Positions 1-64,000 of a stretch of DNA of 64,000 nucleotides are shown in pieces. The translations under genes were made by a program, and so were the position numbers. Positions within the stretch are counted from its first letter, which is position 1, and every line of letters starts with the position of its first letter. The notes under the pieces are model-generated. The model saw only the letters and a list, made by a program, of their open reading frames with translations, was not told where the DNA came from and did no database searches. Where the stretch lies: positions 1-64,000 of IMG/VR virus record IMGVR_UViG_3300028591_000117; one strand, written 5' to 3'. This DNA comes from a virus. Taxonomy: Duplodnaviria; Caudoviricetes.

Positions 1-1801
1 TATCTTCTACTTCTCCAAATGGATTTTCACAAGAGCAATAGTAGTTATATAAATCTTCTGCATTATCATAATCTTTAGCAGTTCTATTATTAGGTTTTCC
101 ATAATCATCCATTTGAGCATCTTCAATGAAACCATCAAAGAAATTGCATACAGCAGATGGGTCTATACCAAATGAATTATTATAGTCATGTGTATATATA
201 CTTCCTAAAACTATTTCTTGTCTTAACTTCCATAGTTGCTCTTTAGTTAAATTATTTATATCTATACTAGCAGACTCAGATAATAAGTAACATCCATCAT
301 CTAAATATTTTCTACTAGCATTTATTATTATTTTAGCTAAATCTGAATTCTTATCTAGTGTAGTTCCATTTTCTAAAGCTTCAATAAAGTTTTTATCTCC
401 ATCTTTATCATATCTAGAGTCATCCATATCTTTTTTAGCTAAACTTGGTAAATCTTTATTAGAAACAAGTATTTGTTCTTGTTGACCTATTAAGAAATAT
501 CTACCATCAGATAACTTACCAGCAATGTAGTCACGAGTTCCATCTTCATTATGATATGTAACTTTAGCAGTTAAATCTGTAGACTCTTTTAATTCTTCAT
601 TTTTTTCTTTAGCTAAACGTTTAGCATATTTAAATGCATCAGTTTCATTATCAAATTCTTTTTCATTATGTCCATGATATAGAACTATATAAGTTCCTTT
701 ATAATTCATTACACATACATTTTTAGATACTTTCTTTTGACCACTATTAGGAGATAGTGACTCATTCATATCAATATCTTTATTATCTTTTTCTTGTTCT
801 TCTTTCCATTGTTTAGAATATTCATTATAACTATCAATAACTCTTTGTTCTAATTTTTCTTGTAACTCTTGAAGATATGTAAAATTCATACAGTTATCGT
901 ATGTAGGTTCAACACAAACATGTCTAGCAGAACGACCTAAAAATAATAGTTTAGTTCCTGTCTCTTCTTCAAAGTCATCTGCTGCATTTTGAACATATAA
1001 AGTATAACCTTCATCATCAAAAGGCATTCCATCATCTTCTAGTTCCCATAAAGTATGATTACTATTTAACTCTAAATAAGTTGGTCCATGATTCTCTTGG
1101 TCATAATAACCATGCTCAGCTAAAACTTCTAAAGCATTTAAAGCTCTTTCTTTAGCTTTATCAAATAAGTCTTTACTTATATCCATAGTATAACCAATAA
1201 ATTCTTCATAACTAGGTAGATAATCAGCATCACCTTCATCAAATAAATATCTTGCAGCTTCATCTATAATACTTTCCATATTTTTATTATAGCTTTCTGC
1301 TTCATTCATACTATCTCCAGAGTCATTCTGAGATACTTCTGGTTCACTTTGTTTATTAGTTAATATATCATTAAGTTCTTTATAAGTTTGTTCACCAGCA
1401 TTTCCAGAAATTAATGGTTCTAAGTTCAAGACAGCTTCATAATAAGCTTCATCTTCATCAAACTCAGAGTTATCCATATTAAAAAACTCTTTCCATTGTT
1501 CATTATAAGGTTTTAATGCTGAAGTAAAATCACATATAAGTACTGGAGCATATCCACCATCAACTTGTTTAACTATTTTAGTTCTTTTAGCTAAAAGATT
1601 TAAAAATTTTGTCATTTCAGGATATTCATTATCACTATCATTAACATTATGACAAAATGCTACCATCATGTCAATATCTTTATCAGATACATCCATATCA
1701 ATTTCACCATCACATACATTAACAATATAGTCATATAGAGTCATTCCTGGTTTTGCACTAGTATCTAAACTTTCTAATAAAGATTTAGTTATATTCTTCA
1801 T
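1..1801 (-). CDS. Large acidic putative internal head (poly)protein; runs off the window edge
   Basis: Not in the ORF track. ATG at 1801 after GGAGG; MKNITKSLLESLD...; spot checks at 272, 581 and 2-31 stay in frame. Repeated LLES/MNEA/MNES/LKES/LSES motifs; adjacent to portal. Confidence 0.65.
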   Translation of the reverse strand, partial: MKNITKSLLESLDTSAKPGMTLYDYIVNVCDGEIDMDVSDKDIDMMVAFCHNVNDSDNEYPEMTKFLNLLAKRTKIVKQVDGGYAPVLICDFTSALKPYNEQWKEFFNMDNSEFDEDEAYYEAVLNLEPLISGNAGEQTYKELNDILTNKQSEPEVSQNDSGDSMNEAESYNKNMESIIDEAARYLFDEGDADYLPSYEEFIGYTMDISKDLFDKAKERALNALEVLAEHGYYDQENHGPTYLELNSNHTLWELEDDGMPFDDEGYTLYVQNAADDFEEETGTKLLFLGRSARHVCVEPTYDNCMNFTYLQELQEKLEQRVIDSYNEYSKQWKEEQEKDNKDIDMNESLSPNSGQKKVSKNVCVMNYKGTYIVLYHGHNEKEFDNETDAFKYAKRLAKEKNEELKESTDLTAKVTYHNEDGTRDYIAGKLSDGRYFLIGQQEQILVSNKDLPSLAKKDMDDSRYDKDGDKNFIEALENGTTLDKNSDLAKIIINASRKYLDDGCYLLSESASIDINNLTKEQLWKLRQEIVLGSIYTHDYNNSFGIDPSAVCNFFDGFIEDAQMDDYGKPNNRTAKDYDNAEDLYNYYCSCENPFGEVED

Positions 1802-1875
1802 TATATCTTTTCCTCCTTTAATTATATTTATTATATCATTACTATTAATATAAGTTAATTGGAAAAAATTTCCAA

Positions 1876-3858
1876 TTAACTTAACTCTCTAGATAAACCT
1901 GATGGAGCTTCCATAGAACCACTAGCTTCAAAGTCACTATCACCAGCTCCTATCTCTTCTCCTTCAAGACTATCTTCATTATTTTCTTCAACATCACTTT
2001 CGAAGTTCTCTAAATCAGGTCCACCACTATCTAAACCTCCTAAGTCAGGTCCACCACCTAGACTCGGTCCACCTAAACTAGGACCTCCAGCTTCAGTATT
2101 TTCTTGTGATTGAGACAGCTCTCCATCTTGTTCTGCTTCTTCAATAATATCTAAATAATCAGAACCAAGCCACTCTTTAATCAATGAATTTCTTAACTCA
2201 GTAGTTCCAGCTACGTCTATTCCTAAATTCTCAAAGCTTTCAAGTAATTTACCTAATGTTTCTATTTGAACTTGTTTAGTTTCACATCTTTGATTATCTT
2301 CTTCAGTATTTATAGAAGTAAATACTATTTTAAAATCAGGTAGTTCTCTTAGAACACTCTCAGGTCTAGTAAACTCAAGATATTTTAAGCATAAATCTTT
2401 AAGACCTTCAGCAGCTATACTTTGAATACCTTTAATTGTTCTTGCATATCTTATATCCATTCTTGTTAATGATGTATTTATTAAACCACCACTATCTTCT
2501 GAGAAACCTAAGAATGCTTTTGGAATTCTTAATGCTGCAAATAACTTATCTTTAAAGTAATCTAAGTCTATAGCATCTTTAAGATTAACATCTCCACCAA
2601 CAACTTTAATATCTATATTACCAATACCATTACGTGTTGGAATAAAGATACTATCTCCTAGTGGAATTTGTCTCATTTCAGAGTTATATACTTTTTCTTT
2701 AACATTAATAGTCTCATCTGATTTAATTCTATTCTTTAGCTCATTAAGTATTTTCTTAGTTTCAGTATCACCTTTATTTCCAACTTCAACTGAGAATATA
2801 CGATATAGAGTAGAACGAGTCATACGAGTAAGCATTAAAATATCTTCAAGAGCAGATAAGATTTGCCAAGCAACAATAGCATTATCTAAATAAGACTGAC
2901 CTCTTCTTAATACAAAGTAATCTTTATTAGTTATACTATCATTATATGGACCAACTTCAAAGTTAATATGATATTTACCAGTACTATTAGCAAAGTTAAC
3001 TACATTTTTAGGACTAATAAAGAAATTAGGTTTTCTTACATCCATAAAAGCTATTGTTTTTCCTTTAGCTAATAATTCCCAGATATTAGTACCTGAACTT
3101 ATGCACTCAGTAAACCATCTTCCTCTAATTAGTCTTCTGATATCTTCATCATTACCTGATGTTAAAATATCTTCATTTAATTTCTGTTCTTTAAGAACTC
3201 TTTTACCTTTATTAGGTTTTAAAGCTTCATTAAGATACTTAATAACTCTATTCTTAGTACCTAAATCTGTCATACTATCAAAGTCTAAATTTTTAATACT
3301 CTCATTTAAAAGCTCAGTAAATTTAGATGTACTATCTTCTGTAATTCCTTCTTTAAGAATTTCATCAAAGATAGGTTTAGATATAGCTTCAAATGTTGGC
3401 TTATTCTTATCTATAAGAGCTAACCTATCGTCTTCTAACTTATCAATAAAATCAATTCTTACAGGACATTGACCATAGATAATAACTCTTCTAAGTATCT
3501 CTCTTAACTCTTTGTCCATTCTTAAATCAGATTTTAAGAAACGATTAAGCTCATCAGTTAAACCTTTAGCTAAGTCTTTTTCTAGTTTATCATCAGTATT
3601 ATCAACATCTATCCAGAAAATCTCCTGCTTTTGTGGGTCTACTTGAAGAGCATCATCAATATACATATCGACTGCAGCTGAGATAATTGCATCATCCATC
3701 ATTCTGTCTAATACATAATCAGTATTATAAGTATCAGATGCTATAAGTCTTAGTCCTCTAATAAAGTTATATGACTCAATGCCAGCTACTTCATAGTTCT
3801 GAGCTAAACCACTAGCTTCATTTAAAGACTGCTTGGATTTTCTACTAAATAATGCCAT
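1876..3858 (-). CDS. Portal protein, T4 gp20-like
   Basis: Motifs LEDILMLTRMTRST-YRIFSVEVGN, IFIPTR, DLDYFKDKLFAALRIPKAFLG and DIRYARTI are typical of gp20-like portals; acidic Gly-rich tail. Confidence 0.9.
   Translation of the reverse strand: MALFSRKSKQSLNEASGLAQNYEVAGIESYNFIRGLRLIASDTYNTDYVLDRMMDDAIISAAVDMYIDDALQVDPQKQEIFWIDVDNTDDKLEKDLAKGLTDELNRFLKSDLRMDKELREILRRVIIYGQCPVRIDFIDKLEDDRLALIDKNKPTFEAISKPIFDEILKEGITEDSTSKFTELLNESIKNLDFDSMTDLGTKNRVIKYLNEALKPNKGKRVLKEQKLNEDILTSGNDEDIRRLIRGRWFTECISSGTNIWELLAKGKTIAFMDVRKPNFFISPKNVVNFANSTGKYHINFEVGPYNDSITNKDYFVLRRGQSYLDNAIVAWQILSALEDILMLTRMTRSTLYRIFSVEVGNKGDTETKKILNELKNRIKSDETINVKEKVYNSEMRQIPLGDSIFIPTRNGIGNIDIKVVGGDVNLKDAIDLDYFKDKLFAALRIPKAFLGFSEDSGGLINTSLTRMDIRYARTIKGIQSIAAEGLKDLCLKYLEFTRPESVLRELPDFKIVFTSINTEEDNQRCETKQVQIETLGKLLESFENLGIDVAGTTELRNSLIKEWLGSDYLDIIEEAEQDGELSQSQENTEAGGPSLGGPSLGGGPDLGGLDSGGPDLENFESDVEENNEDSLEGEEIGAGDSDFEASGSMEAPSGLSRELS
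2010..2090 (-). repeat. Imperfect coding repeat GGP(S/D)LG in portal tail
   Basis: Translation GGPSLGGPSLGGGPDLGGLDSGGPDL. Confidence 0.7.
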
Positions 3859-3892
3859 AAATCTTTCCTCCTTTTCTTCATAACATCTAAAA

Positions 3893-3902
3893 TAATATAT
3901 AA
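3893..3902 (-). promoter_or_regulatory. Class II (late-type) promoter motif TTATATATTA upstream of portal
   Basis: Same motif at 8651, 9016, 31843, 51660 and 58977, usually right after a terminator U-tract. Confidence 0.55.
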
Positions 3903-3930
3903 AAAAGAGAACTAAATATTTAGTTCTCTT
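3901..3930 (-). terminator. Intrinsic terminator
   Basis: AGAGAACTAAA/TTTAGTTCTCT inverted repeat followed by a U-run on minus. Confidence 0.75.
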
Positions 3931-4297
3931 CTAATATTGACTTATCAATCATTCTTTCATCAAAACCTTCTACTATGAACTTATAGTATGTTCTCTTAGT
4001 ATTACCTGCTGGTAGAACTGATATTCTATATAAGCGTCGTTCTATTCCATCTTCTCTAGAAGGTAACTTACGATTACTCATACCACCTTCAAGAAAATCA
4101 GGACAATTCATAAACTCTTCTATAATGTCATAAGGAACTACCTTAGCATTAGGAATTATTCCACCTCCAGGTTCTTTACCAGAGTTTGGATAATTCTTTA
4201 ATTTAGCTCTAAGTTTAGCATACTCCTTATTTTTTGGTTTCTCTGAATGAGTCATATTGAATAATTGAATTAGTGCTTTGTCTGAAAATAGTTTCAT
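3920..4297 (-). CDS. Hypothetical protein
   Basis: ORF with GGAGG RBS. Confidence 0.6.
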   Translation of the reverse strand: MKLFSDKALIQLFNMTHSEKPKNKEYAKLRAKLKNYPNSGKEPGGGIIPNAKVVPYDIIEEFMNCPDFLEGGMSNRKLPSREDGIERRLYRISVLPAGNTKRTYYKFIVEGFDERMIDKSILEEN

Positions 4298-4305
4298 AAA
4301 TCCTC

Positions 4306-4458
4306 CTACTTATTTGTTCTTTTCTCAATTTCTTTTTTAACTTGTTTTAACATCTCTTTGTCATCATCAGTAGCTTTGTTCTTATCTACAAGACTTTGTA
4401 AGTCTTGTAGATATAACTTAAGCTCAACTAATGACCACTTCTTAAAACGGTCATTCAT
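4306..4458 (-). CDS. Small hypothetical protein (50 aa)
   Basis: Read by hand: MNDRFKKWSLVELKLYL...; AAGGA RBS; fills the gap between neighbours. Confidence 0.55.
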   Translation of the reverse strand: MNDRFKKWSLVELKLYLQDLQSLVDKNKATDDDKEMLKQVKKEIEKRTNK

Positions 4459-4470
4459 ATTAATTCCTTT

Positions 4471-4932
4471 CTAGTCTTCTAAGTATGGAAGCATTCTTTC
4501 TTCGAATGCATCAACATTTTCTGGTATAATATCACAAGCATCCATCATCCAAAACTTACCAGCGGTTCTCCATCCACAGTTCCAAGTGTCATATAAGTTT
4601 CCTTTAACAGCACATGTTAAGTGGTGAGCACAATGGATAAGTAATATAGAGTTAGGATATTCTTCTATTACTTCTTTAACTGTATACTTAGTTCCATCTG
4701 CATGTTTTAATTGTTTCATTTGTATGAACAAGTGGTCTTTTAAATATTGACCATAAACATGAGGGTCATTAGGCATTCTACATTTCTTAGCACCTATCTT
4801 GCATAAGTCTTCATATACTGAAGACCAATCCATCTTTTTATAAGCTGCTTCAATAGCTGTAGATACTGCTCTAACTACACAGTCACCAGTCTTCCATCCT
4901 TTAGGATTAGAATTATACCTAAAGAAATTCAT
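4471..4932 (-). CDS. Conserved phage hypothetical protein (possible papain-like Cys-His-Asp fold)
   Basis: NPKG...GDCVVRA...HLTC...DTW pattern. Confidence 0.5.
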   Translation of the reverse strand: MNFFRYNSNPKGWKTGDCVVRAVSTAIEAAYKKMDWSSVYEDLCKIGAKKCRMPNDPHVYGQYLKDHLFIQMKQLKHADGTKYTVKEVIEEYPNSILLIHCAHHLTCAVKGNLYDTWNCGWRTAGKFWMMDACDIIPENVDAFEERMLPYLED

Positions 4933-5049
4933 TAACCTACATCTCCTTTCATTTTAAATTTTCAAAGAACATTTCGATAAAACGATACATAAATTTAGTG
5001 CCTAGTATTTCGCTTTATCTGTATATATTATACCACTTTTTGACTAAAA

Positions 5050-5204
5050 TGTAAATTTACACTTTTTAAAGTGTAAACCACTTTACACTATTTTTAACCA
5101 GGTACTTGTTGCCACGCAATACTTTCAGAAGTTCGAAAAAATTTTTTAAAAAATTTTTAAGAAAAAGTGTAAACCATATTTCTAGGTTTACACTTACTTT
5201 ACAC
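5050..5204. repeat. Cluster of about 7 GTGTAAA/TTTACAC motifs in both orientations next to a sigmaA-type promoter
   Basis: Copies at 5050, 5056, 5071, 5082, 5167, 5187 and 5198; TG-x-TATAAT on minus at about 5027-5035. Confidence 0.6.
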
Positions 5205-5216
5205 TTTTATTATATA

Positions 5217-6707
5217 TTATTCTTTATTTTCAGGTACTTCATCTTCAATAATATCATACTTACTTCTATCAAATTTTTCACCATTACGTAAGTATTTATC
5301 TTTAGATTTAGACATCTTAGCATAAACTATTTGTTTAGCTTCATCTCTTAATTGTTTCATAGCTTTATCTAATAGTTTATATGATGAATAGAAATCAAGT
5401 GATAACTCTTGTTTTAAATCATTATATAACTTCATTAATTTATCATCAGCACCATCATAGTACTCATCTTTATGTGTATCATAGTTATAATGTTTAAAGT
5501 TAAAGTTATCTGAGAAATTAATACCTCTACCACCATCATAGTAAATTGTATATATTGGTTGGCTATCTCCTCTGTCTGTAGTCATAAAGTTCATTAATCT
5601 ATCTAATTCTTCTTGACCATATTTTTCAGCTAAATCTGTATTATTTCTAATATAAGAAGCTAATTCACTTTTAGTTATATAGAACTTAGTCATAAAACCA
5701 CGACCCCATCTACCACTTGGTTCATGAGTCATGTTATATAACAAACTCTCTATATCAAAGTTACCTGGTTCTAACTCTAAACCTCTTTGAGACATATACT
5801 CAGTAAATTCATTTTCTAGTATCTCAGTCATTCTATCGAACATCTTTTGAATTTGCATTCTTATTTTTCTATCAGATATTCTTTCTTTCCAATACTCTTC
5901 AAGTTCATCAAAATCAAATATCTCTATATAATCTTCAACATCGATATCTTTAGCTTCAGTTAAACCATGCTCTTTAATAAATGACTCATCTAAGTTTTTA
6001 GCTCTTATAACTTTACCATACTGGTCATACCAGTTTTTACTTAATTCATCTTCTTTCTCTTTAGCAGATAAATTAGTATACTTATCATAGTTACCTCTTA
6101 ATTTTTTAAACTCAGCTATATGTTCTTGAATAGCTTTTACTAAACCTTCATAAATTTCACCTAAAAAATCATTTATAGCTACTTTACTTTGTCTTCTTAA
6201 ATCATCAAAGTTAGTATAACCACTTAATATCTTTCTCATAGCTGATGTCTTATTATTCCATGGGTCTTCACCAGTAAAATTAACTGCGAAATCTTCAACA
6301 TAACTATGAGCATCAGGCATCATCTCTAATTCAGAAAATTTACTAGCTACAAATTCAGCTAAATTCTTAGGTTTAACGTCTACATAAATTGACTCTCTAT
6401 CATAGTCTTCTTTTAAACCTACAGGACTTCCATACTTAGGAGCAAATGTATCTGGAACTACTTTATTAAATCTATTTGTTAAATCTAATACAGCATCTTG
6501 TTTAAACCTTTCTTTAGCATCTGTGTCTGAACTATCTCTACTTCCTGTCATATTTTCTCTTGTTCTTTGATTTAATTCTTTAAAATCATAACCTTTAACT
6601 TTTCTTCTTATCTTTATCTTTTGAGGCATTTCAACTAAAGTTTCTTTATTATTTGTTGACTCTTTTAATAAAGATAATATATTCATACTTATTCTATCTT
6701 TTGCCAT
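5217..6707 (-). CDS. Putative internal head protein with L/I-x-E sites
   Basis: LLKES, LVEM, LKED, LDES and LTEA motifs; directly downstream of terminase. Confidence 0.5.
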   Translation of the reverse strand: MAKDRISMNILSLLKESTNNKETLVEMPQKIKIRRKVKGYDFKELNQRTRENMTGSRDSSDTDAKERFKQDAVLDLTNRFNKVVPDTFAPKYGSPVGLKEDYDRESIYVDVKPKNLAEFVASKFSELEMMPDAHSYVEDFAVNFTGEDPWNNKTSAMRKILSGYTNFDDLRRQSKVAINDFLGEIYEGLVKAIQEHIAEFKKLRGNYDKYTNLSAKEKEDELSKNWYDQYGKVIRAKNLDESFIKEHGLTEAKDIDVEDYIEIFDFDELEEYWKERISDRKIRMQIQKMFDRMTEILENEFTEYMSQRGLELEPGNFDIESLLYNMTHEPSGRWGRGFMTKFYITKSELASYIRNNTDLAEKYGQEELDRLMNFMTTDRGDSQPIYTIYYDGGRGINFSDNFNFKHYNYDTHKDEYYDGADDKLMKLYNDLKQELSLDFYSSYKLLDKAMKQLRDEAKQIVYAKMSKSKDKYLRNGEKFDRSKYDIIEDEVPENKE

Positions 6708-6727
6708 AATTTAAACTCCTTTCTAAT

Positions 6728-8617
6728 TTAATATATATTTTTAAAGCCATTTAATAACTCGTCTCTATCATTAACATAACTATTATACTTAGTATCATTC
6801 AAAAAGTAATTTATATCACTTTCTCTTTGAGTTTCTTCTACTGCTGGATATTCAAGAGCATTTGCTACTGAACCACAAACTGCATCGGAAACGTCTTTTG
6901 TTCCACCTTCTTTTACTGGTGGATGGTCTACTTTACCTTGAGCTCTATACCAATTTAAACCGAATAACTCTTTCTCATACCACTCATTTCTATAATGATG
7001 AATTCTTCCTTGATAATATAACTCAGTTAAATCTAAATACTCTTTATCACTTCTATCTACAGACCTAAACTCAACATTATAACCAGACTTAGATAAATCT
7101 TGAACAGCTTCTGCAGATTGGAAAGTATCGTATGTTATCTTTCCATAAGATATTCCAAATACTCTCTCTTGCCAAGGTATTATACTTCTAACCTTAGCTA
7201 AATCAATCTTGTGAGGTGGCTTTGGAGGATTTATTCTAATCATCCAATCAAATTTAATACTTACTTTAGGTAAACCATATTCATCATAAGTAACTCCATC
7301 TATATAGCACTGAGCAGCACCATAGCTATCTCCAGATGTTGATTGGTCGAAGTGTATAAATCTCTTCTTAGTTACATCTTTCGGTCTCCAGTCTTTCTTA
7401 AAATAATCCTGGATAGTTGTATTAGCATTAGTTGATATTACTATCTGGTCTTGAGTAAATGGACTTTCTTCATCAGTTAATGCTCTTGCATAACTATCTC
7501 TATTTGAGAATAACTTACCTGTTGCAGCTACTGGTACACCAGCTATATCTTGTAATGCTTGGATTATATTACCTTCAAACTCTTTTCTAAAGTTTTCAGG
7601 TACTTCTATAAACCTCTTTTTAATATCATAATCATTTATATCTCTTATCGCTTCGTTTGGAGTATCACATTTGACTTCTGGTAAACGATAATGTATTCTA
7701 ATATAATTTATATCAGCCACACTATTACATATTACAGGGTCAATCAATTCATTTCCTGAAAAAACAACAAATCTTTCTTTAGAATATGTATCTACATTTT
7801 TAACTTCCCATATCTTAGCATCAAATACTATAACATGCTCATCTCCAGCACTCTCTTTAATTCTCTCTTCAGTAAAAGAACTTTCATACATACTAGATGA
7901 AACTAATACATTAAATGTAAAATCTTCATTATTTACTACGAAACGAGATTTACCTCTGGCTCTAACTGAGTTATACAGTTCTTTAGCTTTTGATTGAACG
8001 TCATTTATTGAAGTTCCTTTATTCTGAACTCCATCACCTTTAAAGAAGTTTGCTTCATCTACAAAGAATGATATTAAGTTCATACCTAGAACATCATTAC
8101 TTGTTGAAGCTGCCTTCATATAAATTCTAGACTGAGGCCACTCTAGTATTGAGTTTATTCTCTCGTTTCTTTTAAATATATTTTGGAAATAAGGTATAGT
8201 ATCTATTAAATCTCTTATCTGAGCAAAACCAACTTGGCCTGCTAAATCTTTAGTTATATTGAAATAAGCAAATAATATTTTAGAGTTAGTCATTAAATTA
8301 TATAAAGCTTGTGGTGGATAGTAACATGATAGTTCATAAAGTTTATATGCTATCATATAAACTGCAGCTGTTGACTTACCAGTACCTATAGAACCTGTAA
8401 TAATAACTTCATTTATTCTTATTTTATTATTAAAGACTTTTATTATAGCATCTTTCCAATATGGATATAACTGACTTGATGAAGGTCCTGAGTAAAACTC
8501 TTCACTTAACCAAGTTTCTATAGGAACTATCTCTCTTAATAATTTAGCTTCTTTGCCAACACCTTTAAACTCACTTATATCTTTAAATAAACTTTGTAAT
8601 TTTAAAGTATCTTCCAT
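6728..8617 (-). CDS. terL: Terminase large subunit
   Basis: Walker A ITGSIGTGKST, Walker B FFVDEA, RNase H-like nuclease HFDQS...YDTFQS...KVDHP...KDVSDA. Confidence 0.9.
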   Translation of the reverse strand: MEDTLKLQSLFKDISEFKGVGKEAKLLREIVPIETWLSEEFYSGPSSSQLYPYWKDAIIKVFNNKIRINEVIITGSIGTGKSTAAVYMIAYKLYELSCYYPPQALYNLMTNSKILFAYFNITKDLAGQVGFAQIRDLIDTIPYFQNIFKRNERINSILEWPQSRIYMKAASTSNDVLGMNLISFFVDEANFFKGDGVQNKGTSINDVQSKAKELYNSVRARGKSRFVVNNEDFTFNVLVSSSMYESSFTEERIKESAGDEHVIVFDAKIWEVKNVDTYSKERFVVFSGNELIDPVICNSVADINYIRIHYRLPEVKCDTPNEAIRDINDYDIKKRFIEVPENFRKEFEGNIIQALQDIAGVPVAATGKLFSNRDSYARALTDEESPFTQDQIVISTNANTTIQDYFKKDWRPKDVTKKRFIHFDQSTSGDSYGAAQCYIDGVTYDEYGLPKVSIKFDWMIRINPPKPPHKIDLAKVRSIIPWQERVFGISYGKITYDTFQSAEAVQDLSKSGYNVEFRSVDRSDKEYLDLTELYYQGRIHHYRNEWYEKELFGLNWYRAQGKVDHPPVKEGGTKDVSDAVCGSVANALEYPAVEETQRESDINYFLNDTKYNSYVNDRDELLNGFKNIY

Positions 8618-8658
8618 AAATATTGCTCCTTATAATACTAATATCTAAATTAATATAT

Positions 8659-8682
8659 AAAAAAAGAACTCTTAAGAGTTCT
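8659..8682 (-). terminator. Intrinsic terminator fused to a class II promoter (8651-8660)
   Basis: AGAACTCT/AGAGTTCT hairpin plus U-run. Confidence 0.7.
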
Positions 8683-8995
8683 ATTTAAATATAACTATTA
8701 AGTCATTTGCAAGTTTTGCTTTATCAGTATTTTTAGTTATCTCTTCTTTAGTTACACATCTATCTTCATAATAAATAATATCAAGAATATAATTATATAA
8801 GTCTGATGTATAAATACCAAACTTATCTAATATATCTGCTACATTCATCTCTAATGTTTCAAATGCTCTACTATCTTGAGTACCTCTAAATACATCTTCT
8901 TCATCATTACTAATATCTTCTAAATAAATATCAACTATATTATTTAAATCAGATATAAACTTATCTGTGTCTAATTCAACTATTTTAGTTTTCAT
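8681..8995 (-). CDS. Hypothetical protein
   Basis: ORF with GAGGTG RBS. Confidence 0.55.
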   Translation of the reverse strand: MKTKIVELDTDKFISDLNNIVDIYLEDISNDEEDVFRGTQDSRAFETLEMNVADILDKFGIYTSDLYNYILDIIYYEDRCVTKEEITKNTDKAKLANDLIVIFK

Positions 8996-9026
8996 ATTAC
9001 GTTCACCTCTAAGTTTAATATATAAA

Positions 9027-9392
9027 TTACTTATTACTTCTTAAATCAGCTATTTTAATATGATGCATATCTAACCAACTTATCATAAATGAAACAATAT
9101 CTTTTTCAGTTACATTTAATGGTTTATTAGCTATCATTGTATCACATAAACTAGCTAAAGCTGTGAGACATGATAATTTAATATAGTCATCATCTTTAGC
9201 TCCTGAAGTTATTATTTGTATACTTCTTCGCATTCCAGGTTTTCTTGAGAAAAATATATCTATATCAAATAGCTCATCAAGTCTTCCTGCAGATATATCT
9301 TGGCTCTTAGGAACCTTATCGTCTTTAGTTGAAGATTTATCAAATGCCATCTCTCTTAATTCTTGAAATAACTCCTCTAATCTATTATTCAT
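9027..9392 (-). CDS. Hypothetical protein
   Basis: ORF in a tightly packed operon. Confidence 0.55.
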   Translation of the reverse strand: MNNRLEELFQELREMAFDKSSTKDDKVPKSQDISAGRLDELFDIDIFFSRKPGMRRSIQIITSGAKDDDYIKLSCLTALASLCDTMIANKPLNVTEKDIVSFMISWLDMHHIKIADLRSNK

Positions 9393-9882
9393 CTTTAACC
9401 TCCTCTATAATATCTGGATTAAATACTAATAATGTATCTACATCCCAGCCATATAATTTATAATAAATACCATCAAAAAATCTTTCTTTAATATCTAAAT
9501 CTTTACTTCTATACATATAAACTAGCATTCCATCATATTCTTCAGCTAGTTTCTCAAAATCTATATCGCTATTCATTCTATCAAATTCTAGTAAATCTTT
9601 TATTCTTTCATTACTTACTCTTGGTAGTTTCTCTAAATCTTTAATATCTCTTATTTTTAATATCTTAGCATCATTTTTTAATTTAAAATCGAAATGTTCT
9701 TTTAACTTATCTAATGCAAATTCATTACTCTTAGACCATGATTTCCAATCTATATCTACATCTTTAGTAGGACAAGACCAGAGACCTCCATGAGGTTTAT
9801 TACTAAATTCTCTATTAGATATAGGACAAAATAAAGATTTATCAAACTTAGAATGACCATAGTGTCTATATATCTCTTTCAT
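9385..9882 (-). CDS. Conserved phage hypothetical protein
   Basis: NKPHGGLWS...YGWDVDTLLVFNP; start refined to MKEIYRH. Confidence 0.55.
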   Translation of the reverse strand: MKEIYRHYGHSKFDKSLFCPISNREFSNKPHGGLWSCPTKDVDIDWKSWSKSNEFALDKLKEHFDFKLKNDAKILKIRDIKDLEKLPRVSNERIKDLLEFDRMNSDIDFEKLAEEYDGMLVYMYRSKDLDIKERFFDGIYYKLYGWDVDTLLVFNPDIIEEVKDE

Positions 9883-9883
9883 A

Positions 9884-10501
9884 TTACCAACTCGAACTAT
9901 AATAAATAGTATCTTTTTCAAAGTTAAAATTTTTTAAAATATAGTTTAATTTATCTTTAGTATAAACTAGCATTCTATAATAATATTCATCATAATCAGT
10001 AAAACCAAAGTAAAAACCTTTTTGTGTAGGTAATTTTTCTTTACAATATCTAACACTCTTTCTAGTTAATTTCTTACCTTTAACTTTAATATATTTTTTA
10101 TAATAAAACCATAAGAACTTTTTAATTCTATATCCATTTCTTATAGTACCATCTTTAAGTTCTATATTATCTAATAAATTAGTAACTAAAGCTAATAAAT
10201 CTTCTATATTACTTTTAGTAAGACGATATTTTTCACAGTTATCTACTCCATGTTGAACATTATCTACAAACCACTTATGAATTGCATTTGCTTTTCTCCA
10301 ATAAGCTAGCTCATATACATCTTCAGCAAAATCAGCTTCTCTCATATACTTAGTATTATTTTCAAATACTCCATCTTTAGGTATATCAAATTCTACTTCT
10401 TCTCCATCTTTATAGTAATATCTAGTAACTTCACAACCTTTTATTACCTTATTACCTCTTTTTACTCTTCTATTTAGTCTTATAGACATATCTAAACCCA
10501 T
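9884..10501 (-). CDS. Conserved phage hypothetical protein
   Basis: MGLDM...YWRKANAIHKWF...LPTQKGFYFG...YYSSSW pattern common in phages. Confidence 0.65.
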   Translation of the reverse strand: MGLDMSIRLNRRVKRGNKVIKGCEVTRYYYKDGEEVEFDIPKDGVFENNTKYMREADFAEDVYELAYWRKANAIHKWFVDNVQHGVDNCEKYRLTKSNIEDLLALVTNLLDNIELKDGTIRNGYRIKKFLWFYYKKYIKVKGKKLTRKSVRYCKEKLPTQKGFYFGFTDYDEYYYRMLVYTKDKLNYILKNFNFEKDTIYYSSSW

Positions 10502-10738
10502 TAAATCTCCTCCTTACTACTTATCTTACCATCTATATCAAACTTAAAACCAAGTCCTTTACAAAGTAACTCAATTGAAAGTTGATAACTATCATTTAAC
10601 TCTTCATTAAATGGAGCTTCTAATGAAAGCTCTAATACTTTAAAATATAAATCTAATAACTCTTTAGGTATTATCTCTTCTACTTTATCTAAGAATTCTA
10701 TATGATATTTATCTTCATTATATAACTTAGCTAAACTA

Positions 10739-11047
10739 TTATAAATATTTACTTGCATCTGACCATGACACCTCAATTATATCACTATCAAACTCATCTT
10801 CAGATACAAAATAACCTAAATTACCAACATGACCATAATATAACTTCATAGTATCTTTACCACTTGTCATTAAATCAGGTCTTCTTTGTATAAAATTATA
10901 TAATGCAATATTCATCTCGTCTAATGGCTTATCTAAAGCATACGATAGTGTTCCTTCTCTTTCTAGAACTATTACTTTTCCGCCAATTCCTTGATGCTCA
11001 ATATTTTCTTTTAATTTTACTATTTTTGGATTTTTATATTTTTCCAT
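10739..11047 (-). CDS. Hypothetical protein
   Basis: ORF with RBS, downstream of a class I promoter at 11065. Confidence 0.55.
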   Translation of the reverse strand: MEKYKNPKIVKLKENIEHQGIGGKVIVLEREGTLSYALDKPLDEMNIALYNFIQRRPDLMTSGKDTMKLYYGHVGNLGYFVSEDEFDSDIIEVSWSDASKYL

Positions 11048-11050
11048 ATT

Positions 11051-11503
11051 CTACATCTCCTTTTTATTATATGAATTATATTTCTCTATTATCTTCTTAC
11101 CTAGTTTTCTACCAGGTAATATATTTTTATTTGAAGTTCTTGTGTTAACTCCATTTTCTATTAAGTTCTTTTCAACTACAATAGAATAATCTCTTTTATT
11201 ATACTCTCTCATGTGTTGCTTATAATCATTATTAGATAACTTAGTATTATGATATAGCTTAAACATATCTCTATATTCATTTTGAGAGATATGATGCTTA
11301 AATGCTATATGATTACCTAGCTTACGATAAGCCATACCACAAATATGACATATCGGGTCGCCATTAGCTGCATATCTTACTTCTCCTTTTGGAGGTAACT
11401 CATATTTACCTTCAGGATGTTTCTTTAAATATAAATAACACTTCTGACAATGCTTTCCTGATGTATCATTTAACTCACCACATAGTGAACAATATTTACT
11501 CAT
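11051..11503 (-). CDS. Zinc-finger protein with Ros/MucR-like domain
   Basis: CSLC...CQKC, then ICHICGMAYRKLGNHIAFKHHISQNEYRDMF. Confidence 0.55.
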   Translation of the reverse strand: MSKYCSLCGELNDTSGKHCQKCYLYLKKHPEGKYELPPKGEVRYAANGDPICHICGMAYRKLGNHIAFKHHISQNEYRDMFKLYHNTKLSNNDYKQHMREYNKRDYSIVVEKNLIENGVNTRTSNKNILPGRKLGKKIIEKYNSYNKKEM

Positions 11504-11512
11504 ATCTACTTC

Positions 11513-11953
11513 CTACCAGTAATAATCTACTCCTACTTTAATACTTCTATTATAGTCTATAGCTTTAAGATATCCACAAGAACCTAGTATACTATCTAAT
11601 AATGAATTAAAGTCTGCTTTATAAACTTTAGATAATATATCAGCAGCTTCTTTAATACACTTATCTCCTAAGTTTCTAAAACCTTTGAGCTCTCCTGTAA
11701 GGAAGATATGCTTCAACTCACCTAAAGTATCAATATTATGTCTTCTTAAACAGTTATACAAACGAGCTGATAATTTCTCTTTATTTATCTGTTCAGTATC
11801 AGGATAGCTCTTATATTCATATTCAACAAATGCTAAATAACTTTTGTCTTTTTCTATATATGTAACTTCTTTAACTCTAAAGTCTCTTTTATAGCTATTT
11901 ACTTTTTCTTCTAAATACTCCTTAGAATGTCCTCTTAATTTAGCTATTCTCAT
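11513..11953 (-). CDS. Protein containing an RNA polymerase alpha-CTD-like domain
   Basis: LSARLYNCLRRHNIDTLGEL...LKGFRNLGDKCIKE matches the alphaCTD consensus LSVRxxNCLKRxxIxTxxDL...RNxGxKSxxE. Confidence 0.75.
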   Translation of the reverse strand: MRIAKLRGHSKEYLEEKVNSYKRDFRVKEVTYIEKDKSYLAFVEYEYKSYPDTEQINKEKLSARLYNCLRRHNIDTLGELKHIFLTGELKGFRNLGDKCIKEAADILSKVYKADFNSLLDSILGSCGYLKAIDYNRSIKVGVDYYW

Positions 11954-12678
11954 ATATAACTAACCTCCTCAATATTCTTTAAATCATGCCAGTCTACTAC
12001 TATCTCGTCTTCATTACGACAAGATAAATAAACTAATATATCCTTTTTATTACATAAAGCTTTATAAACTTTACCTTTATTATTAAACCTCTTAGCAAAC
12101 CATGTAGCTTTACTAATATCTAATGTCCAAGATAATGCTTCTTTCTTAGCTCCTTCCATTAGACCTCTATAAACTAAGAATGTTTCTGGTAGTTTTGCTA
12201 ATTTATTATTATCTTCTTTAGAATAAATTAATGATGTATCTATCTTCTTCCACATATTAATCCAATCTTTTTGAGTAACATTAACATCAGCATTAGGATA
12301 TTCCATCATAGTCCATAACATCTCAAGCATTTCTGTATAATCTTTTATATCTAAGAATTCTTTAATATACTTAAAAAATATTCCACTATATGGTTTATTA
12401 ATTAACATAAAGAAATCTATAGCTTTATCACATTTATCTATTGCTTCTATATAAAAGTCTTTTACTCTATTTAAATTAGTAGTATCTCTTATATCAAGCA
12501 TCTCAATACCAACAGGATTTTGTTCTGTCTTTTCACATTTTATTGGACAAAATGTATCTCTAATAAATGGATGATGACATATAAACTCAAACTTCTTGTC
12601 TATTTCTATAGGCATTTCAAGAAATAACTTAGCTGCATACTTAATTTTATCTATATCTGTTTTATTTTTCATCATCAA
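11950..12678 (-). CDS. Hypothetical protein, possible ADP-ribosyltransferase-like fold
   Basis: VYRG...LSWT...NEDEIVV resembles the R-S-E ART signature. Confidence 0.45.
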   Translation of the reverse strand: MMMKNKTDIDKIKYAAKLFLEMPIEIDKKFEFICHHPFIRDTFCPIKCEKTEQNPVGIEMLDIRDTTNLNRVKDFYIEAIDKCDKAIDFFMLINKPYSGIFFKYIKEFLDIKDYTEMLEMLWTMMEYPNADVNVTQKDWINMWKKIDTSLIYSKEDNNKLAKLPETFLVYRGLMEGAKKEALSWTLDISKATWFAKRFNNKGKVYKALCNKKDILVYLSCRNEDEIVVDWHDLKNIEEVSYI

Positions 12679-13003
12679 TACCTAAACGTATCTTCATTCT
12701 ATACTCATCATCTAGGTGATACTTATACCAGTTTAAAGATGCTTCATTTTGAATTCTTAAATCATACTCAATGTCTTCTTTAGTTAACTCTCTCTTCCAC
12801 TCTTTTCTCATATTTTTAAAGCATTTATCACAATAAGTATCTCCTGCTGCAAAGCATAAGTTCATATCTTCATCTAAAAATTGATTATTACATCTGTTGC
12901 ATATACAAAATCCACCCCATTTAATTACTTCTTCTGGAGTAACTTTAACATAGTTATATCCTAACTCATCTACTAATATTCTACTTTCATCAAATCTTTT
13001 CAT
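12662..13003 (-). CDS. Zinc-binding hypothetical protein
   Basis: CNRC...CDKC. Confidence 0.55.
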   Translation of the reverse strand: MKRFDESRILVDELGYNYVKVTPEEVIKWGGFCICNRCNNQFLDEDMNLCFAAGDTYCDKCFKNMRKEWKRELTKEDIEYDLRIQNEASLNWYKYHLDDEYRMKIRLGIDDEK

Positions 13004-13015
13004 AAATCTTCCTCC

Positions 13016-13261
13016 TTAAATTTCTTCAAATGTAGTTTTTAATATTTCATTAAATCTACTTACTATATAATTGTACTCTTTCTTATTAGTTAACTTAATA
13101 ATGTTTTTACCTCCTGTTTTTGTGTGTATCTTCATATAAACACTTCTCTTATTATTATGATACTCAGGTTCAATAGAACTTATCTTACTTAAGTCTATTA
13201 AATTACCTCTTATAACATAATAACCATTATCAGTTAACCTATGTCCTGCAAACTCTTCCAT
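13016..13261 (-). CDS. Hypothetical protein
   Basis: ORF with AAGGAG RBS. Confidence 0.5.
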   Translation of the reverse strand: MEEFAGHRLTDNGYYVIRGNLIDLSKISSIEPEYHNNKRSVYMKIHTKTGGKNIIKLTNKKEYNYIVSRFNEILKTTFEEI

Positions 13262-13276
13262 TAAATATTCTCCTTA

Positions 13277-13666
13277 TTATATCTTTTCAATAGCGTCACC
13301 AGTTATATTAAGTACAGCTACTTCAGAACCATCATCCCATTTAACATGTACTGAACCAATATCATCTACCATGTCAACAGTTCCTAATGTTCCTTCAGGT
13401 ACAAGATAGTATTCACTTTCCATATTAAGTAACTTTACTCTATCTCCTGGCTTATACTTATTTTTAAGTTCCATAATTTTATTATTATCTAAAACATACT
13501 TTGTTATTCTTCTTTTATCAAGAACTGTCTTTTGTTTTGGTTTTAAAATAATACATCCATTATCTACACTAAGTTCAACCCAGTCACTTTTAGTATCTAG
13601 TCCAACTTGTATACGAACTTCTTTAGGAATGGTCACACGACCTAAGCCATCAACTTTTCTGTCCAT
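13277..13666 (-). CDS. AbrB/SpoVT-type DNA-binding domain fused to DUF4314-like domain
   Basis: N-term RKVDGLGRVTIPKEVR...IILKP; C-term YKPGDRVKLLNM...GTLGTVDMVDDIGSVHVKWDDGS. Confidence 0.8.
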   Translation of the reverse strand: MDRKVDGLGRVTIPKEVRIQVGLDTKSDWVELSVDNGCIILKPKQKTVLDKRRITKYVLDNNKIMELKNKYKPGDRVKLLNMESEYYLVPEGTLGTVDMVDDIGSVHVKWDDGSEVAVLNITGDAIEKI

Positions 13667-13722
13667 ACTACATCTCTCTTATACTATTAAATCAGGTTTA
13701 CTAGAGGTCTAAACCTAGCGGT

Positions 13723-13917
13723 TTAGATTTCTTTAACTAAAGGCTTAATTCTATCATAGATAGATTTATTTAAACTATCTAATGTAGCTGCTTTCTCAAT
13801 TGCTTGTAAAGCTTCTTCTTTAGTTTTATACTCTTGAATATTTCCTAAAGCTCTATAAAAATTGTTATTTTCAATTCTTATATAGTCTTTAAGAACTTCA
13901 GAATAAATAGTAAACAT
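13723..13917 (-). CDS. Hypothetical protein (first gene after a sigmaA-type promoter at about 13946-13954)
   Basis: ORF with AAGGAG RBS; TG-x-TATAAT upstream. Confidence 0.55.
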   Translation of the reverse strand: MFTIYSEVLKDYIRIENNNFYRALGNIQEYKTKEEALQAIEKAATLDSLNKSIYDRIKPLVKEI

Positions 13918-14004
13918 TTAATAGCATCTCTCCTTTCTGTATACATTATACCATAAATTGGTAAAAATTGGAATACCTAAAATTGGTAAATTTTTCCAAT
14001 AAAT

Positions 14005-14030
14005 AAAAAGAGCTATCAAATTAGCTCTTT
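14005..14030 (-). terminator. Intrinsic terminator ending the nucleotide-cluster transcript
   Basis: AAAGAGCTA/TAGCTCTTT hairpin plus U-run. Confidence 0.7.
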
Positions 14031-14031
14031 A

Positions 14032-14208
14032 TTAATTATCTTGTTCATAGTCTACTACTTCAAAACCAACACCTAAAGCTGCACCACAAACAGGACAATA
14101 GTACTCATCATTCTCATGTCCATCTGGTAGTCTTTTTAACTTTTTAATTATAGTTGAGCACTCGTTACATCTTTCAGGTTGGTCATAAGTATCTGTTACT
14201 TCTTCCAT
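14032..14208 (-). CDS. Small zinc-ribbon protein (58 aa)
   Basis: Read by hand: CNEC...YYCPVCG; GAGGAG RBS. Confidence 0.6.
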   Translation of the reverse strand: MEEVTDTYDQPERCNECSTIIKKLKRLPDGHENDEYYCPVCGAALGVGFEVVDYEQDN

Positions 14209-14513
14209 AGTCTACGTCTCCTCTCATAATCAACTTTATAATAATTTAACACTTTATCTATTATATTTGATGTAAATGCAAATTGATGGTACTTTCTATT
14301 ATGTATATTATTACATTTAATTCTATAATAAGTTAATGGTTGCTGTCCAGAAGTCACCAGAGATACTCCAGAGAAACATTCTGTACTTTCTTGATATTTT
14401 ATATTATAATCATCTAAAAATGTCTCCATCATTGTGTATGGTTTAAATCTGAATTGAACATACTTTTTACCTATAGGAATAAGAAATATTTTTTCATTAT
14501 CATCTAATGTCAT
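14196..14513 (-). CDS. Hypothetical protein
   Basis: ORF in operon. Confidence 0.5.
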   Translation of the reverse strand: MTLDDNEKIFLIPIGKKYVQFRFKPYTMMETFLDDYNIKYQESTECFSGVSLVTSGQQPLTYYRIKCNNIHNRKYHQFAFTSNIIDKVLNYYKVDYERRRRLWKK

Positions 14514-14514
14514 A

Positions 14515-14796
14515 CTATTTTTCTATACTAGCTCTAGTATCAATTGACTCTCTAAGAGCTTTTATATCTTTCTCATTTTCCCAATTTACACTTAATGTTC
14601 TATACTTTCCTCTCTTTTTAGGAATAAATATATCTGGGTAAAAAGCTTTTAATTCACTCATTCTAGCACTAGCTTCATAACCAATAAAACAATCTTCTGA
14701 TTGAAAATCAGTTGCATACCACTCTTCAATTTCAGGATGACTTAACATGTGATTTATCATCTTATCAAATTGTTTATTATATTTAATATTAGCCAT
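14515..14796 (-). CDS. Hypothetical protein (possible winged helix)
   Basis: ORF coupled to dut; ASARMSEL helix. Confidence 0.5.
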   Translation of the reverse strand: MANIKYNKQFDKMINHMLSHPEIEEWYATDFQSEDCFIGYEASARMSELKAFYPDIFIPKKRGKYRTLSVNWENEKDIKALRESIDTRASIEK

Positions 14797-15251
14797 TACT
14801 TAACTCCTGTAGAACCGAAACCTCCATCACCACGCTCAGTATTGCAGTATTCTTCATATACTTCACCTGAAACTTCTTCAGTAGAACATAGTGACACAGG
14901 AACTACTAGACCTTGAACTATCTTATCTCCAGCTTCAATAAGTTGTATTTCAGTTCCATTATTAAATAGATGTAGATGTACATTACCTCTATAATCACTA
15001 TCAACTACACAAGCTCCAATAGTTAATTTTCTTTTAGTTGCTACTCCAGATTTTTCTTTAAATATTAGTGCATAACCTTTAGGAACTACTACTCTTACAC
15101 CAGCATCAATTAGTATATCTTGTCCTGGTTCTAGAGTTACAGCACCAAAATCTTCAGGTACAAAGAAATCTATACCTGCATCTGTATCATGTCCTCTTAC
15201 TGGACTTTTAACATTTTTAGTTTTTGTAAATATTAATTTAAAATCTTCCAT
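14796..15251 (-). CDS. dut: Trimeric dUTPase
   Basis: Motifs DAGIDF, KSG, VVDSDYRG, GDKIVQ and RGDGGFGSTG. Confidence 0.95.
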   Translation of the reverse strand: MEDFKLIFTKTKNVKSPVRGHDTDAGIDFFVPEDFGAVTLEPGQDILIDAGVRVVVPKGYALIFKEKSGVATKRKLTIGACVVDSDYRGNVHLHLFNNGTEIQLIEAGDKIVQGLVVPVSLCSTEEVSGEVYEEYCNTERGDGGFGSTGVK

Positions 15252-15285
15252 TTTATATTTCTCCTTCTAATATATTATATGAATT

Positions 15286-15717
15286 CTAGAAGTCTTCATT
15301 AATAGGATGACCTGAGTAAAGACAATCTCTTCCTTCTATATAGACTTTAAGTTCTACTTCTTCATCTTCACTATTAAGTATTCTTTCTAAATCTTCTCTT
15401 TTTATTTTAATCTTCCTTACTTGGTCTGCTTCTTTAATACAAGAAGTTCGTGTTGGAAAATCATAAGATATTAATTCATCAGAATTTAGTGTAGTATATG
15501 TAGTAGTTATAGTACTACCATCAAGTGTTATATTATCTTCTCCATCTTTAATAACTTTAAAATAGTCTGCACTAGACTCTTCTTTAGTATCTTCTCCTTC
15601 GTGTAACTTAGATTGAAACTCTTTTCTTAATTGTTCTTTAGTCATCTCTTTATTTAACTTATCTTCTAAAGTAGTATCATTAAACTCATTAATCACTTTA
15701 TCTATATCTATCATCAT
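15286..15717 (-). CDS. Hypothetical protein
   Basis: ORF overlapping the kinase stop. Confidence 0.5.
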   Translation of the reverse strand: MMIDIDKVINEFNDTTLEDKLNKEMTKEQLRKEFQSKLHEGEDTKEESSADYFKVIKDGEDNITLDGSTITTTYTTLNSDELISYDFPTRTSCIKEADQVRKIKIKREDLERILNSEDEEVELKVYIEGRDCLYSGHPINEDF

Positions 15718-16177
15718 TTAACTCCTCTAGTCTTTTAACTACTTCTTTAATAATCTTAATTGGAGTTTCATTTGATGTATTAAACATCATAAAGTGGTCT
15801 CCATATTTTTCTCCATACTTATTTACTAGATATGCAAATGCATCTCTAAAAGCTTCTTTATTAGAGCTATATACTACCTCAGCTTCCATATCTGAACGAG
15901 ACTTATTCTTCTCATGTTCTCCTGTAAGTTTACATCTTACATTCCAGTCATCTTCATCTACTTCTAATAATACAAATAGAGTATTCTCTATATATCCTTC
16001 AGTTATTTCATACTCATAATCTCTATTATATAAATTAGAATATGCTATTTGTGATAATAAACCTCTAGACTTAGGTATATACTTATTAGGAGCTACTGCA
16101 AAGATTTGATGCATTATACTGTCCTTACCTGCTTTATCTATTCCATCAAATTCTACATTAAATACTTTATACTTCAT
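15698..16177 (-). CDS. Deoxynucleoside monophosphate kinase (thymidylate kinase-like)
   Basis: P-loop VEFDGIDKAGKD; SRGLLSQIAY in place of the TMK DRxxxSxxAY motif. Confidence 0.75.
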   Translation of the reverse strand: MKYKVFNVEFDGIDKAGKDSIMHQIFAVAPNKYIPKSRGLLSQIAYSNLYNRDYEYEITEGYIENTLFVLLEVDEDDWNVRCKLTGEHEKNKSRSDMEAEVVYSSNKEAFRDAFAYLVNKYGEKYGDHFMMFNTSNETPIKIIKEVVKRLEELNDDRYR

Positions 16178-17198
16178 ATCTTCTTACCTCTACTTTCACA
16201 TCTTTATCATAGTGCATTATCTTAGTTAAGTTGCCTTCACACCATAAGTAGACTACATAGTACTTACCATCATCTCCTAGTAAGAAATCATAGTAATAAA
16301 CTTTATCATTAGGTCTTGTATAGTCTTGCTTATATTTATATCTTATGTAAACTTTATAATCTCCTAACATTTCAAATTTAGGTAATTCTAGGTCAAGTAT
16401 CTCTTCACTTTTAACTTCTCCTATATTACGACCACAAGATAGATGGTATGTAGGTTTTCCTAAAAAGGTTTTATTTATTGGAGGTATCTTATAGACCATA
16501 GGTACTATAGCTTTCTTAGTTCCTTCTATTCCAACTAAACTATCATAGTTAGGTTCATAGTTCTTTATTACATCTAAATATTCATTAGTATGTCTTATAG
16601 AACCTGCTCTTATAATTACTATATCTGAGTATTTAGCTGCAAATGATAGTAAATAAGGTAAACCAAAGTCAGCCACATTTCTCCAGCTATTATACTTACC
16701 TCCTAAAATTGCATAAGATATTATCTTAATATTATTCTCTCTACAAAAGTTAATTGTATCTATATCTAAATAATATGGATTAACTTCTACTTCATTATAT
16801 GCTGGAAACTTACCTATTACTTCTTTATACTTTATAATATCTTCTTTAGTAAAATTAGATACTCCTACTTCTTTAAAGCGAGAGTCATTATTTATCTTCT
16901 TAGCTAGCTCAGTCCAGTCTCCTCTATTAGAATGTATTAGCATTATATCTATATAGTCTCTACCTAAACATTTAAGATGGTTAGATACAAAGAACTCATA
17001 ATTAGAATAATGACAGAATGATAGCTTAGATATTATCTTATAATGTGGTATATTCTTAAATAAGTAATCATTATTATAGTCTACTGCAGTATCTATATAG
17101 TCTGCAATTGTAGAGAAAGAGTCTAACTGGTAGGCTCTTTCTAGTTCAGACATTAACTCATACTCATAAGAACCTATTGCAAAAGTTCTTTTAATCAT
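16167..17198 (-). CDS. Aldo/keto reductase family protein
   Basis: IDTAVDYNN, IISK, LGRDYIDIMLIH, VGVSNF, NEVEVNPY and IISYAILGGK (D-Y-K-H tetrad present). Confidence 0.85.
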   Translation of the reverse strand: MIKRTFAIGSYEYELMSELERAYQLDSFSTIADYIDTAVDYNNDYLFKNIPHYKIISKLSFCHYSNYEFFVSNHLKCLGRDYIDIMLIHSNRGDWTELAKKINNDSRFKEVGVSNFTKEDIIKYKEVIGKFPAYNEVEVNPYYLDIDTINFCRENNIKIISYAILGGKYNSWRNVADFGLPYLLSFAAKYSDIVIIRAGSIRHTNEYLDVIKNYEPNYDSLVGIEGTKKAIVPMVYKIPPINKTFLGKPTYHLSCGRNIGEVKSEEILDLELPKFEMLGDYKVYIRYKYKQDYTRPNDKVYYYDFLLGDDGKYYVVYLWCEGNLTKIMHYDKDVKVEVRRYEV

Positions 17199-17203
17199 AT
17201 TAG

Positions 17204-18193
17204 TTATTCACTTCTTTCTTCTTTATTTCTATAATATGAAGCTTCTTTAATTCTTTGAGCAGCTACTAATCTAAAGTCTTTATCATAAGTAGTTGGTAGT
17301 TCTTTACCTTCAGCTTCAAGCTTCATCCAGTTTTCTATCATTTCCTTTTCTCCAGGAAATAATAGCTCTGGTTGAGTTCTATATATCTTCTCTAATTCTA
17401 ACTTCCAGCTAGATGTTCTCCAATCATTGTGTGCTGGTTCTGCAAACTTATAACCTTCTGGAGTTGGAAATCTAGCAAAATCATTATTATATGTATGGTC
17501 TCTCTTATAGAATGATTTATTATCAGCCATAGCTAATAACCAATTCCATAGTTTCTTAGATAGTGGGTCTGTAACTTCTTTCTCAATTGCTTTTCTTAAC
17601 TCATTATACATTAAACGATATATGTAGTTAATTTCATCTGCAAAGTTATTTTCTGTTCTACTATTACAACTTCTTAACCAATTAGATGTTGGAGCTGTAT
17701 ATGTAAGAGATATTGTTTGAGCATGGAAGCCAAAGTATCTAGCATCCATATATGATACTCCACCTTCACACATATCTATATACAAATCTTCTATCTCTCT
17801 TTGGATTTTATTTAATCTATCCATCCACTCTTTATTATTATAAATAAACTTTGGTGTGATAAAGTCTTGAGTTAATGGTCTTACATCACCTGAAGCTGAA
17901 CAGAAGAAACCTCTTTCTCTTGTTAGTTGAGCAAGACATACTCTTGAAATACCTTCAATTTGAAATGCTACATTATGTCCTTCTAATGCATACTTAGGAA
18001 ATGTTTTACCACTAATAATCTCATCTACTATATGTTGAGCAAACTCATTATCTGGAGTATATCCTCCTTCTCCTATTCCTTCATAGAATTCTGCTAAATT
18101 ACCAAACATTACTACTTGTCTAGCTAAATCATTACCTGCAAAACTTAATAACTTTACTTTAATATCATCATATCCATTATGAAAATGTGCCAT
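17204..18193 (-). CDS. Divergent ThyX (flavin-dependent thymidylate synthase)-like protein
   Basis: FQIEGISRVCLAQLTRER, MDARYF and R...DEIN align to ThyX, but the RHRxxSxxxxSxRY signature is altered; C-terminal extension. Confidence 0.75.
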   Translation of the reverse strand: MAHFHNGYDDIKVKLLSFAGNDLARQVVMFGNLAEFYEGIGEGGYTPDNEFAQHIVDEIISGKTFPKYALEGHNVAFQIEGISRVCLAQLTRERGFFCSASGDVRPLTQDFITPKFIYNNKEWMDRLNKIQREIEDLYIDMCEGGVSYMDARYFGFHAQTISLTYTAPTSNWLRSCNSRTENNFADEINYIYRLMYNELRKAIEKEVTDPLSKKLWNWLLAMADNKSFYKRDHTYNNDFARFPTPEGYKFAEPAHNDWRTSSWKLELEKIYRTQPELLFPGEKEMIENWMKLEAEGKELPTTYDKDFRLVAAQRIKEASYYRNKEERSE

Positions 18194-18424
18194 ATATTTT
18201 ACCTCCTACTATATTATATGTTTTCTATACATTTAACTACTGTATAACCCATTATATCTATTCTATCTTTAATAATATAACTTTTATTATTTACTATAAT
18301 ATCATCATCTCTTTTAAGCATACTAGATGCTGGTACTAAACTATTAGGAAAAGTAAACTGAGTTATCGTCTCTTCTCCTTCTCTATAAATACAACAAGGC
18401 ATTTTATCAAATGCTATTATATAA

Positions 18425-18994
18425 CTATTTTCCATTATTTTCCTCCTCACTATTAATATGTAGTTTCTTTTCTAATTTATCAAATAACTTTACTATTCTT
18501 AAAGAAACTTCATTTTTAATTATTTGCATATCTTCATGTTTATTTCCATGTAATATCTCTCTATTAACATATTGTAAGACTGAGATAGCATCTCCTAGCT
18601 CTACAAGATTAAATGAAATACTTGTTCCTTGAGAGTACTCATTATATAGAACTTGTAACTCAGGCATTTCTTCTTTTATAAACTCTTTCTCAATAGTTGA
18701 TAGTATATCTCTTAGCTCTGGATGTTTTGTTTTACAGTCATGAGGTATGTCTGAAGTAAACATCTCAGGACAATCATGTACTATTGCCATAGCACAAGCT
18801 TTATATACTGTAGAACTATCTATATTATAATTAAAACCTATCTTTAATATATTATAAGCTACCATAAATGAATGTTGTGCTAGGTCTTCATTATGAATTC
18901 TATGACGATTATTATATCGTACTTGTTGAGTCATTATCATTGGAAAGATATCTCCATATAAATCTAGTACATTTAACTCTCTAAGTTTCTTCAT
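18425..18994 (-). CDS. HD-domain deoxynucleotide phosphohydrolase (YfbR/DatZ-like)
   Basis: RY...EDLAQHSF...AIVHDCPE...DIP...GD. Confidence 0.85.
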   Translation of the reverse strand: MKKLRELNVLDLYGDIFPMIMTQQVRYNNRHRIHNEDLAQHSFMVAYNILKIGFNYNIDSSTVYKACAMAIVHDCPEMFTSDIPHDCKTKHPELRDILSTIEKEFIKEEMPELQVLYNEYSQGTSISFNLVELGDAISVLQYVNREILHGNKHEDMQIIKNEVSLRIVKLFDKLEKKLHINSEEENNGK

Positions 18995-18995
18995 C

Positions 18996-19517
18996 TTACT
19001 CTACCTCATCAAAATTATTTCCTTCAAATAATTCTTCAGCTTCGTCTATTCCATGTTCTTTAATATAAAATAAAGTCTTTTCTAAATATTCTCTAGGTTC
19101 TATCTCTCTATTCTGCATTATAAATGGTAGTAAAGTAGACATCGCTAACATTAAGTTAGGACCTTTATCTGCAGGTCTAGTCTCATTAAAGTATAGTACT
19201 GGTACTTTCTTAGCATAAGCATAGCCACACTCAAACATAGTTCCTGTATCATTGCCATCTAGAACAGCTAAAACAAAGTCTGCATTATCTATATTAAATG
19301 TATTACCTTCAAATGTCTTTATCATATCTTCTTGACTACATCCAGGTTTTATTCTAGATGCTTGTCTAGGACTAAATACACTAAAATTATATTTATCTAA
19401 TATATCTTCAAGATAATTAATTCTTTCTTCTTGCTCTTCATTAAAGAATGGTCCAGCTAGATATACTTTAGTTCTTCCATCATCTGAATAATTCTTCATG
19501 TGTTCTTTAATTTCCAT
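18996..19517 (-). CDS. Nucleoside 2-deoxyribosyltransferase / nucleotide N-glycosidase family
   Basis: YLAGPFF, FSP, DTGTMFECGYAYA and NLML. Confidence 0.85.
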   Translation of the reverse strand: MEIKEHMKNYSDDGRTKVYLAGPFFNEEQEERINYLEDILDKYNFSVFSPRQASRIKPGCSQEDMIKTFEGNTFNIDNADFVLAVLDGNDTGTMFECGYAYAKKVPVLYFNETRPADKGPNLMLAMSTLLPFIMQNREIEPREYLEKTLFYIKEHGIDEAEELFEGNNFDEVE

Positions 19518-19537
19518 AAATCTTACCTCCTATTTTA

Positions 19538-20038
19538 TTATATGCTTACTTTATCATCTATTATTGTTATAGTTATTACTTTAGATACTACTGTCCAATC
19601 TTCTGGTTCATCAAAGTTTTCTAGTGCTTTTACTGCTGTATCATAGTTATCATAACCAGTAGCTTCAAAGATATTATCTGTAGGATTGAAGTCTTCATCT
19701 ACAAATTCATTTGTTTCTTTATTCATATAAACATATAATACCTTACTCTTTACATATAGTGCATTCATTCTATCTCCTTCTAAATTCCTTATTTCTTCTT
19801 TTAAATTTTTATTTTCTTTTATTAATTTCTTATTTTCTACTCTTTGTCTTGAATTACGAGTATCTTTATTATAGTCCCAATGTCTAGCTCTAGTATTCTC
19901 TTCTAGTACTAATAAAAGCTGCTCATATAACTCTTGCTTATCTCTAGTTGTAGCACTATCTGAATAACAAACTCTAGCTGCTAGATTTAAAAATGCTATA
20001 TCATCCAGAACTTTATTATATTGCTTCGTCATCATCAA
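19538..20038 (-). CDS. Hypothetical protein
   Basis: ORF in operon. Confidence 0.5.
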   Translation of the reverse strand: MMMTKQYNKVLDDIAFLNLAARVCYSDSATTRDKQELYEQLLLVLEENTRARHWDYNKDTRNSRQRVENKKLIKENKNLKEEIRNLEGDRMNALYVKSKVLYVYMNKETNEFVDEDFNPTDNIFEATGYDNYDTAVKALENFDEPEDWTVVSKVITITIIDDKVSI

Positions 20039-20453
20039 CCTCTTTTAAGTCTATTATTAATCTCTTAACTACTTCTTCATGTATTACTTGGTCTATCTTA
20101 TTATATATCTCATCAAGTGTTGAATGGATATAAGACCTACGTGGACTTTCTTTCATTATCTCATATCGTACTTGACCTTCAACAATTGACTTTATTCTCT
20201 CTTTATCATTAAGACATTTACAAACTTCTTTATTTACTGTATCTACTACAACATCCCATATTATACTTTTAACTTCTTCTTTAGTTAATCCTAAATAGTT
20301 ATGTATATAGTTCTTTATTTCTTTATAATTATCTACTTTAAAACTTACTTTAGTAGCTCTTCCATCTGTATGGTCTGTGATATATGAATGACCATCTTGA
20401 TACATTCCTTTAAATCTTTGAAATCTAGTTCCTACGTTTTCCGTATTCATCAA
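20016..20453 (-). CDS. Hypothetical protein
   Basis: ORF in operon. Confidence 0.5.
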   Translation of the reverse strand: MMNTENVGTRFQRFKGMYQDGHSYITDHTDGRATKVSFKVDNYKEIKNYIHNYLGLTKEEVKSIIWDVVVDTVNKEVCKCLNDKERIKSIVEGQVRYEIMKESPRRSYIHSTLDEIYNKIDQVIHEEVVKRLIIDLKEVDDDEAI

Positions 20454-21087
20454 AATTCATCTCCTTATAATACTCTAAATATCTCTTTCTAAATTTACTA
20501 TATGAACCTAAAAGTATATAGTCAGCAGTAGGTACCCAGATATAAGAGACAATGTCATACTCATCTCTAAATATCTCAGCTAACTCATAAGAGTTTGCTG
20601 TAACTATAAGATGTATCTTCCTACCTCTCTTAAGTTCTTCTTTAACTATAAATATAATATCTCTAAAAGCCTCATTCATCTTATCTATAGATAAACCTGA
20701 GTCTGCTTCATCTATAAAGATATATAACTCCTTATCTTTCTCTTTTAATACTGCTGGTAGTAAGACATCATCTATCCAAGTAAAGAATGAATGGTTCATC
20801 CTCTCTCCTTCAGATAAGAATGCAGCTGCAAATGCTTCTGGTCTAAAATCAAATGGAGTTGTATGCTTCTTTACTGTATCATCTTGAGATGTAGAATAAG
20901 AAACTACTTTAAGATTACTATTTTTAGGTAAATCTTGTATCATAAGTTTAATAGACATACTCTTACCTGTTCCATTAGGTCCTAATAGTATACTTATAGG
21001 ACTAAAGAGAATATAGTACTTTATTTGAGTATAGTAATCTCTATTTTTTAGTTTCTTCTTGCAAAACTCCTTCATCTTCTTGTTCAT
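20425..21087 (-). CDS. ABC/AAA-type ATPase
   Basis: Walker A GPNGTGKS, signature LSEGE, Walker B IFIDEADSGLS. Confidence 0.75.
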   Translation of the reverse strand: MNKKMKEFCKKKLKNRDYYTQIKYYILFSPISILLGPNGTGKSMSIKLMIQDLPKNSNLKVVSYSTSQDDTVKKHTTPFDFRPEAFAAAFLSEGERMNHSFFTWIDDVLLPAVLKEKDKELYIFIDEADSGLSIDKMNEAFRDIIFIVKEELKRGRKIHLIVTANSYELAEIFRDEYDIVSYIWVPTADYILLGSYSKFRKRYLEYYKEMNFDEYGKRRN

Positions 21088-21499
21088 AATTATCTCCTTC
21101 AAAATCTTCTTTCTCAAAACCTTCATTAGAACCAGACTCTATAAACCTTTTCATCGTATTTACTATAGCTCTAGTTTGAGGTATTCTCTTATTATACTGC
21201 TTAGCCATAAATATATAACTATCCTCAGAGAAATTTCTAGACTTACAGTAATTATAGATAAATACCTTCTCTAAAGTTTTATATATCTTTCTTCTTTCTG
21301 GAAAAACTACCTTTTGTCCTGACATAACATCAAATAACTTAATTAATGATATATCATCTTTTACTACCTCTCTTAATAGCTGAAGATACTGGTTCTGTCC
21401 TCTACAGATTAATGTCATTAGTAAGTCTATATCTTTTTTAGATGCTTTACTAAATAACATTAATGAACCATACTCATCATATATCTTATTATTAGCCAT
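21041..21499 (-). CDS. Putative Mor-like/HTH transcription regulator
   Basis: KLFDVMSGQKVVFP followed by an HTH-like C-terminus; next to a sigma-like gene. Confidence 0.4.
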   Translation of the reverse strand: MANNKIYDEYGSLMLFSKASKKDIDLLMTLICRGQNQYLQLLREVVKDDISLIKLFDVMSGQKVVFPERRKIYKTLEKVFIYNYCKSRNFSEDSYIFMAKQYNKRIPQTRAIVNTMKRFIESGSNEGFEKEDFEGDNYEQEDEGVLQEETKK

Positions 21500-22010
21500 T
21501 ATCTCTCTCCTTCTCAAATAGCTCCCATAAAACAAACGTAACTATTCCTTCTAACATCTTATCATCAATTCTTTTATCTTCTTCTAACTTAGAACAATTT
21601 ATTATTCCTAAATTAATTAAATAATTTACTACTGATGGAAAGTAATCTCCATGTCTTTTGAATTGATTACATAGCTGTCTAATAAAACTAAGCTCTATAT
21701 TATAGTCTCCAGTATCATGATATCCTATAACATTATCATATTTATCTAATTGGTCTAAATTAACTGTATGCATCTTATTTATATGATATAAAGCATTATG
21801 CATCTCGTTCCTAACTCCAGTATATATAAAGTTTCTAAATGACATCGTCGGGTCATAGTTTCCATTATTAAGTAATTCATAAGCTTTTAAATATCCTATC
21901 TGAAACAAGTCAGCTTTTAATTCTGGGTCTTTAATGTAATTATAGTATGTATAAAATACTACCTGAACAATATTCTCTACCATCTCTAAGATGGAAGTTT
22001 GTTCATTCAT
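21492..22010 (-). CDS. Phage sigma-factor-like protein
   Basis: Region 2-like DLFQIGYLKAYE...YDPTMSFRNFIYTGVRNEM. Confidence 0.7.
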   Translation of the reverse strand: MNEQTSILEMVENIVQVVFYTYYNYIKDPELKADLFQIGYLKAYELLNNGNYDPTMSFRNFIYTGVRNEMHNALYHINKMHTVNLDQLDKYDNVIGYHDTGDYNIELSFIRQLCNQFKRHGDYFPSVVNYLINLGIINCSKLEEDKRIDDKMLEGIVTFVLWELFEKERDNG

Positions 22011-22023
22011 TCAATCACGCCTC

Positions 22024-22980
22024 CTATCTAATTCTATTATTTAGCTTTAGATAGATAACATACATTGCTGATTGGAATGCATCATCATTTGTAAATGAAT
22101 TGTATATTATCTTATCATTTAAGATGTAATACAAATCAAGTACTTTAGTTTTTATTTTTTCAATAAGTATCTCCATATACTTATCTTTTGGTTTCTCAAA
22201 TTTAGTAGCTGTTTTTATAATCTCTAGTATTAGTGCTTCATAATCAATTTTTAAATAAGCTAGAGGTATCTTTTTAAGTTCATTTATATATAAATCAACT
22301 TTATCTCTTTTATTAGCATAGCTTGCTATTAAAAATAATATATACATCTCTCTAGCTGATAAAATCATCTTACTAAAGGTTTCTTCATCTAACATAGAAT
22401 ATTTACTTAACATCTTTATAGCATCTGATAAGTGTCCTCTACTTCTTCTAGCTATAGTTCGTATGGAGTCACCAGATATATCTAGATTTAATCTTTGTGA
22501 CTTATCTAATAAATAATTAACTATATCATCTTCTTTAATTAGAGATGTCCTTAGGATTAATGAGAGAGTCATTATATTATCTATTATATTATCTGTATTT
22601 TCAGTTATAATAAATACTACATTTAACTCTTCAAACTTATTATATAACTCTACTTGTAGTTCTCTAGGACATTTCTCAAAATTAGTTATTACTATATAGT
22701 TAGAATATTCAATATTAGGTATCATAGAGTAGTCATACTCTCTATATACTCTGATATCATTAAGAATATCTCTACATGTCTCACAAGTTCCACAGTTAGA
22801 ACCAGTCTTCTCTATATTAGGACAATACATACTCTTAATATAGTTCTTTACTAAACTTCGTCGTCCAGTACCATAAGGTCCAGAAACTACTACCACTCTA
22901 GGAGCTTCACTAGGTTTCTTTAACATAGCATATAAACATTGTTTAGGTAATTCATGACCTATAATACTATCTAAATTCAT
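22024..22980 (-). CDS. DNA polymerase III clamp-loader subunit (DnaX/HolB-like, degenerate ATPase)
   Basis: LDSIIGH, SGPYGTGR, zinc module C...CGTCETC, SRGHLSDA. Confidence 0.7.
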   Translation of the reverse strand: MNLDSIIGHELPKQCLYAMLKKPSEAPRVVVVSGPYGTGRRSLVKNYIKSMYCPNIEKTGSNCGTCETCRDILNDIRVYREYDYSMIPNIEYSNYIVITNFEKCPRELQVELYNKFEELNVVFIITENTDNIIDNIMTLSLILRTSLIKEDDIVNYLLDKSQRLNLDISGDSIRTIARRSRGHLSDAIKMLSKYSMLDEETFSKMILSAREMYILFLIASYANKRDKVDLYINELKKIPLAYLKIDYEALILEIIKTATKFEKPKDKYMEILIEKIKTKVLDLYYILNDKIIYNSFTNDDAFQSAMYVIYLKLNNRIR

Positions 22981-23669
22981 ACTAGCTTACCTCCATGTAT
23001 CTGAACCTGAGCTCTATAGTTTTGTATTATTAAATCTGCTCTCATATCATTCTTTCTTTTAAGCTCTAAAAGGTCTCCTAAATCTTTTATTATATCTGAC
23101 TTATTTATAGTATAACAAGTTATTCCTACTTGATTTAACTTTCTCTTAGTTTGAACTTCTCCATTATTTCCAGCTTCATCATTATCTAATAACAGTAATA
23201 CTTTATTAGTTAGGTTTTGTAGAACTTGTAGTTGGTTCTTTGTTACTACAGATGTTAATACAGATAGACAGTTCTTAGTTATAAATAGACTACATACATC
23301 TCTATCTATTGCTCCTTCTACTAAGACTATTAAATCACCAAACTTAAAGTTATCTTCTAGCTGTCCTATTCCATAGAAATTTCCTTTACCTAAACCGTAA
23401 TTAGTAAAGACCTTTTCTTCTAGTGCTCTAAATATAATTCCTGATACTTCACTATTTATTATGTTACACATCATTACTACTTCATTATGTTGTCTAGCAA
23501 ACTCTCTTACATAAAAAGGTAAATCTAAATCTTTACCTCTTATATTCATCTCTCCAGAGCTTATAACTCTATAATTAGGTAGATTATAGTAACTTGCTAT
23601 ATACTCATATTTAGTAGTATTTGTTTTAATAGGTCTTGCTATTTGATATAACATAGTCTTAACATTCAT
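22977..23669 (-). CDS. DNA primase (Toprim domain)
   Basis: LVEGAID, LLLDNDEAG and KDLGD. Confidence 0.8.
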   Translation of the reverse strand: MNVKTMLYQIARPIKTNTTKYEYIASYYNLPNYRVISSGEMNIRGKDLDLPFYVREFARQHNEVVMMCNIINSEVSGIIFRALEEKVFTNYGLGKGNFYGIGQLEDNFKFGDLIVLVEGAIDRDVCSLFITKNCLSVLTSVVTKNQLQVLQNLTNKVLLLLDNDEAGNNGEVQTKRKLNQVGITCYTINKSDIIKDLGDLLELKRKNDMRADLIIQNYRAQVQIHGGKLV

Positions 23670-23696
23670 AATACTATCTCCATAGTATATAATATG

Positions 23697-24689
23697 CTAA
23701 TTATTATCATATTGTGTAGACATAACAAACTTAGTTTGAACTAATGTAGTATTAGCATAGAATGACTTAGTAGATTGGTCTATATCTAAGTTCTGTAGTT
23801 CTTTATGAGCTATATACATATTAGTATCTATATAATCTGCATAATGAACTATCATCGCTTCTTGAGTTGCTGGAGTTCTTGAACTACCCCACTCTAATTT
23901 ACCATGATGACTTAGTATTATATGAGCTATATGATATAAATCTCTTTCTGAAAAACTATAAACACTATCTTCACCATGATAATACTCTTCAAATACTATT
24001 CTAGTTCCTATATTAAGATGGTCAAATAACTTACCTTCACCTGATACTTGTCCTTCTTCATTATACTCGTATATCTTTCCTATATCATGTAGTATCGCTC
24101 CAGCAATTACTATATCCATATCTATATTTGTATAATTAAATGCTATATAATATGCTAACTTAACTACATTAGCTGTATGTAATAATAAACCTGACTTAAT
24201 ATTATGATGTACATTAGTAGCGGCTGGCCATACTAAGAACATTTTAGACTTCTTCTCAAGAATATTTCTTACAAAATCTCTTAGTGCTTCTGACTTTATC
24301 TTACTAATAAAGAAATTTATAGTATTCTCATATTTTTGAGTATCTACTTTCTGGTCTTCTAATATCAAACATTTATGTGGTGGTAGCTGGCTAGACCTAA
24401 GCTCTGGTATATCTTCATTAACTACTTCATAACCATGACAGTTTATTCCTTGGTCTGTAATTATATAAGCCATCTTAATATTACATCCTTTAGTTAACTT
24501 CTCTTTACTATCTTTAAATGGAATAACTATAGTATCATAATCTCTATTTTGAACATGTATCTTATACTTATTTTCATTAGGTACTTCTGCGAAGTCTATT
24601 ACTTTAAAATATCCATGAAGTATTACATACTCTTGTCCACTATTAGACTTATATATCATACCTTCAGCTTTTGTTTTTAGATTTATCAT
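23697..24689 (-). CDS. OB-fold plus HD nuclease (YhaM/Cbf1-like)
   Basis: PAATNVHH...GLLLHT...LHDIGKIYEY...ILSHHGKLEWGS...P...EA..VHYAD. Confidence 0.85.
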   Translation of the reverse strand: MINLKTKAEGMIYKSNSGQEYVILHGYFKVIDFAEVPNENKYKIHVQNRDYDTIVIPFKDSKEKLTKGCNIKMAYIITDQGINCHGYEVVNEDIPELRSSQLPPHKCLILEDQKVDTQKYENTINFFISKIKSEALRDFVRNILEKKSKMFLVWPAATNVHHNIKSGLLLHTANVVKLAYYIAFNYTNIDMDIVIAGAILHDIGKIYEYNEEGQVSGEGKLFDHLNIGTRIVFEEYYHGEDSVYSFSERDLYHIAHIILSHHGKLEWGSSRTPATQEAMIVHYADYIDTNMYIAHKELQNLDIDQSTKSFYANTTLVQTKFVMSTQYDNN

Positions 24690-24975
24690 TTGTCATAACC
24701 TCCACTAATAACTTATTAAACTCATCAGGACTGATAGTTTTTAAAAAATCATACTTCTCTCCTTTAGACTCATATACTAGACGAGATATATACTTACTAG
24801 CCTCAGTATCAAAAATATAGTAGCTCTTTCCTCTCTTAATAGCGGGTAGCTCACCTGATAATATATCTTTATATATTTGATTTCTAGGTATACCTGTTTC
24901 TTTAGATATTTTACCTACTGTTACGAATATAGTATGTTTTCCATCATTTCCATCATTAACCATCATTTCCATCAT
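24664..24975 (-). CDS. Excisionase-like HTH DNA-binding protein
   Basis: TVGKISKETGIPRNQIYKDILSGELPAIKRGKSYYI. Confidence 0.65.
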   Translation of the reverse strand: MMEMMVNDGNDGKHTIFVTVGKISKETGIPRNQIYKDILSGELPAIKRGKSYYIFDTEASKYISRLVYESKGEKYDFLKTISPDEFNKLLVEVMTNDKSKNKS

Positions 24976-24986
24976 TCTATAAAATA

Positions 24987-25151
24987 CTACCTTTTATTTT
25001 TAGTAGGTACTCCAGGTAGTAACGTAAGAGTAAGAATAGTTAATAACCAAAAAATACCTTGAGTCCAGTCTTTGTTTTTAACTGCTAATATCATACATAT
25101 AGCAACACCTACAATAACTAGAATTCTAACTATCTTTTCAATAATACTCAT
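24987..25151 (-). CDS. Small two-TM membrane protein (54 aa)
   Basis: Read by hand: MSIIEKIVRILVIVGVAICMILAVKNKDWTQGIFWLLTILTLTLLPG...; AAGGAGG RBS. Confidence 0.55.
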   Translation of the reverse strand: MSIIEKIVRILVIVGVAICMILAVKNKDWTQGIFWLLTILTLTLLPGVPTKNKR

Positions 25152-25214
25152 ATTTTATTTCCTCCTTATTATATTATATGAAAAAGAATTGGTTTTTCTA
25201 CCAATTCTTACCAA

Positions 25215-26129
25215 TTATTTCTTAACTCTAAATATTCCTGCAGCTTGTAGATATTCTTCTACAATTGACTTTATTTCTTCAGTTTGCTCACTTCTATCTA
25301 ATACATCATATATACTATCATTAGATGTAAATACTAAATTATCTAATATTTTTTGTGTATCAAACTTTTGTTCTTCTTTTCTTAAAAATATACTTTCATT
25401 AAATACTTCTTTAGCTGGTAGACAAGGTACTGGAACTTTTCTAAAATTATCTAACTCAGTATCATATTCTAATATATAAATATTATCTCTTATTAACTGC
25501 CTATCATTAGCTGTTCCTCTAGTTAAACTACCTATACGATATATTATACTATTTCCTACTTTTGTATCTTCATAAGGAGTATGGTCATGACCTAGCACAT
25601 AATAATCATAACCTAACTCTAATATATCTTTTATATGTAAGTTATGGTCTTGTGCAAAGCTATCTTCATAAAAACAATGCGCACAACATATCTTCTTCAT
25701 TGGTATTAAAGTATTTGTTACTTGGCTTGCTTTAGGTATCTGTTGCCAATAATGACTACCTTCTATAACTACTCTACCTTCAACTTCATAATGTTGTAAG
25801 TATTCTATTAAACCTATATTATTTAATAAACCTAATGGAGTTCTAGATAATAAATCTTCATTATTTCTAGGATAATCATGATTTCCAACTATAATAAATG
25901 GTTTATTTTTAAACTTCTTAAATACGTCTACTACTCTATAAAAATAATTCATAGGCATATTTACAGCATTAAATAAATCTCCTAAAAATATTGTAATTGC
26001 ATTATTACTATTAGCTAATTCTACAATATAATCTAATTTCTCTAATACTGTAGTTGGATAAGCATCCTTTCTACTTCTTGGAGATTGCTCTTGTAAATGC
26101 ACATCAGATACAAAATATATCTTACTCAT
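25215..26129 (-). CDS. sbcD: SbcD/Mre11-like nuclease
   Basis: SDVH, GDLF, GNHD, AH, LGHDH and GSLTR metallophosphoesterase motifs; near the SbcC pieces. Confidence 0.85.
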   Translation of the reverse strand: MSKIYFVSDVHLQEQSPRSRKDAYPTTVLEKLDYIVELANSNNAITIFLGDLFNAVNMPMNYFYRVVDVFKKFKNKPFIIVGNHDYPRNNEDLLSRTPLGLLNNIGLIEYLQHYEVEGRVVIEGSHYWQQIPKASQVTNTLIPMKKICCAHCFYEDSFAQDHNLHIKDILELGYDYYVLGHDHTPYEDTKVGNSIIYRIGSLTRGTANDRQLIRDNIYILEYDTELDNFRKVPVPCLPAKEVFNESIFLRKEEQKFDTQKILDNLVFTSNDSIYDVLDRSEQTEEIKSIVEEYLQAAGIFRVKK

Positions 26130-26130
26130 A

Positions 26131-26358
26131 CTATACCTCTATACTTTCTAAAATACCATCTTTAAACATTCTATATAATACACTTAAATCTTGATAAGTA
26201 TCTTCATCATAACCATATACAAATATAGACCTATCAGACATATTAACTGATATATTAGCATCTTCATTCCATATATAACCTTCACCATCAAAATCATCAG
26301 AACAATTAAAACCATACTTATCTAAATCTTTTAAATCGAAATCTTCTACTACTCTCAT
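26131..26358 (-). CDS. Hypothetical protein
   Basis: ORF with RBS. Confidence 0.5.
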   Translation of the reverse strand: MRVVEDFDLKDLDKYGFNCSDDFDGEGYIWNEDANISVNMSDRSIFVYGYDEDTYQDLSVLYRMFKDGILESIEV

Positions 26359-26367
26359 ATAAACTCC

Positions 26368-26709
26368 TTAAACTACATCTATATTTAATAATATGACTTT
26401 CTTAAAGTCTAGTTTATTAACTTCTTCATTAGCTAGTTTTAATGCTTCTTTATCTCCTAGTTTATCCCATTCATCATGATAATCTAGTAAATATTGGATA
26501 TAATCTTCAGTATCTTCTCTATCTACAATAGTAGAACCATACCAACCATATTCTTCATCTAGCATTGCAAGTTCAGCTATTCTTGCTGAAGATACTTTAC
26601 CTAACCATCTACAAGGAGCATAAGTATCATTTACTACTTCTCCATCTACATAAGCATAAATTGGTAATTCGCTATTCTTCGTAATCAGGTCTATAATATC
26701 TTTCGTCAT
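26368..26709 (-). CDS. Hypothetical protein
   Basis: ORF in operon. Confidence 0.5.
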   Translation of the reverse strand: MTKDIIDLITKNSELPIYAYVDGEVVNDTYAPCRWLGKVSSARIAELAMLDEEYGWYGSTIVDREDTEDYIQYLLDYHDEWDKLGDKEALKLANEEVNKLDFKKVILLNIDVV

Positions 26710-26974
26710 CTCTTGTAAAACATCCTTCTTTAATCCATTTATATCCTAAATCTACTAAACAACCAAAGTCATACCAGTCTACAGTTGGTTTAAAATTTCC
26801 ATAAGTTCTTAAATACCAATAGTCTTCTTTATAGTCATAGTCAAATACTGCAATACCCCATCTATGAGAGTTATCCACTGCCCATTGATGTATCATTATG
26901 TATTTATGATTTGACTCACATAAGTCTATATCAAGATTATTTATTCTATGATAATACTTTTTCTCTTCTTTCAT
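26672..26974 (-). CDS. Hypothetical protein
   Basis: ATGA-coupled ORF. Confidence 0.5.
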   Translation of the reverse strand: MKEEKKYYHRINNLDIDLCESNHKYIMIHQWAVDNSHRWGIAVFDYDYKEDYWYLRTYGNFKPTVDWYDFGCLVDLGYKWIKEGCFTRDDERYYRPDYEE

Positions 26975-27321
26975 ATTCTATCATACTTTCCTACAAATAC
27001 TTCTACAGGTTTATATCCAAAATGATTTTTTATCTCTTTTTTAAATCTACTAAATGAAGCTTCAGCCTCTTTAAAAGTTCTATCCATAATATTAAACTCA
27101 AAAGCAATTACTTCCTTACCTTCATACTCTGCATCATAAGTTTCAAATGCACAATACTCAAAGTCTCTATCACAAACTGCTTTAAACACCTCTATATTCT
27201 CATTAAACCATTTATCTGTATCATCATTTAAAGGTATATACATTTGACCTTTTATACCTTTTTTTAAATTATTAGTCATATCACCACTCCTTTGAACATA
27301 AATATAAATACTCTTCACCAT
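26971..27321 (-). CDS. Hypothetical protein
   Basis: ORF in operon; true start probably 27279. Confidence 0.5.
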   Translation of the reverse strand: MVKSIYIYVQRSGDMTNNLKKGIKGQMYIPLNDDTDKWFNENIEVFKAVCDRDFEYCAFETYDAEYEGKEVIAFEFNIMDRTFKEAEASFSRFKKEIKNHFGYKPVEVFVGKYDRI

Positions 27322-27562
27322 CAGTATCTACTATATACTCTTCTATTAATTTATTATATGTAGTTGTCTCTTTAAAATTAGTATCTTCATTAATAAGTAT
27401 AAACTCTTTATTTTTATCTTTTATTTCTTTAATATCTTCAATATTTAAATTATCTTCAAACATTGTATTATAATAACTGATAATCTTATCTATATCATCT
27501 ACTCTTGTAGCTATAAAATCTACATCTTTAAAACAATATACTTTATAGTCATTATAACTCAT
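27281..27562 (-). CDS. Hypothetical protein
   Basis: ORF with AAGGAG RBS. Confidence 0.5.
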   Translation of the reverse strand: MSYNDYKVYCFKDVDFIATRVDDIDKIISYYNTMFEDNLNIEDIKEIKDKNKEFILINEDTNFKETTTYNKLIEEYIVDTDGEEYLYLCSKEW

Positions 27563-27577
27563 ATTAAACTCTCCTTA

Positions 27578-27922
27578 CTAAATTATATCATCAATTGTTA
27601 ATTGTTCTTGTATATGTCTAGGTTTCTCTTCTTTAATCTCTTCAGTATCTTTAATTTCCTCAATATAAGGTTCTTCATTAACATATTCTTCTTGAGTTGG
27701 ATTAATTACTTCAAGATTGGTTGTTAAATCTCTCATAACATTATTAAACTCTATTAGTATCTTCATTTGCTCAGGTCTATTCTTTAAATAAATAACTGTA
27801 TGCACAATACTACCATTAGAAGACCAGACTTGTAACTTATATGAGTCTGTATCTTCTGATAACTTATAACTAAATATATTTCCTATATTAACTGATAAAT
27901 CTTTATCTATTCTTACAAACAT
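27578..27922 (-). CDS. Hypothetical protein
   Basis: GGAGG RBS; sigmaA-like promoter at about 27967-27995. Confidence 0.55.
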   Translation of the reverse strand: MFVRIDKDLSVNIGNIFSYKLSEDTDSYKLQVWSSNGSIVHTVIYLKNRPEQMKILIEFNNVMRDLTTNLEVINPTQEEYVNEEPYIEEIKDTEEIKEEKPRHIQEQLTIDDII

Positions 27923-27994
27923 TTTTTATTTCCTCCACTTCTTCTATTTGACTGCATCTTTTACTTATTATACAACAACAAATTAAAAATGTAA

Positions 27995-28207
27995 TCATTC
28001 TATAGACTCTTTTAATATTTGAATTTCTTCTGTTTCTTCATAAGTAACTTGGACTAAATATCCTCCAGAAGATTTTTCTAGTGTTTTTATATCTAATATT
28101 TTATTTTTAACATTAACTTGAATTGCTTCTATACCTACTTGAACTACTTCATTTAATTCTTCTAAACTACTAGCTTCTAAATATTCTACTTTAATTTTAG
28201 ATTTCAT
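27995..28207 (-). CDS. Hypothetical protein
   Basis: ORF overlapping the SbcC C-piece. Confidence 0.5.
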   Translation of the reverse strand: MKSKIKVEYLEASSLEELNEVVQVGIEAIQVNVKNKILDIKTLEKSSGGYLVQVTYEETEEIQILKESIE

Positions 28208-28838
28208 TATACAAAGTCACATTTCCTTTCTCAACGAAATAAGTTCTATCACTTAAATCTATTATATCTCTATCATGAGTAACTAATACAAATATAAAAT
28301 TATATTTTTCAGCTAAATCATTAATTAAACTTTTAAAATATGGAAGATATTGTTTAGATAACTGAGTCATAGCTTCATCCATAAATAATATTGGATATTG
28401 ATGATAATATAGTATAAAGTAAATTTGTAATACTAAACCTATAATACTCTTAACTCCAAATCCATTGTCTTCTAATTTAGTTTTAATTAACTCTCCACTT
28501 TCATTAACTTCATTAAGAATTATCTGAAGATTATTTGTATTTCTTAATTCTGTCACTTGTAATTCTACAAAATATCTTCTATCAAAGAATATTGTTTCTA
28601 ATGAACTATTAATCAATTCTTCAAGATGATTTATTTGAGATTGACTCATACCTTCAATTATCTTCTTCATTAAGTCAACAGCCTTTTCATACTTACTTTC
28701 TTTAGTAATTAAATTTTTTAGTTCTAATGAAGCTTGTTCTTTAGCTTTTAAAGTTTCTTCATGTTGATTTAATAATAGTTCTAAATTAGATTTTTTAGTA
28801 ATAGCTTGATTAAAGTAATATTGATAATTTTCAAACAT
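28197..28838 (-). CDS. SbcC/Rad50-like ATPase, C-terminal piece
   Basis: Coiled coil, signature-like NGFG, Walker B LFMDEAMTQLS, LVTHD. Confidence 0.8.
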   Translation of the reverse strand: MFENYQYYFNQAITKKSNLELLLNQHEETLKAKEQASLELKNLITKESKYEKAVDLMKKIIEGMSQSQINHLEELINSSLETIFFDRRYFVELQVTELRNTNNLQIILNEVNESGELIKTKLEDNGFGVKSIIGLVLQIYFILYYHQYPILFMDEAMTQLSKQYLPYFKSLINDLAEKYNFIFVLVTHDRDIIDLSDRTYFVEKGNVTLYNEI

Positions 28839-28840
28839 AA

Positions 28841-29089
28841 CTAAACACCTGCTTCAACAAATGCTTTTTCTACTTTATCACATTCTTCTTTAATAGTTTT
28901 TTCAAGTTCTAATTGAGCTGTTACCATCTCTTCTAAAGAATTATAACCTAACTCTTTAGCAGCTTCTAAATCTTGTGCTAAACTTTCTTGTAAAGATTTT
29001 ACTTTAGTTTCAGCTTCAATCTTTTGAACTTTTAAACTATCTGCTTTAGCGATATTAGCTTGTACTCGATTTATTAATTCTTGGTTCAT
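28841..29089 (-). CDS. Coiled-coil protein, probable middle piece of SbcC
   Basis: Heptad-rich 82 aa ORF between the two ATPase halves; own AGGAGG RBS. Confidence 0.55.
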   Translation of the reverse strand: MNQELINRVQANIAKADSLKVQKIEAETKVKSLQESLAQDLEAAKELGYNSLEEMVTAQLELEKTIKEECDKVEKAFVEAGV

Positions 29090-29101
29090 ATTTTCCTCCT
29101 A

Positions 29102-30304
29102 TTAATTATTATGAAGTGGTTGACCACATGTTGGACAAATTCCTACTTCTTTAATCTCTTTATCTAACTCTTTAATTTGCTTTTTAATATCTTTAATACT
29201 AACTTCTAAAGTTTTTATCTGTTCATTTTTATAGTTTACATTATTAATTAATGTTCCTAAAGATATATATTTTTGAGTTTTTTGCTCAAAATCTTCACTA
29301 ATTGTAGGAAACTTTTTATTAATAAGTTCCTGAAGTAACTCAGAAGTACCTCTGGACTTCGAAATAAGCTCACTTAATAATTTATACTTATTTAACTTTT
29401 CGTTTAAATCTGGTACTTCTAATGATTTTATTTTATTTAAAGTATTATTAAGTATATTTAAATTTGACTGTGATGTTTCAATTTTAGACTTTAACTCAGA
29501 AATAAGACTTGATTTTCTTAAACATTCGTTTATTATATAAAAACTAGTATCTGTCTTAAGAAGTATAGTATCTAAATTAGATTTTACTAATAATGAACTA
29601 GACAAGTTCTGTCCATCAAGTATTGACTTATTTTTTAAATCAGTTATTTCTTTTATTCTTTTTATTTTAGGTCCTAGTTCTATAACTTTAGCATAAACAT
29701 TTAATTTATACTCAGAACCTTTTAACTCATCTTCTTGTCTTTTAATAGTATCTTCAATAGCTTGTATTTTACCTTCAGTTATTGTAATATCTCTAGATAA
29801 TTGTTGCCTATCTTGAGTAATAGACTTTAAAGCTGTAGTAACATTATTATCTTTACCTGAGTCTACAATAAATCTAAATAACTCAGTTTCAGACCTATCT
29901 AATAAGAAAGGTTTTTCCATCTGGTCCCAAAAGTTTATTTCTTCATTAGAACCATTTATATTTAATTGTTTTATTCCTAAAGCTTTTGCAACTTCGTCTA
30001 ATTGAGTTCTTCCAATCTTTCCATAAACTTCACTATCTACTTTATAAATAGAGTTAGTTCCTTTTTGAAGTATAACTGTATGTCCATTCATCTGTAAACC
30101 TACAGCAAAGTTATTACATCCAATTCTAACTGAAGTAGTTCCAGGTTCATTATAAATACAAGCTTTTGCAGCTCTCATTAAAGCTGATTTACCATTGTTA
30201 GATTGACCTATAATACAGTTAAGTCCGGGTAAGAAAGAAAGATTTGCATTCTTTATTATCTGGAAATCTTTAACTGATAAGTTAACACTATTCGGTTGAC
30301 TCAT
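29102..30304 (-). CDS. SbcC/Rad50-like ATPase, N-terminal piece ending in zinc hook
   Basis: VKDFQ, Walker A GQSNNGKS, Q-loop FWDQ, coiled coil, terminal CPTCGQ. Confidence 0.85.
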   Translation of the reverse strand: MSQPNSVNLSVKDFQIIKNANLSFLPGLNCIIGQSNNGKSALMRAAKACIYNEPGTTSVRIGCNNFAVGLQMNGHTVILQKGTNSIYKVDSEVYGKIGRTQLDEVAKALGIKQLNINGSNEEINFWDQMEKPFLLDRSETELFRFIVDSGKDNNVTTALKSITQDRQQLSRDITITEGKIQAIEDTIKRQEDELKGSEYKLNVYAKVIELGPKIKRIKEITDLKNKSILDGQNLSSSLLVKSNLDTILLKTDTSFYIINECLRKSSLISELKSKIETSQSNLNILNNTLNKIKSLEVPDLNEKLNKYKLLSELISKSRGTSELLQELINKKFPTISEDFEQKTQKYISLGTLINNVNYKNEQIKTLEVSIKDIKKQIKELDKEIKEVGICPTCGQPLHNN

Positions 30305-31535
30305 ATACTTCATCCTCCATAGTATTTAATATGACATCTTCATCAAGTTCTACATCTTTATCTTCAAGAACTCTAAAATCACTCTCATTTATTTCAGAAT
30401 AAATATTACGATGATTATCTCTAATAGCTTGTTTTAATTGAGGCATTCCATTACATCTAATAGACTTAGTTTCTATAATATTACCTTCATTATCTTTAAC
30501 ATTAAAGTTTAAAGTCATCCAAGCTCCAGAACCTTCCATCATATAAACTTCTTTACCATCTTTAGTTATAATCTTCTTTTTAGGTAAAATATAAGGTAAA
30601 GCTGCTATATTAGATATTCCAATACCAAATCTTACTAGTAAAGGAAAACCTATACCTCCAGTAGTTAGTTTATTCTTAACTGCTTTAACATCAACTTCTC
30701 TTTCTGTCTCTGCTTCTTGTATTTCTCCTAAAGTATTTTCAACTTTATCTTTATGTGTTCCTCTACTATTTAATTTAAGAATAACATCCATAAAATATTT
30801 AAGAGCTCTACCACCAGGTACATTATCTTCATATTTAGCTGCAAATGATAGAGAAAGATTATCTCTCATCTGGTTAATATATAAGAATGACATATTAAAT
30901 GCAGTTTTATAACCATTAAATTTTCTACAAAAAGCTGTCATTAATTTAGCTATAATACCTGGCTTATTAGATGCAATTGATATTCCATCTTTTTCTCCAA
31001 CATCTCCTTTATATTCTTTTGGACATAATGCTGCGACTGAGTCTACAACTACTAATCTAAAATCAGAGTCTAATGAATTTCCTTTACTATCATACTTTGG
31101 AATAGTAGTTTCAAGTATCTCTTCAATTTCTTCAAAATAACTATTTTGAACTATAAAGAAATTTCCCGTTGGATTACTTGGAGACCATACTATATTAGGA
31201 TATTGGTCATTGACAGTAATTTCTCCAGTCTTCTTATTATATAGTCCATAAAAATTCATACTTCTAATAAGCTCTGTTATAGAACCTTCAGCATCAATAT
31301 ACAATACTTTATGTCCATTCTTACAAAGATGTTTACATATAGATAAAACTATAGTTGACTTACCATAACCTGAGTTTGAATATATTTCTATATTCTTACA
31401 CATTGGTAAACCTCCACCTAAAACCATATTCATAATAATAGAACCGCTATCTATATATTCTGACTCTACAGTCATTTTATATTTTTCAGATAAAGATAGC
31501 ATCTTATCATTAAAAGACATTTCTTTTTTAGCCAT
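30288..31535 (-). CDS. recA: RecA/UvsX recombinase
   Basis: GGLP...EIYSNSGYGKST, YIDAE, VVVDSVAAL, INQMR, PGGRALKY and VKNK. Confidence 0.9.
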   Translation of the reverse strand: MAKKEMSFNDKMLSLSEKYKMTVESEYIDSGSIIMNMVLGGGLPMCKNIEIYSNSGYGKSTIVLSICKHLCKNGHKVLYIDAEGSITELIRSMNFYGLYNKKTGEITVNDQYPNIVWSPSNPTGNFFIVQNSYFEEIEEILETTIPKYDSKGNSLDSDFRLVVVDSVAALCPKEYKGDVGEKDGISIASNKPGIIAKLMTAFCRKFNGYKTAFNMSFLYINQMRDNLSLSFAAKYEDNVPGGRALKYFMDVILKLNSRGTHKDKVENTLGEIQEAETEREVDVKAVKNKLTTGGIGFPLLVRFGIGISNIAALPYILPKKKIITKDGKEVYMMEGSGAWMTLNFNVKDNEGNIIETKSIRCNGMPQLKQAIRDNHRNIYSEINESDFRVLEDKDVELDEDVILNTMEDEVYESTE

Positions 31536-31573
31536 ATAATTTCCTCCTATATTATTATATGAAAAAAGAAGCA

Positions 31574-31819
31574 TTAAGCTTCTTCTTCATCTTCAAAATC
31601 ATTTAAATGTCCTATGCCATACTTTAAGTCATACCTGTCTATTTCTTCTACATAACTAGCATGATTTATAAAGCTAGTTTCATAAAAAATATTATTTTCA
31701 AGCTCGTTTTTATGACAGTAGAAAGAGCAGTTCTTGCAGTCTAAACACTTAAGTGCATTGCATGAAGATACTCCATTTACTTCTTTATATGCAAAGCAAT
31801 CTCTTTTAACACTCTCCAT
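31574..31819 (-). CDS. Cys-rich hypothetical protein
   Basis: DCFAY...CNAL...CKNCSFY. Confidence 0.55.
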   Translation of the reverse strand: MESVKRDCFAYKEVNGVSSCNALKCLDCKNCSFYCHKNELENNIFYETSFINHASYVEEIDRYDLKYGIGHLNDFEDEEEA

Positions 31820-31858
31820 GATTAATTTAACTCCTTTAATATTAATATATAAGTTAAA

Positions 31859-32347
31859 TTAACTTATAGAAATATCTACTTTTACTTTAGACTCTTGTTT
31901 AAACTCTTCAAATTCAATTCCACACTCATTTAATATTATTCTAGATGCTTCATAAATAGGTTCATCATGATGATAATCATATAAGTATATTACTTTTTTA
32001 ACTCTTAGCTGAGCTAATAGCTTAGCACAGTTATCACAAGGAAATAAAGTTACATATACAGTTGAGTTTTTAAAATCTTTTACAGAACCTCCATAGTTAG
32101 TTACAGCATTCATTTCAGCGTGACACATATAAGGATATTTTTGTTTAATATATGGTAGTGAAGTATCTCTACTCCAAGGTACCTTATTATCATCAAAATC
32201 TCTAGGAGCTCCATTATAACCAATACTCATTATCTTATTATCTTCACTAACAAATACAGCTCCAACTTGAGTACTAGGGTCTTTACTTCTTAAAGCTGAT
32301 ATTTGAGCTATATACATATAGTACTCATTCCAAGTTATTCTATCCAT
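31859..32347 (-). CDS. dCMP deaminase
   Basis: RSKDPSTQVGA, GYNG, HAE and PCDNC. Confidence 0.92.
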   Translation of the reverse strand: MDRITWNEYYMYIAQISALRSKDPSTQVGAVFVSEDNKIMSIGYNGAPRDFDDNKVPWSRDTSLPYIKQKYPYMCHAEMNAVTNYGGSVKDFKNSTVYVTLFPCDNCAKLLAQLRVKKVIYLYDYHHDEPIYEASRIILNECGIEFEEFKQESKVKVDISIS

Positions 32348-32361
32348 ACTTTACCTACTTT

Positions 32362-32844
32362 CTACCAGTTTAAATGGTCTATTATCTCAGCAAATAATCT
32401 TTGAATTCTTTTTCTTTCTTTAACCCACTTCTCTATTTCTTTTATATACTCATCATGTCTATCTTTATAATCATTTATATCTATAAAATCATCTTTTTTA
32501 GGATAGTATACAGTTTCCATCCAATTAAGTATTTCATCTATAGCTTGTTGAACTGTCATTTCTTTATTCTCAAAAGTGATATTTTCAGCAGTAAAATCAA
32601 CTATATTTACTCTATTAAACATTTCTAAATGAATATACATATAATCCATAAAGTCTTCAGACCAGTTCCAAGTAGCTCTTTCATCTATTCCATATTCTTC
32701 TCTTTGTTTCTTCCATTCTTCGTATCTATTATCTTCAGTTTCACCTTCAACTTGCCAATTCATATAACAATCTTCAGGTTTTACTCCTAAATCTTCTAAA
32801 GCTTTATATCTATTCATTGTCAACACCTCTAGCCTTTTTATCAT
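32362..32844 (-). CDS. Hypothetical protein
   Basis: ORF in operon. Confidence 0.55.
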   Translation of the reverse strand: MIKRLEVLTMNRYKALEDLGVKPEDCYMNWQVEGETEDNRYEEWKKQREEYGIDERATWNWSEDFMDYMYIHLEMFNRVNIVDFTAENITFENKEMTVQQAIDEILNWMETVYYPKKDDFIDINDYKDRHDEYIKEIEKWVKERKRIQRLFAEIIDHLNW

Positions 32845-33394
32845 GATTATTATATTCTTTAATAGCTTTATCTACTAACTCTTCAGTTGCAATATCTTCT
32901 CTTCCAAAGTTCTTTAATAACTTAATAACTCCTTCAGTAAATACTGGTTTTTTCATTCTGACTAAGTTTCCTATTAATATTCTAATAGTATCTAAACTAT
33001 CTCCATAGATAAGTTCTCTAGTAGAATAAACATTAGTTATAGCTTCTCTCTCACTCTTACATTTATTATATTTAGCTCTGTTATGAGCTGCTTTTTTATT
33101 TGACACAATAGTATGTTCATCTTGGTCACACTTAAAAACACGACAAATTTTAGGTTTTACTTCATATATTTTACAAATTCTCTTATCAAAGTCTCTAAAA
33201 GGACACATTAAGTTTACACTTTCTTTTCCTTTATAATTAAAGTAAACATCAGAATATGGTTGTATTTGTTTTTCTTTAACATAAGCTCTTATTAATTTTA
33301 CTTCATTATAAGTTAATGGTATAAGTTCTGTACAACATTGACCACATCCTGAACATTTTCCATTTATAGTAAAACTAACACAGTCTGATTTCAT
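32810..33394 (-). CDS. YkgJ/FliB-type cysteine-cluster protein
   Basis: CSGCGQCC...CPF...CKIYEVKPKICRVF. Confidence 0.8.
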   Translation of the reverse strand: MKSDCVSFTINGKCSGCGQCCTELIPLTYNEVKLIRAYVKEKQIQPYSDVYFNYKGKESVNLMCPFRDFDKRICKIYEVKPKICRVFKCDQDEHTIVSNKKAAHNRAKYNKCKSEREAITNVYSTRELIYGDSLDTIRILIGNLVRMKKPVFTEGVIKLLKNFGREDIATEELVDKAIKEYNNHDKKARGVDNE

Positions 33395-33933
33395 TATAAA
33401 TCTCCTCTAGAAATAGACCAAACTTCATTATTTTCAGATATTCCTACATTATAAACAACTGTAGCTCCAACAACTGTTCCACCTGCAAGTTCTACTAATT
33501 TTTTACAAGCATTATAAGTTCCACCAGTTGCGAATACATCATCAACAAACATAATTCTTTTTCCTTCATAATCAGATAATGGTAAATCTAAAGAAGTTGT
33601 AGAATACTCAGTATCATATTTTACTATAGAAGACACACAGTCAACAGGCAGTTTACCTGACTTTCTAACAGGTACTAATGAACAGTTCATTAATGTAGCT
33701 ACTCCCATACCCCAAAGAAATCCTCTAGCATCTGGACATATAATAGCATCAATATCTCCTACATCATTTTCAATATGATTTACCATTTTAGATAATATAT
33801 TCATACGATAATTAGTATTAATTAAACTTGGAGTTAAGTCTATAAATCTAACTCCTTTGCTTGGAAAATCTTCTGTTACTCTATATGATATTCCATAATT
33901 TGTATTATTTATTAATATTTTTTCCATACTCAA
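33394..33933 (-). CDS. apt: Adenine phosphoribosyltransferase
   Basis: DFPSKGVRFIDLTP, DARGF, VRKSGKLP, YDTEY and VDDVFATGGT. Confidence 0.9.
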   Translation of the reverse strand: MSMEKILINNTNYGISYRVTEDFPSKGVRFIDLTPSLINTNYRMNILSKMVNHIENDVGDIDAIICPDARGFLWGMGVATLMNCSLVPVRKSGKLPVDCVSSIVKYDTEYSTTSLDLPLSDYEGKRIMFVDDVFATGGTYNACKKLVELAGGTVVGATVVYNVGISENNEVWSISRGDL

Positions 33934-34445
33934 TCTCCTTCCACAGTTTCTAACTTATTTATCTTAGTTAAATATATCTGTATAGCATTGTTCTTGGCTT
34001 TTAGCTCAGTAGGTCCAACTCCAAAATTTTGAAAAACATCATCAATAAATAAACCAGCTACTATATTTACATTATCTTTTTGAACTATCTCTAAAGAAAC
34101 ATCATCTTTATTAATAACTCTGTATAATTGCATTAAATCTTTATTTTCTCTAATAACACTTGCAAAATTATCTTTTACTGGTAAGTATTTATTAGGAACA
34201 GGAAAGACAGTAATTATCAAGTTATTTTTATAAATAAAAATATTATTATCATATACTTTAACTCCAATATTTTTATGTTTCTTCTTTTTAACTTCTAAAT
34301 AATCTTTAAACTCTCCAGCAAAGTGTGTTGATGGATGACCATATCTTAAAGCTCTATTAAATAACTGATTTCTCTTTGATTTATAAGCAACATCTAGTCT
34401 CTCTTTGGCTCGAAATTTAGCATGTTGACTTACTCTAACAGCCAT
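33930..34445 (-). CDS. Hypothetical protein; possible RelE-like N-domain plus dsRBD-like C-domain
   Basis: VSQHAKFRAKER...LIITVF; GVGPTELKAKNNA. Confidence 0.35.
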   Translation of the reverse strand: MAVRVSQHAKFRAKERLDVAYKSKRNQLFNRALRYGHPSTHFAGEFKDYLEVKKKKHKNIGVKVYDNNIFIYKNNLIITVFPVPNKYLPVKDNFASVIRENKDLMQLYRVINKDDVSLEIVQKDNVNIVAGLFIDDVFQNFGVGPTELKAKNNAIQIYLTKINKLETVEGD

Positions 34446-34494
34446 GTAAATATTCACCTCCTCCATATTAAATAATATGAAACAATGTTAATAC

Positions 34495-35007
34495 TTACTT
34501 ATTTACTTCTTTATAAATATCATTATTTTTATATCTCTCATCAATTTCATTTAAAACATCTATCATTTTTTCATTTTTAGTATGAGCTCGTTCTTCATCT
34601 ACTAAAAATGCATTTATCTGAGTTAGCTCATCATCAGTAGCTTCACATACAGACTTCTTAATCATCTTTATAGCATGACAAATTTCTTTTTTAGTGATTT
34701 GTCTATTCTCAATCATATCTAAAAGCCTATCTGTTTTAAACATATATTCTCTATTAATAGATGAAATACATTCATAAATCTTAACTATATTGCTCCTTAT
34801 AACATCATAGTCTTTTCTGTGACAATCTAAGAAATGCTCTACAGTTCCATAAGTTGTTATTATACCTTTATAGTCTTTATCCCAAACATCATTTATTTGT
34901 TCTATAACTGTTCCAGCTTTATCTTTGTACTCTCTATTCTTTAAATATAAATGTAATATAATAAATGGTGAAATAAAAAACCATATTGTAAAAAAATTAA
35001 ATTCCAT
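34495..35007 (-). CDS. N-terminally membrane-anchored hypothetical protein
   Basis: Hydrophobic N-terminus FFTIWFFISPFIILHLYL. Confidence 0.55.
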   Translation of the reverse strand: MEFNFFTIWFFISPFIILHLYLKNREYKDKAGTVIEQINDVWDKDYKGIITTYGTVEHFLDCHRKDYDVIRSNIVKIYECISSINREYMFKTDRLLDMIENRQITKKEICHAIKMIKKSVCEATDDELTQINAFLVDEERAHTKNEKMIDVLNEIDERYKNNDIYKEVNK

Positions 35008-35014
35008 AATCTCC

Positions 35015-35245
35015 TCAAATCTTTCTTCTTAATGATATAAAGTTCTTATTTAAATTCTCTTTAGTTAACATTAATTCACTAATTAATTTATCTAAAGTCT
35101 CTGCAGATATTTCATAGTCTTCTTCTTTTGTTTTATTTAATAATGGCTTAATACCAAAATCAATAATTCCTAGTATATCTTCTGCATTTATTCTTATCTT
35201 ATCAATTATAGCTGCTAAATTATCATTTAATTCCATAATACCCAA
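35015..35245 (-). CDS. Hypothetical protein
   Basis: AAGGAGG RBS. Confidence 0.5.
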   Translation of the reverse strand: MGIMELNDNLAAIIDKIRINAEDILGIIDFGIKPLLNKTKEEDYEISAETLDKLISELMLTKENLNKNFISLRRKI

Positions 35246-35307
35246 CCTCCTTAGCTCTGAATATTATATCATATATTTATATAATATTTATTGGTAATTT
35301 TTGGTAA

Positions 35308-35751
35308 TTATTTATTTTTCATAGTTAAATATAAATCTACCTTAAACCTATCTTTAGAACTAACTATAGGAACTCCTTTATATGTAGGAAGTTCACGCTG
35401 ATGACCTGCAATTAAAAAATCTCTAGGTTCCATATATAATAATTTAGCTATATGCTCATCTTCAATAGAATATACAAAGTAAGCTTTTCCATAAACAAAA
35501 TCAAATATCTTATCTGATATTAAATCAACTCTGTATAAATTATCTCCTATAGGTACACCTATTGTTTTACCAGCTCTAATATTAGAAGCAAGATTAAATA
35601 TAAAATCTTTATATGCTAACATATTGTATTGTCTTAAACATCTTGCATACTTATTAAAAGTATTTTCATCTTCATAAGTAATTCTAACACTTTTGCTAGC
35701 ATCAAACTTAGAAATATTCATAACTCCATTTTTATCTTCTTGCTTACTCAT
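35308..35751 (-). CDS. Hypothetical protein
   Basis: ORF with RBS. Confidence 0.55.
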   Translation of the reverse strand: MSKQEDKNGVMNISKFDASKSVRITYEDENTFNKYARCLRQYNMLAYKDFIFNLASNIRAGKTIGVPIGDNLYRVDLISDKIFDFVYGKAYFVYSIEDEHIAKLLYMEPRDFLIAGHQRELPTYKGVPIVSSKDRFKVDLYLTMKNK

Positions 35752-36085
35752 ATTTCAATTTCTCCTCAAGTTCTCTAGGGTCTGTTAATATCTCATAAGT
35801 TACATCTTCAGTATTTAAATTAGTTTGTATATCTCCTAAAATAGTAAGTTGAAATTCTACAGCTATATTTTTAAGATACTCATGCCTTTCTTCATCACTA
35901 TCAAATCGACCTTTAAAATCATCATTAAAATAATACTTATAAATACAAGTTCCATTAACATCAGGATATTCTGCAATTAACATACCCCATCTAAGTCTAA
36001 TATATCCACAAAGTTCTCCATTAGAACGATAAACATCATACTGCTCAGGACAAGCATAACAAGTATTTAAAAAATAAAATTTCAT
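35744..36085 (-). CDS. Conserved phage hypothetical protein
   Basis: TCYACPEQYDV...GYIRLRWG pattern. Confidence 0.6.
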   Translation of the reverse strand: MKFYFLNTCYACPEQYDVYRSNGELCGYIRLRWGMLIAEYPDVNGTCIYKYYFNDDFKGRFDSDEERHEYLKNIAVEFQLTILGDIQTNLNTEDVTYEILTDPRELEEKLKYE

Positions 36086-36220
36086 AATTCACTCTCCTTC
36101 TTAAGCACAAATAATAATGCTTCCTTCATTCCTTCATATTTAACTCTCTTAATTGGACTTTGTTCTTTTTTAATAAGCTTTTCTAATAAATTAAGTTGAT
36201 ATAATATCTCAAGAAATAAC

Positions 36221-36844
36221 TCATCTTTCACTCATACCATCTTCAATTGACTCAAATACACTAAATCTTGGAAACATCTCTAAAATATCTTTAGTAGTTT
36301 TAGCTTCAGGTCTATATCTCATATAAGTTGCTATCGCATACATAAATGCGTCAGCTTCTCCATCAGTTATATTTAAAGTCTTCTTAGTTCTTGATTTAAT
36401 TACCTTAACACTATAACCAACACTCTCTAAATATTCTATAATTTTATTAACAACTTCTATTGTATCTTGCTTTGTATAACTCTTCTTATGATGAAATGAT
36501 TTTAGTTTCATTGGATGATAAGTCATTATTTGTTCATAGGAGCTCTCTTTTCCACATTCTAAATAAAAATATAGTCCTAAAGCATTAAGTTTCCCAGAAT
36601 TAATCCCAGATGCTATAGGAGCTTCTTGAGCAATATAAGTTCCTTTATCAAATAGAAAATACTGATATTTTCCTTTAAACTCTTCCCAAAGATTTGCTAT
36701 AGACCAGCTCATTAATACAAAATTATGATGATTGTCTGCTGATAAATCATCTAAATAGATAGTTTGTGTCTTAGTATCTATAACAGCTACTCCAAAATGA
36801 GAAAAAGATGGGTCTAATCCAATATAACAACTACCTTTTGTCAT
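36221..36844 (-). CDS. RuvC-like Holliday junction resolvase
   Basis: IGLDPSFSHFGVAV, AQE, K and DGEADA acidic triad. Confidence 0.75.
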   Translation of the reverse strand: MTKGSCYIGLDPSFSHFGVAVIDTKTQTIYLDDLSADNHHNFVLMSWSIANLWEEFKGKYQYFLFDKGTYIAQEAPIASGINSGKLNALGLYFYLECGKESSYEQIMTYHPMKLKSFHHKKSYTKQDTIEVVNKIIEYLESVGYSVKVIKSRTKKTLNITDGEADAFMYAIATYMRYRPEAKTTKDILEMFPRFSVFESIEDGMSER

Positions 36845-37322
36845 CTCTTAACCTCAGTGCAGCTGTGAATATAGAATTCAAACTGTCTAAATTTTCATGA
36901 GTATAATCATTATATGCAGACTCTAATAATATCATCATATCTTTATCAGTTAATTTATACCATTCTTTATCATCTAAATTATAATAGTAATTTAAAGTTA
37001 TATGTTTAGATGCTATTGGAATTATATTAATAGTATTTATTAATAAATCTTGTCTTGATTTTAAAGATATTCTCTTACTTCTAGATTTATTATAATTATC
37101 AATAAATTGTTTAATATACTGTATATATTCATCAATAACAGTAATCTCCTTGTCTTTCTCTACAACAAGTTCATCTTCTCGTTGCTTTATAGCTAAGTTT
37201 TTAATTATCTCCTCTTTCTTTGTTTTTCTAAACTTCTTTAGCAAATATCTATGTTTTTCAAAAAATAACTCTAAATGAACTATTATAAAAATTGTAAGCA
37301 TTAATATTTCTAATGTACTCAT
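36831..37322 (-). CDS. Membrane-anchored hypothetical protein
   Basis: N-terminal hydrophobic helix. Confidence 0.5.
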   Translation of the reverse strand: MSTLEILMLTIFIIVHLELFFEKHRYLLKKFRKTKKEEIIKNLAIKQREDELVVEKDKEITVIDEYIQYIKQFIDNYNKSRSKRISLKSRQDLLINTINIIPIASKHITLNYYYNLDDKEWYKLTDKDMMILLESAYNDYTHENLDSLNSIFTAALRLRDDKR

Positions 37323-37343
37323 TCTAATTCCTCCTTATATTAC

Positions 37344-37378
37344 TATTATATGAAAAAAGAAGCTTTAAGCTTCTTTTT
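37344..37378 (-). terminator. Terminator fused to a class I promoter motif (TCATATAATA)
   Basis: AAGAAGCT/AGCTTCTT hairpin; its U-run runs directly into TCATATAATA. Confidence 0.7.
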
Positions 37379-37384
37379 AAATAA

Positions 37385-38458
37385 TTACATCCAAGGATTT
37401 GTATTACTTCCTTGAGTAATATTATTATACTGTCCTCCAAATGTTGTTGAACTATTGCCATTATAAAATGGTTGTCCTGGAGGTATACTACCCATACCAT
37501 AAGGTTGTTGATAATTACCTTGAGTTATAGGAGTATTAAAAGTATAAGAACTTGGAGCGGCTCCTTGAGTTGGAGTATTTTGTTGGTTCTTATACTTAGA
37601 AGCATCATAAGCTGCATAAGCTGCTTGATATTCTTCTCTAGTAATAACACGTCCACAAGCTTTACAAATATTTTCAGGAGTTCCTACTTCTTTCCACAAA
37701 GCTTCAATTTCAGCTGCATTAGGAACTTGATTAATTAGACTATCTTGTCTAACTGTAAAATTGAAAGACTTATATGTAGGATTATCTACTGTTGCAAAGA
37801 TATCTCCTTGAGTTAATATTACTCCAGCTAGACCAGCTTGAGTTTGTAAATCTTGGAATTGCTTATAACCTAAAACTAAAGTTTTTAATTCAGCTTTTTG
37901 TCCAGGTATTAAAGCATTAGGATTTCCTTGAACTGTAGGATAAACTACTATAGGAATAACTACTCTTAGTTTTGGTTGTTCATGAGTTCCACAGCAAGGT
38001 TCTCCTGGAGTACCATAAACGTCTCTTAAACATACAAAGTTATGTCCTTTTTCTGCATCCCAATGAACATGAACTTGAGATGGACTAACATTAGGTAACA
38101 TGTGTATTCTAAATGTTTCACCTTTATCTCCAGTTAATCGTTCTAAAGGATTTCTTTCAAATAGAGGTTTGTTAATATCAAACTCTAAGTTTGCATAGTT
38201 AAACTGTGAAGCTTGTTGAGCTGCTTGGTTAGTATTAACCATAGCTGGTTGATTTTGGATTGGTTGTTGGTATTGAGGTTGTGATACTTGAGCTTCCATT
38301 TGAACTGGAGCTTGTACCATATTATTTACATTAAAACTTTGATTATTCATTGGTATTTGATTATTCATTTCACTTATATTTTCATTTACTTTATTTATAG
38401 GTTGTTGCATAATTGTACTTTGACTTTCTAAAGTCGCTAATTCTTCTTCTAAATTCAT
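37385..38458 (-). CDS. Single-stranded DNA-binding protein (gp32-like) with Q/N-rich termini
   Basis: RIHMLP...VHVHW...FVCL...PCC core; low-complexity tails; replication context. Confidence 0.6.
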   Translation of the reverse strand: MNLEEELATLESQSTIMQQPINKVNENISEMNNQIPMNNQSFNVNNMVQAPVQMEAQVSQPQYQQPIQNQPAMVNTNQAAQQASQFNYANLEFDINKPLFERNPLERLTGDKGETFRIHMLPNVSPSQVHVHWDAEKGHNFVCLRDVYGTPGEPCCGTHEQPKLRVVIPIVVYPTVQGNPNALIPGQKAELKTLVLGYKQFQDLQTQAGLAGVILTQGDIFATVDNPTYKSFNFTVRQDSLINQVPNAAEIEALWKEVGTPENICKACGRVITREEYQAAYAAYDASKYKNQQNTPTQGAAPSSYTFNTPITQGNYQQPYGMGSIPPGQPFYNGNSSTTFGGQYNNITQGSNTNPWM

Positions 38459-38519
38459 ATACTTTCCTCCTTAATTATTTTTTCAATACCTTCAATCAAC
38501 TAACATTCCTCCTATAATA

Positions 38520-39029
38520 TTATATGATTTCTTCTTTATTATCTTCTATATCTTTAATATATTCTTCATCAGTTAAATCTTCTTTTAAACCTGATTTAAT
38601 CTCTTTAGCTAATTTAGTTGCTTCTTCAATATTGTTATTAGATAAATCGTCTACAAACTTCTTAACTAATACTGCAAGTTCTTCATTAGCTATTAAAGAA
38701 TTATTATAAATATCTATTATTCCTTTATAGCAGTATCTTGGAACTTCATCAGTTCTTCTAGCTAGTAACTTTAAGAAATCAATTCCAAAAGTATTATATC
38801 CATTTAATAGTATTTGACCAAACTTAGTATACATAGGGTCATACGAAGCTTCTTTCTTCTCTGGAAACCTAGCATCAACAAGTTCAATTATATTTGACAT
38901 CTCTTCTGGAGTCTTATCATAATAAGCATCAATATCTTCTTCCTCATTCATTATAGCAAATAATAACTTAATTACTGAGTCTGTATTTCTTACTAAATTA
39001 TCTAATTGTTCTTCATGCATGTTATTCAC
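38520..39029 (-). CDS. Hypothetical protein
   Basis: ORF with GGAGGTG RBS. Confidence 0.55.
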   Translation of the reverse strand: MNNMHEEQLDNLVRNTDSVIKLLFAIMNEEEDIDAYYDKTPEEMSNIIELVDARFPEKKEASYDPMYTKFGQILLNGYNTFGIDFLKLLARRTDEVPRYCYKGIIDIYNNSLIANEELAVLVKKFVDDLSNNNIEEATKLAKEIKSGLKEDLTDEEYIKDIEDNKEEII

Positions 39030-39306
39030 CTCCTAGCATTTTATTGTATTCTTCATTAGGAATGCATCCACGAACATCTTTAAATGATATAAAATAGTAC
39101 CCAGATAAATATTCTTCTTTAGCATATCTCTTTATAATTACTATATCTCCAACGCTAACATAGTTTAATGCTTCATCTGAAGCTGCTTCAACTTCACAAA
39201 ACATGTATGGACTATCTTGGTCATATCTAGTCATAACTCCATTAATAATCATGTCATCTTGTAACTCTGAAACTAAAATATTATCATTAAATAGTTTAAT
39301 ATTCAT
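39022..39306 (-). CDS. GroES-like co-chaperonin
   Basis: IKLFNDNILV...EV.A....VSVGDIVII..YA...I...DV.G matches the Cpn10 pattern; 94 aa; near the GroEL-like gene. Confidence 0.7.
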   Translation of the reverse strand: MNIKLFNDNILVSELQDDMIINGVMTRYDQDSPYMFCEVEAASDEALNYVSVGDIVIIKRYAKEEYLSGYYFISFKDVRGCIPNEEYNKMLGGE

Positions 39307-39343
39307 ATACTACCTCCTAGTTTATTATATGAAAAAAGAGGAC

Positions 39344-40030
39344 TTATTTGTCCTCATAAAAAACCTCTCGTGCAAGATTTATAGTTAATTTCTTTATTTC
39401 ACTCATATTTTTAAATTCTATATTAGTATTATCTTTTTTCTTAAATACTTTATCTTTCATCTCAGATATTTTATAACCTGCTATTATCCAATCAAGAACT
39501 TTAGATGTAGACAACTTTTTCTTTTCATTAAAAGCTCCTATATAATAGTATTCTTTAAAAGTTTGATGTTTTATAGACTCTAAAGTTAATTTTAATTCAA
39601 TTTGACTCTCAATAGACTCTTCATTACTCGCAATAATGTCAGATAATGTAGTATTTTTATCTCCATCTTGCTGAATAGTTCTATCTAATGAGTCACATAA
39701 TGGTTTCTTAACTATATCTCTTGATATACATCTCATAGACATATTAACTGATGCTCTAATTAAATTTGAGATATAGCTCATAGTAATATTCTCTATTTTA
39801 GAAGCTTTAATAAAATGTCTTTCTAAATTTGATAAACCATCATCTTTTGTTCTTAAATATAAACCTCTGTAAACATCTAAAACTATGTGTTCTCTATCAC
39901 AACCATATAACTTTAAAGTAGGATAAAGTCCATAAAACTTATTAACATAGAAATTAACTAACCTCACAACATCCCCCTGAATATCTTCGTACTTTCTTCC
40001 TGCTATCTCAGCAGTCTGCAATTCATCCAT
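39344..40030 (-). CDS. Second sigma-factor-like protein
   Basis: Region 3-like SLDRTIQQDGDKNTTLSDII and region 4-like IAGYKISEM. Confidence 0.55.
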   Translation of the reverse strand: MDELQTAEIAGRKYEDIQGDVVRLVNFYVNKFYGLYPTLKLYGCDREHIVLDVYRGLYLRTKDDGLSNLERHFIKASKIENITMSYISNLIRASVNMSMRCISRDIVKKPLCDSLDRTIQQDGDKNTTLSDIIASNEESIESQIELKLTLESIKHQTFKEYYYIGAFNEKKKLSTSKVLDWIIAGYKISEMKDKVFKKKDNTNIEFKNMSEIKKLTINLAREVFYEDK

Positions 40031-40274
40031 AATAACTACTCCTTATATTTCAGTTTATTTATATTTTAGCTCCTGAATTCTAAAATATAATTGTTGTGTT
40101 ATACATTTAAACAAGCACAGATTTTTAATAACCTCCTTCCAACCTATGTCAACTGCAGCTTCGATTATCTGTATAAATCCATTATAACATGATTTTCTAA
40201 AAAATAGCTAATAAAAAACTCCAATTTACATTGGAATTTTTTACCAAAGATACATATTGACATATCTCAAATAT

Positions 40275-41714
40275 CTATCTTATATTCTCCACAATCATTT
40301 CTTCAGTAGTTATTATTTGAGCAACAAGTGTAAAGCTATTTACAATTACTTGTTCTATAACTTTAGTAGCATCAAATATCTTTAAATCATCTGCTAATTT
40401 ATACTCTCCATTATCTGATATAACTAACCCATCTAAGTCAGGATTAATCTTTTCTTCACCAGTTATATTATATATAATTGTTTTATAAACTGACTCCATA
40501 GAGTCTCTAATAAACTCAGGAACACTGTCATCAGATAATGCTAATCTTTGATAAGTTATACCAGCTCCTATAGATATACCAGACTCTATTGCATTTCCTA
40601 AGCTATTAACAGCATCTTCTATTCTTCTATAGTTCTCTTCCATCTCAGCATTATTAGTTCCACCAACACGAATAATACATGTTTTAGTAGGTAATGTAAT
40701 ACTAGCTAAATCAGTAAAATCTTTATTATTAATTATAACAGTATCATTACTAATAAGCATATAGTCTATTTTACCTACTTTAATTAGATTTAATGCTTTA
40801 GGTAATCTAACTTCAACTCCATCTATAAGAGTTGTATCTGTATAAGTAGCTAATTGGTTCATGGTAGTTCTTGTTTGAACTCCTAAACTTCCTAAACGAA
40901 TAGGTATAATATCAGCATAACCTTTAACTATTTGTAGTTGCAAATTCTGTAAAATATCCATAGATAATTCATTATAAAATAATATTGCTTTCCTCTTTAA
41001 TCTGATTATTTGCTCAACAATTGGTTGTATCATGTTCCATCTATCTAACTTATCATAAACAAGATATACATCTACATCATTAAACTCTTTAGGTCCATGT
41101 TGAAATGTATCTTCAGGAACTATAACTTCAGCTTTATCTAAAACTATACCATCTTTTTTATCTAATACTATATTAGGAATATCACTTCTAACTACACTCG
41201 GTCTAAGTCCTTCAGGTAAAAACCTATAAGCTTCAGAAATAATATTAGCATACTTAGGACTTCCTAAAGATACTTTAGCTATAGACTCATAGTCATCATC
41301 AGTTATAGTTCTAGACATAAATTGATGTAATGTATCTATATAACTATCTCTAGTATCTTCAATAATATTTCTTAACTTTACTTTAGTTATTTTAGTATCT
41401 TCTAAATACTTCTTAGCACTTTGAAGTAACTTATAAGTAAGTATTGTAGTTGATGTAGTTCCATCACCAGCTTTTCTATTAGTTTCAAATGCAGCTAACT
41501 TAACTGTTTCAAGCGCTTCTGCTTCTGCTGGGTCTAAACTAGTTAACTTAGATAAAATTGAGTAACCATCATTAAGAATATCATGAGCTCCTCTTTTATT
41601 AACTACAGCAGTATTAGTTCCACCAGGTCCTAATGTATGAGATACAGCTCTATATGCTAGTCTTGCAGCATCAACATAGGTTTCTAATGGATTTTTATCA
41701 CTTAATATTTGCAT
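40275..41714 (-). CDS. GroEL-like phage chaperonin
   Basis: TLGPGG, NDG, AGDGTTS, IRVGG...E...RIEDA, G...GAG and IFD. Confidence 0.92.
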   Translation of the reverse strand: MQILSDKNPLETYVDAARLAYRAVSHTLGPGGTNTAVVNKRGAHDILNDGYSILSKLTSLDPAEAEALETVKLAAFETNRKAGDGTTSTTILTYKLLQSAKKYLEDTKITKVKLRNIIEDTRDSYIDTLHQFMSRTITDDDYESIAKVSLGSPKYANIISEAYRFLPEGLRPSVVRSDIPNIVLDKKDGIVLDKAEVIVPEDTFQHGPKEFNDVDVYLVYDKLDRWNMIQPIVEQIIRLKRKAILFYNELSMDILQNLQLQIVKGYADIIPIRLGSLGVQTRTTMNQLATYTDTTLIDGVEVRLPKALNLIKVGKIDYMLISNDTVIINNKDFTDLASITLPTKTCIIRVGGTNNAEMEENYRRIEDAVNSLGNAIESGISIGAGITYQRLALSDDSVPEFIRDSMESVYKTIIYNITGEEKINPDLDGLVISDNGEYKLADDLKIFDATKVIEQVIVNSFTLVAQIITTEEMIVENIR

Positions 41715-42115
41715 TAGTTCTCATCTCCATATTCAATAAATATTTGAGTTTTATTATAACTCTCACAATTTAAATTATGTTCTTTTATTTTATTAAGAAC
41801 TTGTTGTAATGTGTCTCCACCTTCAAGAAAAATATTATCATAAATTAACCAACAAGCTTTCTTAGTATTCATATCTTCAACAGAGTATGTTCTACCACCA
41901 AATGTAGTTGTGTTAAAACCACTATTAGATATAATAATAGAATAAATATCTCTATCATCTGAATAAGGTTCTCCAGCATTACTACAAGCTGGTCTATCAT
42001 TCCAATCATCACCCCATTGACCTTCAAATTTACTAGTAAAATATACTCTAAAGATATCATAGTCTTCTAAGTTATTTATATAGCATAATTTATAGTCTAA
42101 AAACTTTTCTAGCAT
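41714..42115 (-). CDS. Conserved phage hypothetical protein
   Basis: QWGDDWNDRP..NAGEPY pattern. Confidence 0.6.
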   Translation of the reverse strand: MLEKFLDYKLCYINNLEDYDIFRVYFTSKFEGQWGDDWNDRPACSNAGEPYSDDRDIYSIIISNSGFNTTTFGGRTYSVEDMNTKKACWLIYDNIFLEGGDTLQQVLNKIKEHNLNCESYNKTQIFIEYGDEN

Positions 42116-42180
42116 AATTAATTCCTCCTTAATATATTATATGAAAATAAAAAGAGGCTTAAAACCTCAATAAGATGCGA

Positions 42181-42336
42181 TTATTTTTGTTTGTATGTTT
42201 TACAACTGGTATTTTTAAAAGGAAAAAATCTTAACGTACTATTTTTAGTTACAGTACATTTTACATTCTTTTTATCAAAATAAGTGCAGTTTACACAAGA
42301 TTTTTCTTTTTGTTTTTTCTTAAAAAGACTAAACAC
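42181..42336 (-). CDS. Small Cys-rich protein (51 aa, GTG start)
   Basis: Read by hand: MFSLFKKKQKEKSCVNCTYFD...; AAGGAGGTG RBS. Confidence 0.55.
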   Translation of the reverse strand: MFSLFKKKQKEKSCVNCTYFDKKNVKCTVTKNSTLRFFPFKNTSCKTYKQK

Positions 42337-42356
42337 AATCACACCTCCTTATATAA

Positions 42357-43031
42357 TTACTTCTTAGAAACAGTTATTTTAATATAGTCTGATACAGCTG
42401 TGATTTCAGAATAAGGTTTTAAAATATCTAAGTTATTATTCCAAAAATCTTTTTGTTCTTCTCTAAATTTCTTCAAATCAAATTTATTCTTCTCAGAAGG
42501 TTCTACATAAGTAGACTGTATTTTATTATAATTAAATGTTTTATCATTATTATCATAGTTAAATGCGGCTCTTTGTAAAGGTAATAAATCAGCTTTTATT
42601 TTTTCTTGTTCTTCTTGAGCTACTTTTATTTCGTCAGCTTTAGAGTTAATTTTATCTATAAGCTCTTTATTTTCAAGTTTAATTTTAGAAATAAGACTAT
42701 CTAATTCTTGATTTAAAAGACTCATCTCTCCATCAAGCTTACTTAGTTTATTTTGGTAAGCTTCATATTCTGCAAGTTTATTCATTGCTTTAGCTCTGTT
42801 AAGCTCTCTTTCATCATCTGTTGTCTTAACTTCTTTATCATCTGTTTTTTCTCCATCTGTTGTGCTATCATTAGCCAACACTTGTGTTTCTTCTTTAGCT
42901 TCTTCAATAGGAACCTCCTTAGTAATATTTACTTCAACATCAGCGTCAACAAATAAATTTCCTGACATTGTATTTCCATTATTTGAAGATGCATTTAATA
43001 ATTCATCTAAGTTCATTGTATTAAATTCCAT
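42357..43031 (-). CDS. Coiled-coil hypothetical protein
   Basis: Long heptad region; class I promoter variant at 43055. Confidence 0.55.
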   Translation of the reverse strand: MEFNTMNLDELLNASSNNGNTMSGNLFVDADVEVNITKEVPIEEAKEETQVLANDSTTDGEKTDDKEVKTTDDERELNRAKAMNKLAEYEAYQNKLSKLDGEMSLLNQELDSLISKIKLENKELIDKINSKADEIKVAQEEQEKIKADLLPLQRAAFNYDNNDKTFNYNKIQSTYVEPSEKNKFDLKKFREEQKDFWNNNLDILKPYSEITAVSDYIKITVSKK

Positions 43032-43084
43032 AATCTTAATCTCCTTTATATTATAATTATATGAATAATTATGAAATTTTTAAA

Positions 43085-43114
43085 TAAAAGCTTAGAGATT
43101 TATCTCTAAGCTTT
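43085..43114. terminator. Intrinsic terminator after the head-protein operon
   Basis: AAAAGCTTAGAGAT/ATCTCTAAGCTTTT inverted repeat. Confidence 0.8.
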
Positions 43115-43401
43115 TATAGTTGTTTCCATTTAGAGTCAATAGTATCTAAAGAAGCATTTAAATCTTTAGCAAGTTTAGCAAAATCAGGAGCCATTTTTCT
43201 ATCTATGTATCTCATTCCCTCTTCATCATTAGTTAGAAAATTAGCATAATCTGCAAAATATTTAGCAACACTTCTACCCATGTCATAAGCTTCAGTATTT
43301 GTTTCACTATAGTATCCATCTTCCTCATCAAAACTAGGAGCACATGCATACTTTTCAGCTTCAGTTAGGTTTTCTTTAATACTTTCATACAACTTATTCA
43401 T
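43114..43401 (-). CDS. Small putative internal head protein with shared leader
   Basis: MNKLYESIKENLTEA; leader identical to the next gene's. Confidence 0.6.
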   Translation of the reverse strand: MNKLYESIKENLTEAEKYACAPSFDEEDGYYSETNTEAYDMGRSVAKYFADYANFLTNDEEGMRYIDRKMAPDFAKLAKDLNASLDTIDSKWKQL

Positions 43402-43410
43402 AACTACCTT

Positions 43411-43725
43411 CTATTGAAATGTTTCCATATATTCATTATTTAAATCTTTAAGTTCTTTAGCTTTTTCAGCTAGTCTTCTAACATACTCTACATCTTTATC
43501 ACTAATTTGAAACTCTCTATAGTTTCTATCACTGTCTGCTAGTACTTCTTTAAGAAGAGCATAAGACTCATTATAATACCTTACTAATTCATCCAATATA
43601 TCTATAATATCAGTGTTAGATATAGAATTCCATGGTCCATGTTCTTCAACACCAGATATATAATAATATTGAGCTCCTTCAGTTAAATTTTCTTTTATAC
43701 TTTCATATAACTTATTCATTCTCAT
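43411..43725 (-). CDS. Small putative internal head protein with shared leader
   Basis: MNKLYESIKENLTEG. Confidence 0.6.
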   Translation of the reverse strand: MRMNKLYESIKENLTEGAQYYYISGVEEHGPWNSISNTDIIDILDELVRYYNESYALLKEVLADSDRNYREFQISDKDVEYVRRLAEKAKELKDLNNEYMETFQ

Positions 43726-46303
43726 TTACCTCCTCAGTAGGTTCTTCTACTGGTTCATCTAATAATTCTTCTTCAGGTTCTAAAAGTTCTTCTTCATCAT
43801 TTAATTTATCTTTAATAGCTACATATCTAGCAGAACTACGACCTTGTGGGTCAACTAGTAATGTATAACTATCATCATCAGTATTTATAACTTCAACACA
43901 TTTAAACTCACCTGATTTAGAAGTATCATTATATTCTTTTAACCAATCATATTTTTCAGATTTCAAATGATTTGCAAAATCTTCAAATTCTTTACCACTT
44001 AGCTCTTTAGTTCCTACTATCTTATAATTAGATTTATTAACTGTAATTCCATTTTGTTCAGCTGCTCTCATAGCTTTTACACTTTGTGGTTTTCTATGAA
44101 ATATTGCAACATCAGAACCACTTTCTTGTAATTCGTCTTCAGGTTCAGTTCCATCAGTTACAATTGGTTCATCTAATAACTCATCTTCAGCTTCATTTAA
44201 TTTAGCAGACTCATTCATATCACTCAATTTAGATAATACGTATTTTAAGTCTTCTATCACATGGCTTCCTCTTATATAAGAACTATCACATCTATCATAA
44301 CATTCACTTAAATAATCTGCTAAGCTATCTATACCAGAGTCTTTAAGTTCTCTGATTGCTTGTGAATACAATGAACCAGGATTATTTTCAGGGTATTCTC
44401 TTGCTTCATCTAAAAGTCTTTCAATCAAATCTTTAAGTTCATCTATAGAATAAGACTCTTTAATTTCTTTCACTTTTAATTTTTTAGCATCTACTTTAGT
44501 TTTCTTAGCTTTAGGTAGAGCTTCAACTTCAGTAGTATCAGTTAATTCTTCTTCAGTTTTTCCAGTAGTATTATCTTGGTTAGGTTCTTTTTCTATTTTA
44601 AACTTCTTAGTTTCTTTATTTCTAGCATCATGCTGTTTAAGATGATTTTCTTGTCTTTCTTCATCTTTTTCAATAGCTCTACCATCAGCAAAGTTCATTC
44701 CACCATCTTCATAAGGTTCATTTACCATTGGAACAACTTCTTCTTTAAGTTTTCTTGAATTCATTATATCAAAGATAACTCCTTCAAAATGTTTTACTGG
44801 GTCTTTAGTTTTACCACAATATTCTTTAATAATCTGTGATTTACTATTACGAACTACGCATTCTTTAAGAGCTTTATCTCCATAAACTTCAAGCATAAAT
44901 ACATTCTTATACTCACCAATTGACTCATTTAATCTTGGTAATGTTAGTTCTAATATAGCACTTGAATAACTTTCATTAGTTTTCTTATGAGTACCTTTAC
45001 GAGTTAAGAAACTATTTATCTCACCCCAGTTATTAGTACCTAAAGCTTCAGTTAAGCTTTCGTCAAGGTCATTTAGTATATTAGCCATATCTATGGCTCT
45101 TACATCACCTGTGTCTGTATTATCTAACTCAGTAATATCTAAGATTTGATAATCAAATTCTGGATTTTGATAGATTTCTACATTTTGGTTTTGATTATAA
45201 CCATCAGCTTCTTCTAATTTAACATCTTTTAAAAGCTCATCGTCAGCATAAGCAGACCAATTACAATCTGTAGTATCTAGATTTTTAACAATATTATACC
45301 AAGCTTCTAGAGCTTTATTTACATTATTATTTTTACTTTTATTTAGATGACTCTTAGTAATTTCAGGAATATCTTCGTCGTCATCATAACCAATACTGTC
45401 AATAATACTCATAAGCTCATCAAAGTCAGCATTATATTTCTTAGCTAACTCTTTAATAGCTATTTCATGAGCTTCTTCTGCATATTCAAAATCATCTGAA
45501 GTAGCTTCTTCTATCTTTTCATCTTTTTTATCTGATTTATCACATTCTTCTACTTTAGAGTTATTTATTTCTTCTTCATTTTCTTCAGTAGGTTTTTCTA
45601 ATACCTCTTCATTAACTGCAGACTTATCTAAGTCTTCATCATCTTCTTCTGTATCTTCAGTTGGTTCATCAATTTCTTCAGTAGGTTCTACATTTTCAAT
45701 ATCTTCAGCTGGAACTTCTTCTACAGCTCCATCTAAAGGTAGTTCTTCAGTAGGCTCAGCTATATCCATCTCAGCAGGTAGTATATCTTGAGTATTATCT
45801 ACATTAACTGTAACACCATTTCCAGAAGTAATAGTATTTCCGTTATCTTCAACAGTAACTCCAGTTTCATCAGAAGTAATAGTTGTAGAACCAGTATCTA
45901 TCGTAACAGACTCATTATAGAAACTATCTGGACTATTATGAGTATTGACCCAATCAGTTAATGTTTCAGATACAAGCGTATAAAAATCATCTAAATCTAA
46001 ACCTTTAGTTTCTTCTACATAACCATTATATTTTATTGGTAGCACAACGTCTCTATTTAACTCAATTTCTCCATTTTTATCAGGTTCTCCACCATAAGCC
46101 GTAACATTAAATGTTACCCATCCATTAGTATTACCTGAAGTATCTTCTTTATAAGAAGCATCATTAAGGAAAAAGTCACTACCATCAAATATTTCTTCAG
46201 CAGCTCTTTCAACAGCTTGCTCTCTACTTTCAATATTGTAGATACTCTCATCATTAAGACTTTCAAATAAACTTCTTGTATTACTATTATTTAATAATCT
46301 CAT
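43712..46303 (-). CDS. Large acidic putative head core/internal polyprotein
   Basis: More than 15 L/I/M/V-x-E-(S/A) motifs; leader MRLLNNSNTRSLFESL. Confidence 0.55.
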   Translation of the reverse strand: MRLLNNSNTRSLFESLNDESIYNIESREQAVERAAEEIFDGSDFFLNDASYKEDTSGNTNGWVTFNVTAYGGEPDKNGEIELNRDVVLPIKYNGYVEETKGLDLDDFYTLVSETLTDWVNTHNSPDSFYNESVTIDTGSTTITSDETGVTVEDNGNTITSGNGVTVNVDNTQDILPAEMDIAEPTEELPLDGAVEEVPAEDIENVEPTEEIDEPTEDTEEDDEDLDKSAVNEEVLEKPTEENEEEINNSKVEECDKSDKKDEKIEEATSDDFEYAEEAHEIAIKELAKKYNADFDELMSIIDSIGYDDDEDIPEITKSHLNKSKNNNVNKALEAWYNIVKNLDTTDCNWSAYADDELLKDVKLEEADGYNQNQNVEIYQNPEFDYQILDITELDNTDTGDVRAIDMANILNDLDESLTEALGTNNWGEINSFLTRKGTHKKTNESYSSAILELTLPRLNESIGEYKNVFMLEVYGDKALKECVVRNSKSQIIKEYCGKTKDPVKHFEGVIFDIMNSRKLKEEVVPMVNEPYEDGGMNFADGRAIEKDEERQENHLKQHDARNKETKKFKIEKEPNQDNTTGKTEEELTDTTEVEALPKAKKTKVDAKKLKVKEIKESYSIDELKDLIERLLDEAREYPENNPGSLYSQAIRELKDSGIDSLADYLSECYDRCDSSYIRGSHVIEDLKYVLSKLSDMNESAKLNEAEDELLDEPIVTDGTEPEDELQESGSDVAIFHRKPQSVKAMRAAEQNGITVNKSNYKIVGTKELSGKEFEDFANHLKSEKYDWLKEYNDTSKSGEFKCVEVINTDDDSYTLLVDPQGRSSARYVAIKDKLNDEEELLEPEEELLDEPVEEPTEEVNENE

Positions 46304-47589
46304 TATTCTTCCTCCTCTTCTTCATCTTCTGCAGGAATTTCTTCATCTGTAGGTTCTTCAAATTCTTCATCTGAGAACTCATCGTCTATAGGTTCTTCCA
46401 TAGGAACTTCTTCTGGAATTTCATCTTCTATTTCCTCTTCTTCATGTTCTTCTCTCTTATCTTCAGGAAGTTCATTCATTAAGAAATTCATAACACTTTC
46501 ATGTGAAGCTTCAATACCAGCATATTGTTCTTTATCTTCATCACTCATTTCAGGTGATAAATATACAACATTAACTTGATTTAAAAATTTATCAAAAGTA
46601 TCTGGAGCTTTAATCCATTTATATTCAAATGATTGTTCTCCATCTTCTTCAGCTTCATTTTCAATCTCTTCAGCTTTTTCATTTTGCTCAGAAGGTTCAG
46701 TCTCAGTATTTTCTGGTCTATTAGAAGTTAAGAACTCAATATCTGGACCATTTAAACGACCTATACAAACCATATTATCATTAATTAAAAATAATCTATA
46801 GTCTAAGTCAACTAATAAATCTCTTAGTTCATCATACTCAGGAACTGTAGCATAGAATGGTTGTTCAATGTCATCTTTAATTGTATCTTCTTCATCTTCT
46901 TGAGCTTCTTCTTGAACTTCATCATCTGACATTTCTTCATCTTCTGGAGCTTCAGTTGGTTCATCAATTGGAAGTTCATCAGTTGGTTCATCAATTGGAA
47001 GTTCATCAGTATTTACTTCAAATTCTTCATCTTCTGGAGCTTCAGTTAATATTTTACTATTACTAGAGCTTGTAGACTCAAGCATTCCTTCTAGTTCTTT
47101 TATTTCAGACTCAACAGCCTCGCGTTCATCTTCAGAAATAGCTTTATCAGATAAAGATTGTTTTAATTCACCAATTCTATCTTCTAATTCTTTCTTTTTA
47201 GCTGTATCTATATTTTTATTATCTCTTTCTATTTCTTCAACTGATGGATTTTCTATATTTACCTCTTCATTTACATCACTAGGTTCAGGTTTAACTACAT
47301 GTGGGTCTCGTAATTTTCCACCAGTATAATTAATCATAGCTTCTTCTACACCACAATCTGGACAAATATATGTTCTATTATCATATCTAGATAGTGCTGG
47401 ATAATCTGTATAAGTTCTTCCACATCTTGGACAAAACTTCTTAGTTACATTATCATAAGGAAAATCTTCGGTATCTTCCTCTTGAACAAATGCTCTATCT
47501 TCTCTAAGAACTTTAATTGAAGTACTTATACTATTTCTATTTAATCTTGAAACTTCATTAAAGATTAAATTAGTTAAATTTTTACTCAT
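46303..47589 (-). CDS. Acidic putative scaffold/internal head protein with zinc finger
   Basis: CPRCG...ALSR...ICPDCG; LRED, VNEE, MLES and LTEA motifs. Confidence 0.55.
   Translation of the reverse strand: MSKNLTNLIFNEVSRLNRNSISTSIKVLREDRAFVQEEDTEDFPYDNVTKKFCPRCGRTYTDYPALSRYDNRTYICPDCGVEEAMINYTGGKLRDPHVVKPEPSDVNEEVNIENPSVEEIERDNKNIDTAKKKELEDRIGELKQSLSDKAISEDEREAVESEIKELEGMLESTSSSNSKILTEAPEDEEFEVNTDELPIDEPTDELPIDEPTEAPEDEEMSDDEVQEEAQEDEEDTIKDDIEQPFYATVPEYDELRDLLVDLDYRLFLINDNMVCIGRLNGPDIEFLTSNRPENTETEPSEQNEKAEEIENEAEEDGEQSFEYKWIKAPDTFDKFLNQVNVVYLSPEMSDEDKEQYAGIEASHESVMNFLMNELPEDKREEHEEEEIEDEIPEEVPMEEPIDDEFSDEEFEEPTDEEIPAEDEEEEEE
46933..47047. repeat. 27-bp tandem duplication (TDELPIDEP x2) flanked by a 25-bp direct repeat (TEAPEDEE)
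   Basis: cagttggttcatcaattggaagttcat at 46953 and 46980; ttcttcatcttctggagcttcagtt at 46933 and 47023. Confidence 0.85.
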
Positions 47590-47599
47590 ATTTTCCTCC

Positions 47600-48025
47600 T
47601 TAAAAATCTTTATAGTAACTAAATGTTTTTTCATAATATCGAACTACTCTATCCATTTTACTTCTTTCGTCATTCATCATATCTTGAATTTGTTGAAGTA
47701 TAGATATAAAATAATCTAGTTGTCTATTTTGTTGAATTCCTAACTCAGTATTTCTATCTAACTGGTCTTTCAATAACTTAATCTTAAAAATAGTATTTTT
47801 AATATCAAGTATAAAATCAATAACTAAATCATTTCGCTCAATAACATCATGATAAACATTAGTCATAACTTTATTATCTTCTAACTCTACAACAGTTAGT
47901 ATTTTAACTTTATCTAAATTTAGATAATCTTCTTTTTTATTAGTAATTTCTTGAACCATACTTCTAATTTTAGATAAACTATCTTGAGGTTTATCCATAT
48001 ATTTATTTAAATCTTCCATATACAA
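47600..48025 (-). CDS. Coiled-coil hypothetical protein
   Basis: ORF with RBS. Confidence 0.5.
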   Translation of the reverse strand: MYMEDLNKYMDKPQDSLSKIRSMVQEITNKKEDYLNLDKVKILTVVELEDNKVMTNVYHDVIERNDLVIDFILDIKNTIFKIKLLKDQLDRNTELGIQQNRQLDYFISILQQIQDMMNDERSKMDRVVRYYEKTFSYYKDF

Positions 48026-48052
48026 TTCTCCTTATTATATACTATGAACTGA

Positions 48053-49330
48053 TTATTCTTCTTTTAGTTCATTGTCAGGATTAACTCCGCATCTCTCTAA
48101 AAAATCTTTCATTGCAGACTCTTCAGAGTCATGTTCAACTTCGTTATCAGACTCATTTTCAAAAACAAAATAACTTTCATTTTCTTTTATACAAGTTACA
48201 TTTCCTTGTTGCATAACTACTCTCTTATCTTCTTTTTCAGATTTCTTAGCAGACTCAGTCAAACTTTCATCTAAAACATTTGAAATAACTTGTATATTAT
48301 TATCTTTATCCTTATAAGCACAATAAATAAGCTCTCCACTATTAGATTTATAATTAGTTATATCTGTAAATTCTAAACCATCATTAAAACCACCACTAAT
48401 ATCTTCAGCAAAACCATTAAATGGTTCTTTAGCTTTAATTACTAATCCAAATGTTCCTTGTACACCATCACTAATATAACCTTTAGCATAACTTAAAGCT
48501 TCTTCTGCAGTTTTAGTAACTCCATAGTTTTCATCCATTATCTTATAAGGTATTCCAGAGTCTTGAAAATCAAAGAAATCTTCTTCATTAGCTTCAGGTC
48601 TAGTTTCATCTAAACAAATTCCAACTAAAAAATAATAAATATCTTTTAAATTATTAGTATCTACAGACTCATCTACAGAACCATATCTTCTTTCCATTCT
48701 TTCAGTAGCGTCAGCTTCTTCTTCAGCAGCAAAGTTAGTATCACCATCATCATACTCATAATCATCACTAAAATCTCTACTATCTAAACAATTATATGTA
48801 TTTCTAATAATTTTCTCAGCTTCATTAGCAGCTTCTAAATCATCATTATCCCAAATATCATAAAACATTCCAGTAAAGTATTCATTTATATCATCATTAG
48901 TAACATCTGAATATAACTCATCACCATATTTATCCATTAAGAACAATCTAAAATCTCTCTTAACTGTGTCTTCAAACTCTGGGTCATTTATATCAGTTAT
49001 TGACTCTTTAACTACTTTTCTAGAGTTTCTTCTATCTTTAGCAACTATCTTTCTTAGTAATCCAGCCTCAGTATGAAAATTAGAGTCAGTTAAATCTTTA
49101 AGTATTCTTCTTAACATACCTTTTCTTTTAATTTCAGGTCCATATTCTTGCCAAAACTCTTCTAACTTAGGTAATACCATAGCAACTCGTTCTTCTTGAG
49201 AAGCTTCATTCCACTTACTAGTATCAAAATCTAAGTTCATAATCATTTCAGCATATTTACAAGGGTTCCAAAAGTCTTCTTTTAGTAAATTATAAATATT
49301 CTTAGTATTACTATTTTCTATTAGTCTCAT
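48053..49330 (-). CDS. Putative internal head polyprotein
   Basis: Leader MRLIENSNTKNIYNLLKED, similar to that of ORF 43712-46303; VKES, VDES and LDESLTES. Confidence 0.55.
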   Translation of the reverse strand: MRLIENSNTKNIYNLLKEDFWNPCKYAEMIMNLDFDTSKWNEASQEERVAMVLPKLEEFWQEYGPEIKRKGMLRRILKDLTDSNFHTEAGLLRKIVAKDRRNSRKVVKESITDINDPEFEDTVKRDFRLFLMDKYGDELYSDVTNDDINEYFTGMFYDIWDNDDLEAANEAEKIIRNTYNCLDSRDFSDDYEYDDGDTNFAAEEEADATERMERRYGSVDESVDTNNLKDIYYFLVGICLDETRPEANEEDFFDFQDSGIPYKIMDENYGVTKTAEEALSYAKGYISDGVQGTFGLVIKAKEPFNGFAEDISGGFNDGLEFTDITNYKSNSGELIYCAYKDKDNNIQVISNVLDESLTESAKKSEKEDKRVVMQQGNVTCIKENESYFVFENESDNEVEHDSEESAMKDFLERCGVNPDNELKEE

Positions 49331-49343
49331 ACTATCCTCCTTT

Positions 49344-49604
49344 CTAAATTTTTCTAACTATTAATTTAATTAACGTTTTTTCTTGGCTTTCAACCTCAGT
49401 TAGGTCAAAGCTAGGGTCTATTACAAGATTAATTCCAACTGGAGCAGCAAATGATTTAGCTATTATAACTGACTTAACAGCTTGGTTTAATGAACCAGCT
49501 CCAAGACAGCTTAATTCTAATTCATCACAATTTTTAATATTAGTAAATATTGCTCCACCTAGCTTTTTTATATCTGTACTAGATTTTACTCTAAATGTTA
49601 TCAT
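49344..49604 (-). CDS. spoVS: Stage V sporulation protein S homolog
   Basis: RVKSST...LGGAI...LGAGSLNQAVKSVIIAKSFAAPVGINLVIDPSF; start refined using AAGGAGG. Confidence 0.9.
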   Translation of the reverse strand: MITFRVKSSTDIKKLGGAIFTNIKNCDELELSCLGAGSLNQAVKSVIIAKSFAAPVGINLVIDPSFDLTEVESQEKTLIKLIVRKI

Positions 49605-49660
49605 AAATATTCCTCCTTTTTTAATGCTATCTATAATAAATAAATAAAAAGAAGACATTT

Positions 49661-50359
49661 TTAATGTCTTTTATTACTATCTTGTATATTTATTAAGATA
49701 TTTAATAAACGTAACTCAGGATTGTCTATATTAAACTCTAGAGCATTATCTATAGCTTCAAGAGTATTATCAAGCTTAACTCCTTTATACATCTCTAGTT
49801 TCTTCTTATAATTAAATGAATTACCTGTATAACTCTTAGACTTAGCTTTTAATAAAAATGTTAAAATACTAGACTCTAAAATATATGGTTTATTATTTTC
49901 TAAACATCTAAAATATGATTTTATAAACTCAAATTTAGATTTATTTAACTCATCTATCATTGTAAGAAAATTATTCTCGTCTTCAATCTTATTTATTTTC
50001 CATTTACCTGAAACCCACTTTATTTTTACCATCTCATCAAATTGGTCTTGAGGTATATTATCTATAATTTCCTCTAAATATTTAGGCATTGTAGCATTTC
50101 GCCACTTCTCAAATATTATATTTGCTATAACTCTTCTATCATCTAAGTTAATATCTGAATAAAAAGCTTTAACTATAAAATCAATGTTATTAGCTCTATA
50201 AATATTTATAAAAGTATCAGCTAAGTCATTACTTCCATAGTATATAGCTGGCTTTGTTGGTTTTTCTGGTATATTAGTTTCATTAATAAGTTGATATCTT
50301 GGAAACATAAATCTCAGCTTATTTACATTTCCAGCAGTTAATCTTTTATTTACAATCAT
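49661..50359 (-). CDS. Hypothetical protein, possibly a clamp-loader delta-like subunit
   Basis: Helical; C-terminal NPELRLLNILI reminiscent of HolA (weak). Confidence 0.35.
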   Translation of the reverse strand: MIVNKRLTAGNVNKLRFMFPRYQLINETNIPEKPTKPAIYYGSNDLADTFINIYRANNIDFIVKAFYSDINLDDRRVIANIIFEKWRNATMPKYLEEIIDNIPQDQFDEMVKIKWVSGKWKINKIEDENNFLTMIDELNKSKFEFIKSYFRCLENNKPYILESSILTFLLKAKSKSYTGNSFNYKKKLEMYKGVKLDNTLEAIDNALEFNIDNPELRLLNILINIQDSNKRH

Positions 50360-50817
50360 AATTCACCTGAAAATAACTCAACATACTTATTCATGTTATA
50401 TTTATTTTTTAAATAGTATAACTCAGGACTATTAATTGCACAATACTTATCAAAGCTAATATTGCTATCATCTTCTTTCCATAGTTCTAAAGCTTCTTTA
50501 GCACATACTAACTTTGAACTAAACTTAGTAGAATATTTAATAATGTATTTAACTTTAGGTAATATATTTTCTAAATTTGCAGTATCTTCGGCTAATATTA
50601 CGATAGGAACGTCAGTATCTAGAAATGAAGTATCTGAAGAAAAAGAACAAACTTCAAATACATTTATAGTTTTTTTAAAGGGGGTTTCTTTTGATATATT
50701 TATATGAATTTCATTTCTATTATAATGGTCTCTTACTAACTTAGCAGCTTCTCCTAGTAAAAGAACAGGTGAAATAATACTTATATTTTTTAATTGATTG
50801 CCCAAATCATATAACAT
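50356..50817 (-). CDS. Hypothetical protein, possibly a degenerate AAA+ clamp-loader subunit
   Basis: PVLLLG...IVILA...ILPKV (weak). Confidence 0.3.
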   Translation of the reverse strand: MLYDLGNQLKNISIISPVLLLGEAAKLVRDHYNRNEIHINISKETPFKKTINVFEVCSFSSDTSFLDTDVPIVILAEDTANLENILPKVKYIIKYSTKFSSKLVCAKEALELWKEDDSNISFDKYCAINSPELYYLKNKYNMNKYVELFSGEL

Positions 50818-50862
50818 AATATTAACCTCCGATACTATTATATTATATGAAAATAAAAGCAC

Positions 50863-51234
50863 TTATATAAAGTGCTCTGAAACATTTTTATGTTTATCTA
50901 CTAGTGTTAATAAGTTTTTAATATCTACGTTTAATGTTTCTAAGTTTCCTTCTCCATCATCTATAAAACTTTGAAATCCTTCAAGGTATCTTCCAACTAA
51001 AACCTCAAATACTCCTTCAGAAACATCTTCCATATCAGTAGGAGTATATGTAAAACCATAATTATCTAATAAATTAGATATTCGTTCTAAATCTCTTGAT
51101 AAATTATTTAATACAAATATTCTATCTTTATTATGTGTATCAAAATAATCTTTATATCTATTAACTAGTACTTGTAAAGCATCATCAATCTTTTCATAAA
51201 ATATTTTCATATTTTTAATTTCTTCAAAAATCAT
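50863..51234 (-). CDS. Hypothetical protein
   Basis: ATGA-coupled ORF. Confidence 0.5.
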   Translation of the reverse strand: MIFEEIKNMKIFYEKIDDALQVLVNRYKDYFDTHNKDRIFVLNNLSRDLERISNLLDNYGFTYTPTDMEDVSEGVFEVLVGRYLEGFQSFIDDGEGNLETLNVDIKNLLTLVDKHKNVSEHFI

Positions 51235-51635
51235 AACTCTATTCTCCTATCTATATAATGTCTTCTTATAAGTAATTTTCCACTACTACTTATATCTTGT
51301 TTATGTTTAGCTTCAAACTCATATAAAGCTTCGCGTATTGCTAACAATTGTTCTTTAGTTGGAGGCTTCTGTTGCCTATTAATTTCTAAAAGTATATTAT
51401 TAATATAGTTATATATTTCAAATTCTCTATCTTCTATTATATGAAGATATGGATGTGATGTATCTTTTACTAATAATGCACCATTTTCAATTGTTTTAGG
51501 TCCACCATCGGACTTTTTAATTATATGATGATAACTTAAATCATTTACAGTTCTAAAAGTATAACCCATAAAATCATAATGTTTTATTCGATAGATTTCA
51601 CGCATATCAGATATTATTTGACTCACGTTCATCAA
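51231..51635 (-). CDS. HNH-like endonuclease
   Basis: YHHIIKKSDGGPKTIENGALL...SHPYLH. Confidence 0.65.
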   Translation of the reverse strand: MMNVSQIISDMREIYRIKHYDFMGYTFRTVNDLSYHHIIKKSDGGPKTIENGALLVKDTSHPYLHIIEDREFEIYNYINNILLEINRQQKPPTKEQLLAIREALYEFEAKHKQDISSSGKLLIRRHYIDRRIEL

Positions 51636-51659
51636 TCTCCTTTAAATTATCTACATAAT

Positions 51660-51694
51660 TAATATATAAAAAGAACTCAATTTAGAGTTCTTTT
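51660..51694 (-). terminator. Terminator after nrdG fused to a class II promoter
   Basis: AAGAACTC/GAGTTCTT hairpin, then TTATATATTA. Confidence 0.7.
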
Positions 51695-52204
51695 CTATAA
51701 TTCATAAAGAATGACTTTTCCTTCAAAGATTGACTTTTTAACATCAATAATTCTTTGATTGGAACTTCCTCTAAATGGAAGAGTGATATCTCTTTTTTCT
51801 ATTTCAAATGAACCATCTACAAGAACATCTACAAAATATTGTAGAAACTCTAACCAGTCATCTTTTATATCTTCATAGGTATTTCCAGTATAAACCCAAA
51901 TCTTTATATAAGGATTAGCTTCTTTTATTAAAGAACATAAAGTCATAAGTTCTTCTTTATTTCTATCTAGTAGAGGTTCTCCACCTACAATTGAAAATCT
52001 TTTAATACCAGGCCTACAACAAGCAGCAACAATTCTATCTCTAAACTCAATAGTATATTGTTCTCCACCATCTAAGTCCCAAGCTTTTTGATTAAAACAT
52101 CCTTTACAATGTCTTAAACATCCTTGAGTATATAATGATACACCAACATCTGTACCATTAACTATCTCAAAGAAGTCTATTCCAGAGTATCTCATTATCT
52201 CCAC
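51695..52204 (-). CDS. nrdG: Anaerobic ribonucleotide reductase activase
   Basis: GCLRHCKGCFN, GGEP and FRGSSNQRIID. Confidence 0.95.
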   Translation of the reverse strand: MEIMRYSGIDFFEIVNGTDVGVSLYTQGCLRHCKGCFNQKAWDLDGGEQYTIEFRDRIVAACCRPGIKRFSIVGGEPLLDRNKEELMTLCSLIKEANPYIKIWVYTGNTYEDIKDDWLEFLQYFVDVLVDGSFEIEKRDITLPFRGSSNQRIIDVKKSIFEGKVILYEL

Positions 52205-54438
52205 TCCTCTAAATTCTTGCTATGTTTATATCTATCTTCAACTTCTTTTTGTTTACCATAATTGAATGCAGATTTATAATCACCAGTTAAATAACCTGTT
52301 ACTCTTCTTAATTGTTGAATATTATGACTTCCACACATAGGACAGTGGTCATTAAACTCATCACAATAGCCACAGTCTAAACAAGTATCATTAGGAACAT
52401 TAATAGCAAAGTAAGGTATATCTTTATCCATAGCATAATTTACTATAGTCTCTAAAGCATCTAAGTTATTTTTAGCTCCACTATCAAGTTCAATATAAGT
52501 TATACATCCAGCATTTGAGTAATTTGTTAATTCTGCTTCAATGTCTATTTTATCAAATGGACTCATCTTTTCCCAAACAGGAACATGCATTGAGTTTGTA
52601 AAATAGTCTCTATCACTAACTTTTTCAATAACTCCATATTTTTCTTTAAACTTCTTCATTGCAGTATAACATAAATTTTCTGCTGGAGTATAATATACAC
52701 CAACATTTAAATGAAGTTTTTGTTTAAACTCAGCACATCTATCTTTAAATAATTGCTCAATTCTTTTAGCTAAACTCATTCCTTCAGAAGTAGTATGATT
52801 TTTACATATCAATATTTGTAAAGTTTCAGCTAAACCTAACTGACCTATTACTAAAGTTCCATGTTTCATAGCACTTTCAACAGTTTTACCATCATAACCT
52901 AACATTAAACCGTTTTCATACATAAATTTAGCTGACTCAGGATTTTGACTTATAATATGTTTATATCTTTCTAATAACATTTCCATTGCTTCATCTATTT
53001 TAGTATTTAATATTTCCATAAATGCACTTATCGGGTCTAAACAGTCATCATTAGTTTTTCCAAATCCAGCTGCAATTGCTTTTTCTTTAGCTTCCATAGC
53101 TAAAGTAGGTAAAATAATAGTTACAGGACAAATGTTTCCACGACCATCTTTTATCTGAGCATTAGTACCAGGTTCTGCATTTATATCTTTACCATTATAA
53201 GTTCTACAACCCATAGTAGCTACATAAGTTCTAGGGTCATTTCTATCATAACCTTCATTAACTGACCAATCTACATTAGCATAATTAGGATATAACCTCT
53301 TTGCAGTTGATTTTAAAGCTAATTTAAATAAATCATAATTAGGTTCTCCTGGTTTTCTGTTAACTCCTTTCATACATTGAAATATTCCACAAGGAAATAT
53401 AGGAGTTTTATGAACTTTTCCAACACCTTTAAGACTTCCTTCTAGTAAAGCTTTTATTACCATTCTACCTTCAGGTAAAGTACATGTTCCATAGTTAATA
53501 CTTGTAAATGGTAATTGATTACCACTTCTACTTTGTAATGTATTTAAATTATGATACATTCCTTCAACAGCTTGTTGTGTCTCTCTAGTAGTTAAATCTA
53601 AAGCATATTTATAAGCTTTTGCATAATATTTATATTCATCTGAGTCAATACTTAAATCTTCAGGATGTTCTATTTCAGCTAACTCATCATTATAAATATA
53701 TTTAAATCCATCTTTAAAATGTTTATAAAATGATTTTCTAACATAAGGAACCATAGTCCAATCTAAATGTGAAGCACTTACTCCACCAAATTGTTGTAAA
53801 CTTTGTAATTGAAATATTACAGCTACAAGCTGCATTGCTGTATTTATACTATTTGCAGGTCTTACATCTGCTTGTCTAGTATTAAAACCATTCTTTAATA
53901 AATCATCAAATGGTATTGTTAAACAGTTATGTTCTCCAACAGCATAACTATCTAAATCATGAATATATATTTCATTATTTAAATGATTATTCTTAGCCAT
54001 ATCAGATATTAAATAATCTAAAGCGTATTTCTTCATGATACTATTTCTAGCTTCACCCATTCTTCCACCAAATGAATGTTCATCAACATTAGCATTTTGG
54101 TTTTGAACGTTTGTAGCCATAACTTTTTCTTTAATTTCATTCATTAACTCAGAGTCTTTATCTCTAAGCATCTCTCTCTTATATCTATATCTAATATAAG
54201 CTCTTGCAACATCTTTTCTATTGCAAGCCATAAGTTTATCTTCAACAATATCTTGAATTTCTTCAACAGAGATATTATCTTCTAATCTTGAGATGTATGT
54301 AGCAATTTCCCAAGCTTTAGACTTAGCAAAATCACTTATCTCATTATCAACATCATTAAATGCAGACTGAACTGCATTTATAATTTTATTTTTATCGAAT
54401 GTCTCTTCTTTACCATTTCTTTTAATTACTTTTTCCAT
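52195..54438 (-). CDS. nrdD: Anaerobic (class III) ribonucleotide reductase with ATP cone
   Basis: VIKRNG ATP cone, IYIHDLD, MGCRT, TPAENL, YFTNS, CxxC/CxxC and RRVTGYL glycyl radical site. Confidence 0.97.
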   Translation of the reverse strand: MEKVIKRNGKEETFDKNKIINAVQSAFNDVDNEISDFAKSKAWEIATYISRLEDNISVEEIQDIVEDKLMACNRKDVARAYIRYRYKREMLRDKDSELMNEIKEKVMATNVQNQNANVDEHSFGGRMGEARNSIMKKYALDYLISDMAKNNHLNNEIYIHDLDSYAVGEHNCLTIPFDDLLKNGFNTRQADVRPANSINTAMQLVAVIFQLQSLQQFGGVSASHLDWTMVPYVRKSFYKHFKDGFKYIYNDELAEIEHPEDLSIDSDEYKYYAKAYKYALDLTTRETQQAVEGMYHNLNTLQSRSGNQLPFTSINYGTCTLPEGRMVIKALLEGSLKGVGKVHKTPIFPCGIFQCMKGVNRKPGEPNYDLFKLALKSTAKRLYPNYANVDWSVNEGYDRNDPRTYVATMGCRTYNGKDINAEPGTNAQIKDGRGNICPVTIILPTLAMEAKEKAIAAGFGKTNDDCLDPISAFMEILNTKIDEAMEMLLERYKHIISQNPESAKFMYENGLMLGYDGKTVESAMKHGTLVIGQLGLAETLQILICKNHTTSEGMSLAKRIEQLFKDRCAEFKQKLHLNVGVYYTPAENLCYTAMKKFKEKYGVIEKVSDRDYFTNSMHVPVWEKMSPFDKIDIEAELTNYSNAGCITYIELDSGAKNNLDALETIVNYAMDKDIPYFAINVPNDTCLDCGYCDEFNDHCPMCGSHNIQQLRRVTGYLTGDYKSAFNYGKQKEVEDRYKHSKNLEEWR

Positions 54439-54448
54439 ATATACTCTC

Positions 54449-55309
54449 CTATAATAATTTTTCATTTTCTATAGTTAAGACATTCACACGATGGGTTAAA
54501 GGTGTGCAAGTATCTATAAAAATCTTCTTACCATTCTCACTTTTAAGTATCGAATTGGTACCACTAATACTAATATTAAACTTCTCACGTATTCCATCTG
54601 TATGGTAGTGACCAACTATGATTGTTTTTTCTGTATTTTTAATTGGCTTACCATAAAAACTACCATCATCCCAAGTTAGATATTCCCAAGGACTCCAAAA
54701 TTCATAAGGACTATACTCAGGTTTATGCCAATCTTTACAAGTTCCATCAATAGATGCATGTGTAAATATATAGTTCTCAGTCTCATAAAAATAAGGTCTT
54801 TCTTCTAACCATTTAAGTAATTCAGGATAGTTTTTATTTATTTTCTCTCTAGCATATTCTTGAAATATACCAAAGACAATCTCAGTAGGTACTGAAAATG
54901 GGTCTTCGAGTATTGGTTCAACTCTATCACCATAAACTTGTGGAGCTTGTTCTTTAAAGTTAACTAAATAAGTTAAGAAAGTATCCCAACAAAGAGTATC
55001 TTCTAAAAAACTATCTAATGTTTTATTAAATCCATTATGAGCGAAATTAAAACTACAATCTTCTCCATTTAGAAAATCTTGTAGAAAACTCTCATGATTT
55101 CCTCTAATACAAATAGCTTTACCTTCATCAGATAACTTTTTAAGATATTTATAAACTTCTAAAGAATGTAAACCTCTATCAAAGTAATCTCCACAAACTA
55201 TTAATAATGAGTTATTATCATTTTCATTATAACCTGCTTTTTCTAAACTTTCTAAAAACTCTTCATAAAATCCATGTATATCAGATACACAGTATATATT
55301 TTTAATCAT
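54449..55309 (-). CDS. Calcineurin-like metallophosphoesterase
   Basis: SDIHG, GDYFDRG, GNHE, HA and GHYHT. Confidence 0.85.
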   Translation of the reverse strand: MIKNIYCVSDIHGFYEEFLESLEKAGYNENDNNSLLIVCGDYFDRGLHSLEVYKYLKKLSDEGKAICIRGNHESFLQDFLNGEDCSFNFAHNGFNKTLDSFLEDTLCWDTFLTYLVNFKEQAPQVYGDRVEPILEDPFSVPTEIVFGIFQEYAREKINKNYPELLKWLEERPYFYETENYIFTHASIDGTCKDWHKPEYSPYEFWSPWEYLTWDDGSFYGKPIKNTEKTIIVGHYHTDGIREKFNISISGTNSILKSENGKKIFIDTCTPLTHRVNVLTIENEKLL

Positions 55310-56628
55310 AGTACTAACCTTTCTAAAAAGTCTTTTCTAATAGTACATTGGTCTGCTGATTTATCAACTCTCCATTGTACTAATCTAGCATGAGCTAGTC
55401 TTAGGTTTTTATCAGACAAATCTTGGCCATCAACTGTTGCTACTTTAGCATATATGTCTGGTCTTAATTGAACTTCACCATTAAAATCTCTAACTGTTAT
55501 TGCTTCTCTAAGTTTATCTGGAAGTCCACCAACAGTACAAATATGATGTATCTTAGGCACTCCATATTCATCTAGAATAACATTATTATTCTCATCTAAT
55601 AAATATATTCCAAAGTTTAAAGAACCTACTAATCCTTCATTTCTTGTTCCTTTCTGTCCTTCATTAAAACCGATAACAAAACAATCAAAAGTATCTCCAT
55701 AGTTTTGTTCAAGAAGTGAACCTGTAACACTTCTTTTAATCTTAACCCATTCTCCAGCTCTTTTACCTTTAATATCATAAGTTGAGTCTAAATCTTTAAC
55801 TACTAAACCTTCACCACCAACTGAAACTATTTGATTATAAAAATCTCTAGTTGATAAACCATTACTATTAGCTACTAACTCAATATCTATCAAATCTTTA
55901 ATATTATTAAATGCTAATTGTAAATATTTTTTTCTCTCTCTTAAAGATAAACTTGTTAAATCTTTATTATCATACATTAAGATATCAAAGGCTATAAGCT
56001 TTATTGGATTAAGTTTTTGAAATTGTTTAGATAACTCATAATCAGCTGATAAAATAGCTGAGACCATATTTAACTGAGTGTCAGCTACAATTTCAGTTGA
56101 ATTATCTTTTATAATTTCTTTATTTTTTAAAACTAACTCACCATCAATAATGAAATTAGGAATATTTAATAGACTAAAAGTATTTATACTATCATATAAC
56201 TTCTGTCCATAATTTATAGGTAAAAAGTCATTTACTGATGTATTTCTTGAATAAGCATCTATACAATTATCTTCTCTAAACCAACAAAGTAATTGTCTAC
56301 TACCATCAATCTTTTCTTCAGCTAACCATTTATCTTGATTATTCCAAATTTCTTCTTGTTCTTCAGCAGACTTATTCTTAATCTGAAGAGCTAACATAGG
56401 TGAGTCAATTTTTAAAACCCACTCAAGTGACTTATGAAATAGTCCTTGTTCTTTATATTTTTCTATAAAATAAGACTGAAGTGCTTGAACATAGTCATCT
56501 TTACTATAGTCCAAATAATGCTCTCCAGTCTCTTTATTCACTCTATTACGTGTAGGAATAGGACTTAAACCGAGTAAATCACATTCTAATTTTAATTCAT
56601 TTAATTTTCTAGTACTTCCTTTAGCCAT
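55306..56628 (-). CDS. lig: ATP-dependent DNA ligase
   Basis: EEKIDGSR, IIDGE, AFDIL, EGLVVK and WVKIK. Confidence 0.9.
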   Translation of the reverse strand: MAKGSTRKLNELKLECDLLGLSPIPTRNRVNKETGEHYLDYSKDDYVQALQSYFIEKYKEQGLFHKSLEWVLKIDSPMLALQIKNKSAEEQEEIWNNQDKWLAEEKIDGSRQLLCWFREDNCIDAYSRNTSVNDFLPINYGQKLYDSINTFSLLNIPNFIIDGELVLKNKEIIKDNSTEIVADTQLNMVSAILSADYELSKQFQKLNPIKLIAFDILMYDNKDLTSLSLRERKKYLQLAFNNIKDLIDIELVANSNGLSTRDFYNQIVSVGGEGLVVKDLDSTYDIKGKRAGEWVKIKRSVTGSLLEQNYGDTFDCFVIGFNEGQKGTRNEGLVGSLNFGIYLLDENNNVILDEYGVPKIHHICTVGGLPDKLREAITVRDFNGEVQLRPDIYAKVATVDGQDLSDKNLRLAHARLVQWRVDKSADQCTIRKDFLERLVL

Positions 56629-56675
56629 ATAATATCACCTATTAATATTATATGAAAAAGTAATTATTTATTTTA

Positions 56676-57524
56676 TTATTGTTGGTCTACCCATAATACG
56701 TATAATGTTATATCTTCCTCAACAATGAAACTATTATCTATTATAGTTGTATTATCATCTTTAACTGTAGTTAATCCACCAAACTCTTTACCTTCAGGAC
56801 CTACAAAATTATCCTCTGGTAAAATATTGTTAATCATATTTTGATTTAAATCATAACTAGTTGTTCCTTCATCACAAGACTCAACTATTGAAGTTTCACC
56901 TTCATAAGTTCCACCATTTAAGTCAATAGTAACATTATAAACTGGTACTGGCTCTTCTTCAACTACCAATTTATCTAAATTATATTCTTTAATTAAATCT
57001 CCAACAGTAACTTTAATTCCTTGTGTATCTTTATCTGCTATACGAAGAACTATTAATCTATCTTCATCTAACTTAACAGGTCCTGAGACCCCATTAACTA
57101 CCTCAACATATATGTCATCTTCTGAATTAGTATCAACGTGTAGTACTAAATAATTTCCTGATTGCTCATCAACATTACCACTAAATCCTGTATAACCAGT
57201 AATATATTTTAATGTTCCTGTAATATCATCTCCACTAAGAGCTATATTAGTTTGTAAGTCAGAAGCAACTTTACCAAATAAATCAGTTTCATCACTAATA
57301 TCAAAATCAATAGATAAATCTTCTCCTGGTTCTTCACCTTCATTAACAACTTTTAATATAGTTTCATTAGTACTATCAAATGTAACTTTTACTTCTTCAT
57401 TTACTTCATCTAGTTGTTTTCTTAATGTTTCTGCTGGAAATTCAGCATTTACGTCTTGTCCTCTCTCTTTCATAACCTTTATAAAGTCCATGTTAGTAGA
57501 GATACCTGTTTGTAATTTCTTCAT
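56676..57524 (-). CDS. Putative virion surface/decoration protein with C-terminal InlB B-repeat-like domain
   Basis: YNVTIDLNGG...PEGKEFGG...DITLYVLW. Confidence 0.5.
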   Translation of the reverse strand: MKKLQTGISTNMDFIKVMKERGQDVNAEFPAETLRKQLDEVNEEVKVTFDSTNETILKVVNEGEEPGEDLSIDFDISDETDLFGKVASDLQTNIALSGDDITGTLKYITGYTGFSGNVDEQSGNYLVLHVDTNSEDDIYVEVVNGVSGPVKLDEDRLIVLRIADKDTQGIKVTVGDLIKEYNLDKLVVEEEPVPVYNVTIDLNGGTYEGETSIVESCDEGTTSYDLNQNMINNILPEDNFVGPEGKEFGGLTTVKDDNTTIIDNSFIVEEDITLYVLWVDQQ

Positions 57525-57538
57525 TTATATTCTCCTCC

Positions 57539-58768
57539 TTAATTTAAATATTCTTTTCTTACTAAAGCAACCCATCGACCTGTTGTCTCTGCTTCAAAAT
57601 AAGCATCTTTATCATACTTAGTAATAACTCTATCTAAGTATTCATCAACTATTCTTGTTCCTTCTTCATAAGAAACTTCAGCTAAAAAATAAACTCTTAC
57701 ATAATCATTATTATCTTCATCTTCTTCAAATTCTATACTACAGTAATCTTTTACTTCATCTTCTTCAATATAAAGTACTTTAGATGCTCCTTTAATCATA
57801 GCTTCTTCTAAGTCTTGGTCAAGATGAAGTGTTTTATATAATAAATCAATATTCATATTTTCTGTTAATTTATTTTTATTAACAGCTCTAATATTACCAT
57901 TTTCATTTATTAAAACATAATTTCCTCTAGTATAATAACCATTTTCATTTAACCTAAAACCTTTAAATCCATGATTTCTAGGAACATTGAACATTTCAGT
58001 AAAGTGTTTTTTAGGTTTACTTGGTTTTTGTAAACTTCCAACCTCTTGGTCTTTCTTTCCAGCTATATCTGAACATTGAGTACCTTCACAACCTTCATCT
58101 AAATCTTCATCATAATCTTCTTCATCATCAGAATAATTAACTTCAGCGTTACTAAATATACTAGATAACTCAGAAGCCATTGCAGAAATATTATCAAATG
58201 TTGACGCTAAATCTTCAATAGATGTTCCGATATCTGCATAAGAACCTCTTCGAGCATTCTTAATTTCATAAGCAACACGGTCAACATAGTCAAAGAAATC
58301 TGTAGTTAAATCTTCTACATCTTCACCCCAACCATCTTCAGAGTTACTACTCATAGTAATATCTTGCTCTTTTAATGCAGTCTTATCTCTAAAGTCCTCT
58401 ATTAGAAGTTTATCTCCTTTTCCTCTAGCTATTTGAGTATCACTTTCCATTATTTCTAAACCGTTTAAGTTTATTAGTGGTCTAAAATTATGAGCTTTAG
58501 TTTCAGAGACACACTCCTTCATTAAATTATTACACTCATTAAGATAACTTATATAATCTTTATGAGTATACTTAGACTCATTAATAGACTTAACATTATA
58601 TTTAGTATTTAATGTTAATAAAGCACTACCATAAGCACCTTTAGAAATTAAACTCTCTAATATCTCTCTATCATCTTCAGAAACTGGTTCATATTCAATA
58701 ACAGACTCATTAACTTTAACTTTATTACCATCAAGTTTGAAGTTCTTTATAGGCATTGTTATAAACAT
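57539..58768 (-). CDS. Putative prohead core/internal protein
   Basis: Dense VNES, ILES, INES, LNEC, IMES, LKEQ, LDEG and LTEN motifs; downstream of a class II promoter. Confidence 0.5.
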   Translation of the reverse strand: MFITMPIKNFKLDGNKVKVNESVIEYEPVSEDDREILESLISKGAYGSALLTLNTKYNVKSINESKYTHKDYISYLNECNNLMKECVSETKAHNFRPLINLNGLEIMESDTQIARGKGDKLLIEDFRDKTALKEQDITMSSNSEDGWGEDVEDLTTDFFDYVDRVAYEIKNARRGSYADIGTSIEDLASTFDNISAMASELSSIFSNAEVNYSDDEEDYDEDLDEGCEGTQCSDIAGKKDQEVGSLQKPSKPKKHFTEMFNVPRNHGFKGFRLNENGYYTRGNYVLINENGNIRAVNKNKLTENMNIDLLYKTLHLDQDLEEAMIKGASKVLYIEEDEVKDYCSIEFEEDEDNNDYVRVYFLAEVSYEEGTRIVDEYLDRVITKYDKDAYFEAETTGRWVALVRKEYLN

Positions 58769-58771
58769 GTA

Positions 58772-58945
58772 CTATTCCTCCTTATCATTTTGAGCTTCTT
58801 GTATCTTTCTGACTAACTCTACTTTAAATTTGTTTGTCTCTAATGTATGACTACAATATGGACAAACAAGTTTATTGTTTATAATCTTTACTTTAGACAG
58901 TGGTATTTCTTCTAAACAATCTTTACAAATATATTTATTTTCCAT
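58772..58945 (-). CDS. Small zinc-ribbon protein (57 aa)
   Basis: Read by hand: YICKDC...LVCPYC. Confidence 0.5.
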   Translation of the reverse strand: MENKYICKDCLEEIPLSKVKIINNKLVCPYCSHTLETNKFKVELVRKIQEAQNDKEE

Positions 58946-59000
58946 ATCACTTAGTCTATGAAACTCAGCTCTAAAATAATATATAAAAGACGAACTAATA

Positions 59001-60526
59001 TTATTCGTCTATATTCCAATCATCAAATTTATTAAATACTCCTTGTAGCTCTTCTTCTGTAATTAACTTACCTTTAGTAAATGCCCAAAGTAAAGACCTT
59101 CTTAAAGTACTCATAAACTTCTGTTCATTATCATAAGTAGTATAAGGTAGTGTATTCATCTTACCAAATAAACTTTCAATAAGCTTCATATTCTTCTCCA
59201 TACATAATCTTTTATATGTATCTGTAGTTCCAAATGCTTCAATTATATCTATATATTGTTTACTAAATTCAGTATCTACACGAGTTATTCTACCAATTAT
59301 CTGCATTATCTTAGCTATATCATAAGGTAAATCATAAAAAATAATTGCATTAGCTTTTTGAAGATTTATACTCTCACCACCAGCTGAAGTTATAAGTAAA
59401 GGTTTATCTACTGCTATTATATCTTGAATTCTTTTTCTTTCAGACATTGATACTCCACCTTTAATTATTAATGTATTTGAAACTCCTAAATCTCTTTTAA
59501 AAGCTCTTATTAAATAATCTAGTCTCTCAAGAACTGATACATACTCACAATATATTATAGTTGGTTTATTCTCTCTGATATTTTGTAATAATACTTTTAA
59601 TAATAATTTTTCTTTATTTGAAATTTCTTCTCTATCTATTTCATCAGAAACATTATCTACAACAAATGTTATATCTCTTAGTCGAACTGACCAAAAATCT
59701 TTAGCTTTCTCAGACATTTTACCACCAGAAGCTTTTAGATAATTCTTAGTTTCAGTTTCATTAAGATGAGTTGTATGATAGTTAAACTCTAAATTATACT
59801 CTTTTTGTCTTACTATAATTACTTCATTTAAAATAGATTGTAATCTCTCTATATTTTTATATCCAACTATTTCTTCTATTGTTCTTTGAACTTTCTGTCT
59901 ATTTCTTGTAGTTTGCGTTATTCTTTTTCTATTAATAATTAAATAGTTATATTTAAAATTAGACCACGCTCCTAAAAGACTTGGATTTAATAATGTAATC
60001 ATCCAATACATTCCTTCTATATTATTTTTGCAACTAGTAGCTGTTAAAAAATATAATATACAAAATATCTTTCTTATTTGTATAAATTGTTTATACATAT
60101 TAGACTTAGGATTTTGTAGTCCATTATGACTTTCATCAACAATTCCTAAAAGTTTATGCGTTTTATACAACTCAGCTAAAGTTGGTATTGCTTTATCGAT
60201 GCATGTATTAGATATTAATAAAAATCTTCCATTAGGATTTTTAAATGATTTCTCAGTACTTATCATTGAATAGCTTACATGTAATTTTTCAGTTAACTCT
60301 TTTTCAAAAGACATTAAAGCTTTAGGTGGAGCTATAACTATAGTTATCAAATCTCTATTCTTTAACATGAGTTGAGTTGCTAAAGTAACTGCTGTATAAG
60401 TTTTACCTAAACCAGTTAAGTCTGGCCAGATATAACTGCATAAGGTCTTCTTATTGCAAAGTCTATCATTTCATTTTGTTCTTGTTTTAATGGAAACTCT
60501 TTTGATAGTGTATAATCTGGAACCAT
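59001..60526 (-). CDS. SF2 (SNF2-like) helicase, reading frame interrupted by 5 nt at Walker A
   Basis: AAGGAGGTG plus ATG at 60526 gives MVPD...LKQEQ...AVISGQT then stop. TGLGKT continues in the frame of ORF 59001-60368 (IVDESH, LTAT, GGESINL, QIIGRITR). Confidence 0.85.
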
Positions 60527-60546
60527 TTAAGCACCACCTCCTTTAA

Positions 60547-60888
60547 TTAAAATTCTATATCTAATTCTTTTATTACATACTCTGTAATTCTATCTAAGTT
60601 TGGTTCTAATTGATACCAAATATCTATTTTAAATACTTCATCTTTATCTGGTCTATGATGTAAACTAGTCACTAAAACCTCATGTTCAGCTTTAGACCAG
60701 TAATAATACATTAGTATACTTTTAATTCCTTCTTTTAATTTTTCATAATTATCTATTTTATCACGTTTTATTCTTTTAAATAAATCATTTACAAACCACT
60801 CACCTAAAACATTAACTCTTTCTAGCTTATTACTATTGAAATCTTCTCTAAAAGCATACCATTCTAATTTTTTATTCTTTTTCTTCAT
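60547..60888 (-). CDS. Hypothetical protein
   Basis: YYYWSKAEHE...KIDIWYQ. Confidence 0.6.
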   Translation of the reverse strand: MKKKNKKLEWYAFREDFNSNKLERVNVLGEWFVNDLFKRIKRDKIDNYEKLKEGIKSILMYYYWSKAEHEVLVTSLHHRPDKDEVFKIDIWYQLEPNLDRITEYVIKELDIEF

Positions 60889-61450
60889 AATTATCTTCTC
60901 TTTCTTCTATTAATCTATCTAATAAAGTACATGCTTGACTATACTCTCTCATATTAAAACCAGTATATGTATCACATTTAACTAAATAAGGAGTTAAATC
61001 TCTTTTAAAACCTACCATATCAGTGTCATCATCTAAAATAACCATAACAGTTTTATCAATATCATAGTTATTTTCAATCATCCAATTCTCTATCTGAACT
61101 CCTCTAGTTTTAAAATAATTCTTATTAGCTCCATCAATAACTTCTACTCTACTGTCTAAACCACTATTTCTAAGAGCTTTTTCAACATCTTTTAATTTAT
61201 GTCCTATAAGCCATGTAGATGTAATAACTATTTTTAAATTATACTCTAAACAAAGTTTATTTAACCACCTAACTGCAAATTCATTAGATACTCTTTTATC
61301 ATTAGGCCAACATAAATCGAAATAAAAACCATCTTTTTCTACCATTCTTCTACCATCAATTGGTTCTGAATATATCATGTGAGTATTTACAACACCATCA
61401 ATATCTAAAAATAATAATCTATCATAACTTAATCTTATACTAGTTACCAT
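60872..61450 (-). CDS. HAD-superfamily phosphatase (RNA-repair-associated type)
   Basis: LFLDIDGVVN, IVITSTW, RG.QI and VILDDDTDM. Confidence 0.8.
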   Translation of the reverse strand: MVTSIRLSYDRLLFLDIDGVVNTHMIYSEPIDGRRMVEKDGFYFDLCWPNDKRVSNEFAVRWLNKLCLEYNLKIVITSTWLIGHKLKDVEKALRNSGLDSRVEVIDGANKNYFKTRGVQIENWMIENNYDIDKTVMVILDDDTDMVGFKRDLTPYLVKCDTYTGFNMREYSQACTLLDRLIEEREDNYEEKE

Positions 61451-61465
61451 ACTCCACCTCAATAC

Positions 61466-61501
61466 TATTATATGAAAAAAGAGACTCAATTGAGTCTCTT
61501 T
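61466..61501 (-). terminator. Terminator of the ncRNA locus fused to a class I promoter
   Basis: AAAGAGACTCA/TGAGTCTCTTT plus U-run, followed by TCATATAATA. Confidence 0.8.
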
Positions 61502-62355
61502 AAATATATTAACTAGGTAGGAATTATTTATTTACCTACAAGTTTAAGACTTAGCTCTGTTTATTAGTTGTACTCTAATGAGGAAGGATTGATTACCTTC
61601 AAGACTGCTAGCTTTAGACAATGTAATACGGTCAAAATCTTTTTCTAAGATTTCGCGTTCCAATTTACACCTTCTGACACAGATTTGTACTGAGTGATTA
61701 ATTGCCAAACTATTATACACCTTTTTACAGGCTTCAACTGCATCTACTTAATGAAAGCTGTGTATATATGCCTCGAACACGTACATATATCACTATCATC
61801 TAGTCGCAACCATCATTCTAGACTGATTATATAAAATTTCGCTATATAAACTCGTTATTATCATAACTCTAAGTCCATTTCAGAACTGTCTATATACCAC
61901 TTACTCCAAGCAAGAGTATTCGTGCACTACATTTGTAGGAAAGTTGTCAAATCTTTCATTATTAAATATAACCATCTTATTAAACTACTATATTTATTAT
62001 TATCTGGCCAAGATAATAACATTTTATAATATAGATTGGATTGATTACCAATATATCAGTACTCAACTACCTATTTCCATTTAACACGGATTTTAGCAGA
62101 CAACATCTATCAAATTTATAGGAGCATATCTCTCCATCAACCGCGAACATTTCTCGTTCTCTCTACTGTTTAGTCGCAACACCACATGTAGACTAGAATG
62201 CATTCGATAGACTCAACTTACACTAACTAAGAATAACAACAAAACTCCCTCGGCTTTTGACCTGGCTACTTAGCTCATGACGAGTTTTTTAACTCGTGTT
62301 AGTTTCTACTCTTATAACGTCGAAATATTGTTTGAGTTACTAAGTTAATATATTT
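61502..62355 (-). ncRNA. Large structured ncRNA (about 850 nt), GOLLD/ROOL-like
   Basis: No ORF of 60 aa or more; higher GC than typical intergenic DNA here; ends form a perfect 13-bp helix; many hairpins and duplicated motifs; next to a tRNA; bounded by promoter/boxA and terminator. Confidence 0.75.
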
Positions 62356-62382
62356 TCAAAGAACTTAGTGTATTTAACACTA
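62353..62382 (-). promoter_or_regulatory. rrn-type antitermination signal: boxB-like hairpin plus boxA
   Basis: UAGUGU-UAAAU-ACACUA followed by GUUCUUUGAAAA, the Firmicutes rRNA boxA consensus. Confidence 0.75.
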
Positions 62383-62394
62383 CTCTAATTAATA

Positions 62395-62561
62395 GCTGAT
62401 AATATACTTAAGATTAAAAATAGTTATATTTGTCTATATCAAGGTACCGTCTTCGATATTCCACAGCAAACTACAGCAAATCTTCTTAATTTTGGTTTAC
62501 TGACTTCATTAAGTAGAGTAACTTAATTGAAAGTCACTCTTTTAACTAGTATACTATCAGC
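62395..62561 (-). ncRNA. 167-nt rod-shaped RNA, 6S RNA-like
   Basis: 14-bp closing stem, central bubble and apical stem; starts about 7 nt after a TCATATAATA promoter. Confidence 0.5.
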
Positions 62562-62567
62562 ATATTT

Positions 62568-62577
62568 TATTATATGA
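62568..62577 (-). promoter_or_regulatory. Class I phage promoter TCATATAATA driving the ncRNAs
   Basis: Same 10-mer at 11065, 15273, 25172, 31553, 37344, 38518, 39323, 42135, 50841, 56646 and 61466, each just upstream of a gene start. Confidence 0.7.
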
Positions 62578-62604
62578 AGTTTTTTAAACTTCCTATAATT
62601 AAAG

Positions 62605-62681
62605 TGGTAGGCAGAGTAGGACTTGAACCCACGACCAAAGCTGTATAAGAACCTCACTCTAACCAACTGAGTTATCTGCCT
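62605..62681 (-). tRNA. tRNA-Ile with UAU anticodon, CCA encoded
   Basis: AGGCAGA-TA-ACTC-AGTTGGTTA-GAGT-G-AGGTT-CT TAT AC-AGCTT-TGGTC-GTGGG-TTCAAGT-CCTAC-TCTGCCT-A-CCA. Confidence 0.9.
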
Positions 62682-62736
62682 AAAACCGTTGTTTGTTATT
62701 TAGACAGGTCCTACAACGTGAGCTGACCTCAATTAA

Positions 62737-62745
62737 ATTATACCA
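62737..62745 (-). promoter_or_regulatory. sigmaA-type extended -10 promoter for the tRNA
   Basis: TGGTATAAT; the same element occurs at about 5027, 13946 and 62899. Confidence 0.55.
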
Positions 62746-62927
62746 TAAATAATTTAAAATGTTTATACTAAATTATAAAATAATAAAACACTAGCGAGAT
62801 GTAGTTATTTAACTAGTGTTTTATTATTTTGAGAATTTCTCTACATAAGATTTTGAAACCTGTATATAAAACTAAGCACCAAATTTATATACAAATAAAT
62901 TATACCATAAATTAGTAAAAAATAAAA

Positions 62928-63647
62928 CTATTTTTCTGAAATAGTCTTATCTTCTTTCATAACAAGTTCTCTAATCTGTTCAAGTTTATCTTCAGGTAAC
63001 ATCATCATGCTATCTAATAGTTTTCTATATTCATTATTTAAACTACCAAACTGACTATTATTTTGAACAGTTCTCATTGAAACATCTAAAATGTTTGTAA
63101 TATCTTTATTTAAATTAGTTAATGTTGATGATAAAGTTTTTAAGTCCATGTCATATAAATTTGAAGGGTCAAATAATCTTTCTTGTACTTGATTTGTATA
63201 AGCAGTTAACATAGGTATTCTAGAAAGTTGCATTAAAGTCATTATAGCTGACATTTCTTTTAGACGACCTTCAGTATCAGACATAAATTTATCTACAAAT
63301 AAAGGTTTTTCACCTTTACCTGCAATATAATTAAATAGGTCTTGTATATCTTCAGGAGTAAGACCTAGTGTAAGTTCATTTCTTTTAACTAGTACTGCAT
63401 CAAGAGGTTTTTCTTCACAAATATTTTCAATATTTTCAGGAATAGTATTAAAATTAATTTCTTGCTCTAAACTATCTTCTAACGTTTTATTTTCTAAAAC
63501 TTTAGCCATAGGAGTATCTTCAAATTTAGTATCTGAAGGAAGTTTAACCCATTGAGCTTCTCCAGTTTCTTCATTACTAATTACTTCTGGATTTTCTTTA
63601 GTCTTAGTCAACATATTCTTTAAATCTTCATCTGTAATTTTCTCCAT
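62928..63647 (-). CDS. Hypothetical protein
   Basis: GAGGAGGAG RBS; 239 aa, helical. Confidence 0.6.
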   Translation of the reverse strand: MEKITDEDLKNMLTKTKENPEVISNEETGEAQWVKLPSDTKFEDTPMAKVLENKTLEDSLEQEINFNTIPENIENICEEKPLDAVLVKRNELTLGLTPEDIQDLFNYIAGKGEKPLFVDKFMSDTEGRLKEMSAIMTLMQLSRIPMLTAYTNQVQERLFDPSNLYDMDLKTLSSTLTNLNKDITNILDVSMRTVQNNSQFGSLNNEYRKLLDSMMMLPEDKLEQIRELVMKEDKTISEK

Positions 63648-63764
63648 AATATCTCCTCCTCATTAATAAATATATAATATAATGTAATATTTAACTAGAA
63701 ATAACTTAGAGACACTCTGGAATATCTTTTAATTATATTAATATAAATATATTAGAAACTAGTT

Positions 63765-63974
63765 TTATTTAAATCTGAATAAATCTGATATCTTTTTCTT
63801 TCTAACAGTAATTAAATTACTATTTGATTTATCTGATTGAATAAATTTAAATTTTCGTGTATCTAATAACATTCTCATATCATATTGACTAGCATAGTTA
63901 ATTTTACAATTAACAGGTCTTCCTTTAAATAAGTCTTCAATATGTGCTATGTGAACAAATACCTCTATATACAT
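63765..63974 (-). CDS. Hypothetical protein
   Basis: GGAGGT RBS. Confidence 0.55.
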   Translation of the reverse strand: MYIEVFVHIAHIEDLFKGRPVNCKINYASQYDMRMLLDTRKFKFIQSDKSNSNLITVRKKKISDLFRFK

Positions 63975-64000
63975 AATATTACCTCCATAAGTTTACATTA

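Follow-up and report, generated by a model that had tools for sequence, protein, structure and literature searches.

The question raised by this locus is whether a one-strand cluster of nucleotide enzymes in a phage supplies ordinary thymidylate or a nucleotide of another kind. The window, that is the whole stretch of 64,000 nucleotides analysed here, belongs to contig G000 and carries the module at 14796-19517: eight co-directional genes, all on the minus strand, six of which encode nucleotide enzymes (Table 1). Pfam and PHROG matches agreed with an earlier sequence-only reading that had described six such genes in one orientation, and the ThyX-like, aldo-keto reductase (AKR) and kinase genes were found to abut as it had stated, with a 5-nt gap between the first two and an 11-nt overlap between the last two. 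The usual motifs are readable in the dUTPase translation. The 78-aa frame gave no Pfam or PHROG match and no tblastn match across related loci, and may not be a real gene; the 143-aa frame had no Pfam or PHROG match and was absent from the related loci. The phage carrying the module is of the gut type. Our preferred explanation, held with about even confidence, is that the cluster represents a widespread phage module that would make a non-canonical pyrimidine deoxynucleotide before DNA synthesis.

Table 1. Genes of the module and the distant dCMP deaminase gene, in window coordinates.
Product	Position	Strand	Size, matches and remarks
NDT-family protein, nucleoside 2-deoxyribosyltransferase type	18996..19517	-	173 aa; PF05014 5.8e-20, phrog_7995 4e-28
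Small HD phosphohydrolase, YfbR/OxsA/DatZ type	18425..18994	-	189 aa; PF12917 (YfbR-like) 7.4e-14, phrog_7076 6e-20
78-aa ORF, GTG start	18214..18450	-	no family match
ThyXL, ThyX-fold paralogue	17204..18193	-	329 aa; Thy1 PF02511 3.2e-12, 47 bits
AKR-fold oxidoreductase	16167..17198	-	343 aa; PF00248 2e-9; accessory
Small P-loop kinase, TMK/dNK-like	15698..16177	-	159 aa; PF02223 5e-4, under the family cut-off
143-aa acidic ORF	15286..15717	-	no family match
Trimeric-type dUTPase	14796..15251	-	151 aa; PF00692 7.4e-18, phrog_135 5e-42
dCMP deaminase, putative remote dUMP supplier	31859..32347	-	PF00383 3.4e-26 at G000:31982-32335

Conserved synteny was found in 13 independent related loci (L002-L013 and L018), where NDT, HD and kinase genes flank ThyXL. 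Since the same neighbours recur in all of these loci, the clustering is more than chance, and NDT-HD-ThyXL-kinase is a conserved four-gene core. The source contigs span 10-332 kb at 28-39% GC and include TAG-recoded phages. The kinase gene adjoins ThyXL in 13/13 related loci. The AKR gene was present in 5 of 14 loci, abutting ThyXL wherever found (besides here, in L005, L006, L012, and L018); the AKR is thus an accessory and not a core member. A five-gene synteny, suggested earlier as a check, was therefore recovered for four genes and, for the fifth, in a minority of loci. A 400-aa AKR subfamily exists without ThyXL nearby. In L009 a dUTPase gene lies directly upstream of NDT. In L013 the module has two glycosyltransferase genes as neighbours, and in L012 an APH/choline-kinase-like gene; no glycosyltransferase gene was seen near the module within this window.

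The ThyX-like protein had been described as altered in its motifs, and hhalign comparison and family-wide conservation confirmed this. PF02511 covers residues 68-202 only. The AF2 model (pLDDT 94.6), a structure model having been suggested earlier as a check, ranked ThyX and PolB first among solved folds (TM by target 0.66-0.73 in Foldseek; Z 13.6 over about 200 residues in VIA), so that ThyXL shares its fold with the T. maritima TM0449-type ThyX (PF02511) and with the UMP/dUMP methylase PolB. The search gave 366 homologues, and the family counts 93 clusters at 50% identity. In the tree it forms one clade with support 95/92, and it aligned to canonical ThyX with an hhalign E of 1e-33. Unlike canonical ThyX, ThyXL has RER for RHR with a variable second Arg, keeps the Ser of SxRY without its Arg and Tyr, has Thr64 and Gly72 in place of the GHxS and LEH histidines, and shows PxS for NxR and xxDEIN for AQxEIR; the His and Gln around LRL/QWEI are lost, among them the His after LRL. 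An invariant new Asp186 adjoins a conserved Glu, and the C terminus has gained a conserved stretch of about 125 aa. The ISRxxLAQLTR motif, the first Arg of RHR, the DARY Arg, the LRL Arg (R179, nearly invariant) and the QWEI Glu are retained. The motif changes are kept across the monophyletic family (about 45 full-length clusters at 50% identity), with strong constraint along the whole length.

Folate/NADPH contacts are gone from ThyXL (His53-equivalent to Gly, Glu144-equivalent to Met/Gln, RHR to RER). The residues missing family-wide match T. maritima H53, R90, and Y91, for each of which a point-mutant structure has been solved; the lost RHR His is presumably H79 in that numbering, and the LRL Arg we take to be the partner of uracil O4 in ThyX. 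Judged from its sequence, ThyXL is a genuine paralogue of ThyX, rewired and under strong conservation.

The sequence-only reading had proposed an Rcl/MilB-type glycosidase that supplies a pentose phosphate, and the NDT did not conform to this. Its closest solved structures are true nucleoside 2-deoxyribosyltransferases (best, NDT 6evs, 2.6e-11), and no Rcl or MilB chain matched at E<=1. Ten module NDTs share Y19, D90, G92, T93, E96, and N121 without variation and retain the two residues that bind the 5'-OH in the true transferases, the Asp of DxGT and the Asn of NLM. The NDT therefore looks like a nucleoside-type enzyme rather than an Rcl/MilB-type dNMP glycosidase, and release of a sugar 5-phosphate is unlikely. 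Should a pentose be supplied, a better fit is a two-step route in which HD converts dNMP to dN and NDT then splits dN into the base and free 2-deoxyribose. The HD protein matched PH0347 (2cqz, 9e-8), the OxsA-like 1xx7 (2.6e-6) and DatZ (6zpa, 4.5e-6) among solved structures, and phrog_7076 is annotated as 'dATP triphosphohydrolase'.

For the AKR, the PF00248 match spans residues 67-167 only, the AF2 model (pLDDT 90.1) carries a C-terminal beta-rich addition, and Foldseek matches were AKRs (E about 1e-10, TM by target 0.53-0.64). Of the catalytic tetrad, Y41, K58, and H89 are invariant in 23 sequences and D36 is conserved in at least 90%. The kinase has the P-loop GIDKAGKD and, as noted before and evident in the translation, SRG at the thymidylate kinase DR position. 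Its family profile found TMK 9wd2 as best solved structure (0.0087), and its neighbours in the ESM Atlas are clusters of small viral TMK/dNK-like proteins.

All three related genomes with terminal repeats, hence complete, encode a second ThyX besides ThyXL (G001, G003 and G002, the last with another paralogue), and these second copies cluster with canonical ThyX in the tree. RHRxxSxxxxSxRY is intact in that of G001, and that of G003 scored 120 bits with SxRY kept and THI at RHR. Because complete relatives also hold such a ThyX, ThyXL is probably not a plain thymidylate synthase and would have a separate job. A thymidine kinase is encoded in G000, as in G001 and G003, so dTMP is presumably still made and thymine is probably not excluded.

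A cultured parallel is Geobacillus phage GR1 (OK896991), which at 23.9-29.7 kb encodes an NDT and an HD protein (45% and 38% identical to those of the module), together with a P-loop NTPase and a ThyX-like protein of 322 aa, the sister group of the ThyXL clade. That protein shares KTxP at the GHxS position with ThyXL but keeps RHR, and its module differs by interleaved thioredoxin, glycosyltransferase, RNase H and nitroreductase-type flavin reductase genes and by having no AKR. The decorating enzymes beside the modules of L013, L012, and GR1 (glycosyltransferase) count for a modification. In Z-genome phages, which replace a base, NDT-family DmtZ (a dAMP hydrolase/transferase) and YfbR-like DatZ (an HD dATPase) clear the canonical nucleotide pool (PMC12884076). 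Both enzyme families, also present here, are combined there with a synthase of the replacement nucleotide. However, DmtZ lacks the 5'-OH-binding residues that the module NDT keeps, the target base of the module is presumably a pyrimidine, and no PurZ was found in G000. Phages SPO1, phiW-14, ViI, and M6, with hmdU or hypermodified T, use a ThyA-type dUMP hydroxymethylase, a dedicated kinase, a dTTPase/dTMPase and post-replicative tailoring (PMC8989533, PMC5977210). Their logic of synthase paralogue, kinase and canonical-nucleotide hydrolase, fed by dUTPase and dCMP deaminase, is shared; the module departs from it in a ThyX-fold instead of a ThyA-type synthase, in its NDT and, in some loci, its AKR, and no 5-HMUDK or aGPT-Pplase match was found among the proteins scanned.

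A comparison with SP-15, also proposed earlier, returned an analogous cluster, NDT gp127, SDR reductase gp129 and divergent ThyX gp130, and neither ThyXL nor the AKR has an orthologue there; an SDR takes the place of the AKR and gp130 that of ThyXL. The two ThyX derivatives are not specifically related (hhalign probability 0.4-29%), so the parallel is one of analogy. Like ThyXL, gp130-family proteins are divergent, long-extended ThyX derivatives with an NDT and/or small HD gene adjoining: GXN1 has NDT, HD (35% identity to the module HD) and a 411-aa gp130 orthologue (40% identity), LIS04 a gp130-type gene beside NDT and/or HD, Vibrio phage 150E35-1 HD, gp130-type and NDT genes, and YerA41 gp081 near NDT (genes concerned, gp081 and gp086). 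In SP-15, gp130 adjoins an NAD(P)H reductase and the genome has a second, canonical-type ThyX. Published work assumes a putative hmdUMP synthesis for this family. Pentyl-linker thymidine hypermodifications have been measured in SP-15 and YerA41 (PMC5977210, PMC12686479), and gp130-type phages have UDG-fused SP15-like polymerases (PMC13697223). Pfam revealed no UDG domain in the G000 PolA; this, with the absence of the AKR from most loci, speaks against a modification.

Ordinary thymidylate supply with deoxynucleoside salvage in an AT-rich phage would explain the cluster differently: ThyXL would be a divergent but functional flavin-dependent thymidylate synthase, the kinase a dTMP kinase, HD and NDT recyclers of host dNMPs by dephosphorylation and base exchange, thymidine kinase the re-phosphorylating enzyme, and the AKR a passenger. 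All core enzymes fit such a role in a genome of 28% GC (72% A+T). The dUTPase, dCMP deaminase, ThyX-like, TMK-like and thymidine kinase proteins form the textbook dTTP route, the NDT resembles a true nucleoside transferase, no ThyA and no canonical-scoring ThyX was found in G000, and some bacteria have two thymidylate synthases. We still consider this explanation unlikely, given the separate ThyX of the complete relatives, the family-wide loss of the four T. maritima positions named above, the extension and new Asp that suggest a new function, the AKR that always abuts ThyXL where found, and the recurrence of NDT and/or HD partners beside a different divergent ThyX in phages with known thymidine hypermodification. 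A cytosine product appears quite improbable. ThyXL would then take dCMP as its substrate, be the ThyX-fold equivalent of T4 gp42 or of 5-hydroxy-dCMP synthases, and yield a C5-modified cytosine, with the kinase in the role of T4 gp1 and HD plus NDT removing dCTP, dCMP or dC. Phages have put the thymidylate-synthase superfamily to new use in cytosine chemistry (PMC13326640). Canonical-type ThyX, thymidine kinase and ThyXL in G001 and G003 resemble T4 td, tk, cd, 42, and 1, and the Asp-Glu pair and the L013 glycosyltransferases are compatible with this; the near-invariant R179, presumed partner of uracil O4, the dUTPase directly adjacent here and in L009, and the thymidine-modified phages to which the gp130-type modules belong argue against it.

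We regard as very improbable the scheme put forward originally, in which ThyXL joins C5 of dUMP to a pentose 5-phosphate supplied by an Rcl/MilB-type glycosidase, a carbonyl is reduced by the AKR, phosphorylation of the product falls to the kinase, and HD cuts back the canonical pool, giving an SP-15-like sugar-chain uracil. NDT, reductase and divergent ThyX do lie side by side in SP-15, dihydroxypentyluracil is made at the triphosphate level (PMC5977210), and ribose label enters it, according to the title of a 1978 paper cited there. The folate contacts of ThyXL are lost, and an aldehyde donor is chemically conceivable because the ThyX flavin forms an N5-carbinolamine with formaldehyde in solved structures (PDB 7ndw, 7ndz). 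Against it stand the nucleoside-transferase residues of the NDT and its lack of an Rcl/MilB match, the AKR missing from 9 of 14 loci, SP-15 without ThyXL and AKR homologues, and the window without a glycosyltransferase near the module.

In the preferred reading, that of a non-canonical pyrimidine, ThyXL probably still acts on C5 of dUMP, because the nucleotide-binding skeleton of ThyX is kept (ISRxxLAQLTR, SxRY Ser, DARY Arg, LRL Arg). It probably installs a group other than the folate-derived, hydride-reduced methyl, since the folate/NADPH His and Glu and several FAD contacts are lost and the Asp-Glu pair and extension gained; with the RHR His, NxR and the His after LRL missing from the FAD contacts, flavin chemistry is not assured. 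Phosphorylation by the kinase would give the diphosphate of the product and so make it usable by the family-A polymerase that the phage encodes, and thymine would be partly replaced. HD (dNMP to dN) and then NDT would act at the nucleoside level, either clearing a competing canonical nucleotide in the manner of DatZ and DmtZ, or releasing free 2-deoxyribose, the aldehyde from which the C5 substituent would be donated; a carbonyl of this donor or of the product would be reduced by the AKR, and dCMP deaminase would supply dUMP from a distance. The module is thus probably a new, ThyX-fold form of nucleotide-level pyrimidine modification, and its product probably an unusual thymine-like DNA base. 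The most likely candidate is a one-carbon variant such as 5-hydroxymethyl-dU; a longer linker of the hydroxyalkyl (pentyl) type, as in SP-15, YerA41, and Carin-5, would be less likely. The ease with which ThyXL phages assemble from Illumina metagenomes speaks against modifications of great bulk.

The nucleotide-enzyme module runs from 19517 down to 14796 in order of transcription, and its ThyXL (the ThyX-fold paralogue), AKR (aldo-keto reductase) and kinase genes abut or overlap. We give even chances to the reading that this module makes a non-canonical C5-substituted dUMP, which is phosphorylated by the module's own kinase and partly replaces thymine. The locations of the module genes, and of other features on the whole contig (G000) and in related phages, are collected in the table.

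Locations of the module genes and of related features (module positions are in order of transcription)
Feature	Location	Strand	Match or remark
NDT	module, first	minus	PF05014 5.8e-20
Small HD hydrolase	module, second	minus	PF12917 7.4e-14; top PHROG 'dATP triphosphohydrolase'
78-aa ORF	module, third	minus	doubtful
ThyXL, 329-aa Thy1 protein	module, fourth	minus	PF02511 47 bits, middle third only
AKR, 343 aa	module, fifth	minus	PF00248 2e-9, partial
P-loop kinase, 159 aa	module, sixth	minus	thymidylate kinase 5e-4, under cut-off
143-aa ORF	module, seventh	minus	no assignment
dUTPase	module, eighth and last	minus	
NrdD with ATP cone, and ATP-dependent DNA ligase	window 52195-54465 and 55306-56628	minus	NrdD 7.7e-147
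330-aa protein	window 23697-24689	minus	HD domain at residues 171-289
Terminator-like site	14030-14007		terminator scan
198-aa ThyX-like gene adjoining thymidine kinase	G000:118382-119535 (L029:5383-6536)	minus	outside window; thymidine kinase PF00265 1.9e-32
303-aa ThyX paralogue of G002	L026:1120-2031	minus	
NDT, HD, then 411-aa protein of Streptococcus phage vB_SagM-GXN1 (GXN1)	L038 (PQ819873) 5001-7347		411-aa protein 40% identical to gp130
HD, gp130-type gene, NDT of Vibrio phage 150E35-1	L041 (OX241562) 2129-4552		gp130 relative annotated hypothetical
gp081 (gp130-type ThyX derivative) and gp086 of YerA41	L036 (MW570730) 3523-4686 and 6983-7519		2.3 kb apart

ThyXL scored 47.1 bits against PF02511 (cut-off 24.8), with residues 68-202 only being matched. 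The AlphaFold model, for which 32 relatives were used (pLDDT 94.6), matched ThyX (1o26) and the PolB UMP/dUMP methylase (4p5b) with Z 13.6 over about 200 residues, at a TM by target of about 0.7 and 14-19% identity, and both fold and Pfam score are those of a ThyX protein. The catalytic signature is a different matter. Where canonical ThyX has RHRxxSxxxxSxRY, ThyXL reads RER...S101-G-D-V; Thr64, Gly72 and Pro168/Ser170 occupy the places of the GHxS...LEH His and of NxR; and about 125 residues at the C-terminus are an addition. Profile-profile comparison with canonical ThyX (E 1e-33), together with family alignments, reproduced all the motif statements that the sequence-only reading had made for ThyXL and the kinase.

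The ThyXL family comprises 366 members in a 90% clustered database. The best 120 of the 366 homologues are 65-93% identical and all 320-329 aa long, and clustering at 50% left 93 matches, about 45 of them full length. The family keeps the ISR...LAQLTR core, the Arg of DARY, an Arg equivalent to T. maritima R174 and, from the RHRxxSxxxxSxRY signature, only the first Arg of RHR and the Ser of SxRY. From the GHxS...LEH segment it has lost the His residues, from RHR the His, from SxRY both Arg and Tyr, and from AQxEIR the Gln and Arg; NxR is gone too. An invariant Asp-Glu pair is new, and a few residues of the extension are conserved. From the roles in T. maritima ThyX, we take the lost GHxS...LEH His to belong to the folate/NADPH side of the flavin and NxR to make FAD contacts. 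Given these roles, the nucleotide site of ThyXL looks largely kept, and there are signs of remodelling on the folate/NADPH side and in part of the FAD site. In a maximum-likelihood tree ThyXL formed one clade (support 95/92), and its sister was a 322-aa protein of Geobacillus phage GR1 on a long branch. Searches with ThyXL gave no phmmer match among solved-structure sequences and, by tblastn against isolated phages, only a canonical ThyX from a Clostridium phage, aligned over 38% of the query; at the DNA level, the cluster matched isolated phages only in 47 nt of the dUTPase.

The closest solved relatives of the NDT are nucleoside 2-deoxyribosyltransferases (6evs, 2.6e-11; 7m5h; 1s2d), and no Rcl, DNPH1 or MilB chain was returned at E<=1 in the solved-structure search. 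The catalytic Tyr and Glu nucleophile (Y19, E96) are invariant in 10 of 10 module NDTs, as are D90 and N121, which completes the transferase-type PF05014 pattern of a catalytic pair, the Asp of DxGT and an Asn, and departs from the 5'-phosphate pocket of Rcl/DNPH1/MilB-type dNMP N-glycosidases, where small uncharged residues stand at the Asp and Asn positions. In NDT transferases this Asp and Asn hold the 5'-OH, and dNMP hydrolases have other residues in their place (PMC12884076, citing Kaminski and Labesse 2013). Because the module NDTs keep both, a glycosidase that releases sugar 5-phosphate, as the sequence-only reading had it, is unlikely.

The HD enzyme (52.3 bits against PF12917, cut-off 25.9) has archaeal OxsA-like proteins and DatZ as its nearest relatives; its alignment to 2cqz, 1xx7 and 6zpa covers the HD motif, with the H...HD...D ligands present. 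In Z-genome phages the NDT-family DmtZ and the YfbR-like DatZ clear the canonical nucleotide (2026, PMC12884076), a direct precedent for the NDT and HD families in base replacement. A Z genome for G000 itself was considered and dropped, as G000 has no PurZ. The AKR scored 37.4 bits against PF00248 (cut-off 24), and Foldseek matched it to AKR1C3, 2,5-DKG reductase and others at E of about 1e-10. It has the AKR fold with a conserved Asp-Tyr-Lys-His tetrad (D36, Y41, K58, H89), and the model predicts a shortened barrel and an extra C-terminal beta-rich part. The kinase, at 159 aa too short for a full lid, scored 20.2 bits against PF02223 (cut-off 27); its P-loop is present, its DR motif reads SR, and its family profile matched the TMK 9wd2 weakly (E 0.0087). 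Its neighbours in the ESM Atlas are small viral TMK/dNK-like kinases, among which it probably belongs. Of the post-replicative thymidine hypermodification enzymes (Lee et al.), neither the 5-hmdU DNA kinase 5-HMUDK nor aGPT-Pplase had a Pfam match among roughly 60 G000 proteins scanned.

Conserved synteny was sought in 13 related loci (nine contigs from IMG/VR and four from ENA, among them three that are TAG-recoded). The kinase flanks ThyXL in all 13, the HD gene does so in every locus extending far enough, and the NDT was found in 9 of 9 IMG/VR loci and in L018. The five-gene synteny expected by the sequence-only reading was thus borne out for NDT, HD and kinase but not for the AKR, which is confined to the window and four loci (L005, L006, L012 and L018) and in each of these directly adjoins ThyXL. 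On other phage contigs, a 400-aa branch of the AKR family occurs without ThyXL nearby; its 341-aa and 144-aa neighbours were considered as ThyXL and kinase and are not those proteins. Other neighbours vary: L013 has two DXD glycosyltransferases, and L012 has an APH/choline-kinase-like gene. In three ENA relatives (L002, L003 and L004, up to 289 kb), reading TAG as sense raised coding density from 0.44-0.55 to at least 0.90. These also carry DUF7487 proteins of 510-535 aa, whose positions among the module genes vary. A tailoring role for them was rejected on their restriction-endonuclease-like domain and varying intergenic sites; they look like homing endonucleases, not pathway members. The module was undescribed in any paper found in our literature search.

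Comparison with Bacillus phage SP-15, also proposed by the sequence-only reading, gave a divided answer. No homologue of ThyXL or the AKR was found in SP-15, ThyXL profile search included, and a ThyA query had no match; yet an NDT (gp127), a small ORF, an SDR-type reductase (gp129) and a divergent Thy1 (gp130) lie side by side there. SP-15 has two Thy1 genes, both found with the Pfam model only. Gp130 has been proposed as the hmdUMP synthase and gp129 listed among modification genes, and the NDT goes unmentioned (Kropinski et al., PMC5977210). In hhalign, ThyXL reached a probability of 0.4% against gp130 and 29% against the gp130-type alignment, too low to count as similarity. ThyXL and the gp130-type proteins are independent offshoots of ThyX, so that the NDT and/or small HD neighbourhood common to both is a shared context, convergent or modular, and not orthology or membership of one family. 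That context recurs in GXN1, in Listeria phage LIS04 (a gp130 orthologue or relative with the same partners) and in Vibrio phage 150E35-1. Gp130 was published as having no homologues, yet the GXN1 orthologue and the Vibrio relative exist; the GXN1 NDT is unannotated in its record. Gp086 of YerA41, annotated as a mannosyltransferase, matches the window NDT (33% identity, 7e-11).

Thymidine hypermodifications on a hydroxylated pentyl linker have been measured in SP-15, YerA41 and Carin-5 (PMC12686479, PMC13697223). The SP-15 base is made at the triphosphate level (PMC5977210), and the title of a 1978 paper by Walker and Mandel, cited there, states that label from ribose enters it. The nearest relative of the window module is carried by GR1, a cultured siphovirus, whose NDT and HD proteins are 45% and 38% identical to those of the window. 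Its module also has a P-loop protein, a glycosyltransferase, a nitroreductase-type flavin reductase and the ThyXL sister protein; our literature search found no DNA-composition study of GR1.

The other ThyX genes bear on whether ThyXL is simply the thymidylate synthase of the phage. No ThyA was found in G000. Its degenerate 198-aa ThyX-like protein (Pfam 0.0059; hhalign probability of 94% against canonical ThyX) is encoded next to a thymidine kinase; RHH stands in place of RHR, the tail is rich in Cys and the substrate loop is missing. Three relatives with terminal repeats carry ThyXL together with another ThyX gene. In G001 (332 kb) the RHRxxSxxxxSxRY of the additional copy is perfect; in G003 (301 kb) that copy is a 237-aa Thy1 (120 bits) with SxRY kept and RHR lost; both genomes also encode thymidine kinase. 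In G002 (188 kb) it is a third kind of ThyX paralogue, which reads THRxxSRNxxSSRA with a HASPFEH segment near the C-terminus. The second ThyX copies of these relatives group with canonical ThyX in the tree. Two retained ThyX genes argue for different functions and are no proof of them, since some bacteria keep two thymidylate synthases. The main rival, ordinary dTTP supply with salvage, is a tentative possibility. Thymine probably continues to be made, in which case it would be replaced only in part. A cytosine-directed enzyme is very improbable, and the scheme of the sequence-only reading taken literally, with its sugar-phosphate aldehyde attached by ThyXL, is the least probable of all.

If a C5-substituted dUMP is made, the HD and NDT enzymes would either clear a competitor or supply free 2-deoxyribose, and the AKR would be an optional tailoring reductase. 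Solved structures include ThyX with a flavin N5-carbinolamine formed from formaldehyde (7ndw, 7ndz), from which we infer that an aldehyde donor is chemically plausible. A bolder version, which we consider rather unlikely, has ThyXL as a flavin-dependent reductive alkylase that uses an aldehyde in place of folate-borne formaldehyde, fed by HD, NDT and AKR. The HD enzyme would dephosphorylate dNMPs, the NDT would release free 2-deoxyribose and the AKR would trim it by reduction; ThyXL would join the sugar C1 to dUMP C5, and the kinase would activate the resulting hydroxylated pentyl-dUMP for incorporation. Were this true, reductive alkylation would supply the chemistry that is lacking for the pentyl linkers of SP-15, YerA41 and Carin-5, and in these abundant phages of gut and rumen it would be an independent invention drawn from a different ThyX lineage.

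The experimentally characterised nucleotide-level pyrimidine modifications of phages that we found in the literature all use a ThyA-fold synthase, and we know of no ThyX-fold enzyme shown to make anything except (d)TMP. To our knowledge, how the dihydroxypentyl linker is synthesised has stood as an unsolved problem for about 50 years. The NDT/HD/reductase context common to SP-15, YerA41 and relatives offers a concrete, testable gene set, and GR1 a cultured phage in which to test it. Among large uncultured phages of the gut and rumen the module is common; it sits on contigs reaching 332 kb, and some of these phages have recoded a stop codon. A new base would bear on evasion of restriction and CRISPR, on phage recovery by metagenomic sequencing and on the enzyme repertoire for modified DNA.

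G000 is a large tailed phage, a viral contig of 123.5 kb from IMG/VR (CheckV completeness 86%) with a T4-type portal and a sigma factor; its first 64 kb are the window. It encodes a clamp-loader-like protein, primase, Mre11/SbcC-like proteins, RecA, ligase, family-A polymerase and DnaB, as well as GroEL and the anaerobic ribonucleotide reductase NrdD. NrdD points to an anaerobic host and, with the ATP-dependent DNA ligase, to nucleotide and replication machinery that is largely self-sufficient. ThyXL had a single match, 62% identical, in a search of 185,579 species genomes; it lies on a 67-kb contig (L045, CAAGKY010000102.1) assigned to the MAG of a human-gut 'Bacilli bacterium'. Mis-binning or a hint of the host could explain it, and the clue is weak. 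The GC content of the window is 28%, and its 146 ORFs of 60 aa or more (standard code) all lie on the minus strand. A promoter scan gave a signal no higher than in shuffled sequences, and the terminator scan returned one site only. The 330-aa protein encoded elsewhere in the window resembles SP-15 gp119 (OB fold plus HD) in size and in the position of its HD domain.

Follow-up and report, generated by a model that had tools for sequence, protein, structure and literature searches.

A candidate short stop-hop across a 5-nt gap in the Walker A motif of a viral SF2 helicase gene

How could a virus make a complete helicase from a gene that is broken, in the middle of its ATP-binding motif, by a stop codon and a change of reading frame? 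This question is raised by a locus in an uncultured virus record of 123.5 kb (28% G+C); the first 64,000 nucleotides of the record, the stretch that contains the locus, are called the window below. An original prediction made from the letters alone had described a ribosome-binding site and an ATG at 60526 followed by 36 codons ending in ACU and then UAA, and a second ACU 5 nt past the first. All of these elements were found as described, and the second ACU is followed by GGU and the open downstream frame. The features of the locus, with the putative take-off and landing sites named as in bypassing, are as follows:

60534..60544, minus strand: Shine-Dalgarno sequence AAAGGAGGTGG of the helicase gene, common to the N-terminal segment of all close relatives, interrupted or intact
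60419..60526, minus strand: segment 1, the ATG (60526-60524) plus 35 codons, ending in mid-Walker A (..AVISGQT)
60399..60427, minus strand: Walker A (motif I) stretch, G-Q-T / gap / G-L-G-K-T
60419..60421, minus strand: putative take-off codon ACT (Thr36), preceded by GGC CAG
60416..60418, minus strand: zero-frame stop TAA abutting the take-off codon, next base C
60414..60418, minus strand: coding gap TAACT of 5 nt, its final 3 bases being the putative landing triplet ACT (60416-60414)
59004..60413, minus strand: segment 2, the GGT resume codon (60413-60411) plus 469 codons (GLGKT.., DESH, Helicase_C)

Segment 2 comprises 470 open codons and ends at a TAA (59003-59001). Its frame reads GGT TTA GGT AAA ACT from 60413 and is open upstream as far as 60470, and it contains no ATG, GTG or TTG upstream of 60368, a position past motif I. 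The ATG at 60368 is not preceded by any Shine-Dalgarno-like sequence, in agreement with the earlier remark that the downstream 455-aa open reading frame has no good ribosome-binding site. The gene matches Helicase_C (1.6e-14), ResIII and SNF2-rel_dom in Pfam and the DNA helicase family phrog_62 in PHROGs, and the best solved relative of its 90%-identical homologue P0001 is 1Z63 of the SNF2/Rad54 family (E 2.4e-12). With motif I, a DExH motif II and a C-terminal RecA-like domain carrying motif VI, the predicted product is an SNF2/Rad54-like SF2 helicase, and its Walker A motif is complete only once the gap is hopped. There is no second helicase copy in the 123.5-kb genome. Neither a blastn comparison of the locus with the phage collection of GenBank nor a search of IMG/VR with a DNA pattern of the close family (leaving out the window's own record) gave any match.

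The 5 nt are a real part of this sequence. A Logan contig of run X1 (sheep gut; word depth 12.8) matches positions 59000-60900 with 0 differences; X1 is the probable source run and hence not independent of the window, and Logan is a second, independent assembly. No alternative contig without the 5 nt was found among the X1 Logan contigs, which cannot reveal minor variants, and a minor intact sub-population is possible because contigs rather than raw reads were inspected. The contigs of run X2 and of RNA run X3 leave 60344-60535 uncovered, and a contig of run X4 ceases to fit at 60416. Contigs of X3, a sheep-gut metatranscriptome whose library may contain DNA, are identical to the helicase gene over 59864-60164, a stretch that lies outside the junction. 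Close relatives had been expected to lack the 5 nt if these were a private mutation or an error; the opposite was seen, with the same TAACT present in the 70%-identical locus L055. The gap is neither private nor an assembly error.

A search of 5.8 billion proteins yielded 173 relatives, and our analyses use the best 120 of these 173 clusters. About 40 of the best 120 start with artefactual N-termini or just past motif I, and the underlying DNA was examined for part of the listed clusters. Besides the type seen in the window, at least 9 gap types (1, 6, 7, 8, 10 and 11 nt) occur in these relatives, and all interruptions are confined to the approximately 21 nt of a 1.5-kb gene that encode Q-T-G-x-G-K-T:

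TAACT after Q-T (ACT): the window and L055 (70% identity, different synteny)
TGACA after Q-T (ACT): L052/L053 (41% identity, a quite different phage), analogous to the window's gap
TAGTACA after Q-T (ACT): L062
10-nt gaps after Q-T (ACT), starting with TAA, TAG or TGA and ending with GCT or ACA: L036, L039-44 and L038
TGACTT after Q-T-G-L (CTT): L054 (~90% identity; 2090-2125) and L006 (43%; 2480-2520)
11 nt after Q-A-G-I (ATT), starting with CGG CGC and ending with ATA: L046-51
8 nt after Q, starting with TGA: L056 (2495-2520), with a CA-ATG-A stop/start overlap at the break
one extra C before a Gly codon, creating CGG: L066 (1470-1500), ACG C GGA
two extra C, each creating CGG before a Gly codon: L005 (2470-2500), ACA C GGT TAT C GGA
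an unparsed 5-nt excess with TGA at the expected Gly codon: L008 (2480-2520)

The interrupted forms are common, at about 40 of the best 120 clusters. P0002 alone has 61 members and occurs on no fewer than 12 contigs drawn from several samples, the interrupted P0060 has 47 members, and the same or analogous gaps recur across independent samples, studies and assemblers. The sharing of CTT TGA CTT by L054 and the 43%-identical L006, which belongs to a different phage, suggests convergence or recombinational transfer in motif DNA. L066 and L005 are candidates for +1 shifts at a hungry CGG codon, of which L005 would need two in succession. When the whole 123.5-kb genome was scanned for further junctions that combine a stop with a change of frame, the helicase junction was the only one found. 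A scan flag at 3922 was rejected as an ordinary gene end (3895-3925, minus strand), where a TAA is accompanied by an AGAGAAC/GTTCTCT hairpin with a T run, likely an intrinsic terminator, and by a new ribosome-binding site and ATG near 3857.

The gaps follow a recognizable grammar. Their first triplet is a stop codon in 6 of the 7 multi-base types, with TAA, TAG and TGA all represented, and CGG in the seventh multi-base type and in the 1-nt types. At this base composition a stop would be expected in about 8% of cases, which gives a rough chance estimate of ~2e-6 for 6 out of 7, and CGG is used once per ~39,000 codons of this phage. The base following the stop is C after 5 of 9 gap stops, and a stop followed by C is the weakest termination context in bacteria. 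At the other end of the gap, the triplet preceding the resume codon equals the take-off codon at 2 or more positions, again in 6 of the 7 multi-base types (rough chance estimate ~4e-4). The take-off/landing pairs are ACT/ACT, ACT/ACA, ACT/GCT, CTT/CTT and ATT/ATA; for the GCT landing triplet, a G-U pair at the first position with the Thr anticodon is still possible. The window itself combines a slow-to-decode A-site codon (TAA then C) with a cognate landing triplet at a non-overlapping site that adjoins the resume codon, and its take-off codon ACT is the commonest Thr codon in the phage's genome-wide codon count. As judged from these sequences, the gap grammar has the features of stop-hops and bypassing and not those of random damage.

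Resuming at the second ACU had been predicted to give VISGQTGLGKT with the correct spacing of motif I, and this is what the intact homologues have. Merging the two ACT codons yields ..AVISGQTGLGKT.., which agrees letter for letter with the intact homologues P0001, P0005, P0006 and P0025 (85-90% identical). Among the best 120 of 173 clusters, the Walker A motif of the intact cluster representatives (n = 72) is Q[TA]GxGKT with the single exception of KPGLGKT. The distance from QNE to GKT is 22 residues in all 70 intact clusters measured, spanning 32-90% identity, so that products with extra residues in the P-loop would be unprecedented in the family.

Comparisons between interrupted lineages indicate that both halves of the helicase gene are under purifying selection, as they are in intact lineages. 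Over the 33 codons upstream of the gap, pS is 0.3-0.7 and pN 0.02-0.10, with pN/pS values of 0.03 for the window versus L036, 0.12 for L036 versus L038 and 0.12 for the window versus L055, and all interrupted lineages compared for segment 1 retain the ribosome-binding site and ATG. Segment 2 is open over 465-471 codons in all 6 interrupted loci measured, and its pN/pS is 0.14 in interrupted pairs versus 0.12 in intact pairs at equal divergence. Neither relaxed constraint nor further lesions, as would mark a pseudogene, were found. Together with the recurrence of gaps in relatives, this selection on both halves lends support to the initial proposal of a minimal natural hop or other recoding event.

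The gap state itself changes readily. On a FastTree of 113 family members built on the region after the P-loop, the interrupted forms are scattered, and parsimony requires no fewer than 14 changes of state, a number that rises to 24 when those forms that start after motif I are included. P0008, with a 10-nt gap, and P0015, which is intact, encode an identical protein past the P-loop, and their DNA (L038 and L057) is ~98% identical over 4 kb with a gene pS of 0.12 and differs by the 10 nt. Near-identical alleles that differ in this way imply that the gap state flips on short time scales, through precise loss or gain or through recombination in the highly conserved stretch. Rapid switching is also indicated by the occurrence of the same 5-nt and 6-nt gaps in homologues that are only 41-70% identical. 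Substitutions near the L038/L057 junction amount to ~5% versus 2-3%, a marginal local excess. Since the P0015 and P0008 alleles differ while their downstream proteins are identical, part of the selection signal could stem from lineages that switch state. Homologous 10-nt gaps are maintained across ~10% protein divergence.

The original prediction had also placed the take-off codon, stop and landing codon in a hairpin, CAGUUA-UA-UCU(GGCC)AGA-CU-UAACUG, and had proposed to check it for conservation and covariation:

60405..60446, minus strand: mRNA hairpin around the take-off codon, with the stop and the landing triplet in its 3' arm

This structure folds as drawn, with CAGUUA (60438-60433) pairing with UAACUG (60418-60413) and an inner UCU/AGA stem around GGCC, and it is the minimum-free-energy fold (-13.2 kcal/mol, z = -2.24; 7 of 200 dinucleotide shuffles were as stable). 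The prediction fared less well on conservation: a strong hairpin is present in the window, L038, L052 and L054 and absent from L062 and from L055, which has the identical 5 nt. The arms of the window (CAGUUA/UAACUG) and of L038 (CUGUUA/UAACAG) look compensatory, but L055 joins the 5' arm of L038 to the window's gap with a mismatch, and covariation was rejected as evidence. We do not count the apparent covariation because inserts templated by the upstream arm would look alike, and since the 3' arm consists of inserted bases, the inverted repeats may reflect the origin of the insert by fold-back synthesis as much as a function. Gap-bearing relatives have no common requirement for the hairpin, and no stimulator conserved among them was found.

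Other possible stimulators were sought around the junction. The nascent peptide is an ordinary 36-residue N-terminus common to intact homologues, and the window has neither a Shine-Dalgarno-like element ahead of the take-off site nor a slippery heptamer (the stop is preceded by UCU GGC CAG ACU). A phage-encoded tRNA that promotes hopping was rejected as a candidate; the sole tRNA of the 123.5-kb genome is a tRNA-Ile(UAU) (62605-62681, minus strand), which fits the heavy use of ATA (1367 codons), and there is no tRNA-Thr. A gene-free stretch of 0.9-2 kb lies upstream of the HAD_SAK_2/helicase block (61502-62382 in the window, 232-2032 in L036 and 777-2825 in L046). Pairing of this stretch in trans with the junction was rejected, as the segments are neither homologous nor conserved; the duplex-energy ranks for such pairing were 10/302 in the window, 1/302 in L036, 22/302 in L039 and 58/302 in the intact L045. 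A 57-residue zinc-ribbon-like open reading frame directly 3' of the helicase gene (58772-58945, minus strand) is also found in L038 and L039 and is absent from L036, L045 and L057, and it is uncorrelated with the gap state.

No homing endonuclease of the HNH, GIY-YIG or VSR kind was found by Pfam and PHROGs searches in the flanks of the helicase genes of the window, L052, L055, L056 and L066. The only intein of the family, with a LAGLIDADG endonuclease, is in motif VI of P0130 (962 aa, JGI), and a LAGLIDADG domain lies within the neighbouring PolA gene of L052/L053; from these two cases it appears that selfish endonucleases visit these replication modules and not the P-loop.

The reading that we favour, at a probability of about 0.6, is that a short stop-hop, in which peptidyl-tRNA-Thr re-pairs 5 nt downstream, yields the helicase as a single chain of 506 residues. 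The exactness of the junction, together with selection on the two halves of the gene, suggests that a single polypeptide arises from the two frames; the hop itself, its efficiency and its regulatory role are what we infer. The ribosome would read 36 codons from the ATG at 60526 and come to hold peptidyl-tRNA-Thr on ACU in its P site, with UAA followed by C in the A site as a signal that is slow to decode. In a fraction of ribosomes, the peptidyl-tRNA would release ACU, the mRNA would move by 5 nt and the anticodon would re-pair with the second ACU, after which Gly-tRNA would decode GGU and G-Q-T-G-L-G-K-T would be formed at the family's invariant spacing. Ribosomes that terminate would free a harmless 36-residue peptide, and the gap would therefore also dim helicase output. 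The efficiency of an unstimulated stop-hop in E. coli is ~1%, and a hop of 5 nt that lacks a stimulator may reach no more than about a percent. Simpler readings fail because there is no early start in the downstream frame, the standard code fits and no second helicase copy exists; reassignment of a stop codon was rejected since the standard code gives ~96% coding and long frames end at all three stops.

More generally, the ribosome would stall when its A site is occupied by a stop or a hungry codon, and the P-site tRNA would re-pair at a matching triplet 5-11 nt further on. This rule is the best reading of the sequences of the window and of most relatives. The relatives that do not fit one matched hop are L056, L008 and L005 (with its double 1-nt gaps), and L056 and L008 may be inactive or rely on another mechanism. 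Since the 1-nt CGG cases can be accounted for only by +1 shifts with no re-pairing, stall-and-move probably takes more than one form in the family. A wider reading, which we put forward tentatively and at slightly less than even odds, takes the Walker A micro-gaps of 1-11 nt as a widespread class of repeatedly gained and lost recoding sites, at which a stop or ultra-rare codon would stall the ribosome at the P-loop and a hop or frameshift would rebuild the motif; the sites would provide either a heritable and rapidly reversible dimmer of helicase dosage or a break-up of the gene's most conserved DNA that counters a nuclease or recombination.

The same locus could instead hold an off-state or dead allele of a dispensable helicase that is repeatedly inactivated at a mutational hot spot by fold-back or template-switch synthesis at a quasi-palindrome, with the interrupted form being neutral or useful and repaired by recombination with intact phages. 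Many of the inserts do create an inverted repeat together with the coding DNA that precedes them (as in the window, L038, L052 and L054), and both the 14 or more state changes and the 10-nt difference between the ~98%-identical L038 and L057 would be natural products of such a process. Yet a hot spot leaves unexplained why gaps start with a stop or CGG and end with triplets that match the take-off codon. Inactivation also sits badly with the absence of a second lesion from the 465-471 codons of every interrupted locus measured, with constraint on both halves that equals that of intact genes over pS 0.5-0.7, with the persistence of the homologous 10-nt gaps described above and with the lack of any loss of function elsewhere in the gene among the best 120 of 173 clusters, and we consider it unlikely. 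Still less probable is recoding of another kind, a +2 or -1 frameshift at ACU-UAA that would add one or two residues to the P-loop (..GQTTGLGKT or ..GQTLTGLGKT) or, in the 10-nt relatives, a +1 shift that would add three. The frames permit such shifts, and only +1 movement at a hungry CGG can explain the single-base gaps in L066 and L005, so that frameshifting without re-pairing probably does occur in the family. At the window's junction, by contrast, a slippery heptamer and a prfB-like Shine-Dalgarno element are both missing, tRNA-Thr could not re-pair at -1 or +2, a length change between QNE and GKT is tolerated in 0 of 70 intact clusters, and the matching landing triplet would be left unexplained.

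Loss of the 5 nt ahead of translation, whether by programmed or phase-variable excision from a fraction of the DNA or at the level of the RNA, would agree with the presence of intact and interrupted alleles in closely related phages, but a single form was assembled from the source run at ~13x word depth and no sequence common to the gaps offers a target to a site-specific enzyme. We know of no RNA-processing system that excises 1-11 nt, and regard removal as very improbable. The odds are, if anything, a little poorer for a split protein, in which the 36-residue peptide and a truncated helicase act together or the truncated form acts alone. The stop/start overlap at the break of L056 and an in-frame ATG upstream of motif I in the 10-nt relatives would suit internal initiation; the ATG that gene callers choose for the 10-nt forms lies in another frame in the window, however, where the downstream frame offers no start codon before 60368, beyond Walker A, and no Shine-Dalgarno sequence, and the break falls between strand beta-1 and the P-loop. 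Least credible of all is an assembly or sequencing error in the record. It could draw on the inspection of contigs rather than reads and on a best-matching run that is probably the source itself, against which stand the recovery of the 5 nt by a second assembler and the same 5 nt with many analogous gaps in independent material.

If the helicase gaps are hopped, short-range bypassing would be an ordinary and evolvable part of phage gene expression, and gene callers would make the systematic error of annotating these helicases as truncated or split; about one third of the family's database entries begin at artefactual codons. The relatives form a natural allelic series with gaps of 1, 5, 6, 7, 10 and 11 nt, all three stops, CGG, exact or wobble landing and presence or absence of a hairpin, with which the rules of take-off and landing could be worked out. 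That the events cluster at the P-loop points to a selective or mutational force that has not yet been described. To our knowledge, natural bypassing is limited to very few cases, namely T4 gene 60 and its homologues, the byps of yeast mitochondria and the terminase candidates of phage Hau3. A full-text literature search on bypassing together with helicase and Walker A returned nothing relevant.

The best-studied system, the bypass of T4 gene 60 with its MobA cassette (Huang et al. 1988; Bonocora et al. 2011; Manning and Atkins, bioRxiv 10.1101/2022.08.31.505936), resembles the window in its matched take-off and landing codons, in a stop right after take-off, in a local stem-loop and in the interruption of an essential-type phage gene of DNA metabolism by a gap that only some relatives have. 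It differs in that the gap is 50 nt long (20 in the shortest clade described) rather than 5 nt, in that its stem-loop lies inside the gap whereas the 5' arm of the window's hairpin is upstream coding sequence, and in having an insert-specific nascent-peptide element, which the window lacks. The target there is a topoisomerase and here the P-loop of a helicase, the gap sequences are unrelated, and unlike the MobA cassette the interrupted helicase loci examined have no flanking endonuclease gene.

The large terminase gene of Streptomyces phage Hau3 contains two 10-nt gaps after the rare codon UUA (Smith et al. 2013; PMC10732093), and a related prophage has a 7-nt terminase gap, with mass-spectrometric support for 10-nt and 7-nt gaps in E. 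coli (PMC10732093). Like the helicase gaps, these are gaps of a few nucleotides (7-10 nt) in the gene of a phage enzyme with a slow-to-decode A-site codon, a conserved protein junction without room for extra residues, gap-free relatives and nearby RNA structure. The trigger there is a bldA-dependent UUA and here a stop (CGG in some relatives), and gaps occur in 3 of 100 terminase genes as opposed to about one third of the helicase family, in many types and with repeated gain and loss. The +1 shifts of prfB (RF2) and of hungry codons share with our loci a poor A-site codon, either a stop with C after it or a codon that is very rarely used, and L066 and L005 belong here with their 1-nt gaps; the window, unlike prfB, has no upstream Shine-Dalgarno element or overlapping re-pairing site and requires a 5-nt move.

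The geometry of the window's gap matches that of the +5 and +6 hops across stop codons in reporters in E. coli (Weiss, Dunn, Atkins, Gesteland 1987, as cited through PMC10732093), where unstimulated stop-hops are reported to occur at a low level (PMC10732093). As in those hops, the P-site tRNA of the window would re-pair with a cognate triplet 5 or 6 nt further on, across a stop, and the CTT TGA CTT of L054 and L006 has the textbook +6 form. The reporter hops were synthetic or adventitious and inefficient, whereas the candidate sites described here are in natural genes under selection.

Follow-up and report, generated by a model that had tools for sequence, protein, structure and literature searches.

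Large phage RNAs and boxA-led transcripts

ROOL and GOLLD are tRNA-linked phage RNAs that form cages via kissing loops (PMC5737381, PMC12286853). ROOL (RF03087; PMC5737381) is large, multi-junction and pseudoknotted and is encoded in phages and prophages of Firmicutes or Mollicutes; its ends are paired, it contains an internal variable linker, and it is an accessory gene, found in some relatives and missing in others. In one Ligilactobacillus strain its abundance reportedly equals the level of 16S rRNA (PMC12286853). GOLLD is longer than 800 nt, phage-borne and adjoins tRNAs. Only a handful of bacterial and phage RNAs of such size and intricacy are known. The two from phages are ROOL and GOLLD, and recent work showed that protein is not needed to build their cages. 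Here we describe a further large RNA, encoded in a 64,000-nt stretch of DNA (hereafter the window) that represents positions 1 to 64,000 of the phage record IMGVR_UViG_3300028591_000117. The new RNA shares with ROOL all of the properties of fold, ends, linker, phage context and patchy occurrence given above, and with GOLLD its size, phage location and tRNA neighborhood. ROOL assembles into a homo-octameric cage (PMC12286853), which the new RNA is not known to do.

The other systems that invite comparison are transcripts headed by boxA. NusB-NusE binds single-stranded boxA, as in rrn operons and lambda nut sites. The rrn leader resembles the new locus in that the same boxA precedes a lengthy, highly structured transcript without translation, in flanks that pair into a long stalk, and in a tRNA within the same transcription unit. 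It differs in that the product here is not rRNA (no SSU or LSU model matches), that boxA here lies inside the stalk, and that the hairpin upstream of boxA is not conserved. Lambda nut sites likewise borrow a Nus-dependent host signal for the protection of a long untranslated transcript, as boxA would do here, but the window phage shows neither an evident N-like protein nor a partner for boxB. The boxA signal has reportedly also been found ahead of CRISPR arrays, in work of Stringer et al. from 2020. To our knowledge, such borrowing has hardly been studied in Gram-positive or Mollicutes-like organisms, to which the present case belongs.

A gene-free interval with a large structured RNA

Outside a single gap, all genes are densely packed on the minus strand. 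The gap covers 1,439 nt, between an ORF ending at 61489 and an ORF starting at 62928, and contains no ORF of more than 58 aa; an initial annotation, made from the letters of the sequence, had already remarked on an ORF-less stretch in this densely coding genome and proposed that it encodes a non-coding RNA. The G+C content is 32-36% within the gap and ~25% in its flanks, and the minus strand folds with -272.6 kcal/mol versus -218.9 kcal/mol for the plus strand. The body of the RNA (61491..62366, minus strand) is ~865 nt long and contains ~33 helices, including two pseudoknot helices. Its limits are set by the two strands of the terminal helix and are based on two alignments, A3 and A5. The RNA had initially been placed at 61502-62382; it does lie there, but the closed RNA corresponds to ~61491-62366. 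The strong terminator predicted at its end is an intrinsic terminator at 61478..61501 (minus strand), in which a 10-pair stem is followed by a T-run, and all of the local stems listed at that time are present in the sequence.

A tRNA and a conserved element are located upstream of the large RNA in the same gap. The tRNA is a tRNA-Ile with anticodon UAU (62605..62681, minus strand), and the same tRNA is found upstream of the RNA in the homologous loci L010, L170 and L171. Between the tRNA and the large RNA lies a hairpin element of ~167 nt that carries AAUGAAGUCAGUAAA (62395..62561, minus strand; inverted repeat I16); it is kept in L170 and also in L003, a phage without the large RNA. A promoter-like site upstream of the tRNA (62737..62765, minus strand) is composed of TAAACA, a 17-nt spacer and a TG-extended TATAAT. 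This site is likewise kept in L003, and a near-identical copy of it is present at 62892-62921 (repeat D1). We regard the site at 62737..62765 as the likely start of a transcript that includes the tRNA and the large RNA in the window phage.

Family members and conservation of the fold

Collection of homologues with covariation analysis and a search with Rfam models (GOLLD, ROOL, introns, RNase P and tmRNA) had been suggested as checks in the initial annotation. We obtained 16 distinct homologues from uncultivated gut and rumen phages of ~110-135 kb, with nhmmer E values for family matches from 1e-123 to 1e-263. The family has at least 16 members, which fall into two clades, A and B; the RNAs are 841-995 nt long, multi-junction and pseudoknotted, and all of the loci are situated in phage contigs. 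The protein of the HAD family encoded nearby is 45-56% identical between the clades, and the RNA precedes the HAD gene in one clade and lies downstream of it in the other. Of the first 12 loci found, ten have a tRNA ~50-450 nt upstream of the RNA. The carriers are probably large phages whose hosts are low-G+C Bacilli or Mollicutes of gut and rumen.

In order to evaluate the fold we compared the proposed partners with partners slid along the alignment. For 12 sequences, RNAalifold gave 140 pairs, and compensatory changes occurred in 102 of these; 94.4% of the cells were paired, versus 39-43% after sliding, and the covariation score was 0.675, versus 0.10-0.17 after sliding, a score reached in none of 500 shuffles. 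When all 16 sequences were used, 163 pairs were proposed, with 87.3% of cells paired (40-45% slid) and a covariation score of 0.552 (at most 0.17 slid), and compensatory double changes were found in 120 of these pairs. The fold contains 204 G-U cells and 25 A-C cells, and therefore the minus strand is the RNA strand. These data show that the fold is evolutionarily conserved.

The RNA matched no family in Rfam 15, ROOL and GOLLD included, even at E<=10. The GOLLD model (RF02032; cut-off 150 bits) found nothing at E<=10 on positions 61300-63000 of the window or on seven homologue loci, nor did it match in genomes G000, G011, G012, G006 and G007. GOLLD differs from the new RNA in its conserved sequences, and there is no sign here of its two-part layout, in which the 5' domain varies and the 3' domain is conserved. 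GenBank phages were searched with three queries, namely the window RNA, an RNA of clade B and a ROOL from a sister phage, and gave no match to the RNA; the sole match, with the window query, spanned ~60 nt over the tRNA. Single-protein searches with two flanking proteins did not lead to related loci, and the exact pattern GTTGAAGCCTGTNAAAAGGTG had no match in viral contigs. Two groups of candidates were rejected: a remnant of a protein-coding gene, given that no ORF is conserved among the homologues, and a group I or II intron, RNase P, tmRNA, 6S RNA or rRNA fragment, for which there was no Rfam match.

Terminal helix and internal architecture

The ends of the RNA are joined by a helix whose 5' strand (62340..62355, minus strand) overlaps boxA and whose 3' strand (61502..61516, minus strand) belongs to inverted repeat I1. 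The perfect pairing described in the initial annotation, between AAAUAUAUUAACU (62343-62355) and AGUUAAUAUAUUU (61502-61514), is present, and a weaker GUUCUUU pairing extends into 61491-61501, where it overlaps the 5' arm of the terminator. We estimate that ~0.1 perfect 13-bp inverted repeats are expected in 0.9 kb of AT-rich DNA, and therefore the repeat on its own is weak evidence. The helix is nevertheless kept among the homologues, with compensatory changes in nine of its ten pairs. It consists of 27-28 contiguous, perfect base pairs in all eight members of clade B and of 15-26 bp in clade A, to which the window contributes 23 bp with internal loops. Where the 5' motif has changed, the 3' partner has changed with it: ACUUUCUAAAA is matched by UUUUUAGAGAG in L090, and GCUCUUUG by CAAGGAGC in L322. 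The stalk that had been proposed for the ends of the RNA is thus a long stalk-like helix, and it may serve as a processing substrate.

Two hairpins display the same loop, UAAUCAAU. In hairpin 1 (62035..62052, minus strand; stem AUUGG/CCAAU, stem and loop together GGUAAUCAAUCC) the stem, helix 17, is 100% paired with compensatory changes in 4/5 pairs, and the motif is the same as GUAAuCAAUCC, a conserved element in the ROOL consensus of Rfam. Hairpin 2 (61583..61600, minus strand; stem GAAGG/CCUUC) is part of repeat D9 and corresponds to helix 28 of the 12-sequence fold and helix 32 of the 16-sequence fold. A 3' hairpin, GUAGG...CCUAC (61517..61539, minus strand; helix 29 of the 12-sequence fold), closely precedes the 3' terminal-helix strand and is likewise 100% paired, with 4/5 pairs compensatory.

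Two regions have the appearance of a recurring module. The first (62085..62145, minus strand) is closed by a pseudoknot helix that pairs 62141-62145 with 62085-62089 (helix 14; 98.8% paired, 3/5 pairs compensatory) and encloses, in this order, GGUUGAUG, a hairpin, CUAUAA and AAAUCCGU. The second lies in the central domain (61672..61814, minus strand; helices 26-31 of the 16-sequence fold; covered by model R1, 135 bits), a multi-stem junction closed by pairing of 61801-61811 with 61700-61712. Its segment 61713-61738 is composed of GUUGAAGCC, a hairpin and GUAUAA, and its pseudoknot helix joins 61738-61742 to 61678-61682. Model R1 does not pick up the proposed first module, and an internal duplication is therefore drawn from short motifs only. 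A linker at 61623..61677 (minus strand; columns 830-900 of A3 and 856-950 of A5) varies in length and sequence among the homologues.

A long hairpin (61988..62034, minus strand) exposes the palindrome GGCC in its apical loop at 62006-62009. Among the 16 sequences this tetramer is GGCC in 12, GAUC in two and GUAC in two, and it is self-complementary in every one, a pattern that comprises only two independent changes. A loop that is always self-complementary suggests homo-oligomerization. GOLLD cages use self-interacting kissing loops (PMC12286853), and the palindromic loop here would be the same device.

The boxA motif

The 5' end of the RNA carries the boxA-type motif GUUCUUUGAAAA (62353..62364, minus strand), which is part of the terminal helix and is exact in 12 of the 16 homologues. 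We examined 301 genomes of the host phylum and found GTTCTTTGAAAA, followed 70-100 nt later by the 5' end of 16S rRNA, AGAGTTTGAT, in 12 of them, in multiple copies of up to nine per genome; the reversed motif, used as a control, was not found before 16S in any of the 301. The assignment as boxA made in the initial annotation is therefore borne out letter for letter by the 16S-leader boxA of the host phylum, a match to the phylum rather than to an identified host species. Additionally, in a relative of the Mollicutes MAG, a hairpin together with the boxA motif is present at four contig ends. The boxA string itself returned no match in a literature search.

A small hairpin, AGUGU-UAAAU-ACACU, directly 5' of boxA (62367..62381, minus strand) had been named boxB. 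The hairpin exists, but it recurs only in L010, the nearest relative, and therefore it is not a family feature. The boxA motif is not invariant either: within clade A, L171 has GGUCUUUGAAAA and L175 has GUUCUAUUGAU, and L090 has lost the boxA consensus while keeping both the pairing and the RNA. It follows that selection may see the pairing instead.

In the window, boxA is not adjacent to the sole good promoter; the two are ~370 nt apart, with the tRNA and the 167-nt element between them. In clade B, promoter-like hexamers end ~20 nt upstream of the boxA motif. Downstream of boxA follow ~850 nt of untranslated RNA, and the motif is buried once the terminal helix forms.

A second exact GUUCUUUGAAAA, unpaired, is found at 4959..4970 (minus strand). 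A TG-extended TATAAT promoter precedes it by ~45 nt, and it belongs to the 5' leader of the operon comprising the portal gene and a 153-aa ORF. This leader boxA resembles a nut site, and phage G012 has the same arrangement. The two exact copies in the 123-kb genome of the window phage are both on the coding strand and compare with ~0.07 expected from composition, by our estimate; the reversed motif has no copy in the same 123 kb.

Relationship to ROOL

Five sister phages (G002, G003, G004, G006 and G007) carry canonical ROOL, with scores of 150-154 bits against an Rfam gathering cut-off of 99.1 bits. These ROOLs occupy the place of the new RNA and begin and end with the same boxA helix, which carries GUUCUUUGAAAA. 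In the portion of the published ROOL alignment that was inspected, there is one boxA-like start, which suggests that boxA is not general in ROOL; ROOL and boxA were not mentioned together in the literature that we searched. Three genomes with the new RNA, G000, G011 and G012, lack ROOL, and the central domain of the new RNA, found in G011 with E 2e-23, is absent from G003, G006 and G007. We observed no genome with both RNAs among those compared, and the complete relative G009 has neither; this either/or pattern is seen across few genomes.

The new RNA, at ~865 nt, is longer than ROOL (~580 nt), and it has beyond ROOL a 5' domain of 200 nt, the long hairpin with the palindromic loop and a four-hairpin domain. 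It could be a very divergent, enlarged ROOL, and hence not new in kind, that kept the core and gained ~290 nt of domains, perhaps by duplication of a core module. The shared niche, the mutual replacement among sister phages and the common boxA-bearing terminal helix are consistent with such an origin. Furthermore, two motifs are common to both RNAs. The 11-nt GUAAUCAAUCC in the hairpin loop of the ROOL consensus occurs twice in the new RNA, and UUGAAGC, a 12-nt hairpin and GUAUAA follow each other at equal spacing. By inspection, the order of elements is also alike: a terminal helix, a two-part hairpin, a multi-hairpin junction, a large domain that closes before the 3' hairpin, and a variable linker. 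The two modules, for their part, share GGUUGA, a hairpin, UAUAA, AAAUCYGU and a pseudoknot helix. Searches for homology, however, do not bear this out. The Rfam ROOL model is silent at E<=10 on positions 61300-63000 of the window and on seven homologue loci, and it has no match over the whole genome of the window phage. Conversely, on the ROOL loci the nhmmer profile of the new family finds nothing beyond the boxA strand, model R1 gives only noise, and model R2, built on the 5' domain, recovers the boxA strand only, at noise level. A colinear chain of ten ROOL consensus motifs does not rise above dinucleotide shuffles in six of seven sequences, the GUAAUCAAUCC loop is missing from the sister-phage ROOLs, and, as noted, R1 misses the first module. 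We therefore consider descent from ROOL rather unlikely, although it is the strongest of the alternatives. The initial annotation had left the choice between a GOLLD or ROOL relative and a new class; novelty and, by context, the ROOL/GOLLD kind stand, while homology to ROOL was not shown in these tests. Judged from its sequence, the RNA would represent a new family of the ROOL/GOLLD kind.

Proposed function and alternative explanations

On balance, we think it fairly likely that 61491-62366 on the minus strand is the gene of a large, structured non-coding RNA of an uncatalogued family, headed by boxA and serving as a ROOL-like scaffold. In the window phage the RNA would be co-transcribed with the tRNA from the promoter near 62740, and in the other clade it would have its own promoter ~15-20 nt upstream of boxA. 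The nascent boxA would recruit NusB-NusE of the host along with the remaining components of the rRNA anti-termination complex, which would allow the polymerase to read through ~865 nt of untranslated, hairpin-rich RNA and could assist ordered folding. As the 3' strand emerges it would pair with the 5' end into a stalk that buries boxA, and the perfect 27-28-bp stalk of clade B would suit trimming by an RNase III-type enzyme. The mature RNA may then act as ROOL presumably does in the sister phages, as a protein-free, self-associating scaffold, with self-association at least via the apical loop GGCC, GAUC or GUAC. More tentatively, it is possible that the RNA forms a class of its own, the third among self-assembling, ornate phage RNAs and independent of ROOL and GOLLD, and that, together with ROOL, it is made like rRNA, that is, transcribed and chaperoned with the help of boxA and Nus factors and trimmed at the stalk.

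It is improbable that the RNA is instead a decoy, an abundant boxA transcript that titrates NusB-NusE or RNase III and lowers host rRNA synthesis, with a fold that provides stability. Its 5' motif matches the host rrn boxA exactly, ROOL is reportedly as abundant as 16S rRNA in the Ligilactobacillus strain mentioned above (PMC12286853), and the boxA in the mRNA leader indicates that the phage does deal with the Nus system. The finished RNA, however, buries boxA in a perfect duplex that can reach 28 bp, whereas NusB-NusE needs a single strand; ~30 conserved helices and pseudoknots exceed the needs of a decoy, and L090 keeps the RNA without the boxA consensus. A DNA-level or mobile element (either a non-autonomous element bounded by terminal inverted repeats or a site for replication or packaging) is very improbable: the inverted repeats at the ends, the variable presence among close relatives (L003, L008 and L174 lack the RNA) and the differing position relative to the HAD gene would fit it, but the G-U over A-C asymmetry fits only a minus-strand RNA, compensatory changes are spread across 33 helices and not confined to the ends, and the locus sits in a coding-strand unit from promoter to terminator, in one copy per genome and with no target-site duplication seen. 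A MITE-like element was rejected on the same asymmetry, compensation, single copy and lack of target duplication.

Implications for phage RNA biology

The scaffold-like RNA that we favor occupies the same slot as ROOL in close phages, which offers a natural comparison of two RNAs. The traits common to both, namely the boxA stalk, one loop motif and a self-complementary loop, point to functional essentials, and the size of the new RNA permits in vitro transcription for cryo-EM. Both RNAs start with the rrn boxA, which also occurs in an mRNA leader, and this suggests a route by which such RNAs are produced. The same placements suggest that phages of Gram-positive or Mollicutes-like hosts make use of Nus-dependent anti-termination. 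If the reading as a third class is true, RNA cages would be tied to the production line of rRNA.

Layout of the non-coding locus

The source phage record is an uncultivated genome of 123.5 kb, the first 64 kb of which form the window; window G+C content is approximately 26%, and the minus strand carries all genes. Between an ORF of 239 amino acids (62928-63647) and a HAD_SAK_2 domain gene (60872-61489) lies a gap of 1,439 nt, which contains no ORF longer than 58 amino acids and whose G+C content exceeds that of its flanks. Along the minus strand, this gap comprises a TG-extended promoter with a short conserved RNA-like unit that has its own terminator hairpin (62777-62921), a second copy of the TG-extended promoter (62737-62765), a tRNA-Ile(UAU) gene (62605-62681), a 167-nt hairpin element (62395-62561), a small hairpin (62367-62381), the boxA motif GUUCUUUGAAAA (62353-62364), a hairpin-rich stretch of approximately 850 nt on the 3' side of this motif, and a strong intrinsic terminator (61478-61501). 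The positions and local stems from which the initial annotation had proposed a large non-coding RNA were all found in the sequence, as was the perfect 13-nt complement between 62343-62355 and 61502-61514. The predicted folding energy of the gap RNA is far better for the minus strand than for the plus strand (-272.6 vs -218.9 kcal/mol).

Several neighboring elements were also recorded. The non-coding unit of approximately 100 nt behind the first promoter (62777-62921, minus) has at its end a perfect terminator-like hairpin of 18 bp (62777-62830). L003, a phage locus without the large RNA, matches it at 77% identity over 199 nt, and the unit may represent a small RNA in its own right. The 167-nt element (62395-62561, minus), located between the tRNA and the large RNA, carries the conserved sequence AAUGAAGUCAGUAAA and has no Rfam match; it is also present in L003 and in a second related locus, L170, while L010 has its 3' arm. 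HAD_SAK_2, the domain encoded by the gene adjoining the large RNA (60872-61489, minus), is the phosphatase domain of the "Swiss Army Knife" RNA-repair proteins. The loci L003 and L007 have the window's gene order here, and a few genes beyond the HAD_SAK_2 gene they encode a ligase and a metallophosphatase. The SNF2-type helicase appears in the window as a short ORF (60416-60526) plus a main ORF (59001-60368, both minus); this two-ORF form (36-37 and 452-492 amino acids) is found in this phage and three relatives (L171, L174 and L009), and a single ORF of 480-502 amino acids in L003, L007 and L173.

A conserved RNA fold in two phage clades

In order to collect homologs, we gathered relatives through the neighboring HAD protein and then applied an iterated nhmmer profile to their non-coding stretches, which yielded homologous sequences with E-values of 1e-123 to 1e-263; scanning IMG/VR for a conserved pattern contributed another four. 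The family has at least 16 distinct sequences of 841-995 nt. Eight of them, including that of the window, form clade A, in which the RNA is encoded upstream of the HAD gene. The eight members of clade B are approximately 49% identical to the window in nucleotide sequence; in the four that were identified via the HAD gene, the RNA is encoded approximately 700 nt downstream of this gene, and the clade B RNA has its own promoter-like hexamers ending approximately 20 nt 5' of the boxA motif. An Rfam 15 search of the gap at E<=10 returned tRNA matches alone.

These sequences share a strand-specific, pseudoknotted RNA fold of approximately 865 nt, which bears out the proposal of a structured RNA. 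For the first 12 sequences RNAalifold predicted 140 pairs, 102 of which show compensatory double changes; pairing is seen in 94.4% of cells, against 39-43% if the partners are shifted by 1-3 columns, and the covariation score of 0.675 (0.10-0.17 when slid) was reached by none of 500 shuffles. With 16 sequences, two pseudoknot helices and an extended terminal helix were added, giving 163 pairs with 87.3% of cells paired vs 40-45% slid and a covariation score of 0.552 vs at most 0.17. In each of the two pseudoknot helices 98.8% of cells pair, and compensatory changes occur in both. The excess of G-U over A-C cells (204 vs 25) identifies the RNA strand as the minus strand of the window and rules out an explanation of the conserved fold at the DNA level. 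A protein-coding reading of the gap was rejected, as no ORF is conserved. Two structural modules in the new RNA show likeness at the motif level.

Since the RNA is absent from the close relatives L003 (HAD protein 74% identical), L008 and L174, it is an accessory gene; L003 nevertheless retains the 167-nt element and the small-RNA unit upstream. A tRNA is linked to it in 10 of the first 12 loci found. Beyond this genome, a sequence look-up among other boxA-led large phage RNAs found none resembling the new family. In L010 (1035-2029), the closest relative's RNA, the 5' domain contains an internal tandem duplication of approximately 90 nt (columns 179-271 of alignment A3), indicating that this region tolerates insertions. 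In three clade B phages (L015, L098 and L102), genes for a tmRNA (107-110 bits) and for several tRNAs are located no more than 5 kb from the large RNA. In L170 (585-625) and L171 a T-arm-like GGTTCAATTCCACC lies approximately 15 nt upstream of boxA; a full tRNA was not called there, and the element may be the remains of a tRNA or serve as a signal for processing.

The boxA motif and the terminal stalk

The motif GUUCUUUGAAAA is exact in 12 of the 16 homologs, the variants being GGUCUUUGAAAA, GCUCUUUGAAAA, GUUCUAUUGAU and ACUUUCUAAAA. Phage contigs of this group are binned with "Bacilli bacterium" and "uncultured Mollicutes" MAGs, and we surveyed 301 genomes sampled from the phylum of those MAGs, using the reversed motif as a control. 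The identical motif, followed at 70-100 nt by the 16S 5' end AGAGTTTGAT, occurs in 12 of the 301 genomes, with up to nine copies each, and the reversed control gave zero matches in the same set; many of the remaining genomes are likely MAGs without rRNA operons. One relative of the Mollicutes MAG has four contigs that end approximately 80 nt after a hairpin plus the motif, resembling assembly breaks at rRNA repeats. Together with the 16S-leader occurrences, these breaks identify the motif as the rrn-leader boxA of this bacterial group, in agreement with the boxA originally proposed at the 5' end.

A second exact copy in the phage (4959-4970, minus) is unpaired and lies approximately 45 nt downstream of a TG-extended TATAAT promoter and approximately 20 nt before an RBS, in the leader of an operon with a 153-aa ORF and the portal gene. 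The complete clade B phage G012 has the same order of promoter, boxA (L244, G012:C1:3645-3656) and RBS, so that the arrangement is kept between two distant phages of the group; from base composition, an estimated 0.07 exact copies would be expected by chance in 123 kb. Because an unpaired, promoter-proximal boxA in an mRNA leader looks like an anti-termination site, its presence argues for reading the motif as boxA, and as more than one strand of a helix; the leader copy itself is a candidate site for Nus-dependent anti-termination of protein genes. In the ROOL-bearing phage G006, the ORFs in the 150 nt or more that follow GTTCTTTGATAA (L245, G006:C1:19015-19026, minus) are all very short, and this may be a further boxA-led RNA.

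The motif also takes part in pairing of the RNA ends. In all eight clade B sequences the first 27-28 nt, including the entire boxA and the 3 nt before it, pair unbroken with the 3' end. The terminal helix of clade A has 15-26 pairs with internal loops; that of the window has 23, its outer part overlapping the 5' arm of the terminator. Motif changes are matched by changes in the 3' partner (e.g., in L090 and L322), and therefore the terminal pairing is also under selection. The stalk noted earlier is thus present and covarying; its likeness to rRNA processing stalks lies in the long perfect duplex at the foot of a large RNA, which may likewise be cleaved.

A self-complementary loop

A long hairpin (61988-62034) has a seven-base loop. 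Twelve of the 16 sequences have GGCC as its central tetramer, two have GAUC and two GUAC; the two middle bases change together and self-complementarity is kept. As neighboring bases are unable to pair with each other within a single molecule, this is the pattern expected of a loop-loop contact between two RNA copies. Such a contact would resemble the GOLLD cage, which is held together by self-interacting kissing loops (PMC12286853). The pattern hints that the new RNA may self-associate, with two independent changes only and a roughly estimated chance of ~4% at random. The loops of hairpins 1 (62035-62052) and 2 (61583-61600) are identical in clade A and mutually complementary in clade B (e.g., ACCAAU/AUUGGU in L314).

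Relation to ROOL and GOLLD

A motif search of the Mollicutes MAG identified a canonical ROOL (RF03087; 153 bits vs a cut-off of 99.1) on a phage-like contig that also encodes a HAD homolog, and ROOL was present in four of five further related IMG/VR phages without the new RNA near the HAD gene (150-154 bits). No ROOL was found in the new-RNA genomes G000 and the complete G011 and G012, and R1, the covariance model of the central domain, had no match in the ROOL phages G003, G006 and G007 (positive control: G011, E 2e-23). In the few genomes that could be checked, ROOL and the new RNA replace each other, with the complete relative G009 carrying neither.

The ROOLs of sister phages start with GUUCUUUGA and end in its complement, forming a stalk of 26-30 bp. 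The Rfam ROOL consensus has no conservation at this position and the stored part of the published alignment contains one boxA-like start; the boxA stalk is therefore a trait of this phage group common to two RNAs, not of the ROOL family. The conserved ROOL loop motif GUAAUCAAUCC occurs twice in the new RNA, on hairpins with different stems (AUUGG/CCAAU vs GAAGG/CCUUC). Both RNAs also have UUGAAGC, a 12-nt hairpin and GUAUAA immediately ahead of the closing strand of a junction, and the order of elements, judged by eye, is similar.

The original suggestion of a GOLLD/ROOL relative or a new class holds as to kind, with no Rfam family matched, but the formal tests of ROOL homology were all negative. 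The Rfam ROOL model found nothing at E<=10 on new-RNA loci, nor did an nhmmer profile of the new RNA on ROOL loci, where R1 and the 5'-domain model R2 returned either noise or just the boxA strand; when ten ROOL consensus motifs were chained colinearly, the result did not exceed shuffles in six of seven sequences. The GOLLD model (RF02032) had no match to the new RNA. We consider the chances of common descent with ROOL about even, and assign the new RNA to a new family that is similar in kind to ROOL and GOLLD. The RNA would be transcribed under Nus anti-termination, its stalk would be cleaved, and it may serve these phages as a functional equivalent of ROOL.
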